Sequence record: PQ785851.1
Reading direction: 5' to 3' (one strand)
From: a phage
Length of the DNA stretch: 40,865 bases
Shown here: one piece after another, positions 1 to 40,865 of the stretch
How positions within the stretch are numbered: position 1 is the stretch's first letter
How the letters are laid out: every line of letters begins with the position of its first letter
Position numbers and translations under genes: made by a program
Notes under the pieces: model-generated
The model's database searches: none
What the model saw: only the letters and a program-made list of their open reading frames with translations
What the model was told of the DNA's origin: nothing

Positions 1-743
1 ACGGAGGAACAGGAGCTAGTACAGCACCTGAAGCGCGTAACAACCTCGGGCTTGGAACTTCTGCTGTCATTGATCATGGCTATGATCCTGGGCAAGTTCA
101 ACTAGTTTTTGGATCAAGGATAATGCGAACCGACAAGCCCAAAACAACCTGGACGTATGGATATGAACCTATTAGTCCAACCAACTTATACTACCTAGAT
201 TATGTTGTATTTATGGATATGCCTGGACCAACTGCTAGAGAGTGGGCTCAGCTTGCCGTTTCTTATGCGGAAAGGAGATGCTATATAGCTAACTCAACTT
301 ATAATAACGGCCTTGGGTTCATGGAACTTTACCACTCACAAAACGTAACCGTAGACTCTAACGGTTTCCTTAAAAAGGCTTCTCCTATAATTAAAGTCTT
401 CAGTGATGGTGGTTTTGAAACAAACGAGCAATCAAAGGGAGCTACAGTGGAGAGAGTTTCCACTGGTGTTTATAGGGTATCAGGTGTGCTTGGTCTAAAT
501 TCGGATGCCTCCTGGGGTGGTGTTAATGGTGGCTTTGAGATACCTTTAGATGCAAACAAGCAGCCAAGAATATGGCTAGATTATGAGGTTGAGTCTAATG
601 GCTCAATAGTAGTAAAAACTTACCATCGAACTCACGATTCATCCCCGTCCTTTGCAAGAAATAAAGTTGAAGGTTTTAGTAACGGCGATCCTATAGATAT
701 TCCTTCTGACTCTTTCGTTTCAATTCGAGTAAATATGCCATAA
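1..743 (+). CDS. tail fibre-like protein, C-terminal part; same reading frame as ORF 40471..40865 across the circular junction
   Basis: Frame 3 is open from position 3 into the track ORF 123..743; bases 1-49 duplicate 40817-40865; joined N-terminal region carries a GTGASTAPEARNNLGLG stretch that I recall from phage tail-fibre N-termini. Confidence 0.5.
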   Translation, partial: GGTGASTAPEARNNLGLGTSAVIDHGYDPGQVQLVFGSRIMRTDKPKTTWTYGYEPISPTNLYYLDYVVFMDMPGPTAREWAQLAVSYAERRCYIANSTYNNGLGFMELYHSQNVTVDSNGFLKKASPIIKVFSDGGFETNEQSKGATVERVSTGVYRVSGVLGLNSDASWGGVNGGFEIPLDANKQPRIWLDYEVESNGSIVVKTYHRTHDSSPSFARNKVEGFSNGDPIDIPSDSFVSIRVNMP

Positions 744-745
744 AA

Positions 746-772
746 AAGCCCCCGAAAGGGGCTTTGTCTTTT
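746..772. terminator. bidirectional rho-independent terminator between convergent genes
   Basis: GC hairpin AGCCCC-cgaaa-GGGGCT flanked by an A-run on one side and a T-run on the other. Confidence 0.6.
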
Positions 773-773
773 A

Positions 774-1205
774 TCAGAAGGGGATATCATCCTCGAAGTT
801 CTTCTGCTGTTGAGGTTGACGCTGCTGCTGTTGTTGCTGTTGCTGCTGTGGTTTTTGCTGTTGCTGTTGTTGCTGGACACCTTCACCACGCTGACTAAAC
901 TCAAGTCGCGGGTTGTTCATGTTGATTGTTACATAAGTTTTACCATCTTTATCACGAACGTCTACAGCCAATGTTTCACAACTTACGCTAACAACCTTCC
1001 CCTCCTGGAAAGCCTCATCGTACCAAGCAAGCATTGATTCTTTGGCGAAGAACACGGCGCGATAGTTGCTATAATGCGCCTGTCCATCTTTATCCTTGTA
1101 TCGCTCGTTTAAATCAACTGCGTACATCTTCCAGGTGCCATTGGCATTCTGACCTTCTTTAGTGAACGGAGCGCGACGGATAACACCAGTGATTACGTGA
1201 CTCAT
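774..1205 (-). CDS. ssb: single-stranded DNA-binding protein
   Basis: 143 aa; C-terminal acidic tail ...FEDDIPF typical of SSB; poly-Q linker; purine-rich RBS upstream. Confidence 0.85.
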   Translation of the reverse strand: MSHVITGVIRRAPFTKEGQNANGTWKMYAVDLNERYKDKDGQAHYSNYRAVFFAKESMLAWYDEAFQEGKVVSVSCETLAVDVRDKDGKTYVTINMNNPRLEFSQRGEGVQQQQQQQKPQQQQQQQQQRQPQQQKNFEDDIPF

Positions 1206-1245
1206 TTTCTTTCTCTCTTAATGTTGGGGCCGCAGCCCCGTTAAA

Positions 1246-1896
1246 TTAGAATGTATCGATTTCTTGAGATTGTACTTCAACTTTTTCTTCTTGAACATTC
1301 TTTTGTGCAACTTGCTTAGGTTTTGCAGGATTAAAACCGTTAGTTGCATTAGCCTGAATCTCAGCTTTCCTCTCGATGATGTGAGGCTCGAGCACTAGCC
1401 AGCCTGCTGAATCAAGTGACTGTTTCGCTTCTTTGTAAACATCACGAAGGTCATCAAGCGTATTGCACTTAGCCAAATCCTTCTTAAATGAGTTAATTCC
1501 TTTAACTGCCAGCTGACCATCATCATCTGCTTGGCTTAATCCTAATGCCGCTGTAATTGCGTAACGGCGAGCGTATGTGAGTGATGAGCCATAACCTTGA
1601 GCATCTTGCTTGCTGATTGGGACGATTGTCAGGAAGCTAACCCATTCTCCAGACTCGGCATGGTATACGGTAGTCTCAACCTTAATACGAGAGCTAACAT
1701 CATCATCAACCATTGACTGAAACATTACCAATCCGCTATCCGCCAGGCCCGGCTCAACCGCCGCTAAAACATCATCTAAAGTGGCGTACTTGTTCTTTAG
1801 GTGCGAGTTCTGCTTTGATTTTTCAGCCTTGGCAAACTTTGATTTAGCCTCAAATAACGCCTTCAATACTTGCTTGTTTTGCTCTGAAGTCTTCAT
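1246..1896 (-). CDS. Erf-family ssDNA annealing protein
   Basis: 216 aa; ...SLTYARRYAITAALGL... resembles the conserved Erf core; sits between SSB and a nuclease. Confidence 0.65.
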   Translation of the reverse strand: MKTSEQNKQVLKALFEAKSKFAKAEKSKQNSHLKNKYATLDDVLAAVEPGLADSGLVMFQSMVDDDVSSRIKVETTVYHAESGEWVSFLTIVPISKQDAQGYGSSLTYARRYAITAALGLSQADDDGQLAVKGINSFKKDLAKCNTLDDLRDVYKEAKQSLDSAGWLVLEPHIIERKAEIQANATNGFNPAKPKQVAQKNVQEEKVEVQSQEIDTF

Positions 1897-1926
1897 TACC
1901 TATCTCTCTTTCGTTTTGGTGAGGTA

Positions 1927-1972
1927 ATGATACCCCACCAGTTAACTTTTTCTTTAGCAATTAGTGCTATTT
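1927..1972 (-). promoter_or_regulatory. promoter-like module, conserved 22-bp element family (copy a), reads toward erf
   Basis: Minus strand reads AAATAGCACTAATTGCTAAAGAA, 17 bp, TATCAT, 6 nt, ACCAAAACGAAAGAGAG, ATG. Confidence 0.45.
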
Positions 1973-2938
1973 CAGCAATTCTTGATACTTTTTACTTACC
2001 CACTCAGGAATCATTAAATCTTGCTCTGTAATCCCATTACTGTAACCAGGCCACACATCAAGTTCCTTGCACTGTTTGTATGTAGCCAGTGCTTCAAGAT
2101 ACTGAATGCGCCCAATGCGAAGCTGCTCATCTGTAAGCGTGTAGCACATAGGTAAGTAAGGCTCAGTTTTCTCCTGCGCCAGGAGTCGAACCACAACCTT
2201 GCGCTTCTCGCTGAATGCCTTCACAAACAAATCGCGTTGAAGTGCCATCTTGCAAAGGTATCCATGGTCATAAGCCGACTTACCAAACCATCGAGGGCTT
2301 GCGTCTGCCGTCGTTTTATAGTCAGTAATGTAGACAACGCCATCAACAACATCAACGTGATCAAGCCTAACCTTTACGCCACAACCTAAAATCTCACCAA
2401 AGATGGATAACTCTTTCTGTGCTGTTGGTGAATTAATGACCGAATCGTAAGCTGGAATATTGGTCAGAACCTCGCGCATTGAGATTACCTTGTCGTAATC
2501 TTTCGCAGTAACCAACTCCTTGCCACTAATCAATGCCTCAGCGCTCTCCTGCTGCTCAATTAGCCATTTAACAGGCCAATCCTCGCCAGACTTATACATC
2601 ATCTCCACGAGCTCGTTATAGCCCTCTCCTGACGTACCAGAAACACCAACTTTCTTAAGTGCTGCTGATAAAGCTGTTTGGCTTGTGATCAATCCTTCAA
2701 CTTCGTCAAAGTCAGTGGCTCGCATGTAGGTTGAATCGAAAACCTCGCGCTCTAGCATCATCGTATGACTCAGAGTGCCAAACTTAAGTGCTGCGCTGGA
2801 GTTATTGCGCTGCTTGAATTTCCATTTAGCTGGTGAGGTTGCGAGAATCTCAGCCAGTGATGAGCCAGAGATATGGTCTTGCTCTTCGTGATAAGCCTCG
2901 TTGGTTAGTTCGTCGTTCGTGTAAACTTTAAATGTCAT
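1967..2938 (-). CDS. putative recombination exonuclease (PD-(D/E)xK, RecB/Cas4-like)
   Basis: 323 aa; ...VVYITDYKTTADA... resembles the DYKT nuclease motif; directly upstream of Erf and SSB. Confidence 0.5.
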   Translation of the reverse strand: MTFKVYTNDELTNEAYHEEQDHISGSSLAEILATSPAKWKFKQRNNSSAALKFGTLSHTMMLEREVFDSTYMRATDFDEVEGLITSQTALSAALKKVGVSGTSGEGYNELVEMMYKSGEDWPVKWLIEQQESAEALISGKELVTAKDYDKVISMREVLTNIPAYDSVINSPTAQKELSIFGEILGCGVKVRLDHVDVVDGVVYITDYKTTADASPRWFGKSAYDHGYLCKMALQRDLFVKAFSEKRKVVVRLLAQEKTEPYLPMCYTLTDEQLRIGRIQYLEALATYKQCKELDVWPGYSNGITEQDLMIPEWVSKKYQELLK

Positions 2939-2941
2939 GGC

Positions 2942-3136
2942 TCAAACCTTAATTTTAACAATCTTGATTGCCTTCAAATCTTCTTCAGTGAAGTATCCTG
3001 TCAGCAGTCCTTTGGCCTCTTCCTTTGTCTCGAACCTGTCGGCCTCACTCTTATCTGTGGTGTATCCAGCCTGGCCGCCAAAGTAGCAGTCGCCGAACAG
3101 TGCATTGTTTTTCTCTTTAATTATGAAGTATGGCAT
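2942..3136 (-). CDS. hypothetical protein
   Basis: 64-aa ORF co-oriented in the early leftward operon. Confidence 0.35.
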   Translation of the reverse strand: MPYFIIKEKNNALFGDCYFGGQAGYTTDKSEADRFETKEEAKGLLTGYFTEEDLKAIKIVKIKV

Positions 3137-3140
3137 GACT

Positions 3141-3326
3141 TTATCCTTTGATGATTTTGATGTGTTCTGATGTTGTCTTTTCTATCCTTGCGCCTGTTTG
3201 CTCCCATTTTTTACCGTATGATAATTCGCAAAATCTAACAGCCATGTCATGTGTAAGGAATATAGCAACAGGTGAATACGTTGGTAGTATTACCGTGTGC
3301 GCTTTTAATTTATCAGGCATTTTCAT
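3141..3326 (-). CDS. hypothetical protein
   Basis: 61-aa ORF, first gene of the leftward operon, conserved leader ATCGAAAGC upstream. Confidence 0.35.
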   Translation of the reverse strand: MKMPDKLKAHTVILPTYSPVAIFLTHDMAVRFCELSYGKKWEQTGARIEKTTSEHIKIIKG

Positions 3327-3358
3327 TTCTCTATATCTCTATGGTTGCGTGCTTTCGA

Positions 3359-3394
3359 TGTGGTAATGATGCCGCATGCTTGCAACCCTGTCTA
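3359..3394 (-). promoter_or_regulatory. sigma70-like leftward promoter
   Basis: Minus strand reads TAGACA, 17 bp, CATCAT, 6 nt (taccac), ATCGAAAGCACG. Confidence 0.4.
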
Positions 3395-3488
3395 ATTGGT
3401 CTCACCGATTAATTAATTAAGTATACGCGTATAATTCTGTAACTACGTGTAGACATGTGCATTGGTTACGTTTTTCACCACTTAAGCC

Positions 3489-3508
3489 CAGCTATAGCTC
3501 AATGTAAA
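3489..3508. repeat. 20-bp element CAGCTATAGCTCAATGTAAA, copy A
   Basis: Identical 20-mer at 28711-28730; contains the perfect palindrome AGCTATAGCT. Confidence 0.6.
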
Positions 3509-3645
3509 TAGTGTGTATATCGTGTATACCGATTCTAGCGGAGGGTGCATTGGTATATGCGCCTCACAACACTGTATAAAATCACATGATATAAAAATTA
3601 TAACCGGAACACTCCAGAACAGTAGTTACATGGTATACACAGTAA

Positions 3646-3702
3646 TATATATAATAATAATAATAAGAGTAAAAGGTTGATATATATAGATATTTTAATG
3701 TA
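3646..3702. repeat. AT-rich element with (TAA)5 tract, copy A
   Basis: 26-bp block GTAAAAGGTTGATATATATAGATATT (3669-3694) is identical at 28908-28933; preceded by ATAATAATAATAATAA. Confidence 0.6.
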
Positions 3703-3816
3703 ACTATGGCGTAACTTGGCGTAACTGAGCGTATACGATTTCCCGCTGGTGCATATGGTATACATCGAGTTACATCGGTTACGCGTATACCATGATTCGT
3801 GGGTTAATTGGCGATA

Positions 3817-3861
3817 AATAGCACGATTTGCTAAAGACAAGATGCAATCTTTTGGTATATT
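3817..3861 (+). promoter_or_regulatory. promoter-like module, conserved 22-bp element family (copy b)
   Basis: AATAGCAC-GATT-TGCTAAAGAC, 17 bp, TATATT (TG two bases upstream). Confidence 0.45.
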
Positions 3862-3912
3862 TGTGCGCGTGGCGGCAATGTTGCTGGCCAAAACAACGAA
3901 AGAGAGATAAAA

Positions 3913-4578
3913 ATGAACCTAGCTCTACTAAATGAAGATGTGAAAATGAACAGTTATCAGTTTTTGAATGAAGTCATCAATCCAGCGAGATTGATCGCTG
4001 GCGAGTCTGACGTTCGACACAATGACTTTGTTGAGAGGATTGAGGATGAGCTTGATGGGTTTGAGTTTGACTACGAAAGTTTCGTAATCAAAAGCGATGG
4101 AAGAGGAGGTTATAGAAAGTCAATTAATTCACCAGTGCTTAATATGGAACAGATGCTTCTTGTTGGAATGCGTGAGTCAAAGTCTGTTCGCCGATCTGTT
4201 CTTGAAAAGCGCAAGGAGATGCAAAACACAATCAACAAACAGGCAGAAGTAATCACCAAGATGGTAAGCATTGATGAACTAAAAGAGGCAAGAATTATGC
4301 TTGGTGTGGCTAATGCGCAGAACGCTCACCTTAGCCAGCGAATTGTTGCTGAGCAGCGCATTAACGAAATACTTCTTATGGATAAGAGCATTGACGAGAA
4401 ACTTGACCTTCTCGCTTGCGAGGCTCGCCAGTGCTGGGCATCACGCTCAGACGAAATGGAGGAGAGATTTAAGTATGAAGCTCAATGTTTTGCTCTTAAA
4501 GAAAAAACGGAAGCACTGACCGGATTGATCGAGAATAAACTTGGCATCGACATTAAACTGTTGCTGGAAAAGAAATAG
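3913..4578 (+). CDS. putative Rha-like phage regulatory protein
   Basis: 221 aa; N-terminal ...ESDVRHNDFVERIEDEL... resembles the Rha core as I recall it; coiled-coil-like C-terminus. Confidence 0.3.
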   Translation: MNLALLNEDVKMNSYQFLNEVINPARLIAGESDVRHNDFVERIEDELDGFEFDYESFVIKSDGRGGYRKSINSPVLNMEQMLLVGMRESKSVRRSVLEKRKEMQNTINKQAEVITKMVSIDELKEARIMLGVANAQNAHLSQRIVAEQRINEILLMDKSIDEKLDLLACEARQCWASRSDEMEERFKYEAQCFALKEKTEALTGLIENKLGIDIKLLLEKK

Positions 4579-4625
4579 CACGAATAGCTAAAGACAAAGC
4601 TTATAGATGATGTATGATTACTCCA
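4574..4625 (+). promoter_or_regulatory. promoter-like module, conserved 22-bp element family (copy c)
   Basis: AATAGCAC-GAAT-AGCTAAAGAC, 17 bp, TATGAT, 6 nt (tactcc), ATCGAAACGAAA. Confidence 0.5.
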
Positions 4626-4659
4626 TCGAAACGAAACAACTTAAACAAGAGAGAATATC

Positions 4660-4764
4660 ATGACCAACTTAACTACTAACTTAATCGCAACTATCTCTGG
4701 CGCTGCTGTAACTGGTTTCTTTGTGTGGGTTCTGTTGCTGGCTTCGAATTTTAACGGTTTCTAA
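4660..4764 (+). CDS. small hydrophobic membrane peptide (34 aa)
   Basis: ATG at 4660; MTNLTTNLIATISGAAVTGFFVWVLLLASNFNGF; below the ORF-track size cutoff. Confidence 0.3.
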   Translation: MTNLTTNLIATISGAAVTGFFVWVLLLASNFNGF

Positions 4765-4775
4765 GGGGGTTCAGA

Positions 4776-4996
4776 TGAAGAAAATTATTGTAGCTGCGGC
4801 GTTAGTCCTGAGTGGCTGCTCGTCGATGCCTGAGCGCACTTGTACGGCTATTTATGAATCAGGTGGCGCAGAGTACTCGGTTTATGTTTTCGGTACGCAG
4901 CAACGCGGTGATGAACTCCTGTTGCGTGCTGGATACCCATTATCGTTCCATTACGTTTCAGAGAATAATTTCAAAGACCATGATTGTGGTGGTTGA
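4776..4996 (+). CDS. small lipoprotein (possible Cor/Llp-like exclusion protein)
   Basis: Strong RBS AAGGGGG before the ATG at 4776; signal peptide MKKIIVAAALVLSGC with lipobox LSGC; the track ORF 4721 begins upstream in the same frame. Confidence 0.5.
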
Positions 4997-5001
4997 TAAA
5001 T

Positions 5002-5026
5002 AAAAAGCCCCGAAAGGGGCTTTAGT
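5002..5026. terminator. bidirectional rho-independent terminator
   Basis: Hairpin AGCCCC-gaaa-GGGGCT with an A-run before and T-run after, between convergent genes. Confidence 0.6.
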
Positions 5027-5711
5027 CATATGCTGCTGTGTTTATTGCTGTGATTACATTTCCATTATTTGTCGTGTTTAATACTCGGCCCGCCGCCGTT
5101 GTCGCGGCTGCGTTTATTCTTGTTGTGCTTCCATTGTATCTACACGAGCTGCCAGCTGTTGAGTTGCCTATAATAGGCTGCCCGGTTGGAAGTGTACCCA
5201 TCTGTATCTGGTAGTTTCCAAGTATTGTCGGAACAATCGCGTAACTACCACTAAGTGTTGAGTCAATATTCAAACCCCCACCTGCATAACCTGGAGTGCC
5301 AACAGTCACTAAGTCACTTAAAACCTTTGTTTCATTAGTTAATATCAACTTGCCGGAAGCATCCCAAATCGCCATACCCCAATCAGGAAGATTTTGCTCA
5401 AATATAGCAAATATATAATAAGTCAATATGTATGATTGGTTTGCTGGATTTGTACCCCTAATGTAAACAGTTCCAACGTTAGCTCCATCTCTAAATGTAA
5501 AAGCCGATAGAGCTGTGCCATGTCCTGTGTTTGTTGTTTTGCAAAAAGCTATAACTGGAACGCCAGTAGGGATGCTGACGTACCTTTCAGCAACTTGTGA
5601 ACTACTGACTTTTACAGATTGAATAGTACCCTTTGCATATAATGCAAATGGAGTTGATAGTGGAGTTATGAATGGATTTCCATTCACATCTATAAAAGCA
5701 CCATATGACAT
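5022..5711 (-). CDS. hypothetical tail-associated protein (paralog of the next gene)
   Basis: 229 aa; N-terminus MSYGAFIDVNGN parallels MAEYGIATYDANGN of the adjacent ORF; lies distal to the J-like gene. Confidence 0.35.
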   Translation of the reverse strand: MSYGAFIDVNGNPFITPLSTPFALYAKGTIQSVKVSSSQVAERYVSIPTGVPVIAFCKTTNTGHGTALSAFTFRDGANVGTVYIRGTNPANQSYILTYYIFAIFEQNLPDWGMAIWDASGKLILTNETKVLSDLVTVGTPGYAGGGLNIDSTLSGSYAIVPTILGNYQIQMGTLPTGQPIIGNSTAGSSCRYNGSTTRINAAATTAAGRVLNTTNNGNVITAINTAAYD

Positions 5712-6019
5712 TAGTTATTCTCCAGATACGCAATTATATAGCAGTTGGATGATGGGTATACATTCGGGCCTGGGGATTTTGTTGGCGTTATTGTTATGGT
5801 GTTCCCGCTAGCTATTATTGCCCTTCCTGGTCCACCGATAGATCCATCATCAAGACTGACAACATAGTTAACATGCATCCCAGTGGGGATCTGATAGCTG
5901 AATGAAGCCGAGTTCTGCCCAGCCGACAAAAAATTCCAACCTACAACAGTTACAGGCCTAATCCCATAGTTATTATAGTTACCATTCGCGTCATATGTGG
6001 CAATTCCATATTCAGCCAT
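5711..6019 (-). CDS. hypothetical tail-associated protein
   Basis: 102 aa; shares the N-terminal YG..D.NGN motif with the downstream ORF. Confidence 0.35.
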   Translation of the reverse strand: MAEYGIATYDANGNYNNYGIRPVTVVGWNFLSAGQNSASFSYQIPTGMHVNYVVSLDDGSIGGPGRAIIASGNTITITPTKSPGPNVYPSSNCYIIAYLENN

Positions 6020-6066
6020 AATTTACTCCTATTGATAAAGGCAAATCCATTTGCCAATTGTATCAG

Positions 6067-9000
6067 TTAGTAGGTGCCAGTCAAACGTCCAATCTGAACA
6101 CGGAGCCTACCGTTGGCATCCGCGACAGAAATTGTCTGGTTCGTCTGCTTCATCTTACCTTCACCAGGTGTGAACCCGTTATTCTCGAATGTCCCAGCCT
6201 TGTTTAAACTCCAGCCCTGCGAGTTGGCAACGTAGTTGTTGGACTGAATCGAGTTTCCAATCTTCGCGTTAGTAATCGAACCATCCTGGATTACTGCGCT
6301 TTGAATGAATACCTGATTATTCTCAACCACGAAAGGCAATGACCACTGACCGGAACCTGAACTAATTCCGTTACTGATTGCGAACCTGTTCGCGTCGAAA
6401 ATAAACTGGCTGCGAACATTCCCACCAGAACCAACAAGCTCAAGACTCATACCAGCCCCGTAAGTTCTTCCTTCATACTTTAATCCAAGACTCACAGAAT
6501 ACTGAACCCCAGTCTGCTCAGCATTTACGAACGCATCAAGCTTCTGGTTTAATGCAGCCTCGTTCTCACCAAGCCTTGCTGATAATGCAGTGTCAGCGGT
6601 GGTCCTAGCTTGAGCTTCTTCCGCTAGCGCAGTATCAATCCTTGTTAACGAAGCAACAATCTCGTCATCAATCTGCGCTTTAAGCTGCGTAAGAGCCTCT
6701 ACACGAGCCTTTTCTTCATCGGCTATAAGATTCACTGCCTGAACAAATTCAGCCTTCCTCTTGCCGTTTTCCTTGGTCATTCTGCGAACGTCACTATCAT
6801 TCGCGAGTGCGTTCTCAATAATTGATTCAGCTTGCGCCTGTATAGCAGAATTCTTTTCTATAGCATTCTGCTGGAGATACTTGAACCCCTCAGAGTTCTC
6901 TATATCAACCTTTATTTCGCCAATGATAGATTCCACATCATCACTTGCCATTCCCCTCACAAAGTCAGTCCACGGAGAGACGTTGCCAATCTTGTCGATT
7001 AGTCTCGCCCTGTACCAGATGACCTTACCTGCCGGTAGGGTAGTGTGCCAATACTCGTAACTCGGGTAAGGAACTAGCGTTAACAAGCTGGCGTTCTCTG
7101 GCGTGTAAGTACCATCACCATTGTCAGCTACCTGCTGCAATTCAGTGTATGACGTATCAGCTGAGTTCTCAGGAAAGCCCCACTTAACCCTAATGCCAAA
7201 TACTTCATCATCTGAAGCTGTAATTACTGTAGGTGCTGACGGAGTTCCAATCTTACCTGTAAGGCTAGCTGAAACAATGTCAGACCATGAAGAAACGTTC
7301 TCGGTGTCAGAAACAGCCCTCACGCGAACCTGATAAATACCTGCATAGATACCTTCAATATCAACTTCTGTGCTAGCTGTTCTGGGTACGTTAATCCAGT
7401 TACCATTCTCTTTCCTCCACTGAACATTGTATGTTTTAGCGTATGGCGCTTTGTCCCACCCTATTACCATCGTCTCAACCGATAAACCCTGAACAACCTT
7501 GCTGTAGCTTGATACTGTTAAGTTCTCAGGTGGCGACAATCTGTCAGGTTCTACAATTGAAGTAGGGCGGTCTATAATGTTAACGCCGTAGTCAATCTCG
7601 TCATATTTGTTCGGGTCGTACTCAACAGCAGTAATTGTGTACTGGAACGAGTCCTGACCATCAGTATCTGCTTTTTGAATACCAGTCACAACATATTGCT
7701 GAAGTGCCAGATTGTCCTTGTCGATTGCGAAAACAGTATCTGGCTGAGCTACAAAACTGAACGCCGTGTTCAGGTTAATAGTTCTACCATCTTCAGATAC
7801 GCTTGCGATAGTTCTAGCCTCTGGGCTACCGTCTGGCTTGTTAAGAAGAATTCTGTCACCCGGCGCTGCGTCAACTTTAAACGGTGTAAAAACCTGTAGC
7901 CCCTGCACTGATTCAATGCGGCCGGAAAGGTTCAACTGATAGTTGCTCGACCATGCCGCATCATTAACTGCAATAACCTCGCCAATCATCGGAATCATGC
8001 CTTCCAACCCGGTAGTGAAGCTGATAGTTTCGCTTCTCAGGTTGGTTTTTAGGAGCCATCTGCCGCGTCTGTTTGCTTCACTTCTGCGAGTGCAGCCAAT
8101 TGCCGTAAGGTCGACTGGATTAAACCCGAACCTGCGAGTAGCCTCAAGCTCAAATACTGGCTCAACATCCTGCTGATAGTTGTTCTCTACATCATCAAAC
8201 TGTACGTTCGCAGTAGTGTAAAGACTCTTTTCGCTAGCGAATGTGCGGCTGAACAATCCATTAACAACGTTATCATTCGTGAAGATGTATGATGGATTGC
8301 GTGGCTTATCAACCACAATACCAATCTTTTCGCCGTCATAGAAAGTCAGGCCACGGAAGATTGAGCAGATGTCACGAATTAGCGTGTAAGCCTCAACTTT
8401 ATTCTGTACAACCATGTCGCACAGGTAGCGCGGCTCCATTCCACCCTTACCATCAGGAACCATCTGGTCGCAGAATTGCGCGGCTTCGTACAGGCCCCAC
8501 TTATCAATCTCTACACCCAACTCTCGCTGATCAAGACCGTAGCGGCGGTTTGTCACTAAGTCATACAGAACCCACGCTGGGTTGTTTGACCATGCCATTT
8601 TGAATAGGCCATTCCATGTCCCGTTGTAAGTTCTGGTTTCAGGGTCGTAGTTAGTTGGGACCTGAATCAGCTTCCATCGCTTCTTGATAGATATTGTCGG
8701 GATACCGTTAGGAAAAAGGTCAGAGCCAAACTCAACGTAAACCAGAGCTGTAAGCGGATAGCGGAATTTAGCGTCGATTACCTCCTGATAGGTTGTAATC
8801 TGCATCCCGTTAACCAATGTGCTACTCGTCGAATCTGGCGTAATCTTTCTGATGCGAACCAATGCGCTATCAAATTCAGCCGGAAGGTTCACGCGAATGC
8901 TGCGGTCGTAACCTGTAGTTGTCTTCCCGTTAGCAACTCCTCGAGTATATTCCTGATAAGCGCCACCATTAACAGAAAGATCAATCGCATACTCGCAGGT

Positions 9001-9462
9001 TGTTCCGTTCAGGTCTCCATTACTTTCTTGCTTAACCAGCCTAGGCCAATATAGCTTTACACGAATCGCTGATAGCTTAGTATTGTTAACCGCAATGATG
9101 TACGGGGTATCGTTCGTGATTTCTCTGGAGGCCTGAATCTCTGAGTTAGCACCATCAAGACCGGCGATATAGTCCTGATACTGCGTACCAGCACGGAACT
9201 CAGCGCGAACACCTTCATAGTTGTAGCTACCATCCTGATTTTGCACCGGAACGTCAGCAAGGTATAAATCCTTCAATGAGAAGTTAGGGTCCACCTCTCC
9301 GTCAGCAACCGCAAGTAATACCTTAACCTTGTTAAGTGAAATTAGGTTATCTTCCTGCTCCACTGGTTGATGCTGCTTCTGGCTACCGCCTTTGGCACCA
9401 TAAATCTTAATTTCTTCAGCCATATCACAAAGCCTCATGTTTGTTTTGATCATTTGTGCCAT
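6067..9462 (-). CDS. central tail fibre / host specificity protein (lambda J-like)
   Basis: 1131 aa; position after K-I-like genes; ...EATRRFGFNPVDLTAIGCTRRSEANRRGRWLL... resembles the J family. Confidence 0.8.
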   Translation of the reverse strand: MAQMIKTNMRLCDMAEEIKIYGAKGGSQKQHQPVEQEDNLISLNKVKVLLAVADGEVDPNFSLKDLYLADVPVQNQDGSYNYEGVRAEFRAGTQYQDYIAGLDGANSEIQASREITNDTPYIIAVNNTKLSAIRVKLYWPRLVKQESNGDLNGTTCEYAIDLSVNGGAYQEYTRGVANGKTTTGYDRSIRVNLPAEFDSALVRIRKITPDSTSSTLVNGMQITTYQEVIDAKFRYPLTALVYVEFGSDLFPNGIPTISIKKRWKLIQVPTNYDPETRTYNGTWNGLFKMAWSNNPAWVLYDLVTNRRYGLDQRELGVEIDKWGLYEAAQFCDQMVPDGKGGMEPRYLCDMVVQNKVEAYTLIRDICSIFRGLTFYDGEKIGIVVDKPRNPSYIFTNDNVVNGLFSRTFASEKSLYTTANVQFDDVENNYQQDVEPVFELEATRRFGFNPVDLTAIGCTRRSEANRRGRWLLKTNLRSETISFTTGLEGMIPMIGEVIAVNDAAWSSNYQLNLSGRIESVQGLQVFTPFKVDAAPGDRILLNKPDGSPEARTIASVSEDGRTINLNTAFSFVAQPDTVFAIDKDNLALQQYVVTGIQKADTDGQDSFQYTITAVEYDPNKYDEIDYGVNIIDRPTSIVEPDRLSPPENLTVSSYSKVVQGLSVETMVIGWDKAPYAKTYNVQWRKENGNWINVPRTASTEVDIEGIYAGIYQVRVRAVSDTENVSSWSDIVSASLTGKIGTPSAPTVITASDDEVFGIRVKWGFPENSADTSYTELQQVADNGDGTYTPENASLLTLVPYPSYEYWHTTLPAGKVIWYRARLIDKIGNVSPWTDFVRGMASDDVESIIGEIKVDIENSEGFKYLQQNAIEKNSAIQAQAESIIENALANDSDVRRMTKENGKRKAEFVQAVNLIADEEKARVEALTQLKAQIDDEIVASLTRIDTALAEEAQARTTADTALSARLGENEAALNQKLDAFVNAEQTGVQYSVSLGLKYEGRTYGAGMSLELVGSGGNVRSQFIFDANRFAISNGISSGSGQWSLPFVVENNQVFIQSAVIQDGSITNAKIGNSIQSNNYVANSQGWSLNKAGTFENNGFTPGEGKMKQTNQTISVADANGRLRVQIGRLTGTY

Positions 9463-9471
9463 TCTACAGTA

Positions 9472-9498
9472 AATAAAAAACCCGCGCCAGGCGGGTTC
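9472..9498 (-). terminator. rho-independent terminator after the HNH gene
   Basis: Minus strand reads AACCCGCCTGGCGCGGGTT followed by a T-run. Confidence 0.6.
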
Positions 9499-9503
9499 TG
9501 ATT

Positions 9504-9992
9504 TTACTTACCATGTCTATAGGTGTACTCACCATTTAAGTTCTCAGCGCTCTTTCTGGCGCACACTGCTTCAAACCAATCAACGAATAGCCCCAAGTGC
9601 TTTCTCTTTTTGTTTATTGATATCGTAGCCCACCACGTTCCAGTTAACTTATGAAATCCAACTCCCGCAACGCCGCTTGAGTTATCTGACCTTTTTGACC
9701 TGTTTTTTGAGTTTACCGATGAAGATACAATCCGTAAGTTACTAGCTGAGTTGTCAAGCCTGTTTCCATTTATATGGTCAATCTCCATGCCTTTAGGTGG
9801 CATCTTGAATCCATTTCTTAAGTACCAAAGAATCCTGTGAGATGAAGTCTGTTTGTCATTCAATTTAACATACCTATAGCCAGAATGATGAATAAATCCA
9901 GCCTCTGACTCTATTTTGGCCGAGTTGTTTCTCGCCTCCTTCCAGTATAGCTTTCCATCAATCTCGTAAAGGTAATTCTCGAATTTTTGCAT
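9504..9992 (-). CDS. HNH homing endonuclease with AP2-like DNA-binding domain
   Basis: 162 aa; HNH motif ...EIDHINGNRLDNSASNLRIV...; C-terminal ...SGVAGVGFHKLTGTWWATISINKKRKHLGLF... is AP2-like. Confidence 0.85.
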   Translation of the reverse strand: MQKFENYLYEIDGKLYWKEARNNSAKIESEAGFIHHSGYRYVKLNDKQTSSHRILWYLRNGFKMPPKGMEIDHINGNRLDNSASNLRIVSSSVNSKNRSKRSDNSSGVAGVGFHKLTGTWWATISINKKRKHLGLFVDWFEAVCARKSAENLNGEYTYRHGK

Positions 9993-10049
9993 TTTAAGTC
10001 ACCAAAAGAGTAAATCTTAAGGTGACTGTAATGCAGAATAATTTAATTA

Positions 10050-10622
10050 TCAAGAAATATCTTCACTATAACTGCCTGCACTAAATACAGACCCGCCAAC
10101 CGTCCGATAGCCGTAAGGAAGGCAAACTGGATAACCAGCCGCTACCGTGTTTACAGCAGAGCCGAATGCGTAAGAAGCTCTATTGCTTGTCTGGTTACTT
10201 TGGTCTTTTAATCCGGTAGCTTGAGGTGAAAGAAGCTGGGCAATGCCGCCAGCAGCCAGAGAAACACCAGCGCCAATCAAGTAAACCTGCCCAGTGAAGA
10301 TGCCAACTGTAATAAGCGCGGCACCTAGTATTGTCTGAAATAACCCACCAGACTTACGACCCTGCGGAACTGGAAGAATGCGTATCTCCTGAACGGCGCT
10401 AAAATCAGCAACTCTATGCTCATTAACATTTCTACCATCCACAAAAATTGCATACCTGGTGTTTTGCCCCACATGGCTATTCATGAACTCCTTGAAGGCT
10501 GGAATCTGATAACAAAGCGCCCTCATTGCCTCAGGCACACTGTTTACTGCCATTTGGTGAACCTTGCCAAACTTGCGACCTAGAGATAGGCCTAACTTAA
10601 TATCAATCAGTTTCTGGGTCAT
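10050..10622 (-). CDS. tail assembly protein (lambda I-like)
   Basis: 190 aa; position between K-like and J-like genes; hydrophobic Gly/Ala-rich C-terminal half. Confidence 0.6.
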   Translation of the reverse strand: MTQKLIDIKLGLSLGRKFGKVHQMAVNSVPEAMRALCYQIPAFKEFMNSHVGQNTRYAIFVDGRNVNEHRVADFSAVQEIRILPVPQGRKSGGLFQTILGAALITVGIFTGQVYLIGAGVSLAAGGIAQLLSPQATGLKDQSNQTSNRASYAFGSAVNTVAAGYPVCLPYGYRTVGGSVFSAGSYSEDIS

Positions 10623-11361
10623 AAATTACATCCTCTGGTAAATCCTTATGGCGAACAATGCGAACAGTTCGCTCGCGCCAGTAATCTGAATAAATATCTA
10701 CAGAACTCATTTTGCCATAAAGGTGATGTATGAATCTGTTGTTGCCAATGTAGATTCCTGCGTGGTTAGTAACCTCGCTTTGTACTTGCATCATGATCAT
10801 TGAGCCAATTGGAATATCTGAAGTTTTTACTAGCTCAAAACCTTCCTTAACCCAGTTGTCGTCATAGATATTTTCCCCGTACCTCTTCTCCCACCACGGG
10901 TAATTAACTCGGTAGTCGTTTAGTTTGACGCTGTATTTTTTGTGAAATCCCATGACTAACTCCCAGCAATCAAAGCTACCCAAACCCCACGGTCGACCAA
11001 TCAGTGGCATTGTTGATGGTTCAAGTATCCTCATGTCTCCTTCTGGAATACTGACGATAACATAAGGGATCTCGCACTCGTTGCAGCTACAGATATCCGC
11101 TGGGCTAGGTCTTGTTGTCGCACCATCACCAGTGTGGGAGTGAACTACGTAAACAATTGACTCGTTATCAACCAGATTAAATGCAATGTCGGCATACTCA
11201 TTTGAATCAAGTACAAACTCATTTTCAGGGTCTTTGCTGACATTGGTTATTCTATGATACTTCTGCGCACGACCCTTCTGCGTAACAACTCCACAGCACT
11301 CATGCGGGTAAACTTCCTTTGCGTGCTGGAAAATTTCCAGTTTAACCTTTGAACTTAACAT
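10603..11361 (-). CDS. tail assembly protein (lambda K-like, JAB/MPN plus NlpC/P60)
   Basis: Likely start is the internal ATG at 11361 preceded by AAGAGG; motifs HECCGVV, VHSHTGDG and GSFDCWELV. Confidence 0.7.
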   Translation of the reverse strand: MLSSKVKLEIFQHAKEVYPHECCGVVTQKGRAQKYHRITNVSKDPENEFVLDSNEYADIAFNLVDNESIVYVVHSHTGDGATTRPSPADICSCNECEIPYVIVSIPEGDMRILEPSTMPLIGRPWGLGSFDCWELVMGFHKKYSVKLNDYRVNYPWWEKRYGENIYDDNWVKEGFELVKTSDIPIGSMIMMQVQSEVTNHAGIYIGNNRFIHHLYGKMSSVDIYSDYWRERTVRIVRHKDLPEDVIYDPETD

Positions 11362-11374
11362 TAATAAATACCTC

Positions 11375-12142
11375 TTAGTTCTGATTGGCCTTTGCCTGAA
11401 GGCTTGCTGCCGCACAACCGCCGAAATCCAATTGATTGTTAGCGCCAAATCTAATTTTGCAACTGTTTACCGTTCCGGAGCAGAAGTCTAATGAGGGATC
11501 ACTAACTGGGTTATCATCTTTATCAAAGTATCGGTTTCCAGCATAGGCGCAACCATTGCCGCTACGATACCAGCCACGAGAAGCCCAATAGCAAACTGAC
11601 TGAACAAGTCGCGCTGGAATGTAAATTCCATCCATATCCATTGGGCTACTTAGCTCAAACGAGGCAGTCTTGTAGTCAACCTGCTTTGGTCGCTCAATGA
11701 AGTAAACGAATCGTCGATAGTCCCCATCAGCGATGCTTCCGTCTTCATTGATGTTATCGCGCGTAGTAATCCAGATAGTAACCTTAGCCTTAACTAGACC
11801 ATTGTATTCACGAATCAATGCGCTAATGCGCTGGTCTACGTTTGATACTGTCAGAGTAACCTTGTTTGCCTTGCCGTCAGAAGTCATATTGATACCCGAG
11901 ATACCAAATGGTCGGGGCCCATACTCTTCACCGCGGAAGGTAATTGTCTTCTCTGGCAGTGGCTCTCCGTTCATTTGGGCCAGCATGATTTCCTCTGGCG
12001 TGTATGAGATGTTTTCATTGTGGAAATTATAAACGAGACTACCAAATGCCGTCCCATCAACCTGGATTAGTGTCACAATCTCGCCAGGGAAAAGGCTTTG
12101 CAACTGATTTTCAAACTTTGGACTTAACATGATTTTCTCCAA
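11375..12142 (-). CDS. minor tail protein (lambda L-like)
   Basis: 255 aa; Cys-rich C-terminus (CYW..C..C, C..C); position between M-like and K-like genes. Confidence 0.7.
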   Translation of the reverse strand: MEKIMLSPKFENQLQSLFPGEIVTLIQVDGTAFGSLVYNFHNENISYTPEEIMLAQMNGEPLPEKTITFRGEEYGPRPFGISGINMTSDGKANKVTLTVSNVDQRISALIREYNGLVKAKVTIWITTRDNINEDGSIADGDYRRFVYFIERPKQVDYKTASFELSSPMDMDGIYIPARLVQSVCYWASRGWYRSGNGCAYAGNRYFDKDDNPVSDPSLDFCSGTVNSCKIRFGANNQLDFGGCAAASLQAKANQN

Positions 12143-12166
12143 TAAAAAAAGCCCCTAATGGGGCTT
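12143..12166 (-). terminator. intrinsic terminator / attenuator between M-like and L-like genes
   Basis: Hairpin AGCCCC-taat-GGGGCT followed by TTTTTTT on the minus strand, then RBS GGAG. Confidence 0.45.
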
Positions 12167-12169
12167 AGT

Positions 12170-12520
12170 TTAACGCATTGAGCTAAAGACTTCCACGAAT
12201 TGCATGCTTACAGTCTGAACTTCGCTACTTAATGGCGTTACACTGATGCTATCTTGCTGAATAACAAACAGCTTTAGTTCACCCTGCGGCGTAGTCCACG
12301 CGAAAGGTTTTACGATGTGATCAAAGCAGAAGCTCATTACTGCCTCCCACTCACGACCAACGTAGCTAACCGTGTATGTCCTCTTGTTCGTCCTGTAACC
12401 ACCAGTGCCACGCTGTTGGAAGCCGTTTCCAAATGAAACAATCATAACGTTATTGGAGTTGGTAAACGAAGAGCCACCATTAAGAACATTTAAGCACCAA
12501 TTAAAAGTTTGCAATGCCAT
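12170..12520 (-). CDS. minor tail protein (lambda M-like)
   Basis: 116 aa; immediately distal to the tape measure gene. Confidence 0.6.
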   Translation of the reverse strand: MALQTFNWCLNVLNGGSSFTNSNNVMIVSFGNGFQQRGTGGYRTNKRTYTVSYVGREWEAVMSFCFDHIVKPFAWTTPQGELKLFVIQQDSISVTPLSSEVQTVSMQFVEVFSSMR

Positions 12521-12551
12521 TTAAAATCCTTAGGGGCCGAAGCCCCACTAA

Positions 12552-15524
12552 TTAGTTGTAACCGCGCAAGAATGCATACGCCCTGCCGCCCTGCTGGAAT
12601 GACTTGCTGATTTCCTCAGCCACGATGACCTTGACTCCAGATTCTATCGCCTTAGCATCATTACTGCTACTAACTCCAGAGTTTACGTTAACCGTCACTC
12701 CACCAACACTGACATTCGTACCGCCGACAACTCCACCATTAGCATATCCAGATGGCCCACCAACAGCGCCGCCATTAGCATATCCGCGCATCAGCTTGTA
12801 CAGATTTTTAACACCAATCCTGTTGGTTGCTTCTTTGGTGAATACAAACTCACCTTTGTGAACAGTACCGGCAGGTTGATACTTCCCGCCATCACCAGTA
12901 TAGCCGCCGCCAGCAAAACCAAGCGCACTACCAATTGAGCCAATCGCGCCACCAGTGCCGCCGAAGCTACTTAAACTTGACTCAATCGCCTTAACAATAA
13001 GAAGCTGAGTTGCAATTCTTGCAATCTGCTTGAGTATGTTTACAGTAAACTCCCTGAAGTTTGTTTCTCCAGTGGTTACAAGGTCAGTAATCTGGTCAGT
13101 AATGCCTTCAAATACCTTAGTGGTTAAACTTCCGGCAATTGAGAAAGCATCTGTCGCGCTCTCTGCCCAATTTGCGAAGGATGACTGCACACCAGCAAGC
13201 CAGTTTTCACGTAGCGCATCCTCTTGAGCGTAGAAGTTACGCCTTGCTTCGAGTAAAGCCTGAAAATCAGTATCATCAACAGACCCACCTTTGTTTATCT
13301 GATTGGATTGAAGTGCCTGAAGCTCTTTTGCTCTTTGCTTCTCCCTGTCAGATAAATTAGCAGCAAGTGAAACATTACTTGCTTCATTCTTAATCTGCAC
13401 AGTCTTCTTGAGGTTGTCATCAAGTAACTTGTTTGACCTCTCCTGAAGCACAATCTGGTCACCAAGCTCAGCATTCTGTTTAGCTTGTTCAAGAATGATA
13501 TTCTTCTGCGCAAGTAGCTTGGACTGTGATTTTGTAAGCGTACCATCCGCTTTCCTTTGCTCAAGTATTGCAAACTTAGCTTCTTCCTGGAATAGCTGCT
13601 TGCGTTCGTTGCTTATTACATCATTTATCGTCCTGTGCTCTTGTAAAACCTTCAGCTGAGCCTGAAGAGCAAGAACGCCAGATTCATAAGATAAGGTTAA
13701 ATCCATTTCTTCTTTTACTGCCTTGTTCCTCTCACTCCTCGCTTTCTTTATCCCATCAAGCTCATCAGCTAGCGCCTTTCTTCTTGCTGCAAATTCCTTA
13801 TCTGTTGATGGTTTGTTGCCAGTTAGGTTGATATCGCTGTTTTCCTTAACATATCCCATCTCTCCCTTTCTGATCCTAGCATCTCGCTCAGCGATGCTTT
13901 TTGCTAACTCCTCGTTTTGCTTCTTGGATGCATCGACAACCTTTTGCTGCTCAGCAATTATGCCGTTACCTACATCACCAAGCCCCGGGATTGACTGAAG
14001 CGTCTTGGTTGCAGAGATAGCAAATTCACCAAGAAGAATGTCGCCTGAGTTTATAAACGACCTTATCTGCTCAATCGTACCAGCAACAACGTCAGTTATT
14101 AAGTTAAGAGCACCAAGTGTGCGCTTGCCGATGCTATCCCAAATTTCGATTACAAACTTCCTGAAGCTATTCCATGCACTTTCAAGGGGGTTAAGGCTTA
14201 GCGCAACATCTTCCAGCCTGTTCTCCATAACGTTAGCGAATAGCTCAGTAGCTGCCGTTACAGCCTCTGTCTCTCCTGCTGTCTTCCTCAAGTTCTCTAT
14301 GTGTTTTAACTGTCCGGACTGAAGGAAGTTAAACTGCTTATCGAGTGCAATCAGACCTTGAATGGGGTCCTTTGTAATCTGATCAAAGTACCCAAGAATA
14401 GTTTTCGAGTCAGTTGATGTTACAGCTGCCCATTGCGCGGTTGCCTTAGTTATCTTGTCTATCTGTGTAAGAGTTAGATTTCCGTTTGCTACAAGGCTAT
14501 TTGCTATCTCCTGAATAAGTCCGCGCGTGGCTAGTGTTGATCTCTCAATTACATCAACAACCTGATTTATCTGCGCTGTAGACGTGATAGTTGAGTTTCC
14601 AACCAGCGTTATCGTTGATGCCAGTCCGCGAGTGTTCTTGTCAGCCTGATAAGCCGCAACACCGAGAGCGCCAAGAGCCAAGCCCAAAGTCCCAACAACT
14701 GCTGTTAATGGGTTGATAGCTGCTAATGCAAACCTTGCCGTGTTAGCAATACCACCAAAGCTATCCTTAATCTGCCCACCCTGCTGAATTGCAATGAGCC
14801 AGATGGGGATGCCACCAGCAAGAGAGGTTCCGATATCTGTAATCTGAGCTGGTAGCTGTCGGATTGCTTGCTTGTACTGCCCGGCGCTTAAACCTGACTT
14901 AACAAAAGCGGAGCTTTGCTTCTGCAATTGAACAGCAGATGCCTCAGCGGACTTACTGATCCTGTCTATAATCGGCGCTGCCTGGTCACTAACGCCTAGC
15001 TGAGCAGCCTTAAGTTGAAGAAGTTCAGTCCTTGTTAAACTTGCAGCGTTAGCCTCGTTCTCAAGATATTGAATGAACTTCTGCGCCGATGCTGCTGCCT
15101 TTTCTTTATCTATTGATGCCTGGAGCGCGGCCCTTCCTTCTTCGCTAAGAGCAGCCTTAGACCTGTTGAGCTTATTGATTTGAGTTTCAATAACAGATCC
15201 AAGCCTAAAGAATTCTTCGTCAGGAACGATTCCTGCTGCAAATGCCTTATCTAATTCAGTTGCCGCTTTCTGCAAATTCTGGAATTTAGCGGCGGTTGGG
15301 TCTATGGCTTGCTGAAGTGATGCGAAAGATTTGCGTTGCTCCTCAAGCTGCCTTGCGGTATCTCTAGCTTGAGTTTTGGCGACAAGCTCAGCATTAACGA
15401 ACTCACTAATCCCAGAGGCTGCTTGTTGGTTTGCCTGCCTGAACTTTTGTAGGGATTGTGTACCCCTGTCTACTTGCGAGACGTCGACCGCTAGCGTGAT
15501 GCCAGCAATTTCATTAGTTGCCAT
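12552..15524 (-). CDS. tail tape measure protein
   Basis: About 990 aa; long coiled-coil region, Gly-rich hydrophobic segments; likely start ATG at 15524 with RBS GGAGACAAT (track ORF is open to 15575). Confidence 0.85.
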
Positions 15525-15561
15525 ATTGTCTCCATAATAAAAAAGCCACCCCGAAGGATGG

Positions 15562-15813
15562 CTATCGCTTAGCATTCATCATATCTAAAGCTTTCGCTTC
15601 AAGTATTCTGATATCGTTAAGTACCATTTCGTCATCATCTATTTTATAGACTTTGAACAAGAATGGAAGGCAATTATAGTCAAGGCCAGTAGCGCCTGAT
15701 GCGCCAACTCTCCATTGTGTGGACATTGCACAGTATACGTCCCAGCTTTGCATCATTGTTTCATCAAAGTGCAACTCTTCAGGCTCCTCACCTTCATAGT
15801 CGGAACGTTTCAT
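15562..15813 (-). CDS. tail assembly chaperone, frameshift-extension (T-like) portion
   Basis: ORF is in the -1 frame relative to 15876..16190; the frame is open from the slippery site A_AAA_AAC (15877-15883) to this ORF. Confidence 0.5.
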
Positions 15814-15875
15814 TCCGATAGCTTCGAGTTCGGCGTCAGTTGGTGGTGACTGGTATTGTAAGTATACTGCGCGTT

Positions 15876-16190
15876 TTAGTTTTTTACTCGCTGACCTGCA
15901 AGTGCTTTCATGTAGCTATCCATCAGTGATGGCACGGCGCCTGGGAAAAGGTTTGCAAACTCATCAACGTTCTCATCGTTAAATGGCTCTTCTAAGTCCC
16001 AGTCAGAGCAGATTTCATTAATCAGTTCCTTAGTACTGAAGTTTTCACGATTAAGAATCTCCTGCAACTCGGATGATTTCTTGTGCTTAACTGTCAATAC
16101 AACTTCAGCATCTTCACCATTCGCCAGTTGAAACTTAACTGGGAGTTTAAAGTCAGGCAGCGCCTTGAGTGAAAGTTTAAATTTGGCCAT
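15876..16190 (-). CDS. tail assembly chaperone (lambda G-like)
   Basis: 104 aa, acidic, immediately upstream of the tape measure gene; ends in heptamer A AAA AAC. Confidence 0.55.
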   Translation of the reverse strand: MAKFKLSLKALPDFKLPVKFQLANGEDAEVVLTVKHKKSSELQEILNRENFSTKELINEICSDWDLEEPFNDENVDEFANLFPGAVPSLMDSYMKALAGQRVKN

Positions 16191-16235
16191 CTCGTTATCT
16201 CCTTTGTTTATGATTTGGTGATTGTATCACATAAA

Positions 16236-16616
16236 TTATTTGGTGTGGAAGTGCGCTGCTTTATTTGCAAACTCATCAGTTGCTGAGCCGATTGACCAAG
16301 GTTTAGTCATTACTTCATTAATTTCTTTTTGGCTAACATCAGCCTCGCGATTGAATTCTTTGTTAACAACCTTAACAATCAGAGTGTAAATTATAACATT
16401 ACGTTCGCATTCAATTTCTGAAGTTTTCATGATTGCATCTCTCATCTCATGAGCATCAATTGCACTAACTTTTGATAACTCACCATGAACGAGACTGAAG
16501 CTCATGTTCTTACACATGTTTACAGCTTTTGCCATGTCCATTTCTTTCTGTTTAGTTTCACCAATGTTACAACCAGTTAAAGCAAGTGCGATTACTGCGG
16601 CGATGATAGCTTTCAT
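16236..16616 (-). CDS. lipoprotein moron inside the tail gene cluster
   Basis: 126 aa; signal peptide MKAIIAAVIALALTGC with lipobox LTGC; has its own promoter-like module upstream, which follows a terminator. Confidence 0.6.
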   Translation of the reverse strand: MKAIIAAVIALALTGCNIGETKQKEMDMAKAVNMCKNMSFSLVHGELSKVSAIDAHEMRDAIMKTSEIECERNVIIYTLIVKVVNKEFNREADVSQKEINEVMTKPWSIGSATDEFANKAAHFHTK

Positions 16617-16645
16617 TTTGATTTCCTTCGTTCATTTCGTTTCGA

Positions 16646-16697
16646 TGAATGAACTATACAGCAACCCACGGCTTAGTCTTTAACAAAAAGTGCTATT
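16646..16697 (-). promoter_or_regulatory. promoter-like module, conserved 22-bp element family (copy k), drives the lipoprotein moron
   Basis: Minus strand reads AATAGCAC-TTTT-TGTTAAAGAC, 17 bp, TATAGT, 6 nt (tcattc), ATCGAAACGAAATG. Confidence 0.5.
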
Positions 16698-16699
16698 AA

Positions 16700-16727
16700 T
16701 AAAAAACCCTCCGAAGAGGGTTAATTT
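16700..16727 (-). terminator. rho-independent terminator after the major tail gene
   Basis: Hairpin AACCCTC-ttcg-GAGGGTT followed by a T-run on the minus strand. Confidence 0.6.
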
Positions 16728-17387
16728 TTATGCCAGTTCAGAAGCTACAGAACTCAGCCTTCCGCGGATGGACACCGCGATGGATACGGTTTCAATTTCG
16801 TTAACACCAATGCTTGGGGTGTCGTTGAAAGCGATAGTGCCGGACTGTAAACGCATCTCCTGTGCACGCGGCACGAACAGACGAATTGCAACAACCTGAC
16901 CTGACTCATCGTAGTTACGCAGAATCGGATATACCGGGTTGGTGTATTCGTGCGCGAACGTGTAGGTGTTAGTTACAGCAGACTTATAGGTTGGAATCTG
17001 CTGTTCACGGTCATCGGACAAACACTGGAAGTTAACGAACTGCTGTTCACCACCGTCAGTGGATACGTCCTGAACACAAGGAACCTCAAACCAGCTAAGA
17101 ATCTTAACCACTTCGCCAGTTAAACCGGCCGGGAACTTGGTGGTGTTGGAGGTATCAATACCTTCAACGGTTACAGTTGAACCAGATACTGCGGTAACGC
17201 GAACTTGCTTGTCAGCCAGCAGGGTTGAAGCTGAGCTGGTAAACAGAAGGTAATCACCGCGAGCAATATCTTCAACGCTGGATAAAGTTAAAACAGGAGT
17301 AGCGGCGTTGGAAATCGCGGTTACGTCGATAGTAGCTCCCCTGGTGCCTTCTACGAAGACCTGAGTGCCGTTACTAAGATGGGCCAT
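16728..17387 (-). CDS. major tail protein (by position)
   Basis: 219 aa; immediately upstream of the G/T chaperone pair; followed by its own terminator. Confidence 0.5.
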   Translation of the reverse strand: MAHLSNGTQVFVEGTRGATIDVTAISNAATPVLTLSSVEDIARGDYLLFTSSASTLLADKQVRVTAVSGSTVTVEGIDTSNTTKFPAGLTGEVVKILSWFEVPCVQDVSTDGGEQQFVNFQCLSDDREQQIPTYKSAVTNTYTFAHEYTNPVYPILRNYDESGQVVAIRLFVPRAQEMRLQSGTIAFNDTPSIGVNEIETVSIAVSIRGRLSSVASELA

Positions 17388-17398
17388 ATATTTTCCTT

Positions 17399-17797
17399 TT
17401 AGTCTAGACGAACATAGAAGCGAACTGGAATGAACCAGCCAGATTGTGACTTCACTACTGGGTGAACTACTCCACCATCATAAATGTAGCCTGTGTCAAG
17501 CATTGTACCATCAGTCATTGATTCTGCCAATTGATTAGCAATTCTCCTTGCGGTATCGATACCATCTCCAGGTGAGAAGAAGATTGATACTTGAACCATG
17601 CCCACATAATATTTACACTTTCTGCTTATCCCGTATGTTACAGTATCAGCTTCTGTGTAGTCATACTTGAACCACATTCCACCATTATTTGGTGGGGAGA
17701 AAGCTACATTTTCGTAAGCAATTGGATATCTGACTGGTAATGTTTTTACTAAATCAGTTACAAACCTTCTTGATGCTAAAGATAATTCATATTGCAT
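17399..17797 (-). CDS. tail terminator / tail completion protein (by position)
   Basis: 132 aa between head-tail joining genes and the major tail gene. Confidence 0.4.
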   Translation of the reverse strand: MQYELSLASRRFVTDLVKTLPVRYPIAYENVAFSPPNNGGMWFKYDYTEADTVTYGISRKCKYYVGMVQVSIFFSPGDGIDTARRIANQLAESMTDGTMLDTGYIYDGGVVHPVVKSQSGWFIPVRFYVRLD

Positions 17798-18243
17798 TAT
17801 CGCTTACTCCTAGCTTCAGCTACTGCCTCTTCAAAATACCTGCCAAGCCTGATATTAACAACGCCAAGAACACCCGCTGGCGCTTGCCTTGATGACCCGT
17901 ATTCAAGGCCAGACGCATAATCTAGCCTGTTGGTTATGTAGATAACCTTTGTTGCTGGTGAGTTAGCTACTGCTCTGGCTTGTCTTGCAAGGTACCTTTT
18001 TGTATCACCGCCAGTCTTGTCGTAATCATTTAACGACTGTACTGCTGGTGAGTTTGCTGTAATCTGCCAGTTAGCCTTAAACCTACCAGTATCAACAGGA
18101 GATAAATCAACAATGGCGTTAGCTGCTTTAATTACAGTGCCTGAAACAATTTCAGAAAAACCATCATCAGCTCTTGAAATCCAGTCATTGATAGAGTTCG
18201 TGAATGTAGCTAAGCCACCAACATTATTAGCCATAAGCAGCAA
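17797..18243 (-). CDS. head-tail joining protein (HK97 gp10-like)
   Basis: 148 aa; ...DTGRFKANWQI... resembles the gp10 family as I recall it; gene order. Confidence 0.45.
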   Translation of the reverse strand: MLLMANNVGGLATFTNSINDWISRADDGFSEIVSGTVIKAANAIVDLSPVDTGRFKANWQITANSPAVQSLNDYDKTGGDTKRYLARQARAVANSPATKVIYITNRLDYASGLEYGSSRQAPAGVLGVVNIRLGRYFEEAVAEARSKR

Positions 18244-18610
18244 TCCTCCTCAGAATTGGCCTGTATGCGACTACAGTACCTGTTGGTTTCACTGGTCTCG
18301 GGTCGACTACAGTGTAAGTTTCGTCATCAACAATAATCCTGTAGCCTTGCAAGATTGGCACCTCGGAAGTGAAGATTCCACGCTTATCGCCAAACTGAAT
18401 ATACTCACCATCAATATCTCTGGTTTTAATCTCCCTCACCAGCCCCTTGATTAATGCAGTGCCGCCAGATACAGGAACCTCGACACCATCGACAATCTCC
18501 ACCCCACCTTTACCAGTTTCCATGGTAAACGTACCATCGCCATCACTAAAGATATTGATTCCAGTGCGCATTAATGATTCGATCTGAGAGTAATTCATTA
18601 GCAACCGCAC
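18227..18610 (-). CDS. head closure / head-tail adaptor protein (by position)
   Basis: 127 aa in the head-tail connector block. Confidence 0.35.
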   Translation of the reverse strand: MRLLMNYSQIESLMRTGINIFSDGDGTFTMETGKGGVEIVDGVEVPVSGGTALIKGLVREIKTRDIDGEYIQFGDKRGIFTSEVPILQGYRIIVDDETYTVVDPRPVKPTGTVVAYRPILRRIAAYG

Positions 18611-19005
18611 CCACGCCCACCGGACGTAACCAATCCAAAGCCACCACCTTTCTTACGCAGAAGGTTCCAGTACAGACGACCCCACGGGGTGGAAGTCAGT
18701 GCTGATTGTGATTGAGACGTTGATTCATAGCTGATAGAGAACTCACCACTCAGGGAGTAACTTGCCACCTTCTTACCGTAATCATCCAAAGACTCATTCT
18801 GCTTAAGTGCACCATCAAGAAAGGCAATGTGCATAGTGTACAGTGCAAGTGCCTTGTAAGCATCATCACCAAACTTACTGGCGCAGATGTATAGCTTTGC
18901 CAGTTCAAGCCATACGTCCAGAGTTTCATCCGGCACGTTACGCAAAGCAGGAACTAACGATCTCATAAAGACTAGTGCTTGTTCGTTCATAAAACCCCCA
19001 TACAA
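18598..19005 (-). CDS. head-tail connector protein (by position)
   Basis: 135 aa, first of the connector block downstream of the capsid gene. Confidence 0.35.
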   Translation of the reverse strand: MYGGFMNEQALVFMRSLVPALRNVPDETLDVWLELAKLYICASKFGDDAYKALALYTMHIAFLDGALKQNESLDDYGKKVASYSLSGEFSISYESTSQSQSALTSTPWGRLYWNLLRKKGGGFGLVTSGGRGCGC

Positions 19006-19031
19006 AAACGGACGCCGAAGCGCCCATTTGG

Positions 19032-19277
19032 TTATTTATATTCCTGACCAGTCTGAGCCTCGTCAATGGTCTTCGGTTCTTTTCGCTTTTTCTTACTATT
19101 GATTTCTTGTGCCACTTCTTTTGTTGCCTTGTAGTCACCTTCAATGGTGAGTTTGCCTTCAGCAATCAGACGCTTCAGTCCGTCACAAAGTTCATTTGCT
19201 TCAATTGTGTCGCCTGGTAAGTATTTATCACCCTTGTAAACAATCATGCACGCGCCACTGTGTTCTAACTTAATCAT
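19032..19277 (-). CDS. hypothetical protein
   Basis: 81-aa ORF between the capsid terminator and the connector genes. Confidence 0.35.
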   Translation of the reverse strand: MIKLEHSGACMIVYKGDKYLPGDTIEANELCDGLKRLIAEGKLTIEGDYKATKEVAQEINSKKKRKEPKTIDEAQTGQEYK

Positions 19278-19341
19278 TACTTTCTCCTTTGTTTATCTGA
19301 TTTGGTGATTATAACCCAACAATTCCATTTGGTACAGACGT

Positions 19342-19364
19342 AAAAAAGCCCTCCTGAGAGGGCA
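19342..19364 (-). terminator. rho-independent terminator after the major capsid gene
   Basis: Hairpin GCCCTC-tcag-GAGGGC followed by a T-run on the minus strand. Confidence 0.6.
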
Positions 19365-19369
19365 ATTTA

Positions 19370-20314
19370 TTAAGCGAAGGTGATGCCTTTGATTACTGCC
19401 ATTGTCAGAGGGCGGTATACAATCAAGCCAGTTGCCTTGGAAGTTACAGGATATTTAAAATGCAAATCCTTAGGTTGACCAGGTAGCACGTTCGTCGCTT
19501 CCGGAATCTCGATGCTCATGTTGAGCGGATCCTTTTCAAACGCCAGTGCAGCTTTACCGCCTGCGCCATCGTAGTTGTCCAGGAACTGCATAAAGCGCAG
19601 GGTTACACCTGGGTTGTTACGAGTAAACAACTCACCATAGCTCAGGGTTGTATTAGCAACCAGCGTTTGCATTACACGGCGAGCGGAAGCTGGCAGCAGA
19701 ATATCAGTTACATGGTGGAAGCCCTGGGTGCTGGTTTCTACAGCATCAATCATTGCGGTAACGTCGTTAACTGCGTTCTGTGGGACGCTCCAGTTAGGAG
19801 TTGCAACTACGTTGTTAATATTCGGCTGGTCAAACACGCTTACGATGCCGTGCGGGGCAGAGCCCTGCCATACCAGCTTATCAAGCAGGTTATCGTGAGC
19901 TTCGAAAGCCAGAGCCTGTTTGCGAGTTGACAGTGACTGACCAGTTGCGGCACCGGCTTTGATTTCGTCGGTGGAAATCAGGAACGCGTTACCAAAACGG
20001 AAAACTTTACCTTGCTTCTCGGTCATAAAAGCATCAACCAGCGGCAGGTCGTCAGAGTAATCAGCGATAATCTGAGCAATACCAACGCCATCAAACTCTG
20101 GATACTCGAAGTATTTCGCGTGACCAGGGATTTCGTTGGTTACAGGAAAGATATTAACAACTGAGTTATCTGAGTATTCTTGTTCGTAAGCGCGATTCAG
20201 AGATGCGGTTAACTGCTTAACGGTCCAGATACCAGCAGCATCGGCTTTATCTACGCCCATTTGCTCAAGGTGAGCGGTGATTTTTGCTTGTTCTGCATCA
20301 AATTTAATGGCCAT
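19370..20314 (-). CDS. major capsid protein
   Basis: 314 aa; position after the scaffold/protease and decoration genes; flanked by terminators as for a highly expressed gene. Confidence 0.75.
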   Translation of the reverse strand: MAIKFDAEQAKITAHLEQMGVDKADAAGIWTVKQLTASLNRAYEQEYSDNSVVNIFPVTNEIPGHAKYFEYPEFDGVGIAQIIADYSDDLPLVDAFMTEKQGKVFRFGNAFLISTDEIKAGAATGQSLSTRKQALAFEAHDNLLDKLVWQGSAPHGIVSVFDQPNINNVVATPNWSVPQNAVNDVTAMIDAVETSTQGFHHVTDILLPASARRVMQTLVANTTLSYGELFTRNNPGVTLRFMQFLDNYDGAGGKAALAFEKDPLNMSIEIPEATNVLPGQPKDLHFKYPVTSKATGLIVYRPLTMAVIKGITFA

Positions 20315-20422
20315 TCTTGTTTATTCCTTTTCAGTTAGGTATGTACGAGTCAATTATACACGACTTTGTGCCTGTTACAATAGCATCATACGTGAGGCTT
20401 AAATCTGGTTGGCAAATGACGC

Positions 20423-20446
20423 AAAAAAAACCTCCCGAAGGAGGCT
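20423..20446 (-). terminator. rho-independent terminator
   Basis: Hairpin CCTCC-ttcg-GGAGG followed by a T-run on the minus strand. Confidence 0.55.
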
Positions 20447-20465
20447 TATTTAATTAAGGATAATC

Positions 20466-20954
20466 TTACTTCTGTTTAACCTGAACCTCAACCAAAGCGC
20501 CATCTACGCTAAGGTCTTGCGGCTTAGTGCCAGTGTTAGGAATGAAGCCGCCAGCAAATGTAAAACCAGTTTCCCAGGTGGTGTCTGCTGCCTCGGCTGC
20601 AACAACTCCACTTGCGTTCACGAAAACCTTGCTACCAAAATCTGGAGCGGCGGCTAAAGTGGTGCGAACCCAAATTCGACCGTGAGTCATTAAGTTAACA
20701 GCTCCCTTTGCTTTAGCGGTGCCATCTGGAGTCTCGTAATGAGAGCGAACAACAACACCATAAGGTTTAACTGGCGTACCAGTTACAGCAGGAAGGCCAA
20801 CAACCTTGTGACCATCAACAGGCTGAGCGGAGGTAACACCAACAACAGTACCAACAGGAATTGCATCAATGCCACCAACTACACAAGCGCCATCGATATT
20901 ATACAGGGAAGTATCAGCTACCATACCTGCCAGAGCTACAGAACGAATTGCCAT
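20466..20954 (-). CDS. putative head decoration protein
   Basis: 162 aa, Gly/Val/Ala-rich; located between the scaffold/protease and capsid genes. Confidence 0.4.
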   Translation of the reverse strand: MAIRSVALAGMVADTSLYNIDGACVVGGIDAIPVGTVVGVTSAQPVDGHKVVGLPAVTGTPVKPYGVVVRSHYETPDGTAKAKGAVNLMTHGRIWVRTTLAAAPDFGSKVFVNASGVVAAEAADTTWETGFTFAGGFIPNTGTKPQDLSVDGALVEVQVKQK

Positions 20955-20964
20955 TTAGGACTCC

Positions 20965-22077
20965 TTATTTTTTAATTTTAGCCAGACGAGCGCGAGGGTT
21001 AAGAACCTTCACATCATCTTTGCCGTCAGATTTATCGGAAGCTGTGGTAGCCTTGCGAACTTCAGCCATTTTATCAGATTCCTTGGCAATGTCGAACGCC
21101 GCGTCGATATACGCGTCAGACTTCTCAGAAACATCCAGACCTGAGACTTCTTTAACGTAAGCTACTTTGATGCCTTTAGCATCCAGACCATCAGCTTTAA
21201 CACCAGCTTCAGCAGCAACAGCAACCAGAGCTGCGAGCGCGTCTGCGTCTGATTTCGCTTTAGCAACTGCTTTCTCGATTTCTGCTGGCATTGCATCAAC
21301 TTTAGCCTTAAGTGCATCACGCTCAGCTTCCAGCGCGTCAGCTTTTGCTTTCTCTTTTGCGGAGTCAGCTTTAACTGCTTCAATGTGTGCGGCAACTTCT
21401 GGAGCGATTTCGAACTCCTGGGCGCCATCCAGTTTAATCTTAACCATTTCTTTAACATCCTCTTTAATAGAATCAACGCTGTCAGTATACGGGTTTTCCT
21501 GTTCTGCGTCCATATTCAATTTTGCAACACCTGCGCGACCTTTGTATACCATTGCAACGTGATTAACAATAATGTTAGTTTGCAGTGCATCAAAACGAAC
21601 CCAGTCAGGTGGAATTTCATCTTGGGACTCGTAATCACCATCAAGCTTGTATTCACCAGTCTCATCACTCCCCCACCCTGGTGATTCAACATCAACGGTT
21701 GAGTAGCCTACAGATAACTCGGCGGCAATGCCAGATTTAGCTTTCTCGATTGATTCCTTGTCGTAAACGGTTAGTGGAACTACCACGTTCGAATCCTGAC
21801 GCATTGCTGAGCCAGACACTGAGCCTACAACTACCTGCTTGGCATTATCAACGTTAACAAACACGTGGCCTAAGGTAATCGGCTTGCCCTGATAACTTGC
21901 AAGAGAATCAGCTTTAAAGACCTCTGAAGCTGGCCTAAATTCGCGTCGTTCCGAGCCATCTGGCAGGTAGTATGATTGCACGCCTACGCGAGCAACCACA
22001 GGTGTATCTACCAGGAATCCGTTTTCGTCAAATCGCGCTTTAACTTTTGCACTGTCATAACGAATTTTAGCTTTCAA
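20965..22077 (-). CDS. putative prohead protease / scaffolding protein
   Basis: 370 aa; Ala/Lys/Glu-rich coiled-coil C-terminal half; position between portal and capsid genes. Confidence 0.5.
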   Translation of the reverse strand: MKAKIRYDSAKVKARFDENGFLVDTPVVARVGVQSYYLPDGSERREFRPASEVFKADSLASYQGKPITLGHVFVNVDNAKQVVVGSVSGSAMRQDSNVVVPLTVYDKESIEKAKSGIAAELSVGYSTVDVESPGWGSDETGEYKLDGDYESQDEIPPDWVRFDALQTNIIVNHVAMVYKGRAGVAKLNMDAEQENPYTDSVDSIKEDVKEMVKIKLDGAQEFEIAPEVAAHIEAVKADSAKEKAKADALEAERDALKAKVDAMPAEIEKAVAKAKSDADALAALVAVAAEAGVKADGLDAKGIKVAYVKEVSGLDVSEKSDAYIDAAFDIAKESDKMAEVRKATTASDKSDGKDDVKVLNPRARLAKIKK

Positions 22078-23368
22078 TTACAATCTCCTCTTTTGGTGAT
22101 TCTTCTTGTGCGGGCTGCTCAGTTACAATCGAACCTTCACCAATCTTAACCTCAGGGGCTAATGCGCGCAAGGTATCTCGTGCTTCATCTGCGTCCATTA
22201 CTCCGTTAGTGATGAGAGTGGCGATTGAATCAACGTTATTCTTCAGTATTTCAGCGCGGTCCTTCTTCGATTCCTGAGCCAGCGGATTAAACTCAACTGA
22301 CCATTCCTGCTCGGTTGTGATGAACGGGATTAAAAAACCAAGAACAGGGAGTAATTCTTCATTTCTCTTGCGGTCGATTAGTTTATGGAATGTCTCCAGT
22401 GCTGTGTTTTGGCTTGATGATACACCGCCAACGTTACGGCCTTTGAGGATGATTTCATGAATACCGCTCAGGGCAACAATCCTGTCGAATTTCTTATCCA
22501 GGAATCCATCAATCCCGCCAATATCTGAATTAAGAACGCTGTACTCTTCAGACTCTGCATCGATACCAATTGCACGACCAACGCCGGAATTATCATCAAC
22601 CTGAGCCAGCCTTAACCTTGCCGCGCCAAAACCTTCTGCGTCGTCACACAATTCAGCAAGCCCCTTCGCCTTCCATACCGCCTGTTGCTTACGGCGCAAT
22701 AACTGGGTTGCCAGTTTCTCGCACGTCTGATAATCCTTGATTGCCTCCAGTAGGTCAGGAACCAGAACGCTAGCACCCCACCCATCATTGCCGAGACGCA
22801 ATGAGCTAGGAATCTTCTCTCCATCCATAATGTGAACTCGAGAGTAATGCACATCATAAAACGTGGAGCTACCTTCAGGTGTTATGCGGTACGTTAGTGG
22901 TTTTCCAAATCGAACATTGCGAGGATTCTCCTCCTTCGCTTGCACCCTCACCTGACTGCGATCGTATACTCGAAGCGATTCAAGTTCAGCACCTTCACGT
23001 ACCGGACTAGTTAGCGCACGATTATCCTTAACGATAGCCACAATAGCTGAGCCGCCGAACAACCTCGCCCATGACCATGCGTCAGAGATTGACTCGTTGA
23101 CCTTTAGGTAATCCCACCTTGACCAGAATCCACCCTCGTTATCAATGCCATCAATATGGAAACCTGCGGCGATTGCTGTCTCTGGGATGGTATCGACGAT
23201 GCGGCGAACCAGTGAGTTAGACACGTAAAGTGAATCGGCGAATGGTGGCGCAAGGTAAGTGTTGCCGAATTGCCCGTAAATCTCGCTACCATCACTAGTT
23301 CCACCCAGGAACTGCGTGGCGTATGAATCTGCTTTTACCATTTTCTTGCTCCAATAAAAAAGCCCCAT
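22067..23368 (-). CDS. portal protein
   Basis: 433 aa; immediately downstream of the large terminase gene. Confidence 0.6.
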   Translation of the reverse strand: MGLFYWSKKMVKADSYATQFLGGTSDGSEIYGQFGNTYLAPPFADSLYVSNSLVRRIVDTIPETAIAAGFHIDGIDNEGGFWSRWDYLKVNESISDAWSWARLFGGSAIVAIVKDNRALTSPVREGAELESLRVYDRSQVRVQAKEENPRNVRFGKPLTYRITPEGSSTFYDVHYSRVHIMDGEKIPSSLRLGNDGWGASVLVPDLLEAIKDYQTCEKLATQLLRRKQQAVWKAKGLAELCDDAEGFGAARLRLAQVDDNSGVGRAIGIDAESEEYSVLNSDIGGIDGFLDKKFDRIVALSGIHEIILKGRNVGGVSSSQNTALETFHKLIDRKRNEELLPVLGFLIPFITTEQEWSVEFNPLAQESKKDRAEILKNNVDSIATLITNGVMDADEARDTLRALAPEVKIGEGSIVTEQPAQEESPKEEIVIES

Positions 23369-23390
23369 TTAAGAGTCTAGTTTATCACGC

Positions 23391-24974
23391 TTATTTAATT
23401 CCTGCTAATCGCATCATTCTCGCTTTAGGGTCTTCTGCGATGTTCAGTACCAGGTTGACAGCCATCGTCAAACAGTCTATCTGGTCATCGTGCGAGTGAG
23501 AATCATCTGCCGTAAATGCTGCAATCTCTGTTAGCAATCCGTTAAGCCAATTTGCTGACTCAGGCAGGATAACGTTGCCAGCCTTAATCTGAGGAAGTGC
23601 ACTCATTACGCGAGTCAGCTTGTCGTTATCTGGCACGTATGGCTCGATAGGCGTTCGCATAACCCTTCCTGCTGATTGAATCAGACCTATACCAGATGCT
23701 TTCTTCTCGATGATGATTTTACGAAGGATACCATCTGTCTGATTGGATGCCCTTGCCATCCTCTCGAAGTCTAATAGCTCTGCCTCTAGCTCTGGCGCCT
23801 CCCATTTACCACGTCGCTGGTCTAACAGGTAAATCTTGCCATCCTTATAGCCCCAGAGTTGCAGTACACTAAAGTCACTGTAGCTTTTAGTGGTCATCGC
23901 GGTATCAAGCGTCATGAACCTGTAATCGTACTTAGCTGGCGGTCGCAGGGTGTCACTAATGCGCTGGAGCCAGTCTACGTTAATCAGGTTGCCACCTAGA
24001 GCTACAGGCTCCTGAGCATATTGACTAAGGAATGTGTAAGGATCAGCATCACGCATGGCTATCAAGTCTTCTATTGATTCCTTTGCTGGGAAGTAGCTGT
24101 AATACTTAACCCCATCGCGCTCTACAAATGGCGAAGAAAGAACGTCATCTATAAACTGCTGCCTAATCCATTCAGGAAGCGTGTCGGCGTATTCTTCCGT
24201 GACTATTGCTGGAATTTTAACTACGTCGAATTTTATCCCCATCTGCCCTGACTCCATGAAGTGACTAGTGTCAAGAACATGAAGCCTTTGCTGAACGGCT
24301 AATATTGGAGTCTCTTTTCCCTTAACTGAACTCGCCCTTCGTGAGCGAATTGTGTTCTTGAGAAGCATATTAACAGCCTCCCTCCTTACATTACTAAGCG
24401 CATCATCTGGCTTCAGCGGGTCATCAAGCATTATGCATCCACTGTAATCATCGGTCATGTAACCACCACGCGAACCAGTCACCTGTCCAGCCATTGCCTT
24501 AGATATCGATTCAAACCTCACCTTTCCATCTTCATCTAGAACCTGAATCTCATCATCCCTGCAAGTCCCAAATGAGCAAGGCCAAAGTTCCTGAAACTCC
24601 TTTGACTTAATCAGGTCGCGCACACGCTTTGAGTTACGCTTAACCAATGAGTCAGAGAACGACAAACTAAGATTTCTAACCTTCTTAATCTTGATCATGC
24701 TATATACAGGGAAATGTATACTAAAGAGCTCGGTTTTTGCTGATCCAGGAGCTACGTTTATGATGGTATCCTTTCTCTTACCATCAAGAATCTCATCTAT
24801 GACACGACAAAGGTATTTAGTATGCCAATTCATTTTGAATCTCTCGCCTTGCGTTATCTGAAAGAAGCACCGCAAGAACCCTTCGAAACTATGCTCAGAG
24901 ATTGCCTTTATAGCCATCTTTTCAGCGTGAGTTAGTTCATCCCAAACAATTAAATCACTCATTCTACTCTCCAA
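23391..24974 (-). CDS. terminase large subunit
   Basis: 527 aa; Walker-B-like IMLDDPLKPDDALS; position after the small terminase gene. Confidence 0.8.
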   Translation of the reverse strand: MESRMSDLIVWDELTHAEKMAIKAISEHSFEGFLRCFFQITQGERFKMNWHTKYLCRVIDEILDGKRKDTIINVAPGSAKTELFSIHFPVYSMIKIKKVRNLSLSFSDSLVKRNSKRVRDLIKSKEFQELWPCSFGTCRDDEIQVLDEDGKVRFESISKAMAGQVTGSRGGYMTDDYSGCIMLDDPLKPDDALSNVRREAVNMLLKNTIRSRRASSVKGKETPILAVQQRLHVLDTSHFMESGQMGIKFDVVKIPAIVTEEYADTLPEWIRQQFIDDVLSSPFVERDGVKYYSYFPAKESIEDLIAMRDADPYTFLSQYAQEPVALGGNLINVDWLQRISDTLRPPAKYDYRFMTLDTAMTTKSYSDFSVLQLWGYKDGKIYLLDQRRGKWEAPELEAELLDFERMARASNQTDGILRKIIIEKKASGIGLIQSAGRVMRTPIEPYVPDNDKLTRVMSALPQIKAGNVILPESANWLNGLLTEIAAFTADDSHSHDDQIDCLTMAVNLVLNIAEDPKARMMRLAGIK

Positions 24975-24978
24975 ACTA

Positions 24979-25503
24979 TTACAGCTTACTAATCACAGAC
25001 TCCAGCGCTTCCTTCATCGTACCAACGTCGTTAGCTGAAGAGTTATTGCTTATAGTAATCTCCTGCGGCTTATCGATGCCAAGTTCTTTGGAAATCATGC
25101 CAGGGTTAACAATGCCAGACGCTGCCAGCTGATACTTCTGCTCGCGAATCACGGAATCAATGAATGCAATTACCTCGTCATAACCAGCCGACTTCCTCCA
25201 TTTCTCTATTGCGCTATGGGTAACACCGCAGTAAAGGCAGAATCCTGTTAGTGTGAAGACTCGTGGCTTGTGCACCAGATTCTCGGTTACGACACCCTGG
25301 AAGCTGGCTGTCTCAATTGCCTTGATTGCCTGGCTCTCAGCCCATGAGAAGTATTTCACGGCCAGGTCGAATAGCTGCTCTGGGGTCATTATTCGGTTTT
25401 TGGACAGAGTTGTAATGTCAGAATACTTTTTGTTGTACATGGCTTTGAAGTTGCCAGAGCGAATCTTTTCTTGCGCCTGGCTGGTGAAGTTTTCGTCTTT
25501 CAT
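24979..25503 (-). CDS. terminase small subunit
   Basis: 174 aa immediately upstream of the large terminase gene. Confidence 0.55.
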   Translation of the reverse strand: MKDENFTSQAQEKIRSGNFKAMYNKKYSDITTLSKNRIMTPEQLFDLAVKYFSWAESQAIKAIETASFQGVVTENLVHKPRVFTLTGFCLYCGVTHSAIEKWRKSAGYDEVIAFIDSVIREQKYQLAASGIVNPGMISKELGIDKPQEITISNNSSANDVGTMKEALESVISKL

Positions 25504-25548
25504 TTGTGACCTCCTTTGTTGATGTAGGATTATACCATATTACAGACG

Positions 25549-25572
25549 AAAAAAAGCCCTCAAGCGAGGGCT
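25549..25572 (-). terminator. rho-independent terminator
   Basis: Hairpin GCCCTC-gctt-GAGGGC followed by TTTTTTT on the minus strand. Confidence 0.55.
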
Positions 25573-25616
25573 AAAACAACGAGAGAGATGAAACTTAAAC
25601 GAGGGTATAACACTTT

Positions 25617-25799
25617 TTACTTTCGCTCACGAACGTAAGTTACTAGGAATTTGTGGTAATCCGGGTCGGCACCAGACATTACCTTTACTTTCGCTACCGC
25701 TTCCTCTGAGGACTCAGCGGCAACCGACGCGATAAATTCTTGCTGACAATTCTTACAGCTTCGACCCATTAAGCGGATTGAAAGCTTAACATCCCACAT
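25617..25799 (-). CDS. hypothetical protein
   Basis: 60-aa ORF just downstream of the tRNA. Confidence 0.3.
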   Translation of the reverse strand: MWDVKLSIRLMGRSCKNCQQEFIASVAAESSEEAVAKVKVMSGADPDYHKFLVTYVRERK

Positions 25800-25815
25800 A
25801 ATGAATCTCCTTTAT

Positions 25816-25891
25816 TGGTGTTCCGCGCTGGACTCGAACCAGCAACTAAGACTTAGGAGGTCTTTGCGTTATCCTGTTACGCCAGCAGAAC
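25816..25891 (-). tRNA. tRNA-Arg (anticodon CCU)
   Basis: Hand-folded cloverleaf, 76 nt: acceptor GTTCTGC/GCGGAAC, T-arm GCTGG-TTCGAGT-CCAGC, anticodon arm AAGAC-CTCCTAA-GTCTT, encoded CCA end. Confidence 0.8.
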
Positions 25892-26171
25892 AAATATTTA
25901 AGTAGCGATTGCGCTATTTAAAGATTGCTGGTTACGGCTCCAGCGTCGCCTGCTACGACCGATTTAACTGCCTATTTGCGCTAGGTCTTACAAGCCACTT
26001 GAGGGTTTAATGTGCCGCATACGCTACCTAATGAGCTACGGACTTTGTGTTGCGCTCCGTGCGCCGTTGCCACTTGGTGGCCTCGTTTGTCTACGTGGTT
26101 AATATTAGATGCTTCCGCTCAGAGATTCAAGATCTTTTTAACAATCCTCATTTAAACGATTAAAAATAATC

Positions 26172-26306
26172 TCAAGCAACCAGCCATTCGATAAACCAGA
26201 TTGTTAACTCGCTCATAACATAACCACAAAACACAACAGCGCCGATGCTGTATGCAACCACCAGACAAAAAGCAAATCTAAAAAATGCTTTATCTAACTT
26301 ACTCAT
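26172..26306 (-). CDS. small hydrophobic protein (44 aa)
   Basis: MSKLDKAFFRFAFCLVVAYSIGAVVFCGYVMSELTIWFIEWLVA; below the track cutoff. Confidence 0.3.
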   Translation of the reverse strand: MSKLDKAFFRFAFCLVVAYSIGAVVFCGYVMSELTIWFIEWLVA

Positions 26307-26535
26307 AAAGGCTATTCCCATTCTCATCGTGGCCAACGCGACCTTTTCTATACCCAGCTATCCACACAAATTTATCCCTCGCAATTAGCGTAGACACAGG
26401 ACCCCAAACCTGAGTAATCAGTGCTGCGACAACTTTATCGTCTTTCTTCTTTGCGCCCAACTTTCCGTACTCGTCGTTCAGCTTGTCAGCCTGGCGCTTA
26501 ACTGCGTTGAAGTATGCATCTTCTAATCCGAACAT
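26299..26535 (-). CDS. hypothetical protein
   Basis: 78-aa track ORF in the early region. Confidence 0.35.
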   Translation of the reverse strand: MFGLEDAYFNAVKRQADKLNDEYGKLGAKKKDDKVVAALITQVWGPVSTLIARDKFVWIAGYRKGRVGHDENGNSLYE

Positions 26536-26642
26536 TTTCTGCCCTCTCGTTGTTTGATTGGTTGATTATATGGCATCAATGCCTGTCACGTTTAGCTATT
26601 CGTGCTGTCTACACCTGGCCATCTATCAAAAGTTGCTAATAC

Positions 26643-26750
26643 TTAGTCTGTATAGCCATCGCACTCAAACGTGTCACCGTATTTCTCATTGAAGTAGATT
26701 AAATCCTCAACAAATTCATCACATTTCGGGAATAAACATGTGTTAAGCAT
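26643..26750 (-). CDS. small Cys-rich protein (35 aa)
   Basis: MLNTCLFPKCDEFVEDLIYFNEKYGDTFECDGYTD; start overlaps the stop of the upstream small ORF. Confidence 0.3.
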   Translation of the reverse strand: MLNTCLFPKCDEFVEDLIYFNEKYGDTFECDGYTD

Positions 26751-26901
26751 TTTTCTTATCCTCGCCCTTATTTAGACCATACTTTTCCTCACGCTCTTTC
26801 CAGATATTCATTAACTCAAAGTACATCATGGCAATCTCGCCAGTCTCAGCATCATGCATCATTCTCTTAGCCCACTGGCTTGGTTTTTCGTAGTTATCCA
26901 T
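26746..26901 (-). CDS. small hypothetical protein (51 aa)
   Basis: Hand-translated MDNYEKPSQWAKRMMHDAETGEIAMMYFEL... Confidence 0.3.
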
Positions 26902-26919
26902 CTAATCGCATGCCTTAAA

Positions 26920-27054
26920 TTATAGTTCGTCAGAATTCGTTTTAGCATCGTCTACGGCTGCCGAAATAATGTAAATAATCGCGAAGCCCAGAGACCATAA
27001 CAACCATGGTAAAGCCTCAACTAAAACCTCGTCCATCATAAGTTCCGTGTGCAT
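26920..27054 (-). CDS. small membrane protein (44 aa)
   Basis: MHTELMMDEVLVEALPWLLWSLGFAIIYIISAAVDDAKTNSDEL; one predicted transmembrane helix. Confidence 0.3.
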   Translation of the reverse strand: MHTELMMDEVLVEALPWLLWSLGFAIIYIISAAVDDAKTNSDEL

Positions 27055-27064
27055 CTTGTTTTCC

Positions 27065-27244
27065 TTAAATCTTGTTCAATTGCTCAAGAATTTCGTAAGC
27101 CAGTTCTCTAGCTTGCTCTTCTGTTAAGTGGATAGTGTGAACTTGAGGTTCGTCACGCATTCCGCAAGCCTGTGCAATGATGAATGTTGCGTAGCCATCG
27201 AAGTGGTTGGCCTGAAGCTTAGGTTCTGATTGTCGGAATCTCAT
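27065..27244 (-). CDS. small hypothetical protein (59 aa)
   Basis: ATGA start/stop overlap with the upstream ORF 27241..27450. Confidence 0.3.
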   Translation of the reverse strand: MRFRQSEPKLQANHFDGYATFIIAQACGMRDEPQVHTIHLTEEQARELAYEILEQLNKI

Positions 27245-27450
27245 TCTTCAATTACCTCGTATTCGCCTTCTTGAAAACTAATCTCGTTGCCGATTGTTAC
27301 TAAATCAGTATCACGAATCGCCTGAACTGATAAGCTACCATCTTTATACTTACCGGAAACATCAACAATATCACCAACCTGGAAACCGCAATCAGCAAGG
27401 CTAAGTTCGTCACCATCAGCAATGTCAACTTCAATAATCTTGATTCTCAT
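27241..27450 (-). CDS. hypothetical protein
   Basis: 69-aa acidic ORF, first gene after promoter-like module d. Confidence 0.35.
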   Translation of the reverse strand: MRIKIIEVDIADGDELSLADCGFQVGDIVDVSGKYKDGSLSVQAIRDTDLVTIGNEISFQEGEYEVIEE

Positions 27451-27481
27451 CTCTATACTCCATCGTGTTGTCGATGTGGTA

Positions 27482-27528
27482 ATTATGCCTGATTTCTCAG
27501 GCGATTGTTTAGCAATTCGTGCTATTGT
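27482..27528 (-). promoter_or_regulatory. promoter-like module, conserved 22-bp element family (copy d)
   Basis: Minus strand reads AATAGCAC-GAAT-TGCTAAACAA, 17 bp, CATAAT, 6 nt (taccac), ATCGACAACACGA. Confidence 0.5.
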
Positions 27529-28070
27529 CCATTCATGAGTAACTTAGCTTTCCTATAAAACTCCATCGCCACCTCAACCTCTTCCTCACTGTACCGCAAG
27601 TGGTATGGTAGTCTACTAGTGTGCTCACCTTCATTCAACTGGTTGCTCCACTCTTCAACTTCTATCGCATGCATGCCAACGATGTATGGATGAACGTAAA
27701 TCTTATCTCCGATTAAGCAGATGACTCCAGCTTCCTGTAGTGATGGCAGGATGTTATTTTTTAGGTCATGCATGAATCCCCCGTTGAGCCCGACAAATGG
27801 CTTGACCTTTCTCAACGCTTCATATGTTGATCTAATTCCGACAACCCCTTTACCATTCATGCTTTGGGCGTGAATCTTTCGCACAACCACTCCAGACTTT
27901 CTGTTGAGATTCACGCTGAGCAACTCATCTACAGCGCACCAGTACTTTTGTGAGTGTCGGTATCCATTAGCATTGATTGCAACTCGCAGTGGTAAAAGTC
28001 CGTCCTGCGTTGCAGTCTTCATAATTTGCTCATCAGTCAGCTTATCTTCGTTAAAATCAAACATACCCAT
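27522..28070 (-). CDS. short, internally deleted paralog of the 527-aa protein at 30694..32277
   Basis: N-terminus M(G)MFDFNEDKL..LPLRVAINANGYR.SQ and segment NGKGVVGIRSTYEALRKVKPF...CLIGDKIY match both ends of the 527-aa protein. Confidence 0.6.
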   Translation of the reverse strand: MGMFDFNEDKLTDEQIMKTATQDGLLPLRVAINANGYRHSQKYWCAVDELLSVNLNRKSGVVVRKIHAQSMNGKGVVGIRSTYEALRKVKPFVGLNGGFMHDLKNNILPSLQEAGVICLIGDKIYVHPYIVGMHAIEVEEWSNQLNEGEHTSRLPYHLRYSEEEVEVAMEFYRKAKLLMNGQ

Positions 28071-28591
28071 TATTTTGCCTCCTTGATAAGTTCCTGATAT
28101 GCGTTGATCATTGACACCGCGCCATTAAGCTCATCGCCTTGCAATCCTGCTACACTTGGTGACAGCTTCAGTAATCGAGCTTTGAATTCGCCAATGGCTT
28201 TCTCTGCAATATGGTTGTTATCCTTAACTCGCTTTCCTATATTAATTGCTCCGTCAACCAGAGTGATGTATGCGCATCGAACGTCAACATCATTACCAAA
28301 GTCTCCATCTTTTATTGATAGCTTAGCACGAACATTAGCAGCTTGAATCTCTGGCATCCTTGCTACCGTGTTGGCTACATAGGACGCTTTCAATTTTGAC
28401 AGGCTGTACTTGCCATCTGCTTCCAAATCCTCGCTGGCGATGCGACCCATGTCATCAGCTGTTAGGCCGTATACCTGGCGGGCAATGAGGTTAATTGGCA
28501 CGTGAAAGGTGCGGTTTTCTGAACTAAGAGCCTGTCGAGCCATGTAGCGGACGACCTCACCCAAACTTACTGCTTCTTTATGTGCTGACAT
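28070..28591 (-). CDS. hypothetical early protein
   Basis: 173-aa ORF, first gene leftward of the divergent hub at 28592-29288. Confidence 0.4.
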   Translation of the reverse strand: MSAHKEAVSLGEVVRYMARQALSSENRTFHVPINLIARQVYGLTADDMGRIASEDLEADGKYSLSKLKASYVANTVARMPEIQAANVRAKLSIKDGDFGNDVDVRCAYITLVDGAINIGKRVKDNNHIAEKAIGEFKARLLKLSPSVAGLQGDELNGAVSMINAYQELIKEAK

Positions 28592-28624
28592 TTCATACTC
28601 CTGATTGGTTGCCTCTCGTTAAGA

Positions 28625-28659
28625 TGAATACATAGTACCACACATCTACACGTTATCAA
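28625..28659 (-). promoter_or_regulatory. sigma70-like leftward promoter
   Basis: Minus strand reads TTGATA, 16 bp, TACTAT, 6 nt, ATCTTAACGAGAG. Confidence 0.35.
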
Positions 28660-28710
28660 GTGTTATTAGTTAAAACATTCTGGTTTGTTACGGATTATTG
28701 GTGTTAGCAC

Positions 28711-28730
28711 CAGCTATAGCTCAATGTAAA
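28711..28730. repeat. 20-bp element CAGCTATAGCTCAATGTAAA, copy B
   Basis: Identical to 3489-3508. Confidence 0.6.
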
Positions 28731-28878
28731 GTCTGCGTACAGTTTGTAGATAAGGATTATTGCCGAATCCACCCATATATGCCTTTTTATTCCTACAATG
28801 TAGTCATATTCCTACAAGCGTAGGAATATATCATAGAAAATCACCAAATATCACATATCAGCTATCTACATTATCTAC

Positions 28879-28942
28879 ATATATATAATAATAATAATAA
28901 TAATAAAGTAAAAGGTTGATATATATAGATATTATTATGTAA
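28879..28942. repeat. AT-rich element with (TAA)7 tract, copy B
   Basis: GTAAAAGGTTGATATATATAGATATT at 28908-28933 identical to copy A; TAA tract two units longer. Confidence 0.6.
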
Positions 28943-29215
28943 CCATTGCGTAATTTCGCGTTATAGGCGTACAGCATTCCTACGGAGGGTGGGTGCATCT
29001 ACACAACATAACTTCTGTAACGTGTACATCCAAAATGGCTCAGCCAGAATCAAAATCAACTTGTATGGTAGTCCTTCCTCTATTCATTCACTCCCACACA
29101 AATAATTGCTAAATTCGCAACAATCAAAAACATCATTGCATCAGATACAATATTGCTATATGTGCAATAATGAGGTGAATCATTGCAATATCTGCAAGAA
29201 TCAATAAATCCAACG

Positions 29216-29268
29216 AATAGCACTTTTTGCTAATGACATTCATTGGCGACTGGACCATAATGAATCCA
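29216..29268 (+). promoter_or_regulatory. promoter-like module, conserved 22-bp element family (copy l)
   Basis: AATAGCAC-TTTT-TGCTAATGAC, 18 bp, CATAAT, 6 nt (gaatcc), ATCAACAACGAGGAGAGAG, ATG. Confidence 0.45.
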
Positions 29269-29288
29269 TCAACAACGAGGAGAGAGAT

Positions 29289-29474
29289 ATGAAACTTAAA
29301 GACGAAGCGTATGAGCAGCTAAAGCAGGAATGCGCTCTGATTGGGTTGAACGAGATGTACAGCGATATGGTTTTGCGCGGCAAGATTGATATTGACCTCG
29401 CTAAGCAATTCCAGTCAGATGATGAGTATCTATGTTGTGATGGCTTGGGCTGTGACGAATGTTTACCCTGGTAA
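29289..29474 (+). CDS. hypothetical early protein (Cys-rich C-terminus)
   Basis: 61-aa ORF ending ...CCDGLGCDECLPW. Confidence 0.35.
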   Translation: MKLKDEAYEQLKQECALIGLNEMYSDMVLRGKIDIDLAKQFQSDDEYLCCDGLGCDECLPW

Positions 29475-29677
29475 GGAATGAGATGATGAAAGTTAAGTGC
29501 TTAAATAATCTTAATGATGGAATCTGGGAATTTAGAAACGGAAAGCATTACATTTATGATGAAATGTATGGTTACGTAGTTGGTGACAACTTCAAACCAG
29601 TTTACTGCTACATTGATGATGAACGTGTCATTGCAGCAATTAAAAATAGGCTTATTTTTGAAAAAGTAGAAGGTTAG
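29459..29677 (+). CDS. hypothetical early protein
   Basis: 72-aa track ORF; true start may be the ATG near 29473. Confidence 0.3.
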   Translation: MFTLVRNEMMKVKCLNNLNDGIWEFRNGKHYIYDEMYGYVVGDNFKPVYCYIDDERVIAAIKNRLIFEKVEG

Positions 29678-29678
29678 C

Positions 29679-29882
29679 ATGAAGCTACTTTGCACCAATA
29701 TCATTAAAGACTTTAACGACGCGTTCAATAATGGCTCTGAATACAACGCTACCGATTTCAAAGATGACATGTGCCTTGTTACCGGAGAGCGTCCACATAA
29801 GCATCACGACAAGTTTCAGGCTCTTAAATGCCTTGATTACGTCGTCATCCCAGGCATCGCAACTTTTAAGGTGATTGAATAA
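29679..29882 (+). CDS. hypothetical early protein
   Basis: 67-aa track ORF. Confidence 0.3.
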   Translation: MKLLCTNIIKDFNDAFNNGSEYNATDFKDDMCLVTGERPHKHHDKFQALKCLDYVVIPGIATFKVIE

Positions 29883-30043
29883 TGCTATTACCATCTGAGA
29901 TTAACTATTTTGATCTGGAAGTTATTAGTTCTTACAGCGGCAAGGGCTGGCCTTGCGGGGAATGGTTCAACGAGGACTTGCTTGAATCTCACGAGATTAT
30001 GCTTAAGGCGATTGAGAAGGCGAGAAATAGCACGAATTGCTAA
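29882..30043 (+). CDS. small hypothetical protein (53 aa)
   Basis: Hand-translated; its last codons ...NSTNC-stop lie inside promoter-like copy e. Confidence 0.3.
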   Translation: MLLPSEINYFDLEVISSYSGKGWPCGEWFNEDLLESHEIMLKAIEKARNSTNC

Positions 30044-30077
30044 AGCCCTTCGGGGCTTTTGTTGTATAGTTTCCTCA
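30026..30077 (+). promoter_or_regulatory. promoter-like module, conserved 22-bp element family (copy e)
   Basis: AATAGCAC-GAAT-TGCTAAAGCC, 17 bp, TATAGT, 6 nt (ttcctc), ATCGAAACGAAAGAG; the 17-bp spacer contains a hairpin. Confidence 0.45.
30043..30061 (+). terminator. rho-independent terminator / attenuator embedded in the promoter spacer
   Basis: Hairpin AGCCC-ttcg-GGGCT followed by TTTT. Confidence 0.45.
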
Positions 30078-30102
30078 TCGAAACGAAAGAGAACAAGTAA
30101 TC

Positions 30103-30269
30103 ATGTTTGACAACTTTTACGACGCGATGGAAGAGGCAGTTTTCAGGGCCTCGCTTGATGGAAAGATTTACGGTTTAGTTCAGAAAGTTGATAAGATTGT
30201 TGTGCGTATCGTGCGCAAATCAGTACCAAACAAATTCATGTGGACTACAAAAGAGAGGGCTGAATAATG
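30103..30269 (+). CDS. small hypothetical protein (55 aa)
   Basis: ATG at 30103 preceded by AAGAGAACAAG; MFDNFYDAMEEAVFRASLDGKIYGLVQKVDKIVVRIVRKSVPNKFMWTTKERAE. Confidence 0.3.
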
Positions 30270-30620
30270 ACTACTACCATAACTAAAAATTTCATTAGCA
30301 AAGACAACCAACTGTTTAAAGCTCGCGTTAAAGATGGTGTCGAGCAAATCAAGAAAGATGGCAAATGGGTTAATCTGGAAGAACGTGGTAAATACATTAA
30401 GACCAGAACGCTTTACGTGACACATGTTAACCACAAATCTGGCGTTAAGAAGGATTTCAAAGAAGGAAAGAGATACCAGGTGCTAATGCATAGCGGGATG
30501 GGTCAGTCTGCTGGTTACATTTACGACGAAGATGGTAATGCATGGCAGCTATATCGAAGCGAAGATGTTGGTTTCTACACTCTTTGCCATACTTACCTAT
30601 TTGAATCATCTTACAAATAG
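30267..30620 (+). CDS. hypothetical protein
   Basis: 117-aa track ORF. Confidence 0.35.
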   Translation: MTTTITKNFISKDNQLFKARVKDGVEQIKKDGKWVNLEERGKYIKTRTLYVTHVNHKSGVKKDFKEGKRYQVLMHSGMGQSAGYIYDEDGNAWQLYRSEDVGFYTLCHTYLFESSYK

Positions 30621-30663
30621 CAGCACGAATTGATAATGCATTATAAGCTGCTGTTGATATAAT
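30615..30663 (+). promoter_or_regulatory. degenerate promoter-like module (copy f)
   Basis: AAATAGCAGCACGAATTGATAATGCA, 17 bp, TATAAT; upstream element carries a 2-bp insertion. Confidence 0.3.
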
Positions 30664-30693
30664 GGCCGCTAAGAAACAATACGGAGAGAAGTA

Positions 30694-32277
30694 ATGTTTG
30701 ATTTCAACGAAGATAAACTATCTGTTGAACAAGTTATGGCGATTGCCGCGACCGAAAACCTTCCACCGCTTCGCGTGGCCATTAATGCAAATGGCTATCG
30801 GCAGTCTCAATCATTCTGGAAAACACCTGTGGAGATTGACGCAGGTAATGACAAGTACCCTGTAATATCTCTAGGCAATGACATTGATGTTGTTGGTAAG
30901 CTATCGGCAAATATTTCTCGCTCAGTTCAGTTCCCAGAGTCATCAGCATACATGCACTTTTTGGGTTGTGTGTCCGCTGCGATGCTAGGGCGCTTTACTG
31001 TTGAGTATCACGGAACCCAGCAGCCAACATCGCTTTACGTGGTAACTAGCCAGCCGCCATCTACTGGTAAGTCAGCCATTAACTCTCTGTCAATTTCGCC
31101 AATGATTGCTGAGACTGAGCGTTTGAACGAGGTGCGTAAACGTGACCGCAAAAAGATTATGGCTAAGCTGTCTGCGCTAGCAAAAGAAATGAAACAGGAG
31201 AAGTCACCATCTGAGATGGCTTCACTGTTTGAGGAGAAGGAAGATTTAGAGGAAAAGCTCGAGAAGCTGTGCGATATCGTATTCCCGGTCTCAGATACTA
31301 CGCCAGAAGGTCTTGCACGAATCAACAACCGCCAGGGTAACTTTGCGGTCATCTCGGATGAGGCAACAAGCGTCAACTCATTATTGGGCATGACATACGG
31401 TGATGGTTCCAAGAAAACGAACAGCGAGCTTGTACTTAAAGCGTGGGATGCTGGTAACGTATCTATTGCCCGCGCTAACGCAGAAAACAACATGAGTTTC
31501 GTGGCAATGGGGTGCATCTCTGTAATTGCTCAGGATGAAACAATCAATGCGATTATGAATGCTGGTGCGCGTGGTATTGGTGTTTCCGAGCGTTTCCTTC
31601 TGGTGCGTGAAAAGTCATTTCTTGGAGACCGCGTGTTTGTTGATGAGAATGGCGATTCAACATACGAGGCTATTGATGGTGGTCTTAAGGCAGACTATTT
31701 CCGTCTCGTTCATGAAATTATGAATGAAGTTGAAGTGAAACTGACAGTAAGTGCGTCATCCATGCGCTACCTTAACCGAGCTCGCCAGGAAATGGAACCG
31801 CATCTTGGTGATGGCGGTAAATATTCCCACACGATGTTACGTGGTGCTCTTGGTAAATTTGATAAGCAAGCAATCCGTATTGCCTCAGTATTGCACGTTA
31901 TTCGCAACTGGTTCGCACCGGCAGGGTCGAGTCCGCAGAAATCAAGAGAGATTGAGCTTGAAACAATGCAAGAAGCGGTTATGATTTTCCACGAGTTAAG
32001 CAAGACTTATTTGTCGTCCGCTAGTGCTGCTGGTCATGCTGGTGATAATGCTGAAATGAATAAGCTGGTTGATATCCTGATTAAGCAAGGTAAGAATGGG
32101 AAGGGTGTTGTTGGCGTTCGCTCACTGTATGAAGCAGCACGCAAAGTTAAACCTTTTGAAGGACAGGCTGGCGTAATGACTCGTATTAAGGACCATTTGA
32201 TTCCGATGCTTGATGAGAAAAACTATACATGCCTGATTGGTGATAAGATTTACATTAATCCGCGATTGTTGGGGTGA
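30694..32277 (+). CDS. large early protein with P-loop-like motif (possible replication-associated protein)
   Basis: 527 aa; Walker-A-like ...VVTSQPPSTGKSAINS...; N- and C-terminal domains are shared with the 182-aa ORF 27522..28070. Confidence 0.45.
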   Translation: MFDFNEDKLSVEQVMAIAATENLPPLRVAINANGYRQSQSFWKTPVEIDAGNDKYPVISLGNDIDVVGKLSANISRSVQFPESSAYMHFLGCVSAAMLGRFTVEYHGTQQPTSLYVVTSQPPSTGKSAINSLSISPMIAETERLNEVRKRDRKKIMAKLSALAKEMKQEKSPSEMASLFEEKEDLEEKLEKLCDIVFPVSDTTPEGLARINNRQGNFAVISDEATSVNSLLGMTYGDGSKKTNSELVLKAWDAGNVSIARANAENNMSFVAMGCISVIAQDETINAIMNAGARGIGVSERFLLVREKSFLGDRVFVDENGDSTYEAIDGGLKADYFRLVHEIMNEVEVKLTVSASSMRYLNRARQEMEPHLGDGGKYSHTMLRGALGKFDKQAIRIASVLHVIRNWFAPAGSSPQKSREIELETMQEAVMIFHELSKTYLSSASAAGHAGDNAEMNKLVDILIKQGKNGKGVVGVRSLYEAARKVKPFEGQAGVMTRIKDHLIPMLDEKNYTCLIGDKIYINPRLLG

Positions 32278-32280
32278 TAG

Positions 32281-32616
32281 ATGTTTCTACTCGACGTATA
32301 CAAGTTCTGCGAAGGATACAAGAACTTCAACCGCCAGCAACTGGCAAGATTCATCTACAAGCACAAGGATTGTGCAAGGATGGCTAAAGCTGCGGGGGTT
32401 GATGAAAGATATTTTGCATCGAGTTGCTCGAAGGAGTTTATGGCGAGAATGCTTACGGCTGGGTATCTTGATGGAGTTAATGGTGTGTACTGGTCTAAAG
32501 GCTCGAGCAAAAGGCCATTCCAGTTTGAATTTATGAGCTTTAAAGGTAAGTCTAGTGCTTATGTTAATGAGATGATGAATATAGCAACCATGAGTGACGA
32601 AGAATTGTTTGCATAA
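32281..32616 (+). CDS. hypothetical protein
   Basis: 111-aa ORF starting 4 nt after the 527-aa gene. Confidence 0.35.
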   Translation: MFLLDVYKFCEGYKNFNRQQLARFIYKHKDCARMAKAAGVDERYFASSCSKEFMARMLTAGYLDGVNGVYWSKGSSKRPFQFEFMSFKGKSSAYVNEMMNIATMSDEELFA

Positions 32617-32646
32617 AAATAGCCCCATTACGGGGCTTTTTTGTTT
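32617..32646. terminator. bidirectional rho-independent terminator between convergent operons
   Basis: Hairpin AGCCCC-atta-CGGGGCT with an A-run before and TTTTTTGTTTTT after. Confidence 0.6.
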
Positions 32647-33014
32647 TTCCTGAATATTACCAAAAGCAGAATGATGATGATGCACAACATAATTCCACTT
32701 CCAACCCACGGGATTGCAGAAGAATCATTGTTTGTGATTTCAATCTTCTCAGCTGTGATTGTTGACGCTTTGATTGAGTTATCAGAAGTCTTCTTACCGC
32801 TTGAGCTATCAAGAGTGTCAACATTAGAGTTCTTCAACTCAGCCTTTGCATTGGAACTTGAATCAACCTTGTTTGTCAGACCTACGCCAACCTTATTGTT
32901 CTCCGCTCCAGCCTGGGCGCTAATCTCTGGCTTACTGCCAATCAATCCGGTCAGTGCTGATGTTGCCGAACAACCAGAAAGCAGAATCACCGCAGCAATT
33001 AATACAACCTTCAT
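32628..33014 (-). CDS. unimolecular spanin (lipoprotein with C-terminal transmembrane anchor)
   Basis: 128 aa; N-terminal lipobox LLSGC; C-terminal helix IPWVGSGIMLCIIIILLLVIF then RKNKKAP; last gene of the lysis cassette. Confidence 0.6.
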   Translation of the reverse strand: MKVVLIAAVILLSGCSATSALTGLIGSKPEISAQAGAENNKVGVGLTNKVDSSSNAKAELKNSNVDTLDSSSGKKTSDNSIKASTITAEKIEITNNDSSAIPWVGSGIMLCIIIILLLVIFRKNKKAP

Positions 33015-33496
33015 TTACCAACCCCACTTAAGCATAATTTTATTTCCTCGTTGCGCCTGTTCACGAGCCCCTTGACGACAACCTTCTTACCATTCTTGGT
33101 TATCTTGTTCCACATCCCGAGAGCCTTGCAACCCTCCTCAATCTTACCTTGGTTAATAAGCATTACTGCCGTGGACTTCCTCATTGCAGAGCCGCCAACG
33201 TTATAACTAAAACTGATTAATGCCGCTCTTGTTTCTGGAGAGATAGGGTATGTCACCGCATCCTGAACATACTTCCCATGAATCTGAATGTGCTTCTCAA
33301 GCAGATTCCGGCACTCCCTGTTACTGTACCTCTTACCCCATACAACATCAGGGCCAGTAATGCCAGCACAGACCGTAGGGATTCCTGCAATGTCCATGTA
33401 AGGCTTGTACTCAACGCCCTCTACAAGCTCAATAATCGGCGCTGCGATGTATATTGCCGCTGCCGTCGCTGCACTAATTACCAGCTTCTGCTTCAT
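33011..33496 (-). CDS. SAR endolysin (lysozyme, P21 R-like)
   Basis: 161 aa; N-terminal signal-anchor-release helix LVISAATAAAIYIAAPII; core EGVEYKPYMDIAGIPTVCAGITG...SFSYNVG...INQG. Confidence 0.8.
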   Translation of the reverse strand: MKQKLVISAATAAAIYIAAPIIELVEGVEYKPYMDIAGIPTVCAGITGPDVVWGKRYSNRECRNLLEKHIQIHGKYVQDAVTYPISPETRAALISFSYNVGGSAMRKSTAVMLINQGKIEEGCKALGMWNKITKNGKKVVVKGLVNRRNEEIKLCLSGVGK

Positions 33497-33711
33497 TACT
33501 TACTCCTAATATTGATAGCTTTTTTTAAATCTCCTGACTCCAGCGCCTTCCTGATTGCCTGGCTATCCTTAAACTTCCAGTAAGCTCCCCACAACCCGAA
33601 AACAACAAGAGCTATAAGGCTGATTATTGCGATTGTCATTTGACCAGTTGCGGCGCCAGTTACAGCCGCCCCACCTGTTGATGCCGTAGCGGCGTTAATT
33701 ACTTCCCTCAC
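33496..33711 (-). CDS. pinholin-type holin
   Basis: Likely GTG start at 33711 with RBS AAAGGTGA; two hydrophobic segments; track ORF extends to a TTG at 33789. Confidence 0.5.
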   Translation of the reverse strand: MREVINAATASTGGAAVTGAATGQMTIAIISLIALVVFGLWGAYWKFKDSQAIRKALESGDLKKAINIRSK

Positions 33712-33784
33712 GTGATCACCTTTAAATCCTAATTTGTCAATAGATAGTGTAAATATAATACAGTAGGCAAGTGTGGATTGTAAG

Positions 33785-33815
33785 CACAAAAAAGGGGAGC
33801 CAAAAGGCCCCCCGC
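33785..33815 (-). terminator. putative terminator upstream of the lysis cassette
   Basis: Imperfect hairpin GGGGGGCC-tttt-GGCTCCCC followed by a T-run on the minus strand. Confidence 0.35.
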
Positions 33816-33839
33816 TTGCAAATCTATGTTTTTGATGTG

Positions 33840-34016
33840 TTAATCTGCGATAATAAATTCCACCAAAGAGCCATCAATCGGCGCAAGGATGTGAGTCATA
33901 TCGTCGCCATAAATCTTGTAATATCCGTCACCTTGGTACTCTGCATTGTACGGCTGGTTGACTGTAAATGGCAGGGTCTTGGAATTGTTTTTGGTGCAAT
34001 AAATCATTTTAGTCAT
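33840..34016 (-). CDS. small hypothetical protein (58 aa)
   Basis: Hand-translated MTKMIYCTKNNSKTLPFTVNQPYNAEYQGDGYYKIYGDDMTHILAPIDGSLVEFIIAD. Confidence 0.3.
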   Translation of the reverse strand: MTKMIYCTKNNSKTLPFTVNQPYNAEYQGDGYYKIYGDDMTHILAPIDGSLVEFIIAD

Positions 34017-34057
34017 TTTGTGTTTACTCGTTTAGTTTGTCTAGTTTCGATGCGGTG

Positions 34058-34102
34058 ATTATGCCGCATTTCTACGGCATTGGTTATGCAAAAAGTGCTA
34101 TT
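34058..34102 (-). promoter_or_regulatory. promoter-like module, conserved 22-bp element family (copy g)
   Basis: Minus strand reads AATAGCAC-TTTT-TGCATAACCA, 17 bp, CATAAT, 6 nt (caccgc), ATCGAAACTAGAC; overlaps the stop of the upstream gene. Confidence 0.45.
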
Positions 34103-35231
34103 AGCTAAACATTTCTGGGCGACAAGTGAATCGACCAATCTCGCCGAATTTAGGGCTGTAGATTATTACAGACGCCTGGCGATAAGAGCGATAACCACCG
34201 TTTGCGCTGTAAGCATCTTTCGCACCAAGCTGACCATGAGACTCATCAATACCCAAGTTACCTTCTGTAATCGTTTGATGGTGATAATGGCCCGAATGGG
34301 TATAAACATATTCTGATTCACCAAACGCCTTGCGGTGGTCACGTGCCAAAGTTGATAAGCGAGTATCTGGCTTGCGAAGCTCATGACCATGACAGTATCC
34401 AAGAAGCGTCTTGCCAAACTGAGTTACGTGCAACGCAGCAGGTGAAGCATCAACATTTACCCTTGGCTCATCCATATAGAATGCCGCCATTGCTGCACGC
34501 AACCAAATCATACCCGAAAGGTCGTGGTTACCTGGAATAATCTGAACTTCAACTTCTTTATGCTTATCAAGCATCAGGCTAATTGCTCGCCGAGTCGCTC
34601 GAACAGCTACGTAAACAAGCTTATGGTATCGGCTATCCTGGTCCAGCACATGATGACTGGTAGGCGTAACAGCTTCCAATCCATCTGAGTGGAGGAAGTC
34701 GCCACCAATCAGCAATACTGCTTTCTTAGAACAAGGAGCCTTAGCAACAGCGTAATCAAAATAATCATTAAGGACACGCTCTGCGATTTCAGTACTGTAA
34801 TTCTCCCCGCATTCTGCATGGTGCGCCATTGCTCCAATGTGCATATCAAAAACAGGATAAAGACTTAAAGTGTCTTCCCACAAACCAACTCTTAATGCTC
34901 TAGGCTTCTCGCGCGGCAATTCATCAGTAAGCGCTTCAATAGCCTGAAACATCATCTCTTCTTGCTTCTCTTTGTCGATGTCAGACTTAACCCACTGCTG
35001 CTTAATCTCACCATCAGCACCAATAAGACTTGATACACCCTTAACTGCATAACCTTGAGGAATAAGGTTGCTTACATCTCTACCGTGCCCCTCTCCAGCC
35101 TTAGCTAGCTTACTACGACGCAATTCAACATTGCGAATATTCATACCGTACTTCTCTGCTATTGCTTTGTTAGTCATGCCGCTCGCTAGTTCTTCACTAA
35201 GCTGTTCGTTTGTTATTTTTGCAGTTGCCAT
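34101..35231 (-). CDS. HTH-fused metallophosphoesterase (calcineurin-like)
   Basis: 376 aa; N-terminal HTH-like GMTNKAIAEKYGMNIRNVELRRSK; phosphoesterase motifs DMHIG, GGDFLHSDG, GNHD, CHGH, HSGHYH. Confidence 0.6.
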   Translation of the reverse strand: MATAKITNEQLSEELASGMTNKAIAEKYGMNIRNVELRRSKLAKAGEGHGRDVSNLIPQGYAVKGVSSLIGADGEIKQQWVKSDIDKEKQEEMMFQAIEALTDELPREKPRALRVGLWEDTLSLYPVFDMHIGAMAHHAECGENYSTEIAERVLNDYFDYAVAKAPCSKKAVLLIGGDFLHSDGLEAVTPTSHHVLDQDSRYHKLVYVAVRATRRAISLMLDKHKEVEVQIIPGNHDLSGMIWLRAAMAAFYMDEPRVNVDASPAALHVTQFGKTLLGYCHGHELRKPDTRLSTLARDHRKAFGESEYVYTHSGHYHHQTITEGNLGIDESHGQLGAKDAYSANGGYRSYRQASVIIYSPKFGEIGRFTCRPEMFS

Positions 35232-35313
35232 TTTTAAGTTCCTTAATTCATTACGATAAAGTATAAGATAATAAAGCTAAACAGTGGTGTTAATACTACT
35301 AGGGCGGCGTACT

Positions 35314-35565
35314 TCATACAACCTCCTTCAGCCAGTAATCAATTAAATTCGCACTAATTGCTAATTTCTCGTCCAGGTCAGTCATGCAGAGATTGCCGCA
35401 CGCTGGCGAGTAATAAATCTGAACCCACTTTCCATCCTTCGTCTTCGCATTAACATCAGCATAGTCAGGAGGAAACCAATCAGCAATAGGTATCGCCCTA
35501 AACTTAGCACCACTACTCCAACGCACCAAATCATAATGCTCTGGCTGAAAATCTAAACCTAACAT
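35314..35565 (-). CDS. hypothetical protein
   Basis: 83-aa track ORF. Confidence 0.3.
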   Translation of the reverse strand: MLGLDFQPEHYDLVRWSSGAKFRAIPIADWFPPDYADVNAKTKDGKWVQIYYSPACGNLCMTDLDEKLAISANLIDYWLKEVV

Positions 35566-35567
35566 AT

Positions 35568-35858
35568 TTAAACCTTCGTTATCTTAAATTTGCATCCCTG
35601 AGATTTCAGGAAATCGTTAACATCAATACTCACACCAGGCTTAACTCTCACATATTTCCTTGGACTATCTTGTATATATGAAAATTTACCGCCGTACACA
35701 ACGCTGATTTCTTGAATATCGAAGTATTTAGATATTTTCTTGATGTCATCTTGCAAACCAGCCTCTCCACAGTGCGCCCATACAGCGGCGCGTCCGGTTT
35801 CAACTATCATAGGCCGTAAGCCATTTTTAAGTATTCTAGAGCGCACATCCATGACCAT
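35568..35858 (-). CDS. hypothetical protein
   Basis: 96-aa track ORF. Confidence 0.3.
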   Translation of the reverse strand: MVMDVRSRILKNGLRPMIVETGRAAVWAHCGEAGLQDDIKKISKYFDIQEISVVYGGKFSYIQDSPRKYVRVKPGVSIDVNDFLKSQGCKFKITKV

Positions 35859-35931
35859 TGTGAATTATTCTTAACAGCGTCAATCGCATAAACCTGTGCA
35901 ATCTCGAACATCTCTTTATCTAAGATTTTCA

Positions 35932-36153
35932 TTATTTAAAATCCTCTGGGCAATCTTTCTTCATCTCTGCAATGTCTGCAACCATTCGGTCGCGCCACGT
36001 TTCGATATCAGTTCGCAAGTAATCTTCCTCAAAACTATAATCCAGGCAACGAGCCAAATCCCAAACATCACCTTTATATCCAGCCTTGTGCAACTCCTGC
36101 GATGCCATTGCCTGAAATAACTCCCACTGCTTGTCAAAGGTTAAAATCGCCAT
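35932..36153 (-). CDS. hypothetical protein
   Basis: 73-aa ORF; start overlaps the stop of the upstream gene. Confidence 0.3.
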   Translation of the reverse strand: MAILTFDKQWELFQAMASQELHKAGYKGDVWDLARCLDYSFEEDYLRTDIETWRDRMVADIAEMKKDCPEDFK

Positions 36154-36353
36154 TACTCAGATACCTCATCAAATTTCTCGCCAAACGCGTTTTTAACAGT
36201 TTCTAAATCGTCTTTGTAAGTTGGGCTGACTTCAAATGCGTAGTTGACATCTTCAACATCAATAAGAATATAACCATCATCTGTGATAGCAAGTGAGTAT
36301 TGGTAACCGGTCTTGCGTGATTCGTAGAATTTTCCAGTATAGATAGTAGCCAT
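36153..36353 (-). CDS. hypothetical protein
   Basis: 66-aa ORF directly downstream of promoter-like module h. Confidence 0.3.
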   Translation of the reverse strand: MATIYTGKFYESRKTGYQYSLAITDDGYILIDVEDVNYAFEVSPTYKDDLETVKNAFGEKFDEVSE

Positions 36354-36384
36354 TTTCTTTCTCTCTTCGTGTGTTTCGTTTCGA

Positions 36385-36436
36385 TGAAGTGATAATACAC
36401 CACTTCATCAATTCGTCTTTAGCAATTCGTGCTATT
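36385..36436 (-). promoter_or_regulatory. promoter-like module, conserved 22-bp element family (copy h)
   Basis: Minus strand reads AATAGCAC-GAAT-TGCTAAAGAC, 17 bp, TATTAT, 6 nt (cacttc), ATCGAAACGAAACAC. Confidence 0.5.
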
Positions 36437-36851
36437 TTCTAATCATCTCTGCGAATGCAGCAAGAAAACCATCTCTGCCGTAGGCAACTCCTGCGAAACC
36501 GCCTGATTCCCTTACGCTTTTTAGGAATGACTTTTGCTCATCACTTACTGGGCTAGCCTGTGTTTTCCCAGCCCTCTTTAGCTCTATTGCGCCAAATGGA
36601 TAACTTCCTCGTAATGACTCAGGTATTAGAAATAGGCAGTCTGATACGCCTTTAAGAAGTCCTTTAGCCTGGTCTTTCCTTGCCTGACCAATGCTCTTCA
36701 TTGATTCATTAACTGTGTGCCAGTAAACAACCTGCGGATAGTTATACTTAACCCAATCAGAGCAAAAGATTTGTTCGTCGTCTTCCTTCGGGCATGACTT
36801 CACCGGGCCGCCATAGAACTCGAGGTAGTCAGTTTTGTCTGTAACTTTCAT
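36432..36851 (-). CDS. VRR-NUC domain nuclease
   Basis: 139 aa; ...GVSDCLFLIPESLRGSYPFGAIELKRAGKTQASPVSDEQKSFL... resembles the VRR-NUC core. Confidence 0.55.
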   Translation of the reverse strand: MKVTDKTDYLEFYGGPVKSCPKEDDEQIFCSDWVKYNYPQVVYWHTVNESMKSIGQARKDQAKGLLKGVSDCLFLIPESLRGSYPFGAIELKRAGKTQASPVSDEQKSFLKSVRESGGFAGVAYGRDGFLAAFAEMIRK

Positions 36852-38842
36852 AACAATTCTCCAAAATTCTTAAAAGCGATTATATCTTTACCTTTGCCGT
36901 TTTTTCTATGTGTAACCTGCACTGGTGCGCGGAACTTATCTACGTTCGCCATAATCATTCTCGCATTGCGAAGTCTGCCAATTCTTGTGGCTTCAGCGCG
37001 ATTCTCTATATGAGCAAGGCAGAAGTTCTTCCATAGCACGCTGCAAACTCGATGGTCAGACTCGGGGTTGAAGAATTCCCATGCATTAAACCGATCTCCG
37101 TTATGAGCCATGATATTGTACTTAACAACAATTCCGGTTTGATTCTTACTTAAGCCAACTTGAAAATCATAAACACGAAGGTAATCACCACGACGATACA
37201 TCTTACCTGTAAGGTTAGCATTGGGGTCTTTAAGCATCTCTCCGCACTCTCGACAGACCTTCGCTGCTATATCATTGCGAGTCCCGCACCCTTTTTTGAT
37301 AATAGCCTTTGTCTGCAGGTCTGTAATATCTTCACAAACTGTAAAAGTAAAGAAGTGCTCACATCTCTTTCCGTCAATCTTATTTCCGCATCTACGAGCA
37401 AAAGGCGAATTCTCGTATGAGCAAATTGGGCACACTCGAACCTCTGAATCACCATTGCGTGATGACTTAAACTTCTCGGCCTGAATCTCTTCAATTATTG
37501 GATCAAAGTAAAGTTCAGCCATATCATCAAGTGCGCCAGCAAAGTCCAGGACTAAGTGGTCATCCTTTTTCATACCAATTTCAATATGTTTCTTCTTGAG
37601 AATTCGCATTCCACGACCAAGAAGCTGAATCATTAATGTCAGGCTTCCAATCTTGCGGAGTATGACACTTGTGTCCCACGGAGGCACCGAAACGCCTGTG
37701 GTTAAGCATCCAATCTGAAAAATAATCTTGTACTTTCCGGTCTGGCATTCATCTAGAATTTCCCTTCTCTTCTTCTCACCAGTGGAATCAGTGATTATCG
37801 CGTAAGGATAACCATCTGGTAGAGCAGCAGCCGCTTCATCGCAGTGCATTTTACCAGCGCAAGTTACCAGTGCGGCGTTACGTGTTTCAAGTATTTTGAT
37901 AACGAACCCCATTATATTTTGTGTCATCGTCTGGTTTTCGTGAATCTTTGCAGCCATTGCATCCATTTCTTTTTTGCTGAAATCCTTAACGCCATCACTT
38001 CCATCAGGTGCAAACTCGCTAAGGTCATAACCCAAATCACCAACCTCACCGTAAACAGTTGGAACAACGAATCCCAAATCAACCAGGTAACTGGTCGGAA
38101 CTTGCATTACCGTCTTGCGCCAGAAGCCACGAATATTTGGGTTACTAACTACAATGTGGTCGTTGTTACGATACGGGCTACCAGTCAAGCCGAATATACG
38201 GAGCTCGCGACCATACTTCTCTTTGCAGCGGCGCTTCATTTCAGTGATGATTAGTGTGTACTGCGCACGACCAGTTCCAAGCAATCCGGTATTCACTCCA
38301 TCCTTGAAAACCATTTCGCCTTTCTTGGTGCTCATTTGCTCAAATGTCTCTTCGTTCTCTTCAGCTTCTACGATATCCATGTGGTCCACCATGTGTGCCT
38401 CATCTATTGCGATAACTGCCGGAACATAGTCACCAAGCCCCTTGAACAAGCCGTTTGCCGCCGTTCCTTCACTTGCCACTATAGTTGGGTAGTAAACAGA
38501 TTTAACGTTAAGGCCAGCGCAATATACGCTATTACGGATACCGAAGTTACGGAGTTCTTCAGCATTCTGGCTGATGATTTCTGACTGGCGAGAAAGCACC
38601 ATGTAAGGAAGGCCAAGCTGCTCCATGCGTTTACCAATCATGGCAAGAATGATTGTCTTACCTGCCGATACCGACAGGTCTGCGATGAACGGAGCTTCGT
38701 ACTTAGCAATATTCTTGCCGATTTGGTCGAATGTCACGCACTGGAATGGATACGGCGTAATATCTCCAAACTGATAGTCTCTCTGAATCTGCTTAATCTT
38801 TTCTTGGTCAAAGTTTGCCACTAAGCGTTCTACTGGAAGCAT
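36848..38842 (-). CDS. SF2 (DEAD/DEAH-like) helicase with C-terminal Cys-rich region
   Basis: 664 aa; Walker A ...SAGKT..., Walker B VIAIDEAHMV; C-terminal clusters CPICS...C...C and C..C. Confidence 0.75.
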   Translation of the reverse strand: MLPVERLVANFDQEKIKQIQRDYQFGDITPYPFQCVTFDQIGKNIAKYEAPFIADLSVSAGKTIILAMIGKRMEQLGLPYMVLSRQSEIISQNAEELRNFGIRNSVYCAGLNVKSVYYPTIVASEGTAANGLFKGLGDYVPAVIAIDEAHMVDHMDIVEAEENEETFEQMSTKKGEMVFKDGVNTGLLGTGRAQYTLIITEMKRRCKEKYGRELRIFGLTGSPYRNNDHIVVSNPNIRGFWRKTVMQVPTSYLVDLGFVVPTVYGEVGDLGYDLSEFAPDGSDGVKDFSKKEMDAMAAKIHENQTMTQNIMGFVIKILETRNAALVTCAGKMHCDEAAAALPDGYPYAIITDSTGEKKRREILDECQTGKYKIIFQIGCLTTGVSVPPWDTSVILRKIGSLTLMIQLLGRGMRILKKKHIEIGMKKDDHLVLDFAGALDDMAELYFDPIIEEIQAEKFKSSRNGDSEVRVCPICSYENSPFARRCGNKIDGKRCEHFFTFTVCEDITDLQTKAIIKKGCGTRNDIAAKVCRECGEMLKDPNANLTGKMYRRGDYLRVYDFQVGLSKNQTGIVVKYNIMAHNGDRFNAWEFFNPESDHRVCSVLWKNFCLAHIENRAEATRIGRLRNARMIMANVDKFRAPVQVTHRKNGKGKDIIAFKNFGELL

Positions 38843-38869
38843 TTTAAATATCCTGATAGTTCTTTAGTT

Positions 38870-38927
38870 CGTTGCATTGATGTATAATAACAGCCATCGA
38901 ACCTATTGTTTAACAAAAAATGCTATT
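38870..38927 (-). promoter_or_regulatory. promoter-like module, conserved 22-bp element family (copy j), drives the helicase operon
   Basis: Minus strand reads AATAGCAT-TTTT-TGTTAAACAA, 16 bp, TATTAT, 6 nt, ATGCAACGAAC; its -10 overlaps a plus-strand TATAAT (38883-38888). Confidence 0.45.
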
Positions 38928-38938
38928 GAGGTGATTAA

Positions 38939-39421
38939 ATGAATGCAGTTGATAAGCGAACCATTAACGGCAATAACGGAACTGTCCGCACTGAAGACAA
39001 AAAACAACGAAAACGACCATCGGGTTACTACGTTTTAAAAGATGAAGTAAGAGCCGGGCTACGCGCGCGACTGGAGATTGTTCTTGATTTCTACGGTACA
39101 AAGGCGAACATCGCAAAGCAGTTAAATGTGTCCAACCAAGCTGTATCGGAATGGTTTAACCGCGGTATGATTTCGGCTCGAGGGGCTCAGCGAGCACATA
39201 ATGCGTACAAGCGAAATAAGGAGGGATTTCGAGCTACATTCTGCCGACCAGACCTGCAATTCGACGGAAACGGAAAACCGCTAACACTTCGATGCAAGAA
39301 GCGCCATATGCTTCGCGTAGTTACCGATGCAGAACTAGCAACAAAGCCACCCTGTCGACCATGGCGAAAGAATAAGATTGCCAACGAAGCCGCACGAAAA
39401 GCTAAAGAAAGATCTGAATGA
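38939..39421 (+). CDS. Cro/CI-type HTH DNA-binding protein with basic C-terminal extension
   Basis: 160 aa; HTH-like ...GTKANIAKQLNVSNQAVSEWFNRGMIS...; RBS GAGGTGA. Confidence 0.5.
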   Translation: MNAVDKRTINGNNGTVRTEDKKQRKRPSGYYVLKDEVRAGLRARLEIVLDFYGTKANIAKQLNVSNQAVSEWFNRGMISARGAQRAHNAYKRNKEGFRATFCRPDLQFDGNGKPLTLRCKKRHMLRVVTDAELATKPPCRPWRKNKIANEAARKAKERSE

Positions 39422-39432
39422 GTATGTATAAT

Positions 39433-39461
39433 GCCCTCAAGTTAAATGCGAGGGCTTTTTT
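39433..39461 (+). terminator. hairpin plus T-run immediately before the primase start (attenuator-like)
   Basis: GCCCTC-aagttaaatgc-GAGGGC followed by TTTTTT, then ATG at 39462. Confidence 0.35.
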
Positions 39462-40385
39462 ATGCATCACGATAAGAATGAAGTTTTGTCAAAAATGAAG
39501 GGCATGTGGTCAAAGTTTTACGAATCTCACATGGGCTGGACAAAAGAAAACCTTAGCAAGAAACACGGGCCATGCCCATACTGCTTTGGCACTGACAGAT
39601 TCAGATTTACCGACGAAATAGGCAGTGAAAAAGGAAATGGCTCGGCAGTTTGTTCGAAATGCGGAAGTGACTCCGGTATAGGATGGGTCATGAAGTGCAC
39701 TGGATCGTCCTTCGCCGATTCAGTAAATTTGCTTGGTGACTGGCTGAACTTAACACCAATTGAGGTTATAGTTAAAGCAAACAAGCAAGCATCCAGAACT
39801 CATCGTTATAAGATGGGCGCTCAAGTAGACCATGAAAAAGTTTTGGAGGTCATGGGGAGAACTCAGCGAGTTGACTCAAGTCCACTCACGACATATGAGG
39901 GTATATACTCTGAATCTGGTTTTGATGTTGGTATAGCTAAAGATGGTTCAATGATTCATGCCGTGCCTTGCTCCATGGTTTATGAGGATGGGCTTGGTGA
40001 TGAGTTCTGTAACGTAATGTTTATTGATGAGGATTCAAATGTTAAGTTCCTTGCTGGTGATTATACTCGTGATTCTGTTGCTGTCATTGGTTCTAGGCAG
40101 GACAATAGTTATACTTATGTTGTTGACAATTATATTGATGGCGTACGTGTTCACCTTGCTACTGGGGGTCGCGAGGTGTTTGTTGCTTTCTCCTGTTACA
40201 ATATGGAGATGGTTATACACCGCGACAAGTCAAGGAAGTTCAGAATTGCTTGCCATGATTATGATATCGATATCCTTGCTGTTGCTGACGATCGCAATGT
40301 TGATGTGGTGATTCCCAATGACGGTAAGTCATTTAAAACAGGCATACGCAAGAAAGTGTACAAAGCCAACGACTTAATAAACTAA
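39462..40385 (+). CDS. DNA primase (zinc ribbon plus TOPRIM-like)
   Basis: 307 aa; Cys pairs CPYC...CSKC; acidic TOPRIM-like segment ...ACHDYDIDILAVADDRN... Confidence 0.6.
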   Translation: MHHDKNEVLSKMKGMWSKFYESHMGWTKENLSKKHGPCPYCFGTDRFRFTDEIGSEKGNGSAVCSKCGSDSGIGWVMKCTGSSFADSVNLLGDWLNLTPIEVIVKANKQASRTHRYKMGAQVDHEKVLEVMGRTQRVDSSPLTTYEGIYSESGFDVGIAKDGSMIHAVPCSMVYEDGLGDEFCNVMFIDEDSNVKFLAGDYTRDSVAVIGSRQDNSYTYVVDNYIDGVRVHLATGGREVFVAFSCYNMEMVIHRDKSRKFRIACHDYDIDILAVADDRNVDVVIPNDGKSFKTGIRKKVYKANDLIN

Positions 40386-40407
40386 CCTCCTTCGGGAGGT
40401 TTTTTAT
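40384..40407 (+). terminator. rho-independent terminator after the primase gene
   Basis: Hairpin CCTCC-ttcg-GGAGG followed by TTTTTTATT. Confidence 0.6.
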
Positions 40408-40430
40408 TGCATTAAAGATGGTAGAATTAG

Positions 40431-40454
40431 TTTTAGCAAATTGTGCTATTTTAC
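40431..40454. promoter_or_regulatory. inverted copy (i) of the conserved 22-bp element, upstream of the tail-fibre gene
   Basis: Plus strand reads TTTAGCAAATTGTGCTATTTT; a TG-n-TATTTT extended -10 lies 19 nt before the ATG at 40471. Confidence 0.35.
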
Positions 40455-40470
40455 AAATGGAGACCTTACA

Positions 40471-40865
40471 ATGGCAATTTATGACGCTGGAACAGCCAGC
40501 CTGGCAGCTAACGGCACTGTAACTGGTGTTGGGACTACCTGGATGGCTCCGCTTACGCTGATTCGTGTTGGCGCCACTATTGTTTTCAAGACTGAACCAG
40601 TGAAGATTTACACTATCTCTGAAATCATCAGCGACACGCAGATTAATGTTTACAACCCTAATTCTGAAACCGTTGCTGCTGGAACTGGTTACGCCATTCT
40701 TCTTCATGATGGTATTACAGTTCAGGGTTTGGCACAGGACGTAGCCGAGACGCTTAGATTTTATCAGTCAAATAATTATGTGAGCGGTGGTGATGATGGG
40801 AATGTAAAATTAGAGAACGGAGGAACAGGAGCTAGTACAGCACCTGAAGCGCGTAACAACCTCGG
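40471..40865 (+). CDS. tail fibre-like protein, N-terminal part (continues into 1..743 across the circular junction)
   Basis: ATG at 40471 with RBS GGAG; ORF runs off the window end in the same frame as the open frame at the window start. Confidence 0.5.
   Translation, partial: MAIYDAGTASLAANGTVTGVGTTWMAPLTLIRVGATIVFKTEPVKIYTISEIISDTQINVYNPNSETVAAGTGYAILLHDGITVQGLAQDVAETLRFYQSNNYVSGGDDGNVKLENGGTGASTAPEARNNL

Follow-up and report, generated by a model that had tools for sequence, protein, structure and literature searches.

The glutamine tract encoded within the ssb gene of this phage is, with a probability that we put at about 80%, the disordered and compositionally constrained linker of a divergent SSB (single-stranded DNA-binding protein) from a phage, the last product of an exonuclease-Erf-SSB module, and not a contingency locus. 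The SSB annotation itself is already known, from phiA2-1 and Rtp, and no new kind of system is revealed. The locus is mildly unusual in its extreme glutamine bias (20 of 30 linker residues here, with a median of 59% in the Rtp-like clade) and in the series of length alleles found among relatives. No description of a polyglutamine linker in a phage SSB was found in the literature searched. The sequence analysed, referred to as the window, is the whole 40,865 bp stretch in GenBank accession number PQ785851.1, and comes from a T1/Rtp-like siphovirus that is a coliphage (Drexlerviridae, Braunvirinae).

The SSB and its layout

The gene and the parts of its product were located as follows.

774–1205, minus strand: ssb gene, 143 aa, ATG start and TGA stop, in the family of T1 gp27 and Rtp gp49
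888–1205, minus strand: OB-fold domain, residues 1–106 (AlphaFold2, Foldseek and family profile)
798–887, minus strand: intrinsically disordered linker, residues 107–136, GEGV...KN (pLDDT and codon coordinates)
804–875, minus strand: Gln tract QQQQQQQKPQQQQQQQQQRQPQQQ, residues 111–134 (codon table and Tandem Repeats Finder)
777–797, minus strand: acidic C-terminal tip FEDDIPF, SSB-Ct-like (direct reading of the sequence)

The 143 aa protein translated from the open reading frame at 774–1205 ends in ...GVQQQQQQQKPQQQQQQQQQRQPQQQKNFEDDIPF, and its tail can be laid out as ...NNPRLEFSQRGEGV-QQQQQQQKPQQQQQQQQQRQPQQQ-KN-FEDDIPF. The tip directly precedes the TGA codon, leaving the terminal phenylalanine free. 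Between the OB core and the tip lies a low-complexity linker that is about two-thirds glutamine (~67%), includes three basic residues and is nearly uncharged. Textbook accounts of SSBs include both the core-linker-tip design and low-complexity linkers that vary in length.

The window protein matched PHROG 44 ('single strand DNA binding protein') with an E-value of 5.3e-29 (residues 1–143 against profile positions 88–228), and had 100% identity with the phiA2-1 product annotated 'ssDNA binding protein' (WRH07491.1). It had no match to the Pfam SSB family (PF00436) even at E-values up to 1, and that family was matched weakly by just two of 42 diverse members of the phage family (best 2.7e-4). 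A single-sequence search of PDB sequences with the window protein produced chance matches only. When a profile of the 42 diverse family members was used, the SSBs of Klebsiella (3.7e-13) and E. coli (2.8e-9) were recovered and aligned with the profile from end to end, and, restricted to the OB region, there was a match (3e-5) to the tail-less yeast mitochondrial protein Rim1. A connection to solved SSBs is absent with a single sequence and seen only with the family profile. Comparison with the E. coli SSB using hhalign returned a probability of 98.6% and placed FEDDIPF on the E. coli tip, MDFDDDIPF.

In an AlphaFold2 model, which represents a monomer and was made from a shallow alignment, residues 1–106 (pLDDT 76–93) folded as a beta-barrel that also has a helix (residues 56–65), and residues 107–139 (pLDDT below 50) were without secondary structure. 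The top 50 Foldseek matches in PDB were nearly all SSB or PriB chains of bacterial or organellar origin. When 1.84 billion representatives were searched exhaustively with the OB part, just 62 relatives emerged, all of them small, with a core of ~100 residues followed by a tail rich in Gln, Pro, Ala, Gly and Asn, and most ended in (D/E)DDIPF. A scan of IMG/VR by peptide patterns detected 600 poly-Gln-like stretches, none of which was confirmed as a relative. From the sequence comparisons and the model, we conclude that the 774–1205 reading frame encodes an SSB-superfamily protein that has diverged strongly and has the canonical arrangement of core, linker and tip; for this protein we infer ssDNA binding and an oligomeric state. 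The first-pass annotation had read this gene as an SSB with an OB fold, a linker and an acidic DDIPF tip, and the PHROG 44, hhalign, profile, Foldseek and AlphaFold2 results bear this out.

The E. coli and other enterobacterial SSBs have the same OB core, disordered linker and DDIPF tip (FEDDIPF in the phage, DFDDDIPF in the host). The phage OB domain differs in having diverged past any Pfam SSB score, and the linker, at ~30 residues with no Gly-rich blocks, contrasts with the 56-residue Gly/Gln/Pro-rich linker of E. coli. Much closer are the putative SSBs T1 gp27 and Rtp gp49 (rtp49), which belong to the same family, the Rtp protein being 87.7% identical over residues 3–108. The T1-like genes occupy the same place, past the exonuclease and Erf genes and ahead of the tail-fibre gene, and their products share the Gln-rich linker and xxDIPF tip and differ only in the sequence and length of the linker, which includes a run of 12 Gln in Rtp. 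No experimental work on the T1 gp27 or Rtp gp49 SSBs was found in the literature searched.

A more distant phage homologue, the SSB of HK620, is likewise encoded beside an annealing protein (PMC5928155). It has the tip NDYPPF in place of DDIPF, its partner is the RecA-like Sak4 and not Erf, and no poly-Gln linker has been described for it. The six C-terminal residues of the HK620 SSB are needed to recruit Sak4 and stimulate its annealing (PMC5928155), and Red-beta also contacts the E. coli SSB (PMC6393309). The window SSB family was also considered as a known trigger of phage defence and rejected, as the triggers of Retron-Eco8, which are SSBs of the T7 gp2.5 type (bioRxiv 10.1101/2022.08.27.505566; PMC13402713), and the DRT10 trigger Bas52_0087, which has two OB folds (bioRxiv 10.64898/2026.04.29.721553), belong elsewhere.

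Composition and length variation of the glutamine tract

Glutamine accounts for 20 of the 24 residues at positions 111–134, encoded by 11 CAG and nine CAA codons that are interleaved (CTG and TTG on the plus strand) and interrupted by AAA-CCA, CGT and CCT. The longest run of identical codons is CAG x3 (822–830). Tandem Repeats Finder reported a period of 3 at 821–848 only (28 nt, 84% matches, score 35), and looser periods of 6–21 across 804–875 with 74–88% matches. Hairpin formation by the tract did not exceed that of shuffled sequence on either strand (z-scores 0.6 and 1.0). In the first-pass annotation the tract had been placed at about 790–870, 5–14 nt away from its actual limits, and described as near-perfect CTG/TTG repeats forming a CAG/CAA microsatellite. 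The description suits a YTG pattern and a poly-Gln peptide but does not extend to a pure trinucleotide repeat, and the microsatellite label has to be withdrawn, given the interleaved codons, the longest pure run of three and the lack of hairpin potential; the tract is not a long uninterrupted array of one 1–6 nt unit.

Among the 39 longest reading frames of the window, Gln makes up 3.9% of 10,587 residues and Gln runs of at least three are confined to ssb, placing the tract far beyond chance. Across 17 loci, CAA accounted for 47% of the Gln codons in the linkers as against 32% in the OB domains and 34% genome-wide. The purest run within the family was six identical codons, and the 12-Gln run of Rtp includes CAG x6. 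As CAG and CAA are mixed, the repeat is purer in amino acids than in nucleotides, and this is a sequence signature of selection for glutamine rather than of fresh DNA expansion.

Protein homologues were compared using the best 120 of 526 matches, which had 80–100% identity. In these, the OB part was 102–103 residues long with most positions invariant, and the tip F-x-x-x-IPF was kept in 120 of 120. The linkers of the same 120 were 26–38 residues long (mode 32–34) with a Gln content of 46–70% and a longest Gln run of 3–11. They differed even where the OB parts were identical, an amount of change that looks inflated in a set clustered at 90% identity. Looking inside 90% clusters removes part of this bias. 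Complete proteins from the members inspected in seven such clusters were 128–145 residues long, and Q8, Q9 and Q10 alleles were found in one 90% cluster with the tail otherwise identical. Over all of the homologues inspected (more than 120), the linker spanned about 19–38 residues and an interspersed pattern of Pro, Arg and Lys recurred.

Pairs of loci were also compared at the DNA level. The pairs were chosen for unequal linker length in the proteins, and it is the flanks free of indels that are informative.

L011/L012, 903 bp: two differences, both in the tract, namely (CAA)5 versus (CAA)4 and one CAG/CAA change
L015/L017, 3429 bp, 99.4% identical: one indel in all, a single CAA, in the tract
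L013/L014, 1985 bp, 93% identical: one indel in all, (CAGCAA)x2 within a (CAGCAA)n run of the tract

GenBank relatives, which were picked on similarity alone, had ssb genes of 420–438 nt as against a constant 651 nt for Erf wherever the whole Erf gene was read. Every tract length change observed was in frame. Judged from these alignments, the tract is a genuine hotspot for whole-codon indels among relatives, and the indels fall at locally pure CAA, CAG or CAGCAA runs, as slippage or unequal recombination predicts.

No length change was seen between the closest genomes. The tract is of equal length in phiA2-1, within a block of ~4.45 kb (window positions 1–3136 and 39550–40865) that is 99.7% identical to the window, with 15 substitutions and no gaps. 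A single synonymous change, between CAG and CAA, separates the two tracts, and it is not significant, as ~0.24 differences are expected in 72 nt (15 in 4452 nt). A set of 43 near-identical vB_EcoS isolates, 42 of them with genomes of 44,219 bp, had identical match statistics over the ssb region, and the tail DNA was identical in both of the two isolates that were read. The first-pass annotation had named an absence of length polymorphism in populations or relatives as grounds for refutation; polymorphism was found among relatives, and slippage-prone length is supported as whole-codon variation among relatives but not as rapid variation within a population, to which phiA2-1 and the 43 isolates lend no support.

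Interpretation of the tract

Going by established SSB biology, the OB core would coat ssDNA produced by the exonuclease and at replication forks, and the linker would serve as a flexible, uncharged-polar tether that offers the tip to SSB-Ct-docking proteins. The FEDDIPF tip copies the host SSB-Ct and so would dock on the chi subunit, DnaG, PriA, RecO and ExoI, and the phage Erf protein probably also docks on it. Neighbouring SSB molecules may also be joined by weak amide-amide contacts from linker to linker. The DNA of the linker evolves fast, both by point changes and by whole codons or CAGCAA units being gained or lost where short runs are locally pure, which would occur through slippage during replication or through unequal recombination. 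Selection would hold the linker at 46–70% Gln, with a few Pro, Arg and Lys, and at ~19–38 residues, and the exact sequence would drift; the bounded Gln content and length fit selection on composition.

What the linker might do beyond this can be gauged from other SSBs. Bacterial SSB linkers range from 25 to 125 residues, and that of E. coli is required for non-nearest-neighbour cooperativity and for phase separation or condensation (bioRxiv 10.1101/2022.01.17.476650). The first-pass annotation had proposed that changes in repeat length could tune linker length and partner-protein interactions; partner binding by the E. coli SSB is via the tip and not the linker (PMC7145534). The E. coli effects have been ascribed mainly to Gly backbone amides and not to Gln or Asn, and the Asn/Gln-rich tail of the Plasmodium SSB supports neither condensation nor cooperativity (bioRxiv 10.1101/2022.01.17.476650). 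The disordered tail of this SSB, from the Plasmodium falciparum apicoplast, is likewise dominated by side-chain amides and not by Gly, but it is highly acidic (21 anionic residues), whereas the phage linker is nearly uncharged. A cooperative or condensing role of the poly-Gln linker is possible, and it is made uncertain by the data pointing to Gly as the driver of E. coli SSB condensation and by the absence of either effect for the Plasmodium tail. It is safest to read the linker as a tether that is flexible, nearly uncharged and bounded in length.

A hypermutable microsatellite, acting as a contingency locus in which length variants arise at high frequency in the population and linker lengths are selected, would account for whole-codon indels that, between genomes almost identical elsewhere, coincide with the tract, for the coexistence of Q8, Q9 and Q10 in one cluster and for the purer runs, of up to six identical codons, in some relatives. 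CAG/CAA poly-Gln microsatellites and bacterial contingency loci have in common with the tract a period of three nucleotides and indels of whole units among close relatives. The phage repeats differ from these in being interrupted, with mixed codons, no hairpin propensity, no frameshifting and no variation seen among near-clonal isolates (43 by match statistics, two read). We consider such a locus improbable, as the window tract has only short pure runs, its length is the same in phiA2-1, the vB_EcoS isolates agree with one another in match statistics (43) and in tail DNA (the two read), changes that are in frame only provide no on/off switching, and the distribution of linker lengths is narrow, with its mode at 32–34 residues in the best 120 of 526 homologues. 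A tract without function, the product of neutral slippage or a runaway CAG/CAA expansion where any disorder is tolerated, is also unlikely. Such a tract would explain frequent indels and an exact linker sequence that is unconserved even between identical OB domains, and the E. coli SSB linker is dispensable for binding at least four partners (PMC7145534). It is at odds with a Gln content, length and recurring Pro, Arg and Lys that stay within the same bounds in every homologue inspected, and with the mixed codons, as a peptide repeat purer than the DNA repeat is the opposite of what a recent expansion would give. Distant members of the family also have tails rich in Gln, Pro, Gly and Ala, some with GWGQPQQP and EPPMDFDDDIPF, which points to a composition that is maintained.

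It is most implausible that the repeat works as nucleic acid or via the opposite strand, as a poly-Leu membrane peptide, a promoter or structured RNA or DNA. An antisense frame does exist:

810–1037, plus strand: antisense poly-Leu ORF, 75 aa, TTG start inside the repeat; not a gene

There is also one weak promoter-like match (9/12) at 874–901 on the plus strand. The start codon of the antisense frame is, however, itself part of the repeat, and in Rtp and vB_EcoS-12210I the codon-aligned frame runs into stops just past the poly-Leu stretch. Promoter-like matches are rarer than in shuffled sequence (3 versus a mean of 5.0), folding of the tract is no better than that of shuffles, leading us to reject a structured DNA or RNA role, and it is the Gln that is conserved and the nucleotide sequence only poorly so. 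The antisense frame, which had been called spurious at the outset and was rejected as a gene here, is on this evidence a by-product of the CTG/TTG tract. Two more repeat-derived ORFs are present in other frames.

A more specific role can be imagined, in which the linker is an adaptive module, adjusted rapidly, and the length of the Gln run sets SSB self-association or condensation on ssDNA. Phage-specific foci of recombination or replication would then compete with the host SSB for DDIPF-binding partners, and slippage alleles would retune Rtp-like phages to different hosts or to host defences that sense ssDNA-SSB complexes. We regard this as doubtful. The locus is a clean natural case of SSB linker evolution, with a frozen OB core and tip and a churning spacer. 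The natural length alleles (~19–38 residues, Gln runs of 3–11) provide a ready series for tests of linker length and Gln content, which could probe SSB cooperativity, condensation and the recruitment of partners from the host or the phage, Erf among them. A further use could be in improving Erf-based recombineering, where matching of the SSB tip matters.

Altered tails in relatives and the surrounding module

In several relatives, a gene for an endonuclease of PHROG 2340 (4.9e-40) was found directly 3' of ssb. The endonuclease gene is 90% identical between two loci (L021:2501-3404 and L022:1201-2095). In the relatives that have it, the ssb stop codon is lost and ~15 residues are added past IPF (A-S/P-L/F-GLQY..H.I..L). 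One extended SSB reads ...DIPF-ASFGLQYGKHRIYAL, and further examples are proteins P0009, P0028 and P0225. A similar extension is present in a distant representative, P0125, a family member that is only 45% identical. The free carboxylate of the terminal Phe of the SSB-Ct is part of the docking motif, and an extension after IPF would leave this Phe buried or masked. These features suggest a mobile element of the homing type, directed at the conserved end of ssb that encodes DDIPF.

The tails of distant members P0121, P0122, P0151, P0164 and others include GWGQPQQP and EPPMDFDDDIPF, both of which we take to be present also in the tail of the E. coli SSB, in agreement with the hhalign alignment. 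The OB cores of the distant members with GWGQPQQP tails are strongly diverged from that of the host. The host-like motifs hint at tail exchange with the host ssb gene, or at strong convergence on it.

The genes and signals around ssb are listed below.

1246–1896, minus strand: Erf-family single-strand annealing protein (Pfam ERF 4.8e-28; PHROG 155 3.2e-48), directly upstream of ssb in the same operon
1967–2938, minus strand: PD-(D/E)XK exonuclease, exonuclease VIII-like (Pfam DUF3799, PDDEXK-like, 5.9e-22; PHROG 412 'exonuclease VIII' 9e-101)
745–765, both strands: GC hairpin with A-run and T-run flanks, between the tail-fibre gene (plus) and ssb (minus), from a plus-strand scan

The module runs exonuclease, Erf, ssb, all on the minus strand, with the exonuclease gene first and ssb last. 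The gene order in Rtp is as in the window, and the Rtp record annotates similarity to T1 gp29, gp28 and gp27. The same exonuclease-Erf-ssb order was found in every metagenomic locus that included the upstream genes. On direct reading of the minus strand, the stem of the 745–765 hairpin is followed by TTTTTT, and it is a predicted terminator common to the convergent tail-fibre gene (plus) and ssb (minus). Within the 40 nt that separate the stop of erf from the start of ssb, a second hairpin is present at 1226–1239, rich in GC (GGGGCTGCGGCCCC on the coding strand) and not followed by a U-run. Its role may be in RNA stability or processing, or it may act as a weak attenuator and so set the ratio of Erf to SSB. 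The Erf C-terminus (1246–1290, minus strand) is an acidic tail, ...EEKVEVQSQEIDTF, and the Rtp Erf, which is 75% identical overall, keeps the final SQ(E/Q)IDTF. This tail is reminiscent in sequence of acidic docking tails that end in Phe, and its candidate partners are the exonuclease and the SSB core.

The block shared with phiA2-1 holds the primase gene, the end of the tail-fibre gene, ssb, erf and the exonuclease gene. The other segments of the window that align with phiA2-1 are 78–91% identical, mostly 78–87%. The contrast with the 99.7% identity of the block indicates a mosaic block that has been exchanged recently by recombination.

Bases 1–49 of the window are repeated exactly at 40817–40865. 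A terminal repeat of 49 bases implies that the assembly contig closes into a circle, its unit length being 40,816 bp, and the window is probably a complete phage genome. Elsewhere, an AT-rich intergenic region at 28780–28930 includes a perfect (ATA)7 microsatellite at 28885–28906, an array purer than the Gln tract. In addition, ATCTACAT motifs recur there and a palindromic element, TTCCTACAA..GTAGGAA, is present twice, and the region is a candidate for an origin or for a divergent early promoter/operator.

Follow-up and report, generated by a model that had tools for sequence, protein, structure and literature searches.

The genome analysed here, a window of 40,865 nucleotides (PQ785851.1) assembled as a circle, belongs to a T1-like coliphage (Drexlerviridae, Rtp-like) and contains two non-coding regions, referred to here as hub A (3327-3912) and hub B (28592-29288), each of which carries one copy of an AT-rich module of about 95 nt. 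The sequence features of these modules suggest that they may be paired origin-type assemblies, each composed of an unwinding element and iterons and set in a promoter region, a reading that we consider credible although somewhat short of probable.

Genomic Setting of the Two Hubs

Hub A is placed between a recE/erf/ssb-type operon on the minus strand and an anti-repressor-like gene on the plus strand (3913-4578), as established from the ORF map, the TR2 and EC3a annotation, and PHROG matches. This hub adjoins recE/erf/ssb and is distant from the primase and helicase genes. In the ORF map, hub B separates the small genes of the left arm, including a DUF7174 gene (28070-28591, minus strand), from the small genes of the right arm, which lead to a DUF3987 helicase gene (30694-32277, plus strand) located 1.4 kb downstream of the hub and on the same strand. 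It was proposed in the original prediction that both hubs lie between divergent early operons; the orientation of the genes agrees with the divergence, the label "early" being inferential, and all the elements listed in that prediction were found in the sequence. The record ends of Rtp and T1 meet at the place equivalent to hub B. Cumulative GC-skew, which had been put forward as a check, tracked only the direction of transcription and was uninformative on origins, giving no independent support. Comparisons drew on GenBank phage records, since a scan of IMG/VR with the RecE-like protein of this phage returned no confirmed loci.

The Shared AT-Rich Module

The module extends from 3627 to 3722 in hub A and from 28867 to 28961 in hub B, with 75-89% identity between the two (repeat families D8 and D18), and comprises TAYACA boxes, a (TAA)5 or (TAA)7 microsatellite, an identical 27-mer, an ATGTAAC box, and three GCGTA repeats about 10 bp apart. 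The core AGTAAAAGGTTGATATATATAGATATT, found on the plus strand of hub A at 3668-3694 and identical to 28907-28933 in hub B, had been predicted as a shared block of 26 bp and proved to be one nucleotide longer. As predicted, the microsatellite has five units in one hub and seven in the other, with TRF reporting 5.3 units at 3651-3666 and 7.3 units at 28885-28906. Among the seven Rtp-like genomes, five units were found in hub A of six and seven units in hub B of five, and this near-fixed length suggests a constraint on length or spacing. A host or satellite source of the module was also considered and rejected, since searches of 5,426 complete E. coli genomes and 72,556 plasmids gave no match.

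Ranked by nearest-neighbour free energy, no 60-bp window of the genome is less stable than the module of hub B (-54.3 kcal/mol, z = 5.7), and that of hub A follows in second place (-56.1 kcal/mol, z = 5.3), the third-ranked window having a z of 3.25. The two windows of lowest stability were found at the equivalent two map positions in all eight relatives (Rtp, Msk, 12397V, A110b, T145P1, TH27, T1, and TLS), which represent three subfamilies between which the hub sequences have otherwise largely diverged. The segment 3643-3702 of hub A, which includes (TAA)5, and the segment 28879-28938 of hub B, which includes (TAA)7 and the 27-mer, are the candidate DNA unwinding elements.

Within the core, the IHF core consensus WATCAANNNNTTR is matched on the minus strand by TATCAACCTTTTA at 3670-3682 and 28909-28921, preceded by an AT-rich 5′ flank (AATATCTATATA). 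Two of the three matches found in the genome are inside the modules, and three genome-wide is the number expected by chance. The match is present in both hubs of five of the seven Rtp-like genomes, and the hub B copies of Rtp and TH27 fit the consensus imperfectly; in two hub B copies, substitutions fall within the N4 positions and the consensus is still matched. The core is conserved among Rtp-like relatives, and both it and the match were absent in T1 and TLS, the match being confined to the Rtp-like clade.

Phased Repeats, Boxes, and Palindromes

In hub A, three iteron-like repeats of the GCGTA(A/T)AC type (GCGTAAC, GCGTAAC, and GCGTATAC; 3709-3736, plus strand) start at 3709, 3719, and 3729, with a spacing of exactly 10 bp. 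Their counterparts in hub B, three GCGTA-type repeats (GCGTAA, GCGTTA, and GCGTAC; 28948-28972, plus strand), start at 28948, 28958, and 28967, with spacings of 10 and 9 bp. The presence of three such repeats at a spacing of 9-11 bp is kept in all 14 modules of the seven Rtp-like genomes, and a recognisable counterpart of the GCGTA pattern (GGCGTAATTTGGCGTAATTTTGTATACGATT) was observed in hub B of T1. Arrays of 10-bp period in non-coding DNA were detected by TRF in hub A only, those of hub B having periods of 7, 9, and 19.

The left flank of the hub A AT tract carries a AGTTACAT box (3624-3631, plus strand), which is accompanied by an inverted copy, ATGTAACT, at 3698-3705 and by a direct copy at 3767-3774. 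Three of the four genomic copies of AGTTACAT are located in hub A, the box is invariant among relatives, and alifold detected the AGTTACAT/ATGTAACT pair as an inverted repeat on either strand. Neither these boxes nor the GCGTA repeats had been listed in the original prediction. The left flank of the hub B AT tract harbours tandem ATCTACAT boxes (28864-28880, plus strand; family D18), the counterpart, by alignment, of the GGTATACA box in hub A; this tandem had been noticed before, and its coordinates are corrected here, (T)ATCTACAT occupying 28863-28880.

Some motifs are concentrated in the two hubs in a lineage-specific manner, since the hubs contain all six genomic copies of TGTAACA in T1 and all six of CCGCGGA in Rtp, as well as four of the eight copies of GTGAACA in TLS and four of the eight copies of ATGTAAC in the window. 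The P values of motif enrichment in the hubs ranged from 1e-8 to 1e-15. Such lineage-specific motifs would be expected if these were binding sites evolving together with a phage protein. DnaA boxes (TTWTNCACA) were not found anywhere in the genome, versus 4.7 expected.

Besides the module, both hubs contain the 20-mer CAGCTATAGCTCAATGTAAA (plus strand, 3489-3508 in hub A and 28711-28730 in hub B; repeat family D17), which ends in an ATGTAA(C) box. It was predicted that the two copies are identical and enclose a perfect palindrome, and this was found to be the case, the palindrome AGCTATAGCT (3490-3499 in hub A) having no other occurrence in the genome. The 20-mer is kept in every hub A orthologue; as for hub B, Rtp and Msk have it, and in the 12397V group another sequence takes its place. 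The order and orientation of the 20-mer and the module are identical in the two hubs, and the hub-to-hub offsets of 25222 (20-mer) and 25240 (module) indicate that the shared elements are collinear direct repeats. Two other interpretations of this region were dropped: the 20-mer resembles a tRNA D-arm (TAGCTCAATG), yet no RNA gene was called in either hub, and a LexA-box-like CTGT-N8-ACAT seen by eye at about 3571-3586 lacks the essential CAG half-site.

The expectation of at least six GTATAC palindromes in hub A was matched by six, found at 3421, 3524, 3633, 3731, 3758, and 3785, out of 17 copies in the genome (0.17 expected in the hub; Poisson P ~3e-8). Hub B has repeats of its own at 28789-28827, where ATTCCTAC occurs as a direct copy (28789-28796) and in the palindrome ATTCCTAC-aagc-GTAGGAAT (28808-28827), with an extra copy at 28976-28983. 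All four genomic copies of ATTCCTAC and five of the 12 copies of ATCTACA are within this hub. In four relatives, the palindrome is replaced by the compensatory variant ATTCTGAC-aagt-GTCAGAAT. The presence of this inverted repeat and of CTACA-a-TGTAG had been correctly anticipated, their positions being revised here from 28810-28829 to 28808-28827 for the former and to 28793-28803 for the latter.

Conservation and Duplication of the Module

Both copies of the module were present in all seven Rtp-like genomes examined. Across 99 phage records, the hub A module is 90-96% identical. In 30-nt bins, its identity is 92-98%, and the recE-like coding sequence beside it is conserved at 59-83%, below the module; in ten relatives, the non-coding segment 3440-3800 is conserved at 73-98%. 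Judged from these alignments, purifying selection acts more strongly on the modules than on the genes beside them. From genome to genome, the hub A copies show 89-99% similarity, whereas the two copies of a single genome, A and B, show 67-80%, which indicates that the duplication is old and that both copies have been maintained. The refuting check named in the original prediction, a search for relatives devoid of these elements, spoke against refutation, both hubs being retained in all relatives. In TLS, hub A has kept the AT tract and the repeats despite lying outside any divergent gene pair, so that the module is not a by-product of back-to-back promoters.

Promoter-Like Sites and Other Elements of the Hubs

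The consensus scan predicted a leftward, gene-proximal promoter-like site in hub A, TAGACA-17-CATCAT (3366-3394, minus strand), followed by the conserved leader CATCGAAAGC, which is repeated at 27464-27489 and 34040-34065 (family D11). The best sigma-70-like promoter predicted in either hub is TTGATA-16-TG-TACTAT, which points leftward in hub B (28632-28659, minus strand), with a position-weight-matrix score of 12.1, seventh in the genome. On the rightward side, a DR element (AATAGCACGATTTGCTAAAG) overlapped by the promoter-like AAGACA-16-TATATT (3817-3861, plus strand) would serve the gene to the right of hub A, and another (AATAGCACTTTTTGCTAATG) with the promoter-like ATGACA-17-CATAAT (29216-29261, plus strand) those to the right of hub B. 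The genome contains 11 DR copies, all co-oriented with downstream genes, one of them at the right edge of each hub. DR corresponds to the 21-nt direct repeat aaATAGCACnnnTTGnTAAAA already described in phage TLS (PMC11447400); it is a genome-wide promoter-like element, which is separate from the AT-rich module and provides no explanation for it.

Other functions were considered for the module and rejected. A strong sigma-70 promoter was not detected inside it, no site exceeding the cut-off of the position-weight-matrix scan, and only 9-of-12 promoter-like matches overlap (TAA)n, on both strands. A small ORF through the module would be broken by the 1-nt and 4-nt indels found in relatives. As for RNA structure, alifold gave only symmetric inverted repeats, equal on both strands and hence attributable to DNA palindromes. 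Rfam and ARAGORN found nothing in the hubs, the Rfam match in the genome being a tRNA only.

A block of TTGCA/TGCAA repeats exclusive to hub B (29118-29200) is nearly invariant in eight genomes. The Rtp record begins inside this block, and position 1 of T1 is the start of a 2800-bp terminal repeat. The pac site has been placed in the untranslated region equivalent to hub B (PMC7718038), and 29118-29200 is probably the pac region, outside the shared module. The module itself does not fit a pac site: it occurs twice, and it is the block exclusive to hub B that lies at the record starts of Rtp and T1.

Candidate Recognition Proteins

The product of the DUF3987 gene is a helicase of 527 aa (SF6, MCM-like; Pfam E = 2e-40) with a C-terminal winged helix. 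In its AlphaFold2 model (pLDDT 86), residues 451-527 adopt the topology helix-strand-helix-helix-strand-strand. Sequence searches of the PDB with the 527-aa protein and with a 182-aa protein gave nothing useful, and a fold search was required; the best Foldseek matches of the helicase were MCM subunits and Orc1/Cdc6. DUF3987 and MCM-like helicases have been treated in the literature (PMC4889955, PMC11724360). The phage also encodes a separate primase, and an annotated initiator is absent. Based on the modelled fold, the DUF3987 helicase is a candidate for the protein recognising the hub repeats. Another DNA-binding candidate, a Cro-like HTH protein of 160 aa, is the product of a gene lying between those of the primase and the SF2 helicase and is conserved in all lineages, with 50-54% identity to its T1 and TLS counterparts.

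The Module as a Putative Replication Origin

If the modules act in replication, the easiest-melting tract of 60-100 bp, formed by (TAA)n and TATATATAGATA, would be the unwinding element, flanked on both sides by sequence-specific boxes (AGTTACAT/ATGTAAC and TAYACA). The three GCGTA repeats, located on one side and about one helical turn apart, would represent iterons, and in the Rtp-like clade, an IHF site at the edge of the tract would bend the DNA. A phage protein would bind the phased repeats of both hubs; the DUF3987 helicase, acting through its C-terminal winged helix, is the most likely candidate, and the Cro-like protein of 160 aa is the alternative. The AT tract would then open with the aid of IHF bending and/or transcription from nearby promoters, the helicase and the separate primase would be loaded, and later replication would proceed via the adjacent RecE/Erf/SSB recombination functions. 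The hubs may be two independent origins, or one origin and a cis partner site, as in the ori/crr pair of P4. In a bolder version of this proposal, which we regard as speculative and improbable as a whole, Drexlerviridae would start replication at the module pair, one next to pac and the other adjoining the recombination operon, read directly by the winged helix of a self-loading DUF3987 initiator-helicase; the sites would cooperate in cis like P4 ori/crr, and in some lineages, a helicase-less paralogue of 182 aa, consisting of the N-terminus and the winged helix, would act as a regulator competing for these sites.

The origin reading is favoured by the stability ranking, the selection on the module, its old duplication, the phased repeats, the lineage-specific motifs, the nearly fixed length of (TAA)n, and the IHF matches. 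It is also favoured by the module having no strong promoter, conserved ORF, or strand-specific RNA structure, and by the combination of an MCM-like winged-helix helicase with a separate primase and no annotated initiator. The original prediction had associated the hubs with origins because of iteron-like repeats next to an easily melted tract, and this part of it emerged stronger than described; the hubs do not form a single device throughout, the DR element and the probable pac block being separate. On the other hand, many phage origins sit within or beside the initiator gene, and the distance of hub A from the helicase and primase genes counts against an origin. The same is true of the palindromes AGCTATAGCT, GTATAC, ATTCCTAC...GTAGGAAT, and CCGCGG, which are equally typical of dimeric-repressor operators, of the IHF consensus, which is clade-restricted and at chance frequency, and of the weak promoter-like matches over (TAA)n. 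Moreover, pronounced AT-richness upstream of promoters often has other causes, among them UP elements, curvature, and H-NS or Fis binding.

The strongest of the other explanations, a serious one that we nevertheless hold to be rather doubtful, is that the module takes part in transcriptional control only, as an architectural and operator region coordinating the edge promoters of the hubs. Bending would be provided by IHF or by intrinsically curved AT DNA, and a phage regulator, for instance the Cro-like protein of 160 aa or the anti-repressor-like one of 221 aa, would turn the early operons on or off by binding the palindromes and phased repeats, in parallel to the IHF site that separates the divergent Pe and Pc promoters of Mu and the IHF sites upstream of lambda pL. 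A transcriptional role fits most of the facts cited for an origin, and both hubs lie between divergent operons with promoter-like sites at their edges. The palindromes suit dimeric HTH operators, in particular ATTCCTAC/GTAGGAAT, for which relatives have a compensatory variant, and the Cro-like HTH protein, present in all lineages, has diverged in step with the motifs. Common motifs would permit co-regulation of all four flanking operons, and predicted promoters are annotated on the module in phage EC3a. However, the centre of the module is 160-320 bp from the gene-proximal promoters, which is far for direct IHF or UP effects, and a strong sigma-70 promoter is absent inside it. An operator, moreover, need not conserve the two most meltable sites of the genome over three subfamilies, and hub A of TLS has the module without divergent genes.

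It is quite unlikely that the module is a packaging element, in which an IHF-bent site and repeats would form part of pac recognition by the small terminase, as known for P1 pac and lambda cosB. T1 packaging series begin at one pac, whereas the module is also present in hub A, some 15-25 kb away around the circle. Hub B does coincide with the conventional genome start, that is, the start of the T1 terminal repeat and of the Rtp record, the untranslated region there holds pac according to PMC7718038, and the hub B module is only ~200-300 bp inside that end; nevertheless, a better candidate for pac is the block at 29118-29200, which is specific to hub B and placed exactly where the records start. 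A small non-coding RNA or small protein encoded by the module would account for its very high sequence conservation, and a 97-codon ORF (3598-3891, minus strand) overlaps hub A, with weak promoter-like sites over (TAA)n. Even so, this explanation is very unlikely indeed, given the blank Rfam and ARAGORN results in the hubs, the strand-symmetric alifold signal, the frame-disrupting module indels of relatives, and, in hub B, the lack of any ORF of at least 60 aa and of a terminator after the module. Lastly, low-complexity AT-rich DNA yields many spurious motif matches, and the contig was assembled as a circle, metagenome-style, with an overlap of 49 nt, so that chance, microsatellite slippage in neutral AT-rich DNA, or an assembly artefact might be invoked. 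As far as the sequence comparisons go, this last explanation is effectively refuted by the occurrence of the module in 99 independent isolate genomes at 90-96% identity, by the conservation of this non-coding DNA above that of neighbouring genes, and by the motif P values mentioned above.

Significance and Comparison with Known Systems

T1 belongs to the seven classical T phages and is notorious as a contaminant in laboratories and fermentations; to our knowledge, its replication origin has never been mapped. In the genome papers of TLS and SU57, no origin or iterons were found in T1-like phages (PMC11447400, PMC7718038). The two precise and conserved sites described here would be the best candidates so far for these unmapped origins, with a named candidate recogniser. 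If the origin reading is true, they would provide a bacterial-virus model of origin recognition by an SF6/MCM-type helicase, as well as cis elements for engineering or blocking T1-like phages; if their role is purely regulatory, the hubs would be the master control regions of the flanking operons.

Iteron-type origins that include an AT-rich unwinding element and an IHF site are represented by lambda ori, pSC101, R6K gamma, and the oriC DUE with IBS1. As in these systems, a meltable AT tract is found in the hubs beside short direct repeats about one helical turn apart, with a consensus IHF site at the junction, in non-coding and highly conserved DNA. Unlike them, the module contains a core of 5-7 nt repeated three times instead of iterons of 18-22 bp, has no adjacent initiator gene of a known family and no DnaA boxes, exists in two separate copies, and is a putative origin. 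Origins combining a promoter with an unwinding element, such as T4 oriF and oriG and the T7 primary origin downstream of phi1.1A/B, also present an AT-rich unwinding element in a promoter region, and they too belong to virulent coliphages with their own primase and helicase and no classical initiator. In contrast to these, no convincing promoter leads into the AT tract of the hubs, and the phased repeats have no T4/T7 counterpart.

The Mu Pe/Pc region resembles the hubs in having a central IHF consensus between divergent operons, here amid repeated predicted protein-binding motifs. It differs from them in that the promoters of the hubs are much farther away, that the AT tract is extreme and includes a microsatellite of fixed length, and that T1 and TLS lack the IHF match while retaining the hub architecture. 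In satellite P4, ori and crr are bound by the alpha primase-helicase via its C-terminal winged-helix domain, and proteins of the DUF3987/YfjI type are also found in P4-like elements. The GTGAACA motif of TLS looks similar to the type I iterons of P4, a resemblance to which no weight was attached. The phage described here departs from P4 in that its primase is separate, its helicase belongs to SF6 (MCM-like) rather than SF3, its sites are 15-25 kb apart with an AT tract at each, and binding is putative. What it shares with P4 ori/crr is a pair of kilobase-distant cis sites with common short repeats, together with a helicase that ends in a winged helix (residues 451-527).

Shared Elements of the Two Hubs

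The finding of paired hubs is real, conserved, and statistically solid. Hub A (non-coding, 3327-3912) lies between the recE/erf/ssb-type operon on the minus strand and an anti-repressor-like gene on the plus strand, and hub B (28592-29288) lies between the left-arm small genes, directed toward the terminase, and the right-arm small genes, directed toward the DUF3987 helicase. The original prediction had proposed these regions as candidate origins or control regions on account of common (TAA)n-containing blocks and palindromes; all its listed elements were present, three of those in hub B needing coordinate shifts of 1-2 bases. The identical core comprises 27 nt, and hub-to-hub similarity spans about 95 nt (3627-3722 versus 28867-28961), a stretch called here the module. 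A shared 20-mer (3489-3508 and 28711-28730) and the module are arranged identically in the two hubs, in order as well as in orientation (offsets of 25222 and 25240), and this collinearity indicates paralogy between the hubs, as opposed to words shared by chance. The AT tract is bracketed by AGTTACAT/ATGTAACT boxes, and directly to its right in hub A there are three GCGTA(A/T)AC repeats spaced exactly 10 bp apart (3709, 3719, and 3729), their hub B equivalents being placed at 28948, 28958, and 28967; neither the boxes nor the phased repeats featured in the original prediction.

Motif clustering in the hubs is far beyond chance. Hub A held six of the 17 genomic GTATAC sites (0.17 expected) and all three copies of GCGTATAC, and hub B held all four copies of ATTCCTAC and five of the 12 of ATCTACA. 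GATC was found in neither hub, versus 80 sites in the genome. It was also observed that each genome presented one motif common to both hubs, which differed between lineages: ATGTAAC in the window (4/8 copies in the hubs), TGTAACA in T1 (6/6), CCGCGGA in Rtp (6/6), and GTGAACA in TLS (4/8). T1 hub B kept GGCGTAATTTGGCGTAATTTTGTATACGATT, clearly related to GGCGTAACTTGGCGTAACTGAGCGTATACGATT of the window. Such a pattern would be expected if a phage protein recognised these sites and evolved together with them, either an initiator acting on iterons or a repressor acting on operators.

Read on the minus strand, the identical core is AATATCTATATATATCAACCTTTTAC; within it, TATCAACCTTTTA matches the IHF core consensus WATCAANNNNTTR in full and is flanked by AT-rich sequence on its 5′ side. 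The genome contains three such matches, two of them inside the modules, and three are also expected by chance. The match survives substitutions at the unconstrained N4 positions in two hub B copies of relatives, becomes imperfect in the hub B copies of Rtp and TH27, and is missing from T1 and TLS. IHF involvement is plausible in the Rtp-like clade but does not define the hubs.

Conservation, Duplication, and Duplex Stability

GenBank matches to both hubs comprised about 135 phage records from the family Drexlerviridae, the best being E. coli phages TR2, phiA2-1, CY1, IME253, CEB_EC3a, and Rtp; no related DNA was matched in complete E. coli genomes or plasmids. The phage belongs to the Rtp-like (Braunvirinae) group of T1-like siphophages and is virulent. 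Bases 1-49 are identical to 40817-40865, an exact 49-nt terminal overlap, and the window is therefore a circular assembly whose genome length is 40,816 bp, several kb below related isolates (43-50 kb). A tRNA-Arg gene (anticodon CCT; 25816-25891, minus strand) was found in the left-arm small-gene region, in agreement with reports on other T1-like phages.

The hub A module (3620-3760) showed 90-96% identity across 99 phage records. In a 10-genome alignment, the non-coding segment 3440-3800 was 73-98% conserved, with a maximum of 92-98% over 3620-3710, and the adjoining recE-like gene was 59-83% conserved. Judged by this conservation, the hubs are functional and family-wide, and a neutral explanation is unlikely. 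Both module copies occurred in all seven Rtp-like genomes examined; hub A copies were 89-99% alike between genomes, and hubs A and B were 67-80% alike inside one genome, from which it follows that the duplication predates these genera and that both copies were kept. The microsatellite counted five units in hub A (six of the seven genomes) and seven units in hub B (five of the seven); such near-fixed length, unusual for a slippage-prone repeat, suggests a spacing constraint.

The 20-bp palindrome of hub B, ATTCCTAC-aagc-GTAGGAAT (28808-28827), was replaced by ATTCTGAC-aagt-GTCAGAAT in 12397V, A110b, T145P1, and IMG/VR locus L004, both arms being altered together. In these four genomes, the first gene left of hub B was divergent (35-42% identity to the DUF7174 protein of the window). 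The right half of hub B (28864-29237) was 98.4% identical to phage IME542 (L007 1810-2183), versus only 77-85% for the left half and flanking genes, a contrast that suggests recent recombination with a breakpoint close to the module. Hub B contains another non-coding block of high conservation, ATCAAAATCAACTTGTATGGTAGTCC...TTCATTCACTC (29044-29100), situated between the module and a pac-like block. Bordering hub A, a 61-aa ORF (3141-3326, minus strand) aligned in a small minority of ten relatives with 14-24% column identity, and has the appearance of a lineage-specific insertion separating the hub from the recombination operon.

Duplex stability was calculated as nearest-neighbour free energy in 60-bp windows. 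No other site of the genome was as unstable as the two modules (z = 5.7 and 5.3; third site, 3.25). This ranking recurred, with both map positions unchanged, in Rtp, Msk, 12397V, A110b, T145P1, TH27, T1, and TLS; these phages span three subfamilies, and their hub sequences have for the most part diverged in other respects. The TLS hub A sits between two same-strand genes (tail protein J and recE), so the AT tract is not a by-product of back-to-back promoters.

Replication Proteins

The origin was not found in T1-like phages according to the TLS and SU57 papers (PMC11447400, PMC7718038). No classical initiator is annotated in the genome, and a Cro-like 160-aa protein is encoded between separate primase and SF2 helicase genes. 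The DnaA box TTWTNCACA was absent from the entire genome, versus 4.7 copies expected from shuffles, which may reflect avoidance. The AlphaFold2 model (pLDDT 86) of the 527-aa DUF3987 protein (30694-32277, plus strand) had, over residues 451-527, the topology of a C-terminal winged helix, and its best Foldseek matches were MCM subunits and Orc1/Cdc6 (probability 1.0, with low TM-scores of about 0.35). Published work is in agreement, having placed DUF3987 among the MCM-like SF6 replicative helicases that carry a C-terminal wHTH (PMC4889955) and demonstrated a helicase activity (PMC11724360).

The second gene left of hub B (27522-28070, minus strand) encodes a 182-aa cut-down paralogue of this helicase, in which the N-terminal 42 residues (69% identity) are joined to the winged-helix segment of the C terminus (56% identity) and the ATPase core is lacking. 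It was found in the window, Msk, and 12397V and was absent in Rtp, TH27, T1, and TLS. This protein may act as a competitor or regulator at helicase-recognised sites.

Functional Interpretation

At the right edge of each hub, AATAGCACnnnTTGCTAAAG is followed by a weak promoter-like site. This TAGCA-N5-TGCTA dyad corresponds to the 21-nt 'DR' repeat described for TLS (PMC11447400), and its 11 genomic copies (1952, 3817, 4574, 16678, 27507, 29216, 30026, 34083, 36417, 38908, and 40431) all have the orientation of the gene downstream of them. After several copies come a -10-like hexamer and a conserved leader, CATCGAAACGAAA; the leader seems previously undescribed. No strong sigma-70 promoter was found in the module itself, only weak matches overlapping (TAA)n.

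A transcribed function of the module, as RNA or ORF, is unlikely: no Rfam family or tRNA was found in it, a conserved ORF was ruled out by 1-nt and 4-nt indels in relatives, and alignment folding gave only inverted repeats whose scores were similar for the two strands, pointing to DNA palindromes. A role in packaging is also improbable. The SU57 paper did place pac in the untranslated region of hub B (PMC7718038); the main argument against assigning it to the module is a nearly invariant TTGCA/TGCAA repeat block at 29118-29200, present in hub B only, which is the likely pac recognition and cleavage determinant. The Rtp GenBank record starts inside the equivalent block, and the T1 record begins at the equivalent place, its first 2800 bp being annotated as a terminal repeat. 

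In the main rival reading, somewhat less likely than the preferred one, the hubs would be operator and architectural regions controlling their flanking operons. This reading accounts equally well for the palindromes and co-evolving motifs and fits less well with the gene arrangement in TLS and with maximal meltability being conserved across the family.

The best-supported reading, held tentatively, is that of paired origin-type nucleoprotein sites within promoter regions, which is not mutually exclusive with operator function. Each site would combine an unwinding element, phased repeats and, in the Rtp-like clade, an IHF bend, and the winged helix of the MCM-like helicase would be the most attractive candidate reader of the repeats; replication, protein binding, and melting at the hubs are what we infer. 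The hubs constitute a useful, apparently unpublished lead toward the unmapped origin of T1-like phages. Their kind of element is already familiar and their functional assignment is a candidate one, the closest known systems being the classical iteron origins, the ori/crr pair of P4, and the promoter-plus-unwinding-element origins of T4 and T7.

Follow-up and report, generated by a model that had tools for sequence, protein, structure and literature searches.

I-HmuI (PDB 1U3E), an HNH nicking endonuclease encoded in an intron of Bacillus phage SPO1, has a C-terminal DNA-binding part that is helical and of the helix-turn-helix kind. Phages, cyanobacteria and protists have HNH-AP2 proteins, a recognised homing endonuclease family that is regarded as the source of the AP2/ERF domains of plants (PMC10448857, citing original work). 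The 'IPA-HNH' proteins of ICP1, described in the same paper, escape the Pfam HNH_3 profile. The T4 genes I-TevI, I-TevII, I-TevIII and segB and the Aeh1 gene mobE have a hairpin that sequesters the ribosome-binding site and holds a promoter within it (PMC2988022), and I-HmuI-like HNH genes of Skunavirus show a site-linked phylogeny and marker exclusion (PMC12724721).

Here we describe a gene in the tail operon of a T1-like phage, found in a stretch of 40,865 nucleotides (sequence record PQ785851.1; "the window" throughout), that is very probably a free-standing HNH-AP2 homing endonuclease gene (HEG) with a predicted nuclease activity. Whereas I-HmuI is encoded in an intron, the window protein comes from a free-standing gene and carries an AP2 fold, and whereas the ICP1 proteins escape HNH_3, the window protein matches it clearly and misses the Pfam AP2 profile. 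The locus resembles the T4-type free-standing HEGs (seg, mob) in apparent intronless homing, in co-conversion of the flanks, and in a hairpin, here predicted from the sequence, that would hide the ribosome-binding site and hold a promoter inside. It is unlike them in that the putative promoter is sigma70-like and not T4 late, and in that the co-conversion tracts are very short. The original prediction of an HNH-AP2 homing endonuclease at this place is correct, yet not new, because an identical protein is already annotated in GenBank and the family is recognised; conceptually, the locus holds nothing beyond the homing endonucleases of T4, SPO1, ICP1 and Skunavirus. What is added here is a base-level account of one natural transfer, a correction of the terminator's origin, and a predicted promoter/hairpin switch.

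Genome context

The window makes up most of a T1-like siphophage genome (Drexlerviridae, Braunvirinae-like), and the best overall relatives of this phage are the Escherichia phages CY1, IME542, TR1 and Rao1, with 88-91% identity over parts of the genome. The HEG lies in a lambda-like tail operon encoded on the minus strand:

12552..15575, minus strand, tape measure protein
12170..12520, minus strand, M
11375..12142, minus strand, L
10603..11448, minus strand, K
10050..10622, minus strand, tail assembly protein I homologue (phrog_32, E=2.5e-65), flanking the HEG; its last ~75 bp are of donor type and the rest matches TR1 and IME542 with full identity
9504..9992, minus strand, homing endonuclease ORF, 162 aa plus stop, ATG start (ORF list, Pfam HNH_3, tblastn, pN/pS)
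6067..9462, minus strand, central tail fibre J homologue (phrog_31, E=0), flanking the HEG, mosaic

The ORF list and the two PHROG matches of its neighbours agree with the length of 162 aa and the position between an I-like and a J-like gene that had been claimed for the ORF.

Endonuclease domains

Two regions were recognised in the protein:

9693..9992, minus strand, residues 1-100, I-HmuI-like N-terminal beta-hairpin region and beta-beta-alpha-metal (HNH) core
9534..9680, minus strand, residues ~105-153, AP2/ERF-fold DNA-binding domain (strands 111-114, 119-126 and 129-136; helix 139-153)

The claimed HNH domain is backed by a match of residues 52-95 to Pfam HNH_3 (PF13392) at 51 bits, against a gathering cut-off of 24.8 (E=1.1e-13), and by a match to PHROG 99 (HNH endonuclease) at E=8e-55. 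A sequence search of solved structures found only I-HmuI (1U3E). Homologues were collected (264) and 70 of them aligned; the resulting profile matches I-HmuI at E=1e-8, and the catalytic motif EIDHINGNRLDNSASNLRIVSSSVNSKN aligns residue for residue with the I-HmuI motif VVDHKDGNKDNNLSTNLRWVTQKINVEN. Eight residues are invariant in the 70 aligned homologues (R53, D72, H73, N81, N85, R87, N94 and N97), and the catalytic Asp-His general base pair and the metal-binding Asn residues are all present (D72, H73, N85, N94, N97). A single-sequence AlphaFold model (pLDDT 40) was set aside and the structure was modelled from the 70-sequence alignment; this model has the beta-beta-alpha-metal fold, preceded by an N-terminal beta region of the I-HmuI type.

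In the C-terminal part, the model has a three-stranded antiparallel sheet packed on one helix, which can be superposed on solved AP2 domains. The C-terminal part of the 70-homologue profile matches AP2 domains of two plant proteins, WRI1 (E=0.002) and TEM1 (E=0.017), and these two are the sole non-HNH profile matches below E=0.1. Pfam AP2 (PF00847) gave no match to the window protein at E<=1, and was found in five homologues with 40-51% identity. The proposed domain search for HNH and AP2 profiles thus succeeded directly for HNH_3 and failed for PF00847 on the query itself, with AP2 recovered by profile and fold. The HNH-AP2 call is right, its AP2 part standing on fold and profile evidence because Pfam AP2 misses the query, and the AP2 assignment of the C-terminal domain is correct. 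Within the window, tblastn with the endonuclease matched just its own gene, and Pfam profiles picked out no additional nuclease among ten other small ORFs.

Distribution among relatives

A tblastn search of 50,697 phage records found close homologues (at least 80% identity) in seven, which represent five genomes:

Escherichia phage vB_EcoS-IME253, APU93258.1, 100% amino acid identity
Escherichia phage ZL19, UMO77952.1, 100% amino acid identity
Escherichia phage phiA2-1, WRH07481.1, 100% amino acid identity
Escherichia phage Rao1, XGX96887.1, 99.4% amino acid identity
Shigella phage Sd1 gp29, ATE86095.1, 88.9% amino acid identity

All five proteins are labelled in GenBank, either as homing endonuclease or as HNH endonuclease. 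Every one of the five carriers (IME253, ZL19, phiA2-1, Rao1 and Sd1) has the gene between I and J, although the last of them is a member of another subfamily, Rogunavirinae; all other tblastn matches are below 60% identity and at other sites. Metagenome assemblies contain more distant orthologues (75% identity), likewise placed between a Lambda_tail_I gene and J, so that Sd1 and the metagenome contigs share the I-J site at 75-89% identity. A scan of IMG/VR for additional carriers returned just IME253 and Sd1 again. The window differs from the known carriers in having the HEG in another backbone, with gene I and the genes upstream identical to those of the HEG-less Christensenvirus phages TR1 and IME542.

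A 501-bp query spanning the empty I-J junction of TR1 was matched over at least 80% of its length at a single place in 118 records. Subtracting the seven carriers leaves about 111 apparently uninterrupted junctions; every non-carrier among the matches listed aligns as one piece, and the carriers match as two pieces parted by the insert. Had relatives all carried the gene at this site with divergence like that of its flanks, recent mobility would have been hard to argue, but the gene is sporadic at a fixed site (seven carrier records against more than 100 junctions without insert), which favours mobility. On these alignments, the gene is a site-specific HEG lineage scattered over several backbones.

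Small phage HNH proteins of the HK97 gp74 type work with terminase, and a packaging-associated role of this kind, in which the protein would process DNA ends, was weighed on that precedent. The HEG is a tail-operon gene at a great distance from the small terminase gene (24979..25503) and the terminase/portal genes; its product belongs to the HNH_3/I-HmuI family and not to the terminase-linked HNH proteins, and carries an AP2 domain; and most relatives do without the gene and still package normally. A terminase-associated role was ruled out on these three grounds of position, family and dispensability, and we give it next to no probability.

Insertion site and terminator

Alignments place the insert and the neighbouring terminator as follows:

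9496..10041, no strand assigned, 546-bp segment missing from HEG-less alleles (pairwise and multiple alignments with TR1, IME542, BEK2 and JeanPiccard)
9477..9499, minus strand, I-J intrinsic terminator hairpin followed by a T-run (terminator scan and alignments), common to HEG-less alleles

The boundaries of the insert are ambiguous by a few bases; it spans the last two codons and stop of I through to the endonuclease stop codon. The terminator had been taken to be the HEG's own. This does not hold, as the same hairpin follows the I stop in the HEG-less phages TR1, IME542, BEK2 and JeanPiccard at the same distance upstream of the J start, and some GenBank records of HEG-less relatives annotate a terminator between I and J. 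By alignment, the terminator at 9477..9499 is a resident element of the I-J intergenic region and the insert lies upstream of it. In metagenome contig L012, the bases that follow the endonuclease stop (TAAATATCAT...) are those that follow the I stop in HEG-less alleles, and therefore the insert sits at the very end of gene I. Read this way, gene I owes its present last two codons and its stop to the insert, and the HEG ORF ends on the former I stop and would use the resident terminator.

From the stop of I to the start of J, the three aligned HEG-less phages (TR1, BEK2 and JeanPiccard) are identical, and their flanking genes are ~80-97% identical to each other and to the window. Between the terminator stem and the J start, Sd1 and contigs L010 and L011 are identical to the HEG-less alleles, and L012 is one base off, in the T-run. 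Because carriers, which do not destroy themselves, keep the terminator-to-J sequence, the target must span the insertion point. We infer a target made up of the end of gene I, the I stop codon, the spacer and the terminator.

The Braunvirinae carrier alleles, including the window, have three substitutions relative to HEG-less alleles, at 9486 and 9488 in the terminator loop and at 9469 just before the J start; Sd1, L010, L011 and L012 keep the HEG-less bases. These substitutions could be hitch-hiking or could confer partial target immunity.

The last 75 bp of I hold 21 differences, almost all of them synonymous. Recoding of the end of I as a form of target immunity was considered and rejected, the ~72% identity there being not clearly below the divergence of the lineages elsewhere in I.

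Selection on the endonuclease

Comparison of the window gene with its Sd1 orthologue gave pN 0.072 and pS 0.714, the latter saturated, for a pN/pS of ~0.1, and the copies in L011 and L012 have 10% synonymous differences and zero non-synonymous ones. By these measures the HEG is under strong purifying selection. The low pN/pS, together with the invariance of the catalytic residues, argues for a functional enzyme. The copy in Rao1, otherwise identical, has R87W (NLRIV to NLWIV, window position 9734) at a residue where the 70 homologues do not vary; this substitution may be inactivating or may mark early decay in Rao1.

Transfer footprints

Mismatch maps delimit a donor-type block around the insert in the window, with these contrasts between the window and a carrier or a HEG-less relative:

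9413..10127, no strand assigned, maximal donor-type block, 715 bp, 0/715 mismatches to the carrier ZL19
9469..10116, no strand assigned, minimal donor-type block
10128..10622, rest of gene I, 88/495 mismatches to ZL19 (~82% identity)
10042..10116, 21/75 mismatches to the HEG-less TR1
10117..12150, 4/2034 mismatches to TR1, and IME542 likewise
9254..9468, 0/215 mismatches to TR1

The contrasts between block and outside give p=5e-37 and p=2e-28 (Fisher tests). The crossovers are placed between 10117 and 10127 on the I side (~10 bp) and between 9413 and 9468 on the J side (~55 bp), and the co-conversion tracts beside the insert measure 75-86 bp on the I side and 27-83 bp on the J side. In these maps the window reads as a TR1/IME542-type backbone with a ZL19/IME253-type block, and such a block is what homing with short co-conversion tracts is expected to produce. 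The short tracts on both sides point to a cut near the insertion site. A second footprint was found in metagenome contigs L011 and L012 (segments L011:1283-2968 and L012:1-1686), where the gene and its leader are 98% identical in nucleotide sequence and the I and J flanks 73-78%; by the same reasoning, the cassette has passed between backbones a second time, independently. The direction of the transfer is a matter of inference: the window lineage may have gained the HEG, or recombination with a HEG-less phage may have removed it from the TR1 lineage. Whichever the direction, the mismatch pattern indicates a recent transfer in which the HEG travelled together with the sequence right beside it.

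Drexlerviridae genomes are mosaic everywhere, and general recombination could in principle make a similar block. The HEG would then be a passive passenger, its patchiness and the identical block both arising from ordinary homologous recombination, with no drive and with an enzyme that is perhaps inactive now. Breakpoints unrelated to the HEG do occur throughout the region (near 7400, 7800, 8200, 9253 and 12200 in the identity profile), and the R87W change hints at decay in some lineages. The donor-type block is nevertheless tight around the insert, with less than 90 bp on each side, and what lies outside it is, on either side, 100% identical to a HEG-less phage; the same pattern is seen independently in L011/L012; and the catalytic residues have stayed invariant at a pN/pS of ~0.1 with pS saturated. 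We therefore regard a passenger origin as improbable.

Homing by an HNH-AP2 endonuclease is the reading that we prefer, and it would proceed as follows. During mixed infection with a HEG-less T1-like relative, the enzyme would recognise the conserved I-J junction and, given the predicted nuclease activity, nick or cut there. The break would be repaired by recombination with the carrier genome as template, and an annealing protein encoded in the window would be available for this step:

1246..1896, minus strand, ERF-family single-strand annealing protein (Pfam ERF, E=5e-28)

Such a protein could plausibly serve as the phage's own helper in recombinational repair during homing. Repair would copy the 546-bp cassette and short flanks into the recipient, and carrier genomes would be immune because the insert splits the target.

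Predicted leader hairpin and promoter

Two elements were predicted upstream of the endonuclease ORF:

9985..10035, minus strand, RNA stem-loop in the 5' leader (RNA fold; Shine-Dalgarno sequence and AUG paired)
10025..10053, minus strand, sigma70-like promoter (consensus scan; -35 TTGATA at 10053..10048, 17-nt spacer, -10 TACAGT at 10030..10025)

The inner stem pairs AGUCACC (10027..10021) with GGUGACU (10003..9997), in which the Shine-Dalgarno motif GGUGA lies; the start codon AUG is paired in the outer stem. Folding of the 57-bp leader that separates I from the ORF gives -23.4 kcal/mol (z=-6.1), with 0/200 shuffles as stable, and the Sd1 leader folds with z=-7.2. Across five leaders, drawn from four diverged HEG types, both stem arms are invariant and the loop varies in sequence and length; because the arms are invariant, these sequences hold no covariation to support the pairing.

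The -35 hexamer shares bases with the TGA that forms the new I stop, as the -10 hexamer does with the 5' arm of the hairpin. The hexamers and the 16-17 nt spacing are kept in the four HEG types though the spacer sequence differs:

Window and Sd1, -35 TTGATA, 17 nt, -10 TACAGT
L010, -35 TTGATT, 16 nt, -10 TATAGT
L011 and L012, -35 TTGACT, 17 nt, -10 TATAGT

The window promoter agrees with the consensus at 9/12 positions, and such matches are common by chance (5 found vs 2.9 expected); its function is a prediction. A transcript from this putative promoter would lack the 5' arm of the hairpin, and the ribosome-binding site would therefore be exposed. In read-through transcripts of the tail operon, the hairpin would hide both the ribosome-binding site and the AUG, and the enzyme would be translated from its own sigma70-type transcript alone. 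In its expression, the HEG thus seems to depend on no outside signal.

An operator of the I-TevI kind, with the empty junction resembling the leader, was sought and rejected, as alignments of the two score 7-8 against a shuffle mean of 8.1. This result also bears on the idea that the HEG serves the phage, either by marker exclusion, cutting the tail operon of co-infecting HEG-less relatives, or through binding of the AP2 domain at the I-J terminator that tunes expression of J. The strong purifying selection across lineages, at saturated pS, would fit a benefit of this kind, as would a site that adjoins the essential J gene; the stem of the terminator is rich in G and C, the kind of target that AP2 domains are said to favour (PMC10448857); and there is precedent in the marker exclusion reported for I-HmuI-like HNH genes of Skunavirus (PMC12724721) and in HEGs at boundaries of genetic exchange (PMC10448857). 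The HEG is, however, absent in the great majority of close relatives and so is dispensable, the junction has no operator-like similarity to the leader, and a benefit is in any case compatible with homing, since marker exclusion follows from the same cleavage. As an explanation in its own right, phage benefit seems to us very improbable.

Returning to homing, the arrangement of the cassette allows a further, tentative reading, which we think possible but doubtful. The cassette could be a minimal self-contained mobile unit, in which the -35 hexamer is fused to the new I stop, the ORF ends on the old I stop and uses the resident terminator, the promoter within the hairpin acts as a switch, and the AP2 domain recognises the conserved I-J terminator region. 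If this is true, the cassette would reproduce the late-promoter design of T4 in a phage that relies on host RNA polymerase, and the enzyme would be both a tool and a natural driver for the exchange of modules beside the host-range gene J across Drexlerviridae subfamilies.

Recombination beside the tail fibre gene

The suggestion that the insert marks a recombination hotspot next to the host-range determinant has only loose support: J is indeed mosaic, but the HEG-associated tract reaches at most 50 bp into it (9413..9462) and lies 2 kb or more from its divergent C-terminal part. The idea is plausible but unsupported, with no J breakpoint that can be tied to the HEG and similar breakpoints found elsewhere in the genome. 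The rest of the original prediction, a free-standing mobile HNH-AP2 insertion in the tail operon, agrees with the domains, the distribution and the divergence of the gene relative to its flanks.

The comparison of the window with TR1/IME542 on one side and ZL19/IME253 on the other amounts to a natural experiment with an unusually clean footprint. Mapping of the target should be easy, the predicted region being the conserved I stop, terminator and J start. The authors of the BASEL collection warn of gene conversion driven by homing endonucleases in coliphage genomes (PMC8594841), and trees or host-range inferences drawn from the I-J region of T1-like phages will be confounded by gene conversion.

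J itself is a patchwork. Positions 7400-7800 are 99.5-100% identical to TR1/IME542, positions 7800-8200 are 97-100% identical to the IME253 group, and positions 8200-9250 are ~84-94% identical to all Braunvirinae phages compared and 72-79% to Sd1. The C-terminal third (6067..7400) has just 60-80% identity to every phage compared, and so the receptor-binding end looks new relative to the collection.

Other features of the tail operon

A sharp identity boundary falls between L and M, at about 12150..12270, and beyond ~12200, in M and the tape measure gene, the window has 65-70% identity to all phages compared. An optional HNH endonuclease gene of ~157 aa lies between the tape measure gene and M in IME253, phiA2-1, IME542, TR1 and JeanPiccard (loci L001, L002, L006, L007 and L009, about 7177..8798); the window is without it, and the corresponding gap (12521..12551) is 31 bp. 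An optional Rha-family gene on the opposite strand lies between L and K in IME253, phiA2-1, ZL19, Rao1 and contigs L010 and L013 (loci L001, L004-L006, L010 and L013). The window is without this gene as well, and L and K overlap at the corresponding site (11375..11448). Several records named 'Campylobacter phage A110b/A118/A123...' (H11, H64, H65 and others; MG065688.1 and related records) are T1-like and ~90% identical to E. coli phages in the tail operon, and their host label looks doubtful.

Follow-up and report, generated by a model that had tools for sequence, protein, structure and literature searches.

In the lambda G/GT system (Levin, Hendrix & Casjens, 1993; Xu, Hendrix & Duda, 2004, 2013, 2014; all as summarised in PMC5009743), frameshifting between G and T is low-level, with a product ratio of 30:1 (PMC5009743). 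In a 2026 preprint, it is treated as standard knowledge that programmed frameshifting yields a long and a short TAC isoform. Among phages closer to the one studied here, the tape measure chaperone of Citrobacter phage Stevie has been described as having a 'conserved translational frameshift' (PMC4319613), and a frameshift is described likewise for E. coli phage U136B (PMC8104045). In the Stevie record (KM236241), CPT_Stevie16 is a two-piece joined CDS over the identical GTAAAAAACTAA. Outside phage tails, IS1 insA-insB' is a proven E. coli shift on A_AAA_AAC, with no established stimulator and a small amount of fusion (PMC4066793).

We analysed a phage chaperone pair in a stretch of 40,865 nt (PQ785851.1, 'the window'). 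Escherichia phage TR1 (Drexlerviridae, Braunvirinae, Christensenvirus) shares 99.2% identity with the region, and other Braunvirinae share 72–90%. The pair very probably uses the low-efficiency programmed -1 ribosomal frameshift of T1-like siphoviruses, giving a 209-aa G-T fusion. Such a site is already known for T1-like phages, and we regard the records that leave G and T unjoined as an annotation gap, not as a discovery.

The chaperone pair and its neighbours

The genes around the pair, all on the minus strand, are as follows.

16728..17387, minus strand: gene of the major tail (tube) protein, on the upstream side of the pair (Pfam Phage_tail_3, 229 bits; phrog_584)
16199..16204, minus strand: Shine-Dalgarno (SD) sequence AAGGAG of G (anti-SD duplex -8.7 kcal/mol, top 0.85% of background windows)
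15876..16190, minus strand: G-like tail assembly chaperone ORF, 104 aa, the normal translation product (ORF list; Pfam; TR1 annotation 'tail assembly chaperone')
15562..15813, minus strand: T part (DUF1799), 83 codons from an ATG plus a stop (Pfam PF08809; separate gene 'TfmS' in TR1)
15544..15563, minus strand: intrinsic-terminator-like hairpin with a T-run, overlapping the T stop, with the start of the tape measure gene about 20 nt further downstream
12552..15524, minus strand: tape measure protein gene, 990 aa, ATG at 15524 (TMP_2, 164 bits; Tape_meas_lam_C, 71 bits; start as in TR1)

G matches Pfam PF08748 (Phage_TAC_4) with 113.7 bits (E=8e-33, gathering cutoff 21.1) over profile positions 1–124 of 124. 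T matches PF08809 (DUF1799) with 53.0–53.5 bits (gathering cutoff 26), and with the linker between the two halves included the match covers profile positions 2–80 of 80. PHROG 17368, a profile of 213 positions, spans both chaperone halves, with G at 1–107 and T at 131–211. When the -1-frame residues that precede the T-frame ATG are added to T, its score rises from 131 to 178 bits and its match grows to 100–211. Since the match takes in the linker, the members of this profile include fused G-T sequences with the same linker. A sequence match to solved structures gave nothing below E=0.99.

The order Phage_tail_3, G, T and tape measure matches that of TR1, T1 and Stevie, and lambda M-like and L-like minor tail proteins follow downstream of the tape measure gene. 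The sequence-only reading had placed a G-T-type chaperone pair just upstream of the tape measure gene, and the domain matches bear this out: Phage_TAC_4 and DUF1799 lie between Phage_tail_3 and TMP_2/Tape_meas_lam_C. The ORF list starts the tape measure gene at ATG 15575 (minus strand), a position within the terminator and the last part of T. The real start is likely ATG 15524, which has GGAG upstream (SD -6.4 kcal/mol) and is the start in TR1, not 15575. The SD of the tube protein gene is -5.6 kcal/mol.

Several other elements flank the pair. The hairpin at 15544..15563 reads AGCCATCC-TTCG-GGGTGGCT followed by a T-run and is strong; T1, EC3a, AHP42 and Stevie all have an annotated terminator at this position. 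It could lower expression of the tape measure protein relative to the chaperones by attenuation. A second terminator-like hairpin, at 16705..16722 (minus strand), directly follows the major tail protein gene. At 16221..16249 (minus strand), in the 3' end of a lipoprotein ORF just upstream of G, there is a promoter-like site, TCCACA-17-TACAAT with an extended TG. Together these two elements suggest that the chaperone pair may receive transcriptional input of its own.

The lipoprotein ORF is an extra small ORF between the major tail protein gene and G (16236..16616, minus strand, 126 aa, with a lipoprotein signal). It has an LALTGC lipobox and a match to Pfam LPAM_1 just under the cutoff. A search for a PHROG match to this ORF found none, and among 50,697 phage records it is present only in TR1. 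In other Braunvirinae the small ORFs found here are different ones, and T1 and Tempevirinae have none. The spot between the tube gene and G looks like a moron insertion slot. The product could be a superinfection-exclusion lipoprotein.

Slippery site and reading frames

The G-like ORF runs from 16190 to 15876 on the minus strand and its 3' end reads ...CAG CGA GTA AAA AAC TAA. The site has four parts.

15879..15885, minus strand: slippery heptamer A_AAA_AAC, made of the last two sense codons of G and the third base of the preceding GTA
15876..15878, minus strand: G stop codon TAA, adjoining the heptamer with no gap
15879..15915, minus strand: overlap in which both the G frame and the T frame are open, from the translation of 15562–15915; 40 nt including the stop
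15814..15879, minus strand: fusion linker LKRAVYLQYQSPPTDAELEAIG, in the -1 frame between the heptamer and ATG 15813

Read in the G frame, A_AAA_AAC has the X_XXY_YYZ register. No stop interrupts the -1 frame between 15915 and 15564..15562 (minus strand), a stretch that takes in both the heptamer and ATG 15813. A shift must fall within 15879..15915, the overlap that is open in the G frame as well as in the T frame. A tandem slip on the heptamer is predicted to yield a fusion of 209 aa.

These results bear on most of what the sequence-only reading had said about the site. Its X_XXY_YYZ heptamer at the G end GTA AAA AAC TAA is confirmed in register, and its -1 frame is indeed open through the ATG of 15562–15813, from 15915 to the stop at 15562. 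The site had been put at 15876–15883; the place is right, while that range holds the stop and five of the seven heptamer bases and is 2 nt off the true 15885..15879. The -1 frame had been read as 'KKLKRAV...', which is the correct raw translation of that frame; the junction made by ribosomal slippage would instead be K-N-L, not K-K-L.

As a background for the heptamer, we counted in-frame X_XXY_YYZ heptamers in every ORF of 80 aa or longer on either strand of the window. The total is 42 in 14,668 codons, or 0.29% per codon, which gives a chance expectation of 0.037 heptamers in the 13-codon G/T overlap. One of the 42, the A_AAA_AAC of G, has a -1 frame that outruns the 0-frame stop, and does so by 103 codons; for the remaining 41 the -1 frame is shut before the 0-frame stop. 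Chance is thus a poor explanation for the heptamer at the end of G.

Other candidate motifs were considered. G has one other in-frame heptamer, TTTCCCA, 21 codons before the stop; we rejected it, as it lies outside the open stretch of the T frame and its -1 frame is shut after 8 codons. Two more in-frame copies of A_AAA_AAC occur in the window, in the ORFs at 38842..36848 and 40707..40333 (both minus strand), with -1 frames shut after 3–5 codons. No fusion is possible from such frames, and these copies are therefore presumably incidental.

Conservation of frame, motif and linker

We compared the site at 21 loci from phage records, drawn from Braunvirinae, Tempevirinae, Tunavirinae (with T1 itself), Rogunavirinae, Kyungwonvirus and Webervirus, together with phages of Ralstonia, Pseudomonas and Stenotrophomonas whose proteins are about 30% identical. 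A further 80 loci (78 distinct sequences) came from IMG/VR. The T-homologous frame is -1 to G at 21/21 phage-record loci and at 79/80 IMG/VR loci. The exception, contig L066 (IMGVR_UViG_2974632794_000001, 1200-1225), carries a slippery run of five As, A5 and not A6, and T is thereby placed at +1 to G. This is most likely a homopolymer sequencing error and otherwise a real 1-nt deletion mutant. As a tblastn query, the fusion matched 1139 phage records, and among the matches listed that span both halves, all 46 are in two pieces.

This breadth bears on whether the heptamer fell by chance at the junction of a decayed or split gene, pseudogene-like and with no programmed recoding. Nothing specific speaks for such a junction, save that only one of 22 annotated relatives' records carries a join. 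The expectation of 0.037 heptamers and the single extended -1 ORF among the 42 speak against it, as does an arrangement that over 1000 phage records share, at protein identities as low as about 30%, a conservation incompatible with a recent frameshift mutation. No relative with G and T in one frame was found among the 21 phage-record and 80 IMG/VR loci. We consider a chance junction extremely improbable.

The motif itself takes a few forms. NNA AAA AAC with an immediate stop occurs at 14/21 phage-record loci and in phage Stevie, and the three distant phages (Ralstonia, Pseudomonas and Stenotrophomonas) have G_GGA_AAC with the stop directly after. Two forms contain no full heptamer: the Webervirus G end reads GCA AAA GTT TAA, with the tetramer A_AAA (L007, L011, L012 and L018, ~718-727), and that of Rogunavirus AHP42 reads GCA AAG GTC TAA, with the tetramer A_AAG (L015, ~706-715). 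Both retain the -1 arrangement and the conserved linker. In IMG/VR, A_AAA_AAC with the stop occurs 50 times, the Webervirus form 24 times and the AHP42 form five times. The motif abuts the stop at 17/21 phage-record loci and 50/80 IMG/VR loci, and lies one codon short of it at all other IMG/VR loci among the 79 with T in the -1 frame.

Since Webervirus and AHP42 lack the full heptamer, the exact slip mechanism is not uniform across Drexlerviridae. Presumably these phages use the tetramers A_AAA and A_AAG, and the site or its efficiency varies within the family. Given the tetramer hierarchy A_AAG > U_UUY > C_CCY > A_AAA (PMC4066793), the Rogunavirus and Webervirus variants are plausible as weak sites. 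Across the subfamilies that carry it, A AAA AAC TAA is unchanged (the Webervirus and AHP42 forms differ), while the codons just 5' of the heptamer are free at synonymous sites (GCA/GCG/GCT/GCC, GGT/GGG/GGA/GGC, CAG/CAA/CAC and CGA/CGG/CGC). The codon before AAA is GTA, GCA or ACA, and its third base, the X of the heptamer, is always A.

The run of six As at 15885..15880 raises the alternative of transcriptional slippage, in which RNA polymerase adds an A within the run so that some mRNAs encode ...VKK-LKRAV... in one frame. One added A would give the same downstream frame, and the contig with one A different indicates a run that is length-labile at least in sequencing or replication. Efficient transcriptional slippage in bacteria needs runs of about 8–9 or more. 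Six is short by this measure, and isolated runs of exactly six A or T occur at 25 other places in the window. The homologous sites of the distant phages, G_GGA_AAC, have a run of only three As and those of Webervirus a run of four; such runs cannot support slippage by the polymerase, while ribosomal slippage fits. The strict X_XXY_YYZ register and the conserved third-position A are likewise features of ribosomal and not of polymerase slippage. Polymerase slippage is, in our judgement, highly improbable at this site.

The window has no T-frame start codon before 15813, so the linker can be reached only via a frameshift. Among 12 diverse Drexlerviridae, pairwise differences in the 69 nt after the heptamer number 330, 140 and 808 at T-frame codon positions 1, 2 and 3, and the linker peptide LKRAVYL.Y...PTD.EL...G is conserved. 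The codon of linker residue 1 begins with the last heptamer base, and the tblastn match to the T-frame peptide starts at this residue at 80/80 IMG/VR loci. This pattern of substitution indicates that the linker is under coding selection in the -1 frame. ACG-M12 and EC3a have a GTG 9 nt past the G stop, which we examined as a start for the linker and rejected; the codon is GTA in the window and GTT elsewhere, and is not conserved.

T could instead be an independent gene that starts at ATG 15813, as in the 'TfmS' annotation of TR1, with the heptamer incidental. An ATG is present in the window and in Braunvirinae and Rogunavirus relatives (15/80 IMG/VR loci), gene callers annotate a separate CDS, and the coding sequence of ACG-M12 by coincidence contains GGAGG 8 nt ahead of its ATG. 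In the window, ATG 15813 has no SD: its anti-SD pairing is -0.2 kcal/mol (70th percentile of background), against -8.7 for G. The homologous codon is Leu at 62/80 IMG/VR loci (TTA 40, CTT 14, also CTA, CTG, TTG and CTC) and TTC (Phe) at 3/80, and at these Leu and Phe loci the first T-frame ATG comes 119–146 nt past the G stop, inside the conserved domain. These codons indicate that ATG 15813 is not a conserved start, with the result that gene callers put 'T' starts at many positions or call no gene.

The 22 codons before the ATG, conserved as protein with a third-position substitution bias and no upstream in-frame start, also run counter to an independent T, as do the PHROG profile that takes in the linker and the many records in which no gene can be called for the T region. 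We therefore think it very unlikely that T is an independent gene. Since the window does have a T-frame ATG, some free T is possible, and Braunvirinae with this ATG may make some alongside the fusion. The proposal of the sequence-only reading that the slippery site joins the two ORFs appears sound in view of a linker that is -1-coding, an ATG that is not conserved and homology to the annotated frameshift of Stevie.

Mechanism, efficiency and comparison with known systems

We infer that the shift occurs in this phage, as well as its efficiency and the roles of G and GT in assembly. Most ribosomes would stop at TAA after making G (104 aa). A minority would slip by -1 on A_AAA_AAC, tRNA-Lys moving from AAA to AAA and tRNA-Asn from AAC to AAA, either in tandem in the P and A sites or with tRNA-Asn in the P site and the stop waiting in the A site. 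After the slip, the -1 frame would be read as CTA AAA CGC... to give the 209-aa G-T fusion. On the model of lambda gpG/gpGT, the tape measure protein would be coated by G and by the G portion of the fusion, the T part would recruit the major tail protein, and neither G nor GT would end up in the virion.

RNA structure prediction downstream of the heptamer, which the sequence-only reading had offered as a check, did not reveal a stimulator. The minimum free energies of the 111 nt and 59 nt downstream folds are no better than those of shuffles (z = -1.2 and -0.7), and an RNAalifold consensus of 14 relatives contains 0 pairs. A weak 7-bp stem 6 nt after the heptamer in the window was discarded, as relatives would pair different segments. 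A search for an upstream SD-like stimulator as in dnaX, in the 15 nt 5' of the heptamer, gave an anti-SD pairing of -3.2 kcal/mol (29th percentile), which is not above background.

In E. coli, A_AAA_AAC is far less shift-prone than A_AAA_AAG (PMC5009743). With a weak heptamer and no RNA stimulator found, shift efficiency is expected to be low (a few percent or less), and it could be very low.

The sole conserved context feature of the shift site is the adjacent stop codon. A stop codon 3' of the site reportedly can raise -1 slippage in E. coli (Horsfield et al., 1995), and the abutting TAA may be a termination-pause stimulator. The motif lies at the very end of G in every relative examined and no RNA stimulator was found; on these grounds we tentatively suggest, as a possible but doubtful mechanism, a termination-coupled P-site slip of the last tRNA during slow binding of release factor, with the stop as the stimulator. 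If so, the mechanism would be unlike the internal tandem slip of lambda, and the tetramer-only variants (A_AAA_G and A_AAG_G) would be tuned versions of one mechanism. A weak heptamer set against a stop throughout the family would also provide a natural data set for low-level E. coli frameshifting that works with no dedicated stimulator.

For annotation, we suggest a joined G-T CDS, 16190..15879 plus 15879..15562. The records of TR1 and 19 other inspected relatives have no join, with G and T separate or T uncalled. The lambda RefSeq record also has T as a separate CDS with no join. In RefSeq and PHROGs (phrog_569, phrog_680 and phrog_17368), homologues of G and T are widely named 'tail length tape measure protein', a practice that leaves three consecutive CDS sharing one name (e.g. 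NC_019404 13504..17152).

The site resembles IS1 in its A_AAA_AAC, its E. coli host, the lack of a stimulatory RNA element and, as predicted for the window, a low-efficiency shift that sets a low ratio of fusion to short product. The IS1 product, in contrast, is a transposase, unrelated to the chaperone. In E. coli dnaX, gamma and tau arise at A_AAA_AAG, which has an SD-like element on its upstream side and a hairpin downstream. The A-rich heptamer and tRNA-Lys are common to dnaX and the site in the window, as the -1 tandem slippage would be. They differ in that dnaX combines a high-efficiency motif with two stimulators, whereas here Z is C and neither stimulator was found. In addition, the shift shortens the dnaX product and would lengthen the chaperone product.

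Stevie is also a member of Drexlerviridae. Its 315-nt G ORF ends in GTA AAA AAC TAA and its linker begins LKRAVYL...; its G is homologous (55% identity between the window G and a Stevie-length IMG/VR contig, L041), as is its T. Unlike the window, which belongs to Braunvirinae/Christensenvirus, Stevie belongs to Tempevirinae and has TTA (Leu) where the window has the ATG. The frameshift is annotated in Stevie but not in TR1, the closest relative of the window.

An hhalign comparison of an 11-sequence G alignment with lambda gpG gave a probability of 0.05 and E 0.83 (a weak test, with a single sequence as template). As no sequence similarity to lambda gpG was found, the pair is filed under its functional class and Phage_TAC_4/DUF1799 and not with the gpG sequence family of lambda. 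The arrangement is nonetheless that of lambda gpG/gpGT in most respects. The gene of the major tail protein and that of the tape measure protein enclose two ORFs that overlap, the second of them in the -1 frame and in lambda with no start of its own (the T frame of the window, however, carries an ATG). G has an X_XXY_YYZ heptamer close to its 3' end, and the shift is expected to be low-level and to need no RNA stimulator. The tail genes downstream in the window are also lambda-like (M, L and the C-terminal domain of the tape measure protein). The two sites differ in that lambda has G_GGA_AAG five sense codons before the G stop, whereas here A_AAA_AAC abuts the stop. On this comparison, T1-like phages would follow the near-universal strategy of setting a G:GT ratio for tail assembly.

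Follow-up and report, generated by a model that had tools for sequence, protein, structure and literature searches.

The window, by which we mean the whole 40,865-nt stretch of DNA analyzed, comes from an Rtp-like coliphage of the Drexlerviridae, subfamily Braunvirinae. From its sequence, we propose that this is a virulent phage with a self-contained minus-strand transcription unit composed of a promoter, a leader, a tRNA gene, a 60-aa open reading frame (ORF60), and a terminator. Read along the minus strand, the unit would begin at a sigma70-type promoter (26130-26102) and continue through a leader of ~205 nt, tRNA-Arg(CCU), and an RBS with the 60-aa ORF to a terminator (25572-25548), directly past which the packaging operon would start. 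The features of the locus are as follows.

26172..26306, minus strand: 44-aa hydrophobic ORF, upstream border of the non-coding gap (ORF list, translation)
26102..26130, minus strand: putative sigma70-type promoter (sequence reading, conserved in relatives)
25892..26096, minus strand: candidate structured leader RNA, ~205 nt (covariation)
25816..25891, minus strand: tRNA-Arg(CCU), 76 nt, encoded CCA, reads AGG (ARAGORN, Rfam)
25617..25812, minus strand: RBS AAGGAG (25812-25807) and 60-aa ORF60 (25799-25617) (ORF list, PHROG)
25548..25572, minus strand: intrinsic terminator AGCCCUC-GCUU-GAGGGCU + U7, closing the unit (terminator scan)
25529..25537, minus strand: extended -10 promoter-like element TGgTATAAT, presumed function (sequence reading)
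24979..25503, minus strand: terminase small subunit gene terS (Pfam PF16677 GP3_package, 4e-12; phrog_606, 8e-58)

The terS gene is the first of the packaging and structural block. At the other border, the 44-aa ORF has no family match in Pfam or PHROG, and its homologue in phage EC3a is annotated as a "putative membrane protein."

ARAGORN, run over the entire window, returned a single tRNA, a tRNA-Arg with anticodon CCT at 25816-25891 on the minus strand. This is the 76-nt gene that the first-pass annotation had identified and had proposed to check in this way. Rfam family RF00005 covers 25819-25891 (minus strand) at 59.3 bits against a gathering threshold of 29 (E = 1.7e-10, full model 1-71). 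The 7-nt anticodon loop, CUCCUAA, has U33, CCU at 34-36, and a purine at 37, as expected for RF00005 and for an Arg tRNA. Two further details of the annotation held: the tRNA sequence includes an encoded CCA end, so that CCA addition would not be needed, and the gene does lie near the packaging genes, 312 nt upstream of terS. Host RNase P would cut the precursor at the tRNA 5′ end, and host nucleases would process its 3′ end. The identity elements of E. coli ArgRS are A20 in the D loop, C35, U or G at position 36, and A or G at position 73. By sequence reading, the phage tRNA has an A after G18/G19 (D loop ...GGAUAA), C35, U36, and A73; it appears to be a genuine tRNA-Arg and looks chargeable. 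With argW, the host tRNA-Arg(CCU) gene, it shares the anticodon, the CUCCUAA loop, the discriminator base, and the CCA end, but the two agree at only 50 of 76 positions and differ in every stem. As a blastn search with 25800-26150 likewise found no match in 5,426 E. coli genomes, the phage tRNA is not a recent capture of host argW.

The tRNA itself is already known, being annotated in GenBank for TR1/TR2/TR3, ACG-M12, and others; the Rtp-like coliphages MM01, EC3a, 12210I, and MSK likewise carry an annotated tRNA-Arg. These genes lie on the same strand and in the same slot as in the window, between small ORFs and ORF60/terS. Most of these relatives carry anticodon UCU, which reads AGA, whereas CCU is found only in the window, TR3, CY1, and ES, with the window tRNA sequence identical in TR3 and CY1. 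The reference genome records of Rtp, DTL, IME542, IME253, and CY1 simply miss the tRNA, and ARAGORN detects the gene in all five. A tRNA-Arg is present at this slot in all Braunvirinae examined. The paper describing MSK reports "one tRNA-Arg" in that phage and states that Rtp and DTL are without it (PMC8421802); for the latter two, ARAGORN contradicts the reported absence.

Codon usage offers a ready role for the tRNA. Phage genes use AGG at 9.6 per 1,000 codons and AGA at 8.6, compared with 1.3 and 3.0, respectively, in E. coli K-12, with a 50-kb sample as the host reference (AGG in phage versus host, Fisher p = 3e-20). Within the structural/packaging block, AGG rises to 13.5 per 1,000, versus 5.3 elsewhere (OR 2.6, p = 3.7e-6), and makes up ~30% of Arg codons in the structural and packaging genes; AGA shows no enrichment in this block. 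Phages with the CCU tRNA (the window and TR3) use AGG more than AGA, and in the UCU phage ACG-M12 the preference is reversed (p = 2.5e-6 and 0.003). Across phages, whether the tRNA has CCU or UCU goes with the AGG:AGA ratio, a correlation that gives a clean case of anticodon matching codon preference among closely related phages. The earlier suggestion of codon compensation for late genes gains support from these data, as a correlation. Most likely, the tRNA tops up the scarce host tRNA-Arg(CCU) for AGG decoding, a reading that rests on the codon correlation.

Alternatively, the tRNA could serve mainly in anti-defense, replacing a host tRNA-Arg cut by a tRNA-targeting nuclease, as T5 tRNAs do against PARIS or retron effectors. 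There is precedent: according to PMC12916289, work cited there documents phage tRNAs that restore translation after host tRNA cleavage, and tRNA-Arg is among the host tRNAs that retron Eco2 cleaves during T5 infection. The frequent swapping of the tRNA cassette among related phages is also what would be expected of an arms-race gene. Against this, the anticodon loop CUCCUAA is that of host argW, with no nuclease-evading change seen, codon usage explains the tRNA sufficiently given that the anticodon follows the AGG:AGA ratio, and our analysis connected none of these phages with a nuclease that targets tRNA-Arg(CCU/UCU) specifically. We regard a mainly anti-defensive role as improbable, though codon supply and anti-defense are not mutually exclusive. 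On its own, this textbook rare-codon phage tRNA adds little.

What appears to be new is a structured leader upstream of the tRNA that has no Rfam counterpart. The gap of ~280 bp at 25892-26171 is real, with the 44-aa membrane-type ORF ending at 26172. The claim that it holds no ORF over 20 codons was wrong, as there is a 30-codon GTG ORF at 25981-26073 on the minus strand and four ORFs of 30-47 codons on the plus strand. The further RNA elements suspected there were borne out in the form of a covarying leader, with a covariance-model match at 25916-26102 on the minus strand. Its hairpins, and one beside the tRNA, are listed below.

26069-26081, minus strand: H1, GCCAC-CAA-GUGGC
26052-26064, minus strand: H2, GCGC-ACGGA-GCGC
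26014-26043, minus strand: H3/H4
25971-25985, minus strand: hairpin CCUA-GCGCAAA-UAGG
25945-25959, minus strand: H5
25927-25944, minus strand: H6, GCUGG-AGCCGUAA-CCAGC
25903-25916, minus strand: lineage-specific hairpin immediately 5′ of the tRNA

The hallmark of H6 is an invariant CCGUAA loop, around which at least seven different paired stem sequences occur. RNAalifold on 20 distinct relatives gave 34 pairs, 11 with compensatory changes; the aligned leaders are closely related, and many covariation "cells" stand for few evolutionary events. Counted over distinct relatives, the named structure was paired at 99.1% versus 90.2% when shuffled (0/500), and double changes fell on 11 of its pairs versus 0-1 with the partners slid. 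Across 37 Drexlerviridae sequences, in an alignment (A5) fitted to the covariance model, pairing reached 97.5% versus 76.2%, with double changes at 27 of 33 pairs. The column pairs with the highest mutual information were exactly the modelled helices, and the single-sequence fold of the leader had a z-score of -2.3. The alignment also contains U-G pairs (for example, in 15 of 20 sequences at columns 72/92), which indicates that the structure belongs to the gene-sense strand. Indels take the form of whole hairpins gained or lost, variable insertions fall at fixed points, and the junction and loop nucleotides AACG, AAAUCGG, and CCGUAA are invariant. Each leader carries the motif CGUAA two or three times. 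One copy lies at the 5′ end and one in the H6 loop, and some variants have another in the H2 loop or linker. Mutual information revealed no convincing extra tertiary or pseudoknot pairs; for an ACGG/CCGU loop-loop pairing, both sides are invariant, hence no covariation signal is possible.

Other accounts of the gap were considered and rejected. The frame and start of the 30-codon GTG ORF are not conserved, H1 variants displacing its start codon by one base, and leader lengths of 164-368 nt with frame-shifting variants among relatives rule out any conserved ORF. Degenerate tRNA remnants were dismissed, as T-loop and anticodon-loop signatures are absent and ARAGORN and Rfam are silent. A CsrA-type GGA loop in H2 is conserved only within the Braunvirinae. 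The leader thus appears to be a real structured non-coding RNA, with pairs kept by compensatory changes beyond controls and with no conserved frame.

The covariance-model search proposed for the gap had a divided outcome: Rfam yielded no match, but our own leader models match across the Drexlerviridae. Rfam 15 gave nothing beyond chance at E ≤ 10 for window positions 25500-26500, and only tRNA or chance hits in 10 Braunvirinae loci and 9 distant loci at gathering and permissive thresholds. A model built from tRNA-bearing phages only, by comparison, recovered tRNA-less phages as well, with syntenic matches over the full length in Nouzillyvirus, Tlsvirus, and Klebsiella phages (E 1e-15 to 1e-5). 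A second model (R2) matched 42 of 46 sources, at most once each, and had no match in 50 kb of E. coli sequence. In tRNA-less Drexlerviridae, a conserved 60-aa ORF shortly before terS has this RNA as its 5′ leader, which would directly adjoin the ORF60 RBS; in most Drexlerviridae, it forms the 5′ UTR of ORF60, with H6 8-15 nt from the RBS. Matches in Tempevirinae were the weakest (E 1e-4 to 0.07), and the homology of their terminator hairpin to H6 is less secure. In the position equivalent to H6 they have a GC-rich hairpin of 9 bp that encloses YCGUAAGA and is followed by a U-tract; it lies directly upstream of the RBS and looks like an attenuator. Only Tempevirinae-type variants have a 3′ hairpin of this terminator-like kind.

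Neither a second leader copy, as in nutL/nutR, nor another H6-type hairpin was found in the rest of the genome beyond chance hairpins. Pattern scans with an H2 18-mer extended the range little: 4 of 11 matches in IMG/VR were coincidences within tape-measure genes, and in metagenomes 14 of 61 matches were real by nhmmer, adding little diversity. Our literature search turned up no description of a leader or ncRNA in Drexlerviridae; part of this one may be among the ~8,500 unnamed candidate RNAs from phages in one catalogue (PMC10690425).

Present as a single, identically placed copy in genomes throughout the Drexlerviridae, the leader would be older and more conserved than the tRNA. Between H6 and ORF60 lies a slot that would receive different tRNAs in different lineages and stay empty in most. 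Its occupants include Arg-UCU (in three sequence lineages), Arg-CCU, Ser-GCU (L108), and an extra Ile(UAU)-like gene, and in non-Braunvirinae loci a tRNA was absent from 17 of 19 scanned. Because the slot is so variably filled and mostly empty, the tRNA would be a lineage-specific passenger that exploits the strong promoter of the leader.

ORF60, which appears to be the conserved partner of the leader across the Drexlerviridae, matches phrog_2919 (1e-27), is labelled "DUF3667" in some records, has no Pfam match, and was found by tblastn in 345 phage records. AF2 predicted a beta-beta-alpha-beta fold, but just one model out of five reached a pLDDT of 90, and a Foldseek search of the PDB with it had no match below E = 0.1.

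The promoter consists of a -35 TTGAAT (26130-26125), a 17-nt spacer, and a -10 TAATAT (26107-26102), with an A-rich stretch upstream; transcription is predicted to start near 26096. In the window it has 8 of 12 consensus matches, just below the threshold of the scan tool, and it is kept in all relatives, as TTGCAT-17-TAATAT in Braunvirinae and as TTGACR-N9-CTGATTGG-TAnnnT, with an extended -10, elsewhere. The tool did call the promoters of two loci (L097 and L099), in which TG precedes the -10. Beside the promoter, the first transcribed segment, CGUARACAUAAGAG, is conserved family-wide. The terminator at 25548-25572 is annotated as such in MM01 and EC3a, and tRNA-less relatives have equivalent strong terminators between the ORF60 block and terS in every type checked. 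The TGgTATAAT element directly past the terminator, 25 nt before the terS start codon, is kept in EC3a, 12210I, and RobRod40.

Our best guess is that the leader acts in cis to control transcription where the packaging and late genes begin. Located where small early-type ORFs meet the packaging/late genes, it would act by attenuation or antitermination, with a factor or RNA polymerase recognizing the CGUAA-bearing elements and so deciding whether transcription stops at the terminator that is invariably present between leader and terS. Overall, we think it probable that a rare-codon tRNA sits as a passenger behind an older leader RNA that controls late transcription in cis.

Several observations hint at transcription control in this region: the family-wide promoter with its extended -10 and conserved first transcribed segment, the strong terminator that follows the ORF60 block in every type, and the attenuator-like hairpin of Tempevirinae-type relatives. 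Against it, terS in the window has its own promoter-like element past the terminator, so that read-through is not obviously required.

A different function for the leader would be that of a stable trans-acting ncRNA that might, for example, capture a CGUAA hairpin-binding protein of host or phage as a sponge or decoy. The Braunvirinae tRNA would then provide an RNase P release site, and the arrangement would recall the T4 stable RNAs made together with tRNAs or the StxS sRNA. A strong promoter and a dedicated terminator frame the unit, the CGUAA motif is repeated within each leader, and the structure is under selection even where the tRNA parts the leader from any RBS. A late-promoter leader that acts as a functional sRNA with tRNAs downstream also has precedent (PMC7547250). 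We nevertheless consider a trans role unlikely, as the leader is mostly the 5′ UTR of ORF60 and the short distance of H6 from the ORF60 RBS suggests a role in cis.

The leader could also be a riboswitch or a protein-binding translational operator of ORF60, possibly autoregulated by the ORF60 protein, which would merely persist upstream of the inserted tRNA in Braunvirinae. The build is aptamer-like, with invariant loop and junction segments, covarying stems, and insertions at fixed points; linkage to ORF60 is strict in the 42 sources matched by R2, and one subfamily has a terminator-like expression platform. Still, no Rfam riboswitch class was matched, no conserved alternative pairing sequesters the RBS, and the ORF60 model has no recognizable RNA-binding fold. 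In the window, moreover, the structure is maintained even though the leader is cut off from the RBS by the 76-nt tRNA and the processing of that tRNA. This explanation seems to us quite unlikely. Finally, pac sites of headful-packaging phages often lie near upstream of terS, as this region does, and some origins are primed by promoter-driven structured transcripts, but a DNA-level element (a pac/terminase site or a transcription-primed replication origin) with incidental hairpins is hard to credit, since stem-preserving double substitutions, the many H6 stems, strand-specific G-U pairs, and indels of entire hairpins would be unexpected for a duplex DNA site.

The leader is of wider importance than the tRNA. 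T1-like phages are classical, common, and part of therapy collections, and to our knowledge their transcription regulation is essentially unknown. A leader with a conserved strong promoter, found once per genome before the terminase genes family-wide, gives the study of that regulation a concrete, testable point of entry and is a candidate new Rfam family. More tentatively, and with clear doubt, the leader might represent an unrecognized class of phage regulatory RNA common to all T1-like (Drexlerviridae) phages, whose CGUAA-loop hairpins engage RNA polymerase or a dedicated factor for the late switch, or act in trans on the host, and whose tRNA slot serves as a family-wide "expression socket" for swapped rare-codon tRNAs.

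Among known systems, the lambda nut (boxA/boxB) and HK022 put sites are, as generally described, also structured 5′ leaders placed after a strong promoter and before intrinsic terminators, and the order promoter, leader, terminator before terS was found in the window and three other genera. H6, a small hairpin with a sequence-specific loop, recalls boxB of lambda, but its stem of 4-5 bp and 8-nt loop are unlike boxB. By eye, the leader shows no boxA consensus, no GNRA-like boxB pentaloop, and no recognizable boxA/boxB- or put-like motif, and no N-like protein was identified. There is one copy per genome rather than two, which speaks against nut/put-like control, and an RNase P cut at the tRNA between leader and terminator would sever the RNA tether on which put-like control depends. 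Phage T4 stable RNAs (species 1 and 2) are co-transcribed with a tRNA cluster and, as generally described, resemble our leader as structured ncRNAs sharing a transcript with tRNAs, presumably freed by tRNA-processing enzymes; the Drexlerviridae leader, by contrast, also occurs without any tRNA. The tRNAs of Stx phages include rare-codon Arg and Ile species, and we know of no homologue of the Q protein in window-type phages; a literature search on the Stx-phage tRNA names ileZ/argN/argO gave nothing usable. In Stx phages, PR′ leads into a short terminated leader (the StxS sRNA), then tRNA genes, then late genes, and the likeness lies in this succession of a constitutive-looking promoter, a leader RNA of ~200-260 nt, tRNA genes, and late genes (PMC7547250). 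There is no sequence or model similarity to the leader, and the Stx-phage tRNAs lie after tR′ with their own promoter (PMC7547250). The switch in Stx phages is the Q protein, which acts on DNA and RNA polymerase; in the Drexlerviridae, it is the RNA structure itself that is conserved.

The tRNA gene proposed in the first-pass annotation was recovered with both search tools. ARAGORN called a minus-strand tRNA-Arg with anticodon CCT at 25816-25891, the sole tRNA in the window, and the Rfam tRNA model matched 25819-25891 on the same strand over its full length (59.3 bits against a gathering score of 29, E=1.7e-10), making the gene a member of RF00005. The CCA end, read from the sequence, is encoded. 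The anticodon loop is CUCCUAA, and the tRNA carries C35, U36, A73, and an A following G18/G19, which we take to be ArgRS identity elements. The terminase small subunit gene, terS, lies 312 nt downstream.

The window is the genome of an Rtp-like phage (Drexlerviridae, Braunvirinae), with 92-95% identity to Escherichia phages CY1_Cui-2023 and TR3 and 75-88% to other Rtp-like phages. A tRNA-Arg occupies the same place in all 10 relatives first fetched and in ten metagenomic copies; tRNA scanning found it in 5 further GenBank loci, and it is annotated in TR1, TR2, TR3, ACG-M12, MM01, EC3a, 12210I, and JulesPiccard, among others. Because it is annotated in so many relatives and mentioned for phage MSK (PMC8421802), this tRNA is already known, as a member of a recognized set of Rtp-like phage tRNA-Arg genes. 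The same paper states that Rtp and DTL are without a tRNA (PMC8421802), which is wrong. The records for Rtp, DTL, IME542, IME253, and CY1 (our loci L004, L009, L007, L008, and L010) carry no tRNA annotation, and ARAGORN and Rfam find a tRNA-Arg in each, at 1971-2047 of L004 for Rtp and at 1806-1883 of L009 for DTL. The Rtp protein gene rtp16 (1758-1943) lies 27 nt downstream of the unannotated Rtp tRNA, and in BEK6 an opposite-strand "hypothetical protein" is annotated across the tRNA. Four clearly distinct sequence types exist among the Braunvirinae Arg tRNAs. Several close relatives also have an HNH endonuclease gene between terS and terL (505-1011 in both TR3, L001, and CY1, L010; 76-552 in Rtp, L004; 408-920 in L005); the window has none, and its terS (24979-25503) adjoins the terL ORF (23391-24974).

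Codon usage was counted with one crude, uniform gene caller throughout (longest non-overlapping ATG ORFs).

AGG and AGA codons per 1000 codons
Phage, whole window: AGG 9.6, AGA 8.6
50-kb E. coli K-12 sample: AGG 1.3, AGA 3.0
Phage structural/packaging block (5022-25503): AGG 13.5, AGA 8.5
Phage, remaining genes: AGG 5.3, AGA 8.8

Together, AGG and AGA make up 39% of arginine codons in the phage versus 7% in the E. coli sample (AGG, p=3e-20). AGG is enriched in the structural/packaging block relative to the remaining genes (OR 2.6, p=3.7e-6), with no such enrichment of AGA. Between phages, the anticodon follows usage: phages with the CCU tRNA favor AGG over AGA (117:105 in the window, 174:121 in TR3), whereas ACG-M12, with a UCU tRNA, favors AGA over AGG (176:115; p=0.003 and 2.5e-6). 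The codon-compensation reading offered at first pass is thus supported as a correlation. The tRNA would be released from its transcript by RNase P and 3′ processing and would supplement scarce host tRNA-Arg(CCU) during late-gene translation. A recent copy of host argW was ruled out, as the two are identical at just 50 of 76 positions and a blastn search of E. coli genomes with the region returned nothing. The argW anticodon loop is, however, exactly that of the window tRNA, which argues against loop changes that evade an anticodon nuclease; an anti-defense role is conceivable.

The tRNA appears to be embedded in a discrete transcription unit, because a promoter and leader lie upstream of it and an RBS, ORF60 (a 60-aa ORF), and a terminator follow. 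The features flanking the tRNA and leader are as follows.

Ending at 26172: hydrophobic 44-aa ORF, bounding the non-coding gap 25892-26171 on its upstream side
26130-26102: conserved sigma70-type promoter, TTGAAT-17-TAATAT, with an A-rich tract before it, directly upstream of the leader
25799-25617: ORF60 (phrog_2919), with its RBS, downstream of the tRNA
25572-25548: strong intrinsic terminator, after ORF60
25537-25529: extended -10 element TGgTATAAT, between the terminator and terS
24979-25503: terS (Pfam GP3_package, phrog_606)

Transcription would start near 26096. ORF60 has no Pfam match; its AF2 model, a beta-beta-alpha-beta fold, was confident in 1 of 5 models and had no significant neighbor in the PDB. 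The gap had been described as holding no ORF over 20 codons. This does not hold literally, as the minus strand has a GTG ORF of 30 codons at 25981-26073 and the plus strand has four ORFs 30-47 codons long; none shows frame conservation among relatives.

The further RNA element suspected in this gap is borne out by compensatory changes, and the gap encodes a structured leader RNA with hairpins H1-H6. Within the 1.3-kb region, conservation is highest between the tRNA and the upstream ORF; distant Braunvirinae align solely over positions 111-748 of the 25400-26700 query. In an alignment of 20 distinct relatives, H1 occurs as GCCAC/GUGGC, CCAUC/GAUGG, CUAGC/GCUAG, and ACCAC/GUGGU, H5 as GUCG/CGAC versus GCUG/CAGC, and H6 as GCUGG/CCAGC versus CCCGG/CCGGG. 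RNAalifold predicted 34 pairs, and double changes occurred in 11. For the named structure, 99.1% of cells were paired versus 90.2% in shuffles (0/500), 11 pairs had double changes versus 0-1 when partners were slid 1-3 columns, and the covariation score was 0.261 versus 0.100. The U-G pairs assign the structure to the gene-sense strand. Leader indels are whole hairpins, and lengths range from 164-167 nt in the shortest Braunvirinae through ~205 nt in the window (the 211-nt extract includes a few extra bases ahead of the predicted start) to 368 nt in JulesPiccard. Separately, a 9-bp hairpin inside the helicase gene (38538-38565, minus strand), with loop AACUCCGUAA and then a second CCGUAA, resembles the H6 loop; ACG-M12 and TR3 retain part of it, probably as coding sequence, and the resemblance is likely a coincidence.

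Across Drexlerviridae, 345 phage records carry an ORF60 homologue. Members without the tRNA, including Nouzillyvirus PH1062 and TH27, Tlsvirus YSP2, and Klebsiella phage RCIP0096, have a shorter leader between a near-consensus promoter and the RBS of the ORF60 block. The common layout is 5′ CGUAAACAuaAGAG - H1 - AACG - H2 - linker - AAAUCGG - H5 - H6 (loop A(N)NCCGUAA) - AAC.. - RBS. A covariance model built solely from Braunvirinae gave full-length syntenic matches in these tRNA-less phages (E 1e-15 to 1e-5). A second-round model matched 42 of 46 sources (the window, 42 ORF60-homologue loci, L094 and L095 as complete genomes, and 50 kb of E. coli as a control), at most once per source; the E. 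coli control had no match, and ORF60 loci L114, L121, and L134 had none at E≤0.1. In a 37-sequence alignment, which is model-fitted and hence biased towards structure, 97.5% of cells were paired versus 76.2% in shuffles, and 27 of 33 pairs had double changes versus 4-9 for slid controls. The top mutual-information column pairs were exactly the modeled helices. As an alignment-independent check, the flanks of the invariant CCGUAA form at least seven different stems (CCCGG, GCUGG, UCCGG, GCCGG, GCGGG, GUGGG, and GCCGU). The family-wide promoter is TTGACR-N9-CTGATTGG-TAnnnT, in which TGG provides an extended -10, and a conserved first transcribed segment follows. The octamer CTGAYYGG, located just before the -10 of this promoter in most Drexlerviridae, is ~five-fold over-represented in the window (20 copies on both strands versus 3.9 ± 2.0 in dinucleotide shuffles, 0/100 reaching 20; for example at 1613, 5379, 11381, 13299, 23739, 28601, and 36753), with 26 copies in the complete ACG-M12 genome and 22 in that of TR3. 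Possible explanations include a primase signal, a recombination signal, or a codon effect.

Outside Braunvirinae, 17 of 19 loci scanned had no tRNA. The Drexlerviridae-like contig L108 (IMGVR_UViG_2706796100_000001) has a tRNA-Ser(GCU) at 794-881, exactly between H6 and ORF60, where Braunvirinae have tRNA-Arg, which points to independent acquisition at the same site. Locus L109 has a tRNA-Arg(UCU) and a second, tRNA-like gene. This ~100-nt gene, absent from the window, directly follows tRNA-Arg(UCU) in some relatives, at the positions below.

954-1060 of L023 (EC3a)
960-1058 of L022 (PsgS01F), annotated there as a 99-nt tRNA-Ile
~780-880 of L109

Its 7-bp acceptor stem is followed by ACCA, its T arm (GCAGG-UUCGAUU-CCUGC) is canonical, and it further contains a hairpin resembling an anticodon arm, with UAU (AUA, Ile), and a long additional hairpin; ARAGORN missed it, and Rfam tRNA gave a partial match of 26 bits. 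We infer an ancestral leader and ORF60, with the position after H6 acting as a socket for tRNA gain and exchange. The record of L022 (PP134917.1) names it "Pseudomonas phage PsgS01F" and gives Pseudomonas syringae as its host, yet it shares ~80% identity with E. coli Rtp-like phages over the leader/tRNA/ORF60 region. ORF60 is also present in a "Campylobacter phage" group. Both host assignments look doubtful.

Beyond an ordinary, already known tRNA, the value added is a Drexlerviridae-wide leader RNA with a tRNA socket behind it. The leader is a structured phage leader or ncRNA, previously undescribed as far as we found: no Rfam family matches it, and no description was found in Rfam or the searchable literature, though it could be one of the unnamed candidates in a large catalogue of phage RNAs. 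As to function, we tentatively favor control of transcription in cis, which the leader would exert where transcription enters the packaging and late genes. This is because a strong intrinsic terminator invariably separates the leader unit from terS, because the promoter and first transcribed bases are unusually conserved, and because the 3′ hairpin of Tempevirinae-type relatives itself resembles a terminator, having a 9-bp GC stem that encloses YCGUAAGA and a U tract, and directly precedes the RBS. Against cis control, terS has its own promoter-like element in the window, an inserted tRNA would cut a put-like tether, inspection of the leader recognized neither a nut nor a put signature, and the Tempevirinae matches are the weakest. 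Alternatively, the leader may be a stable RNA that tRNA processing frees to act in trans, or it may be a riboswitch or an ORF60 operator; the region may also be a DNA-level site.

Among known systems, the leader presumably resembles nut and put as well as the stable RNAs of T4. In Stx phages, the leader transcribed from the constitutive PR′ is terminated and yields the sRNA StxS on processing; tRNA genes lie immediately downstream, followed by the late genes (PMC7547250). This late region (promoter, leader, tRNAs, late genes) is the closest analogue of the whole arrangement, though it has no sequence relationship to the unit in the window and its switch is the protein Q.

Follow-up and report, generated by a model that had tools for sequence, protein, structure and literature searches.

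In phage SPP1, the pac region (pacL-pacC-pacR) carries short repeat boxes that flank the region of the first packaging cut, are bound by an oligomer of the small terminase subunit TerS (G1P), and are located at the terS gene. The cosB region of phage lambda, which lies beside the cut, holds three sites for a terminase subunit (R1-R3, two of which are inverted) together with a site for IHF, a host bending protein that assists. Lambdoid operators overlap the -35 and -10 elements of promoters and adjoin the repressor genes. T1-like phages, in which the locus described here is found, are notorious laboratory and fermenter contaminants, generalised transducers, and common candidates for therapy.

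As cited in PMC11447400, P22 has its pac site within gene 3, where it consists of one asymmetric sequence of 22 bp. For T1-like phages, it is already known that pac resides in the intergenic region considered here: for SU57, the genome end was set at an abrupt change in read frequency, and pac, which that paper did not identify, was said to be in this untranslated region, as in T1 (PMC7718038). The signal itself has been proposed to consist of ATATA repeats or of a P22-like AGATTT (PMC11447400, PMC8421802). A 21-nt direct repeat of T1-like phages has also been described, with its function given as unknown (PMC11447400). We found no earlier description of the motif ATTGC-N7-GCAA(T/C) in the literature searched.

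Palindromic sites in a divergent intergenic region

The window, by which we mean the whole 40,865-bp stretch of DNA analyzed, covers the greater part of a T1-like coliphage genome (Drexlerviridae, Braunvirinae, Christensenvirus-like). A close relative is Escherichia phage CY1_Cui-2023 (95% identity over 86% of a 20.9-kb query, window 20000-40865), and TR1, TR3, and IME542 are also close. The sites of interest are found between divergent genes, in a 697-bp intergenic region (28592-29288). This region is bordered on the left by a leftward operon that encodes a DUF7174 protein, a helicase-derived 182-aa protein, small ORFs, a tRNA, TerS, and the large terminase TerL. To the right is a rightward early operon comprising small ORFs and then a DUF3987 helicase (30694-32277).

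The initial annotation had described a cluster of ATTGC(A/T) half-sites in this region. All five of the strings that it quoted are present, at 29104-29198, and their enrichment is borne out. ATTGC or GCAAT occurs six times in 116 bp, compared with 0.46 expected from the window-wide density, and this stretch has the highest density of these words anywhere in the window. A count of six was reached by 4 of 2000 local and by 1 of 200 whole-window dinucleotide shuffles. The motifs are therefore real and enriched, but they had been parsed incorrectly as half-sites, in that they pair into full 17-bp palindromes. Four such dyad-symmetric sites, ATTGC-N7-GCAA(T/C), are found within 29105-29198. The sites and the first linker, to which no strand is assigned, are as follows.

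29105-29121: site 1, ATTGCTAAATTCGCAAC, a 5-7-5 palindrome with right arm GCAAC
29122-29134: linker between sites 1 and 2, AATCAAAAACATC, conserved, with GCAAC-AATCA kept after the first site in T1 and relatives
29135-29151: site 2, ATTGCATCAGATACAAT, with right arm ACAAT (one mismatch; GCAAT in relatives)
29152-29168: site 3, ATTGCTATATGTGCAAT, with perfect arms, the sole exact ATTGC-N7-GCAAT in the window
29182-29198: site 4, ATTGCAATATCTGCAAG, an ATTGC-N7-GCAA palindrome

The starts of the sites (29105, 29135, 29152, and 29182) are spaced by 30, 17, and 30 bp, such that the array consists of two tandem 47-bp units, each with the form site-N13-site and with its paired sites 30 bp apart. A repeat finder reported the same array as a 36-nt family with spacings of 47 and 30 bp. 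Site 3 abuts site 2, and the resulting GCAAT/ATTGC junction forms a third dyad. Palindromes of the form ATTGC-N7-GCAA(T/C/G) begin at 29105, 29152, and 29182, and the fourth, at 29135, has the one-mismatch right arm. These three occurrences of ATTGC-N7-GCAA are the only ones in the window, compared with a shuffle mean of 0.4; all fall within the 94 bp of the array, and the probability that three sites fall so close together by chance is ~5e-6. When one mismatch to ATTGC-N7-GCAAT is allowed, the window holds 11 matches, four of which are in the array.

A hairpin or RNA element was considered for this location and rejected, because folding of the DNA from 29095 to 29210 was not better than that of shuffled sequences (z=-1.2) and the only Rfam match was subthreshold. 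The latter, to the ES003 sRNA at 29165-29214 (minus strand), scored 23.4 bits against a gathering threshold of 37 (E=0.04) and is regarded as a chance match. Some GenBank records place short ORFs or misleading names on the noncoding array or its neighbors (TR1 'ORF13', Phleasolo_63, and 'DNA helicase' in ES), and the 41-47 aa ORFs at 29080-29258 (minus strand) of the window are most likely spurious.

Other repeats occupy the same intergenic region. Its left half (28740-28990) resembles an origin, with an (AAT)8/AT-rich tract (28880-28935) that is flanked by short repeats and lies ~170-220 bp from the array. The repeats by this tract include four copies of ATTCCTAC (28788, 28807, 28820 in reverse, and 28976) and several of ATCTACA. 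In other lineages, the corresponding position is occupied by other repeats (Rtp TTCCGCGGAA; T1 GTGTTAATC, three copies; TLS GTTCACG, two copies), and these vary independently of the ATTGC array. A third repeat class, with two copies of TATTCC followed by one to four of GGAATA(AT), is located directly upstream of the early-promoter repeat in T1-like phages (in T1, L168, near 48700-48790) and in several Tempevirinae-like phages (L201, L206, L212, and L230). The ATTCCTAC/GTAGGAAT repeats at 28788-28829 of the window may be related to this class.

Conservation and distribution of the array

The segment 29024-29293 was found at ~80-93% identity in >130 Drexlerviridae records. From these phages, we aligned 18 distinct sequences of Braunvirinae, Rogunavirinae, and Nouzillyvirus and compared the parts of the array with the spacer of the adjacent promoter, with the following results.

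Arms: 32 of 40 columns invariant, mean column identity 0.98
7-bp spacers: 7 of 28 columns invariant, mean column identity 0.82
Linkers: 12 of 26 columns invariant, mean column identity 0.90
Promoter spacer: 0 of 17 columns invariant, mean column identity 0.54

The difference in invariance between arms and spacers is significant (Fisher p=1.3e-5). Because the arms are conserved and the spacers are free to vary, the pattern is the signature of binding by a dimeric protein. Site 2 illustrates this trend, since its spacer differs across phages (ATCAGAT, ATCTGAA, ATTCCAT, and ATTAAAT) and its arms are kept. The right arm of site 1 and the following AATCAAAAACATC are invariant in nearly all of the 18 relatives, and the left arm of the same site is the most degenerate of the eight arms. 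The earlier suggestion of cooperative binding is consistent with these data, in that predicted protein-binding sites form a multisite array in which arms are kept and spacers drift.

Homology to many phages ends at 29237-29239 on the right of the array and at ~28775-28867 on the left, with the array retained. Because the array is kept when both flanks are swapped, it behaves as an independent module. The right-hand boundary is sharply mosaic: homology to IME542, CJ19, P818, BEK2, Rtp, AKS96, AHP42, and others stops within 3 bp, directly after the 21-nt repeat, and this repeat may be a recombination junction between early-gene cassettes.

Some lineages carry a shorter form. T1 and its relatives have a single two-site unit, (A/G)TTGC-N7-GCAAC-AATCA...-GTTGC-N7-GCAA(C/T), and a similar two-site unit with 31-bp spacing is present in an uncultured lineage (L199, L205, and L208). 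No site of the ATTGC-N7-GCAA type was found anywhere in the genome of TLS; at the equivalent place, TLS has AGACCAATCGGTCT palindromes, two in tandem, that occur nowhere else in this genome. These palindromes (49792-49819 in TLS, L169; tandem TAGACCAATCGGTCTA) replace the array 9 bp upstream of the TLS early-promoter repeat, are also present in L207 and L198, and fit the sequence TAGACCnnnnGGTCTA, which we take to be the NemR box of E. coli.

The cluster of sites is unique in each of the four genomes searched for it, as would be expected of a single-copy pac: in TR3, phiEB49, and T1, as in the window, sites cluster only in the array region, with one or two stray matches per genome in those three. 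A fifth site of phiEB49 (L170), ATTGCGCTTCTTGCAAG at 176-192, is located 300 bp to the left of its four-site array and is still intergenic. No satellite, plasmid, or chromosome with the array was found among E. coli complete genomes and plasmids. A double-site pattern gave 17 matches in reference genomes, all in unrelated bacteria and none in Enterobacteriaceae. A loose two-site pattern matched viral contigs mostly by chance, and two T1-like contigs were informative among the matches listed.

Packaging starts of relatives and the neighboring early promoter

Published termini of relatives can be placed on the window by alignment. TR1 uses headful packaging with a PhageTerm site at 3,615 (PMC10450929), which corresponds to window position 29076, 29 bp to the left of site 1. 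The GenBank note of TR1 assigns the 'initial packaging site of the headful packaging mechanism' to 3595-3744, equivalent to window 29056-29205, and thereby covers all four sites. For MSK, PhageTerm gave a start at 36,862 in the forward direction (p=1.6e-9; PMC8421802); this position equals window 29068, 38 bp left of site 1, and the direction is leftward in the orientation of the window. The genome end of SU57 maps to about 29051, ~54 bp left of site 1. These positions define the following feature, again without a strand.

29050-29082: conserved block AATCAAAATCAAC-TTGTATGGTAGTCC..., the putative first-cut zone, based on PhageTerm positions of relatives transferred by alignment

The PhageTerm peaks of relatives fall in this block beside the array and not within the array. 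Given that the 697-bp region is already known to hold pac, the chance of lying no more than ~55 bp from the array is roughly 0.3. The block is missing in Rogunavirinae and in CJ19 (Nouzillyvirus) and present in ESCO41 (Nouzillyvirus), and the array is kept in all of them. A published PhageTerm start for TR2, at 18,637 on the plus strand (PMC12628846), is discordant with the TR2 array at 3533-3728 (GenBank numbering, OP251154), reflecting either a different numbering or a real discrepancy.

The start points of several sequence records also coincide with the array. The T1 record has a 2.8-kb terminal repeat annotated from position 1, which is the first base of the site GTTGCATGGTGTGCAAC, and its second site is at position 31. 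The ESCO41 record opens within site 4, 1 nt from the right edge, the Rtp record opens inside site 3, and those of Rogue1 and IMM-001 open at or near the junction of sites 2 and 3. As evidence on packaging, these record starts are suggestive only.

As the best-supported reading, although at somewhat less than an even chance, we propose that the array constitutes the recognition or assembly part of the headful pac site of this T1-like phage. Because the array adjoins the packaging starts of relatives, a part in pac is more likely than a promoter operator. We infer that the array, and not only the adjacent block, is the recognized element, and we also infer, from terminus data that all come from relatives, that the window phage would be cut at the corresponding position. 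Dimers of a DNA-binding protein would occupy the palindromes; this protein would be either terminase, acting via TerS, or else a recruiter of terminase, whether an accessory protein or a factor of the host. The first terminase cut would then be made a few tens of base pairs to the left of the array, at ~29050-29080. From there, packaging would run to the left, crossing the AT-rich region and the operon whose last genes are terS and terL. To the right of the array, the marbox-like early promoter (29216-29261) would form a module of its own, with the following parts.

29216-29237, plus strand: 22-bp element, a copy of the T1-like 21-nt direct repeat aaATAGCACnnnTTGnTAAAA, marbox-like, a neighbor and not a member of the array
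29233-29261, plus strand: best sigma-70-like promoter of the rightward early operon (ATGACA-17-CATAAT, 10/12 matches)

In relatives, the -10 element of this promoter stays (T/C)AT(A/T/G)(A/G/T)T, and its spacer is 54% conserved. Transcription is predicted to start near 29268, which places the centers of the sites at about -78, -108, -125, and -155 and the array as a whole at about -70 to -163. The core promoter is free of sites, since the nearest one ends at 29198 and the -35-like and -10 hexamers begin at 29233 and 29256, respectively. The promoter scan detected no leftward promoter within the array.

The 21-nt repeat occurs nine times in the window: at 29217, 3818, and 30027 on the plus strand and at 1970, 16696, 27525, 36435, 38926, and 40449 on the minus strand. 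All copies are oriented with transcription, and most lie ~20 bp upstream of a -10-like hexamer, with the copy at 40449 lacking a clear one. The marbox of E. coli regulators has been defined as gcannwwntgnnaaa, with a class II window of -36 to -55 (PMC12052159). This definition is matched exactly in eight repeat copies, compared with 0.46 expected, and with one mismatch in the copy at 29217, whose center near -42 is within the class II window. T1-like promoters may thus depend on, or mimic, activation by Rob/MarA/SoxS, as judged from these sequence matches; our literature search found no paper linking the marbox with phage T1. A sigma-54 reading of the 22-bp element was rejected by hand, because the GG-to-GC spacing is 2 bp too short.

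The initial annotation held that the motifs match one arm of the 22-bp element and suggested that the factor recognizing this element might also bind the array. Neither point is supported by comparison of the two. Only TTGC(T/A)A is shared, the conserved columns of the array are ATTGC and GCAAT, position 6 varies independently of the element, and the element is an asymmetric marbox-like repeat. By eye, sites 1 to 3 have two or three mismatches to the marbox and site 4 has one; no -10 follows the sites, which do not fit the repeat pattern (ATAGCAC-N3-TTGNTAA or gcannwwntgnnaaa with a -10 downstream). No ATTGC-N7-GCAA site adjoins any of the other eight repeat copies in the window. The array and the 22-bp element are different kinds of motif, the one palindromic and unique and the other asymmetric and present in nine copies.

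Two further features accompany the repeat-type promoters. Downstream of the -10, most of them have a conserved leader, CATCGAAACGA / CATCAACAACGAGG (at 29262-29288 for the promoter beside the array), which may be a shared 5'-UTR signal. T1 (L168) and relatives carry, just upstream of the two palindromic sites, a hairpin, ACCAGGCGAACCTGGT, and an additional copy of the 21-nt repeat that has no convincing -10. These are ~220-257 bp inside the record start of T1 (581-633 of the reverse-complemented end junction), and the two sites may be transcribed in the T1 lineage.

Candidate readers of the array and comparison with known systems

The proteins of the window that could act on or near the array include the following.

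23391-24974, minus strand: large terminase TerL, a 527-aa ORF adjoining TerS, with homologs annotated as large terminase subunit in relatives, predicted to carry out the cleavage
24979-25503, minus strand: small terminase TerS, P22 gp3 family (PF16677 E=4e-12, phrog_606, PDB 3P9A E=4e-14), candidate reader of the array
38939-39421, plus strand: 160-aa protein with a Cro-like helix-turn-helix (PF14549 P22_Cro E=1.6e-5, below Pfam's cutoff), alternative candidate reader

The similarity of the 160-aa protein to P22 Cro (1RZS) has E=0.044, with the aligned segment VLDFYGTKANIAKQLNVSNQAVSEW. The helicase-derived 182-aa ORF (27522-28070, minus strand) combines ~50 residues from the N-terminus with ~70 from the C-terminus of the DUF3987 helicase, lacks the ATPase core, and matches phrog_7327 plus residues 446-514 of phrog_2373; from this composition, it may be a DNA-binding or decoy protein.

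Co-variation of the array with these proteins was assessed in IMG/VR loci anchored on the helicase and on TerS and joined by contig. In TerS, a helix-turn-helix-like segment has four very different versions (THSAIEKW, NINRFASW, TASSIQSW, and GHNAISKW) in phages with identical arms, and it is nearly the same in L199, which has the array (SKCALEKW), and L211, which lacks it (SRCAMEKW). The segment does not track the presence or absence of the array, a weak comparison given that the DNA-reading surface of gp3-family TerS proteins is not established. Sites with dyad symmetry are better suited to dimers than to an oligomeric ring of TerS. TerS, the Cro-like regulator, and the helicase were each rejected as the protein that the array tracks, because its presence follows none of them.

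The array could instead be an operator or upstream regulatory array for a dimeric helix-turn-helix regulator of the phage, for example the Cro-like 160-aa protein, that controls the rightward early promoter, the leftward one, or both. Dimers of the Cro/CI type classically bind dyad-symmetric sites of 14-18 bp set next to one another, a format shared by the four 17-bp palindromes (5-7-5, arms conserved), and 17 bp separate the array from the promoter repeat. The Cro-like protein is 86-90% identical among phages with four sites, and residue 3 of its recognition helix is Q in every phage with the array and K in TLS, which has none. However, Cro/CI-type operators overlap the core promoter, whereas the sites here are off the -35 and -10 elements, and their distance from the promoter repeat differs among T1, the two-site lineage L199, and the window phage. 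Moreover, no copy of the array is present at the other eight repeat-type promoters, no autoregulatory ATTGC site was found at the promoter of the Cro-like gene, and the recognition helix does not co-vary with the sites: it differs within the four-site class (SNQAVSEW, TPQAVEEW, and TRQAVEEW) and is almost identical in L199, with the array (THQTIQQW), and L211 and L213, without it (THQVIQQW). The earlier proposal of an operator for the rightward early operon is weakened by these distances and by the packaging starts of relatives only 29-54 bp away, and we consider an operator function rather unlikely. A reading by a host (E. coli) DNA-binding protein, accessory to packaging or to early transcription, has other strengths. 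The arms are ~98% invariant across phages whose TerS proteins are 63-69% identical and whose regulator helices differ; that the arms are kept while such DNA-binding proteins diverge makes a host factor conceivable, and IHF at lambda cosB or at the P1 pac site would be comparable. A TTGC/GCAA half-site persists in T1-like and L199-like lineages, none of the ORFs within 10 kb of the helicase strictly co-occurs with the array, and both a degenerate-marbox reader (Rob/MarA/SoxS; site 4 is one mismatch from the definition) and a CytR-like reader, whose half-site TTGCA/TGCAA presumably resembles the arms, could be envisaged. Nonetheless, no E. coli factor with the consensus ATTGC-N7-GCAAT could be named, and the invariant outer ATT/AAT and variable position 6 of the sites do not fit the marbox. 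Marbox matches with up to two mismatches are also common by chance, numbering 17,730 in E. coli (PMC12052159), and overall we find a host reader improbable.

A role in a replication origin, with the sites read by the DUF3987 helicase or its truncated 182-aa paralog as initiator, has in its favor that multiple sites share the intergenic region with the (AAT)8 AT-rich tract and other short repeats and that this helicase is the most conserved nearby protein (88-97% identity in four-site phages). This role is nevertheless very improbable, since the TLS helicase (71% identity) is closer to that of the window than is the T1 helicase (57%), yet it is T1 that has two sites and TLS that has none. The group with ~70% helicase identity is likewise split, with the array present in L199, L205, and L208 and absent in L201, L206, L232, and TLS. 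An iteron organization, in which repeats co-vary with their initiator and adjoin an AT-rich element, was not found for the array, and the lineage-specific repeats that flank the AT-rich tract and change independently of the array are better iteron candidates. That the motifs are a functionless chance clustering in AT-rich DNA might be argued from the commonness of TTGC and GCAA words (182 of TTGC[AT] and 150 of [AT]GCAA in the window) and from the seven one-mismatch sites elsewhere in the window, but the shuffle statistics, the 30/17/30 register, and the arm-specific conservation across four subfamilies effectively refute this explanation, whose probability we regard as negligible.

Returning to the array as a part of pac, a more specific form can be envisaged. 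In a large part of the Drexlerviridae, the packaging signal might be read by a separate dimeric host or phage factor, and not by TerS, on a symmetric 94-bp platform of four palindromes. Because the complex would be located just upstream of the marbox-type early promoter, its occupancy could link the onset of packaging to the shutting down of early transcription. A separate dimeric reader would explain why the arms are invariant despite the divergence of TerS and of the phage regulator. We offer this scheme as a speculation that is quite unlikely to hold.

Published placements of pac in T1-like phages are only rough within the intergenic region, and the conserved motif ATTGC-N7-GCAA(T/C), in four copies (two in T1), provides a precise and testable handle. 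It should be useful for mapping and engineering packaging specificity and for predicting transduction, as well as for the consistent reopening of genome records and the removal of spurious ORF calls over the noncoding array.

Among known elements, the T1-like 21-nt repeat adjoins the array and shares with it the trivial word TTGC(T)A; unlike the array, it is asymmetric, has nine copies, lies ~20 bp before a -10 element, and matches the marbox. The lambdoid OR/OL operators of Cro and CI resemble the array in having dyad-symmetric sites of ~17 bp in adjacent multiples, and a Cro-like helix-turn-helix protein is encoded by the phage. In contrast to these operators, the array is upstream of the promoter and the Cro-like gene is 10 kb away; the array also adjoins the packaging start mapped in relatives. 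Lambda cosB is similar in that multiple binding sites lie beside a cut site, as those of the array would. However, lambda terminase makes precise nicks in a cos system, the R sites are asymmetric, and gpNu1 has a winged helix-turn-helix, whereas the window phage belongs to a headful lineage and each of its sites is a palindrome. P22 and Sf6 share with the window phage a TerS of the same family (PF16677; PDB 3P9A E=4e-14) and a headful packaging series, but the window has nothing similar to the P22 pac sequence, and its array lies between genes, far from terS. As in SPP1 pac, one set of boxes would lie on the side that stays outside the first headful, given a cut at ~29051-29076 and leftward packaging. 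Compared with SPP1, the sites of the array are 17-bp palindromes and lie 3.6 kb from terS (8.4 kb in T1).

Follow-up and report, generated by a model that had tools for sequence, protein, structure and literature searches.

The sequence record PQ785851.1 is that of a T1-like coliphage, a siphophage of the Drexlerviridae. Across the whole stretch analysed (40,865 nucleotides, referred to as the window), a short conserved element recurs within 13 complete promoter-like modules and as 2 orphan copies. As far as can be judged from the sequence, these 13 putative promoters would serve nearly all of the non-structural operons, together with a tail gene and the lysis cassette. A first-pass annotation had described a recurring family of at least 11 copies, and this family was recovered when the pattern AATAGCAC-N4-TGYTAAAGAC was searched for with up to three mismatches, which gave 10 copies in the window against 0.09 expected from shuffles; two looser copies, at 34081 and ~30616, are also real. 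The copies then listed are all genuine and lie within 2 nt of the positions given for them (the one placed at 27507 spans 27505-27526), but four were omitted, at 26589-26608(-), 39389-39408(+), 40430-40449(-) and 35348-35367(+). Strands, which had not been given, are minus for the copies at 1950, 16676, 27505, 34081, 36415 and 38906, and plus for those at 3817, 4574, 29216, 30026 and 30616. The conserved unit had been put at 22 bp, yet 19 bp (A-ATAGCAC-KWWTT-GYTAAA) hold all of the information and the GAC tail varies across relatives.

A motif scan over the window and related phages, the check that had been proposed at that stage, found the element in multiple copies and in the same layout in the relatives. 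Multiple copies were found in Drexlerviridae of Enterobacteriaceae only, and the 19-bp element is near-identical over ~1000 genomes. A generic scan of the window for sigma-70 promoters gave no enrichment (38 found, 32.3 expected), and an Rfam scan found a tRNA alone. One canonical sigma-70 promoter, TTGATA-16-TGgTACTAT (28632..28659, minus strand), lies upstream of the first early gene (28070-28591, DUF7174); by its sequence it is activator-independent, and it is the counterpart of P01 in phage TLS.

Modules, target genes and orphan copies

We use the term marbox for the 20-bp element, after the host site that it matches; scores in bits come from a weight matrix trained on 33 E. coli in-vivo MarA sites alone. 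Module 1 (1920..1970, minus strand) consists of a marbox at 1970..1951 (ATAGCACTAATTGCTAAAGA), a gap of 18 nt, the hexamer TATCAT at 1932..1927 and a predicted +1 at 1920, ahead of the ERF recombinase gene (1246-1896). This marbox scores 19.2 bits and matches the MarA ChIP consensus at 15/15 positions, and its TAG is the stop codon of the exonuclease gene (1967-2938). In Module 2 (3818..3868, plus strand; marbox 3818-3837, 17.8 bits) the 18-nt gap leads to TGgTATATT, with the hexamer at 3856-3861; the target is an anti-repressor-like gene (3913-4578), and the leader is atypical, with a hairpin inside. The stop codon of this gene is in turn the marbox TAG of Module 3 (4575..4625, plus strand), in which the marbox (4575-4594, 16.5 bits) is followed after 18 nt by TATGAT (4613-4618) and a predicted +1 at 4625 (ATCGAAACGAAA), with a 34-aa membrane peptide and a Cor/Llp-like lipoprotein as the targets. 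Module 4 (16646..16696, minus strand; marbox 16696..16677, 16.7 bits), positioned after the major tail gene and its terminator, has an 18-nt gap, TATAGT at 16658..16653 and a predicted +1 at 16646, and is directed at gene 16236-16616.

Module 5 (26558..26608, minus strand), which had been overlooked, carries a marbox without mismatches to the 20-bp consensus (26608..26589, ACAGCACGAATAGCTAAACG, 16.5 bits), then 18 nt, TATAAT at 26570..26565 and a predicted +1 at 26558; its target is gene 26299-26535. The marbox of Module 6 (27475..27525, minus strand) also has no mismatches (27525..27506, 18.4 bits) and precedes CATAAT (27487..27482), a predicted +1 at 27475 and gene 27241-27450, with a GAAA-loop terminator hairpin within the spacer. 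The plus-strand early arm has Module 7 (29217..29268) as its first promoter: a marbox at 29217-29236 (14.1 bits), a gap of 19 nt, CATAAT at 29256-29261, a predicted +1 at 29268 and gene 29289-29474 as the target. Module 8 (30027..30077, plus strand), the copy around which the family was first described, has its marbox at 30027-30046 (18.4 bits), TATAGT at 30065-30070, a predicted +1 at 30077 and gene 30103-30267 downstream; a terminator, AAAGCCCTTCGGGGCTTT (30042-30059), overlaps the 3' end of the marbox and the spacer. The marbox of Module 9 (30620..30670, plus strand) is degenerate (GCAGCACGAATTGATAATGC, 4 mismatches, 12.8 bits), with GCA duplicated after AATAGCA, and is followed after 18 nt by a consensus TATAAT (30658-30663) and by the DUF3987 gene (30694-32277).

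On the minus strand, Module 10 (34051..34101; marbox 34101..34082, 13.1 bits), with a hairpin in its spacer, CATAAT at 34063..34058 and a predicted +1 at 34051, is aimed at gene 33840-34016 and at the holin, endolysin and spanin genes. Module 11 (36385..36435, minus strand; marbox 36435..36416, 18.4 bits) has a gap of 18 nt, TATTAT at 36397..36392 bracketed by the inverted repeat GAAGTG/CACTTC, a predicted +1 at 36385 and gene 36153-36353 as the target. Module 12 (38877..38926, minus strand; marbox 38926..38907, ATAGCATTTTTTGTTAAACA, 15.0 bits) precedes the helicase gene (36848-38842), and its TATTAT (38889..38884), placed after 17 nt, overlaps the opposite-strand TATAAT of the divergent promoter of a regulator gene. 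Module 13 (39389..39462, plus strand), another addition to the original list, has a marbox at 39389-39408 (16.5 bits), an 18-nt gap, TATAAT at 39427-39432 and a predicted +1 at 39439, with the primase gene (39462-40385) as the target. Because the terminator of the regulator gene (gccctc-N11-gagggc-T6, 39433-39461) begins at -6 of this module, transcripts from its +1 would lack the 5' arm of that terminator.

Each copy had been said to aim at a downstream gene. This is so for 13/13 modules, which are co-oriented with a gene start ~76 nt downstream, but not for the two orphans. One of these (40430..40449, minus strand; ATAGCACAATTTGCTAAAAC, 17.4 bits) has no usable -10 (TGCAAT) and covers the predicted start region of a plus-strand tail-fibre promoter, in a layout that is the same in T1 and Rao1. 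That putative promoter, an extended -10 reading TGgTAGAAT (40419..40427, plus strand), precedes the side tail-fibre gene (ATG 40472), and its predicted start at ~40434 falls within the reversed marbox. The side tail-fibre gene itself runs beyond the end of the window. The other orphan, a marbox-like site (35348..35367, plus strand; TTCGCACTAATTGCTAATTT, 16.0 bits), lies antisense within gene 35314-35565, is not followed by a -10 and is kept in Rao1.

The overlap of modules with stop codons and terminators that had been remarked upon was confirmed: in 4 modules the upstream gene uses the TAG of ATAGCAC as its stop codon, and the spacer and core show a strong enrichment of hairpins. The view that transcription units are tightly insulated likewise stands, with stop codons and terminators packed against the modules; sharing the same 50 bp, hairpins and stop codons would insulate one unit from the next. 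The C(-1) A(+1) start context is conserved across modules, and both it and the 18-nt gap are also kept in modules that have no hairpins, among them 4575, 26589, 39389 and 3818.

Promoter geometry and the match to the host marbox

As first described, a -10-like hexamer (TATNNT or CATAAT) follows the 22-mer after 16-18 nt, mostly 17 nt, which corresponds to 18 nt from the 20-bp marbox; 6 nt further on there is usually an A start and an ATCRAAAC-type, A-rich leader. Measured from the marbox, 11 modules of the window have a gap of 18 nt, and the other two gaps are 19 nt and 17 nt. When marbox hits in the window, Rao1, T1 and Rogue1 were pooled, a TAnnnT-type hexamer stood at exactly 18 nt in 41/61, compared with four at 17 nt and four at 19 nt. 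The marbox centre lies at -40.5 relative to the +1, which is itself predicted from the sequence, and 13/13 modules read GCAC...TAAA, -10, gene. A composite of marbox core and hexamer was found 8 times in the window (0.03 expected), 11 times in TLS (0.08) and 13 times in the Klebsiella phage PKP126 (0.03).

In a pooled logo of 58 modules (TLS and PKP126 were analysed by pattern search), information content was restricted to the marbox, with G4 (58/58), C5 (58/58) and G13 (55/58) near-invariant. The -35 window, which reads TAAAnM, is at background beyond the marbox, in line with the initial observation that the element occupies the place of a -35 and bears no likeness to TTGACA. The hexamer reads T(50/58) A T n n T, in which the A and the final T were selection criteria for the modules and hence are no independent observations; G is found at -14 in 43/58 modules and T at -15 in 21/58. 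The architecture is one typical of activator-dependent promoters, as had been suspected, with a conserved element in place of the -35, a sigma-70-type -10 and a start ~7 nt downstream.

The consensus for MarA, SoxS and Rob in the literature is AYNGCACNNWNNRYYAAAYN (PMC2064960), and that from MarA ChIP-seq is gcactaattgctaaa (PMC5684230). At no more than one mismatch, AYNGCACNNWNNRYYAAAYN occurs at 12 sites in the window against 0.92 expected, and 10 of the 12 are the phage element (nine copies from the first-pass annotation and the one at 26589). The copy at 1967..1953(-) is identical to gcactaattgctaaa (15/15), most others match it at 12-14/15 positions, and those at 34098 and 38923 match at 11/15. 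With the E. coli MarA weight matrix, ranks 1-13 in the window were all phage elements, at 14.1-19.2 bits, against E. coli sites whose median is 11-12.4 bits and whose upper quartile, scored by leave-one-out, is 14.1; 13 sites in the window reached 14 bits, against 1.07 in simulations. The phage element is a 20-bp asymmetric site with the recognition elements GCAC and YAAA seven bp apart, as in a marbox. Position 19 of the consensus (Y) is lost in the phage copies, and positions 0 and 3 are more conserved than the consensus demands, perhaps because the TAG also serves as a stop codon. E. coli sites near-identical to the phage copies (yneO, yeeF, ypeC and ybjC) bound 0.3 uM MarA (PMC5684230 Table 1). 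On this sequence evidence, we consider it likely that the phage element is a marbox, the type of site used by host MarA, SoxS and Rob.

Candidate readers of the element

These analyses establish the marbox sequence identity of the element, its orientation and spacing, the absence of a -35 and its conservation across the family. Promoters of class II carry a forward marbox that overlaps the -35 and has its centre near -41, and they possess a canonical -10 but no recognisable -35 (PMC10268841; PMC12052159; PMC9638938; PMC8811837), and forward means that, as in micF, AAA is the element proximal to the -10 and GCAC the distal one (PMC8811837). The phage modules agree in combining the want of a recognisable -35 with a canonical -10, as reported for class II promoters (PMC10268841). 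There is a good case, we infer, for each module being a class II promoter of the MarA/SoxS/Rob type, bound and activated by host proteins, and the phage probably borrows a host stress regulator for the expression of most of its genes.

In the mechanism that we propose, the 20-bp marbox, which lies at about -50 to -31 and points with transcription, would be bound by one monomer of a dual-HTH activator of the AraC family from the host (Rob, MarA or SoxS, and in Klebsiella also RamA), with GCAC contacted by one HTH and TAAA, seven bp further, by the other. Because the site occupies the -35 position, region 4 of sigma-70 would be held by protein contacts and not by a -35 hexamer. Sigma-70 would recognise the TAnnnT -10, often with G at -14, and RNA polymerase would start at the conserved A seven nt downstream to give an A-rich leader of 21-45 nt, while the first early gene would be served by the canonical sigma-70 promoter. 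No AraC-type, MotA, AsiA or sigma protein of the phage was found, including by Pfam searches on 40 ORFs. When MarA and SoxS were used as phmmer queries on every six-frame ORF of the window and the complete Rao1 genome, the best E was 0.68, and a tblastn search with MarA against 50,697 phage records returned no Drexlerviridae among the 40 matches listed of 171.

The proposal has to be weighed against what is known of the host activators. Little MarA or SoxS is present in E. coli that is not under stress, and most of its Rob is sequestered (PMC5684230, PMC10268841). Yet T1-like phages multiply fast in ordinary broth. For strict activator dependence, the small pool of active protein would have to be enough or be enlarged by the phage. 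Activation by MarA-type proteins is usually modest, and classical T1-resistance genetics gave tonA and tonB and is not known to have given rob, mar or sox, a phenotype that redundancy of three activators could mask. A TGn extended -10 is found in many copies, above all in those of T1, TLS and PKP126, and such copies might fire without any activator.

The reader suggested at first was a factor encoded by the phage, with the Cro-like HTH protein at 38939-39421 as one candidate. This gene (38939..39421, plus strand) encodes a Cro(P22)-like, single-HTH regulator of 160 aa (P22_Cro E 1.6e-5, below the Pfam cut-off; phrog_2856; 1rzs Cro E 0.044), with homologues in T1 gp23, Rtp52 and TLS gp57. A phage-encoded DNA-binding protein that reads the element and activates or times the promoters, the likeness to a marbox being coincidence or mimicry, could be this regulator, DUF7174 (28070-28591) as the first of the early proteins, or a small early protein not yet recognised as such; many small early ORFs are of no known function. 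The regulator is kept in every Drexlerviridae genome examined, and its TLS counterpart has one of only three consensus sigma-70 promoters there (P57), as expected of an immediate-early factor; DUF7174 is likewise first in line behind a canonical promoter. The inverted repeat TAGCA-N5-TGCTA pointed out previously, which would suit such a protein, is indeed present in most copies, but it arises as a by-product of ATAGCAC and GCTAAA, and the TGTTA and AGCTA variants, which are frequent, disrupt it. The element is strictly oriented and its conservation is asymmetric (ATAGCAC vs TTGYTAAA), and the recognition helix of the regulator differs among T1, TLS, Rtp, Rogue1 and PKP126, in which the element is invariant, so the symmetry and helix co-variation of a Cro-like dimer operator are both lacking. 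When compared with the MarA family by hhalign, the regulator and DUF7174 gave probabilities of 0.1% and 0.2%, and DUF7174, modelled with AlphaFold (pLDDT 77.5), has a mixed alpha/beta structure for which a PDB search gave no fold match. Moreover, one early arm opens directly with a marbox promoter, at 29217, and a chance match to all 15 host consensus positions with micF spacing is very unlikely. A phage-encoded reader is for these reasons unlikely; because the element is asymmetric, the Cro-like helix varies, and sequence and geometry are those of a marbox, a host activator of the MarA/SoxS/Rob type is the better-supported reader.

The promoters could instead be activator-independent, with a good -10, often TGn-extended, sufficing and the element acting as a UP-like site, a sigma or alpha contact or simply a stretch of sequence with which the lack of a -35 is tolerated. 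The frequencies of G at -14 (43/58) and T at -15 (21/58), the consensus TATAAT in several copies and the growth of T1 without an inducer of mar, sox or rob are all compatible with this, and UP elements were proposed by the authors of the TLS study (PMC11447400). However, most copies in the window have no proper TGn, and near-identity of 19 bp over ~1000 genomes calls for a sequence-specific reader, the more so as the conserved sequence is the MarA consensus. UP elements, the sites of alpha-CTD, are A/T tracts at -40 to -60, whereas the invariant bases of the element are G, C, A, C and G, with no conservation upstream; the invariant G4, C5 and G13 rule a UP element out. Taken together, activator independence appears quite improbable.

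It is very improbable that the element has no part in promoters at all and acts as a roadblock of the stoperator kind, signals termination or processing in read-through RNA, or titrates host Mar/Sox/Rob as a decoy. Stoperators, as in mycobacteriophage L5, belong to temperate phages with a repressor gene of their own, and are sites for that repressor scattered through the transcription units. The phage element stands at a fixed distance upstream of a -10 and start, no repressor or integrase gene was found in the phage, which is virulent, and its relatives are virulent T1-like phages, all of which speaks against a stoperator, an idea raised by the TLS authors (PMC11447400). Overlap with stop codons, adjoining hairpins, the annotated terminators that directly follow the element in T1, and the two orphans without a -10 would all suit such a role, as would the possible pairing of UAGCA with UGCUA, in which the C-to-U variant retains a G-U pair; yet this A/U-rich stem of just 5 bp is too weak to matter and its conservation is asymmetric, 13/15 copies are co-oriented with a nearby gene start, and the sharp 18-nt gap and C(-1) A(+1) context persist even in hairpin-free modules. 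Sites for CRP, FNR, Fis, IHF and lambda CII, compared by eye, do not fit.

Although T1 is one of the seven classical T phages, its transcription mechanism has to our knowledge never been explained. Annotators of the family find hardly any sigma-70 promoters and, in each genome, a repeat without explanation, for which an optimal marbox in class II position would offer a concrete mechanism. A broader claim, which we put forward tentatively and hold to be somewhat short of an even chance, is that the whole of the Drexlerviridae has handed almost all promoter recognition to host MarA, SoxS, Rob or RamA, tuning lytic expression to host stress, with reversed control of the tail fibre. T1, TLS, Rtp and Rogue1 fall within this scope, as do those Webervirus phages of Klebsiella that serve in therapy. 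Lytic expression would then be tuned by the antibiotic, oxidative or bile-stress state of the host and favoured in multidrug-resistant strains derepressed for mar, ram or sox, and the reversed marbox over the start of the tail-fibre promoter would impose the opposite control on a late gene. If the class II marbox reading holds, phage productivity would be tied to salicylate, superoxide, bile salts and clinical resistance mutations in marR, ramR and soxR, with a bearing on phage-antibiotic combinations, especially for Webervirus phages of Klebsiella. We know of no other virulent phage family in which the site of a host stress-regulon activator would be the main promoter class. If correct, the proposal would also improve promoter annotation in ~1000 deposited genomes, and the compact 50-bp units of stop codon, terminator and promoter might be of use in synthetic biology.

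Comparison with known promoter systems

No paper linking a marbox, MarA or Rob with T1-like phages was found in a search that covered the KanT1, MSK and SU57 phage papers, which held nothing relevant to such a link, with the T1 and Rtp genome papers outside it. The same element has been published, unexplained, as a "21-nt direct repeat" of phage TLS that is also present in T1, Rtp and Rogue1, in a 2024 study that found only three sigma-70 promoters and suggested a stoperator, an enhancer site or a UP element (PMC11447400). In TLS the repeat, aaATAGCACnnnTTGnTAAAA, likewise points with transcription and is placed ~76 nt upstream of start codons; that account includes neither its constant distance of 18 nt to a -10 hexamer nor the marbox identity. 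In Citrobacter phage Stevie, the same repeats are annotated as bare repeat_region features.

Middle promoters of T4, which depend on MotA and AsiA, are alike in that a box replaces the -35 before a good sigma-70 -10, and TTGCTAAA superficially resembles the MotA box. However, the MotA box (tTGCTTtA) is centred at -30, 11-13 bp from the -10, whereas the phage TGCTAAA ends 20 bp from it, and the T4 factor is phage-encoded where the proposed one is host-encoded; with the box at the wrong distance and no MotA or AsiA Pfam match in 40 ORFs, a T4-type middle promoter was rejected. An activator at or just upstream of the -35 similarly makes up for a -35 that is weak or missing in Mu (Mor and C), P2 (Ogr) and lambda pRE (CII), but those activators are phage-encoded and mostly use dyad or direct-repeat sites, whereas the site here is the monomer site of a host regulon.

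In sequence and geometry, the closest likeness is to the class II promoters of E. coli itself (micF, ybjC-nfsA and others), which have the same 20-bp asymmetric, forward marbox with GCAC and YAAA seven bp apart, a gap of 18 nt (micF) or 19 nt (ybjC), a centre near -41, no -35 and a sigma-70-type -10. Direct inspection of the micF sequence gave ACAGCACTGAATGTCAAAAC followed by 18 nt and TAGAAT, with the site centred at -41.5, and in ybjC the marbox is followed by 19 nt and TACAGT. Unlike typical chromosomal marboxes, the phage sites lie much nearer the optimum, in the upper quartile of scores of in-vivo MarA sites, and number 13-20 per 45-kb virulent genome, in which they would be the main promoter type; they are, in addition, fused with stop codons and terminator hairpins and share a conserved A-rich leader.

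The repeated promoter module and the marbox

The pattern AATAGCAC-N4-TGYTAAAGAC was found in 10 copies at ≤3 mismatches in the window, against 0.09 expected, confirming the family of 22-bp copies described in the first-pass annotation, whose coordinates were accurate to within 2 nt. The copies listed there were all real, but two orphans and two complete modules had been overlooked, the latter with marboxes (the 20-bp part of the element that fits the MarA/SoxS/Rob site) at 26589-26608 (-) and 39389-39408 (+). When all copies were printed with their flanks, the regular architecture claimed for them was seen: after the element come 17 unconserved nt, a hexamer (TATNNT or CATAAT), 6 nt more and a leader of the ATCGAAACGAAA type that starts with A, then a purine-rich ribosome site and, 21-45 nt further on, the ATG. 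The overlap with stop codons and terminators was likewise borne out, as in four modules the upstream gene stops at the TAG within ATAGCAC, and terminator hairpins lie in or beside the spacer. The element closes two of the three reading frames, and marboxes double as translation stops, via TAG (ATAGCAC) or TAA (GCTAAA), at 1951-1970, 4575-4594, 27506-27525, 36416-36435 and 30027-30046.

Positions 2-21 of the element fit the marbox/soxbox consensus AYNGCACNNWNNRYYAAAYN (given in PMC2064960), which was derived independently of phage sequences and is bound by MarA, SoxS and Rob, activators of the monomeric dual-HTH kind. Scanning the window with this consensus gave 12 matches at ≤1 mismatch (0.92 expected), 10 of which are the phage element: nine copies already listed and the copy at 26589. 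At 1967..1953(-) the element reproduces exactly the consensus 5'-gcactaattgctaaa-3' that Sharma et al. obtained by MarA ChIP-seq (PMC5684230); most other copies agree with it at 12-14 of 15 positions, and two weaker ones at 11 of 15. We also applied to the window a weight matrix built from 33 in-vivo MarA sites (Table 1 of PMC5684230). The 13 top-ranked sites were all phage elements, scoring 14.1-19.2 bits, whereas on the same matrix the E. coli MarA sites reach 11-12.4 bits at the median and 14.1 at the leave-one-out upper quartile; simulated sequence yielded 1.07 sites of ≥14 bits (maximum 3), against 13 in the window. Because of these scores, the phage elements are, as judged from sequence, equal in quality to the best chromosomal marboxes, among which yneO, yeeF, ypeC and ybjC bound 0.3 uM MarA in vitro (PMC5684230).

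Sorted by central triplet, the copies form GAA, TTT and A-rich or TAA classes, both in Supplementary Table S1 of the TLS study and in the window. The TTT class is frequently paired with TGTTA instead of TGCTA, and a TTTTT class lies upstream of the tail, lysis, helicase and first early genes of the window. Such differences might adjust affinity to suit different activators or determine timing. The leader of the anti-repressor-like gene (3868-3912, +) is unlike all others, lacking ATCGAAAC and carrying a GC-rich hairpin, GGCGGCAATGTTGCTGGCC; it is kept in the related phages Rao1 and Rogue1.

Candidate readers of the element

The most economical reading, which we consider probable, is that these sites would be bound by a host activator: MarA, SoxS or Rob, or RamA in Klebsiella. 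MarA and SoxS are stress-induced. We know of no report of T1 resistance in rob, mar or sox mutants; redundancy among the three activators would mask it. Rob is constitutive and the tightest marbox binder, yet largely sequestered (PMC5684230, PMC10268841).

That a phage-encoded protein reads the element is unlikely. A phmmer search with MarA and SoxS of six-frame ORFs from the window and the complete Rao1 genome found no AraC-type protein (best E 0.68), tblastn of MarA against a phage collection placed no Drexlerviridae among the best 40 of 171 matches, and 40 non-structural ORFs had no Pfam match to HTH_18, AraC, MotA, AsiA or sigma. The candidate first put forward, a single Cro(P22)-like HTH protein conserved across the family (38939-39421, +), is disfavoured: its recognition helix differs between phages (window SNQAVSEW, T1 SNQTVQGW, TLS NLKTVWGW, PKP126 SIQVVQQW, Rogue1 TRQAVEEW) while the DNA element is invariant in all five, and profile-profile comparison with MarA/SoxS/Rob gave a probability of 0.1%. 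The element is asymmetric, and the inverted repeat TAGCA/TGCTA noted earlier is a by-product of ATAGCAC and GCTAAA, lost wherever the frequent variants TGTTA and AGCTA occur. A second natural candidate is DUF7174, the first early protein (28070-28591), which lies downstream of a canonical promoter, TTGATA-16-TGgTACTAT (28632-28659, -). Its probability against the MarA family was 0.2%, and its model (mixed alpha/beta, pLDDT 77.5) found no fold match in the PDB.

Slightly less likely again is that the promoters are factor-independent, for which a TGn extended -10 in many T1, TLS and PKP126 copies makes activator-independent activity possible. T1-like phages also grow rapidly when no inducer of mar, sox or rob is present. 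Non-promoter roles of the element are very improbable.

In the 2024 re-annotation of TLS, a 21-nt direct repeat, aaATAGCACnnnTTGnTAAAA, was described at 21 sites, co-oriented with transcription and ~76 nt 5' of start codons, and shared with T1, Rtp and Rogue1; stoperators, enhancer-binding sites or UP elements were proposed as its function (PMC11447400). Copies in the Citrobacter phage Stevie record are annotated as bare repeat_region features. By BLAST the element is present in 1150 phage records, and in multiple copies only in 45-52 kb Drexlerviridae, with Klebsiella, Escherichia, Salmonella, Shigella, Citrobacter, Enterobacter and Cronobacter as hosts. The repeat itself is thus already known, as is the class II marbox promoter (a forward marbox overlapping the -35); an equation of the two was not found in the literature searched. 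If host activators do bind the element, class II marbox promoters would have new members in an unexpected place, as the chief kind of promoter in a family of virulent phages.

Genome context, hairpins and orphan sites

By megablast the window groups with T1-like siphophages (TR1, TR2, Rao1 and CY1 at 86-98% in parts) and is more distant from Rtp-like and Veterinaerplatzvirus phages. Gene content is consistent with this placement, comprising terminase, portal, tape measure and J-like tail protein, RecE/Erf recombination genes, two helicases and a primase, holin, endolysin and spanin, and many small early ORFs; a gene for an RNA polymerase or a sigma factor was not found in the window. The interval from the early genes to terS holds a tRNA-Arg gene (anticodon CCU, 25816-25891, -), and does so in Rogue1 too. 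The module at 4575..4625(+) precedes a 34-aa hydrophobic peptide (4660-4764, +) and a lipoprotein (~4770-4990, +) that carries the lipobox MKKIIVAAALVLSGC and is probably a superinfection-exclusion protein of Cor/Llp type. The two early arms are separated by 625 bp of non-coding sequence (28592-29216) that holds short ctacat/ctaca repeats and, at 28888-28905, a run of (AAT)n, and is probably a pac or terminal-repeat region.

Folding of 58 promoter cores (-37 to +6) gave a mean of -9.4 kcal/mol, against -5.9 for random genomic 43-mers, with 52% of cores and 11% of random 43-mers at ≤-10 kcal/mol (Mann-Whitney p = 2e-7). In one type of fold, the spacer forms a hairpin with a GNRA loop and the -10 region provides its U-rich tail; this hairpin is the terminator of the upstream unit, and annotated T1 terminators are located exactly there. 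The other is an inverted repeat flanking the -10 hexamer on both sides, e.g. ggggTATAGTtacccc. About half of the modules have an inverted repeat around the -10, its 3' arm at -6..-1 and no U-tract after it (for example window 36392-36412 and 1921-1940, T1 1470-1500). The terminator of the Cro-like gene, gccctc-N11-gagggc-TTTTTT (39433-39461, +), extends from -6 of the primase promoter to the primase ATG, and its 3' arm also bears the ribosome-binding site. Since it begins at -6, RNA started at +1 (39439) is missing the 5' arm and cannot form it; read-through RNA, by prediction, can terminate there.

At 38877-38895, the minus-strand -10 (TATTAT) of the helicase marbox promoter shares base pairs with the TATAAT of the divergent Cro-like gene, so the two promoters should be mutually exclusive; TLS has a matching overlap (DR11 and P57).

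Neither orphan has a -10. The reversed one (40430-40449, -) covers the point where transcription from an extended -10 promoter of the side tail-fibre gene (ATG 40472), TGgTAGAAT (40419-40427), is predicted to start, a layout kept in T1 (34902-34921) and Rao1 (31476-31495). This position, on sequence grounds, suggests repression rather than activation by any marbox-bound protein. The other, a marbox-like site of 16.0 bits (35348-35367, +), is antisense within the gene at 35314-35565, and Rao1 retains it; it could represent a decoy or a relic, or have arisen by chance and been preserved by the coding sequence.

Promoter geometry and known marbox promoters

A logo of 58 non-identical modules confined information in the element to 19 bp, A-ATAGCAC-K-W-W-TT-G-Y-TAAA, with background either side and no conservation in the -35 window. 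Position -14 is G in 43 of 58 modules, the predicted +1 is A in 49 and -1 is C in 35; the A-rich leader is moderately conserved. Among 61 marbox matches pooled from the window, Rao1, T1 and Rogue1, a TAnnnT-type hexamer lies exactly 18 nt away in 41, at 17 nt in four and at 19 nt in four, the remaining offsets being background. The composite pattern GCACNNWNNRYYAAA-N19-21-TANNNT occurred 8 times in the window (0.03 expected), 11 times in TLS (0.08) and 13 times in Klebsiella phage PKP126 (0.03).

Marbox promoters fall into classes, of which class II has a canonical -10 without a recognisable -35; here the activator touches sigma-70 region 4, which it pushes off the DNA, together with the beta flap and alpha-CTD (PMC12052159; PMC6900184; PMC8811837; PMC10268841; PMC9638938). 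Read directly, the E. coli micF promoter consists of ACAGCACTGAATGTCAAAAC, 18 nt and TAGAAT, its site centred at -41.5 from the annotated 5' end, and ybjC of a forward marbox, 19 nt and TACAGT. The marbox-to-hexamer gap in the window is 18 nt in eleven modules, as at micF, 19 nt in one, as at ybjC, and 17 nt in one.
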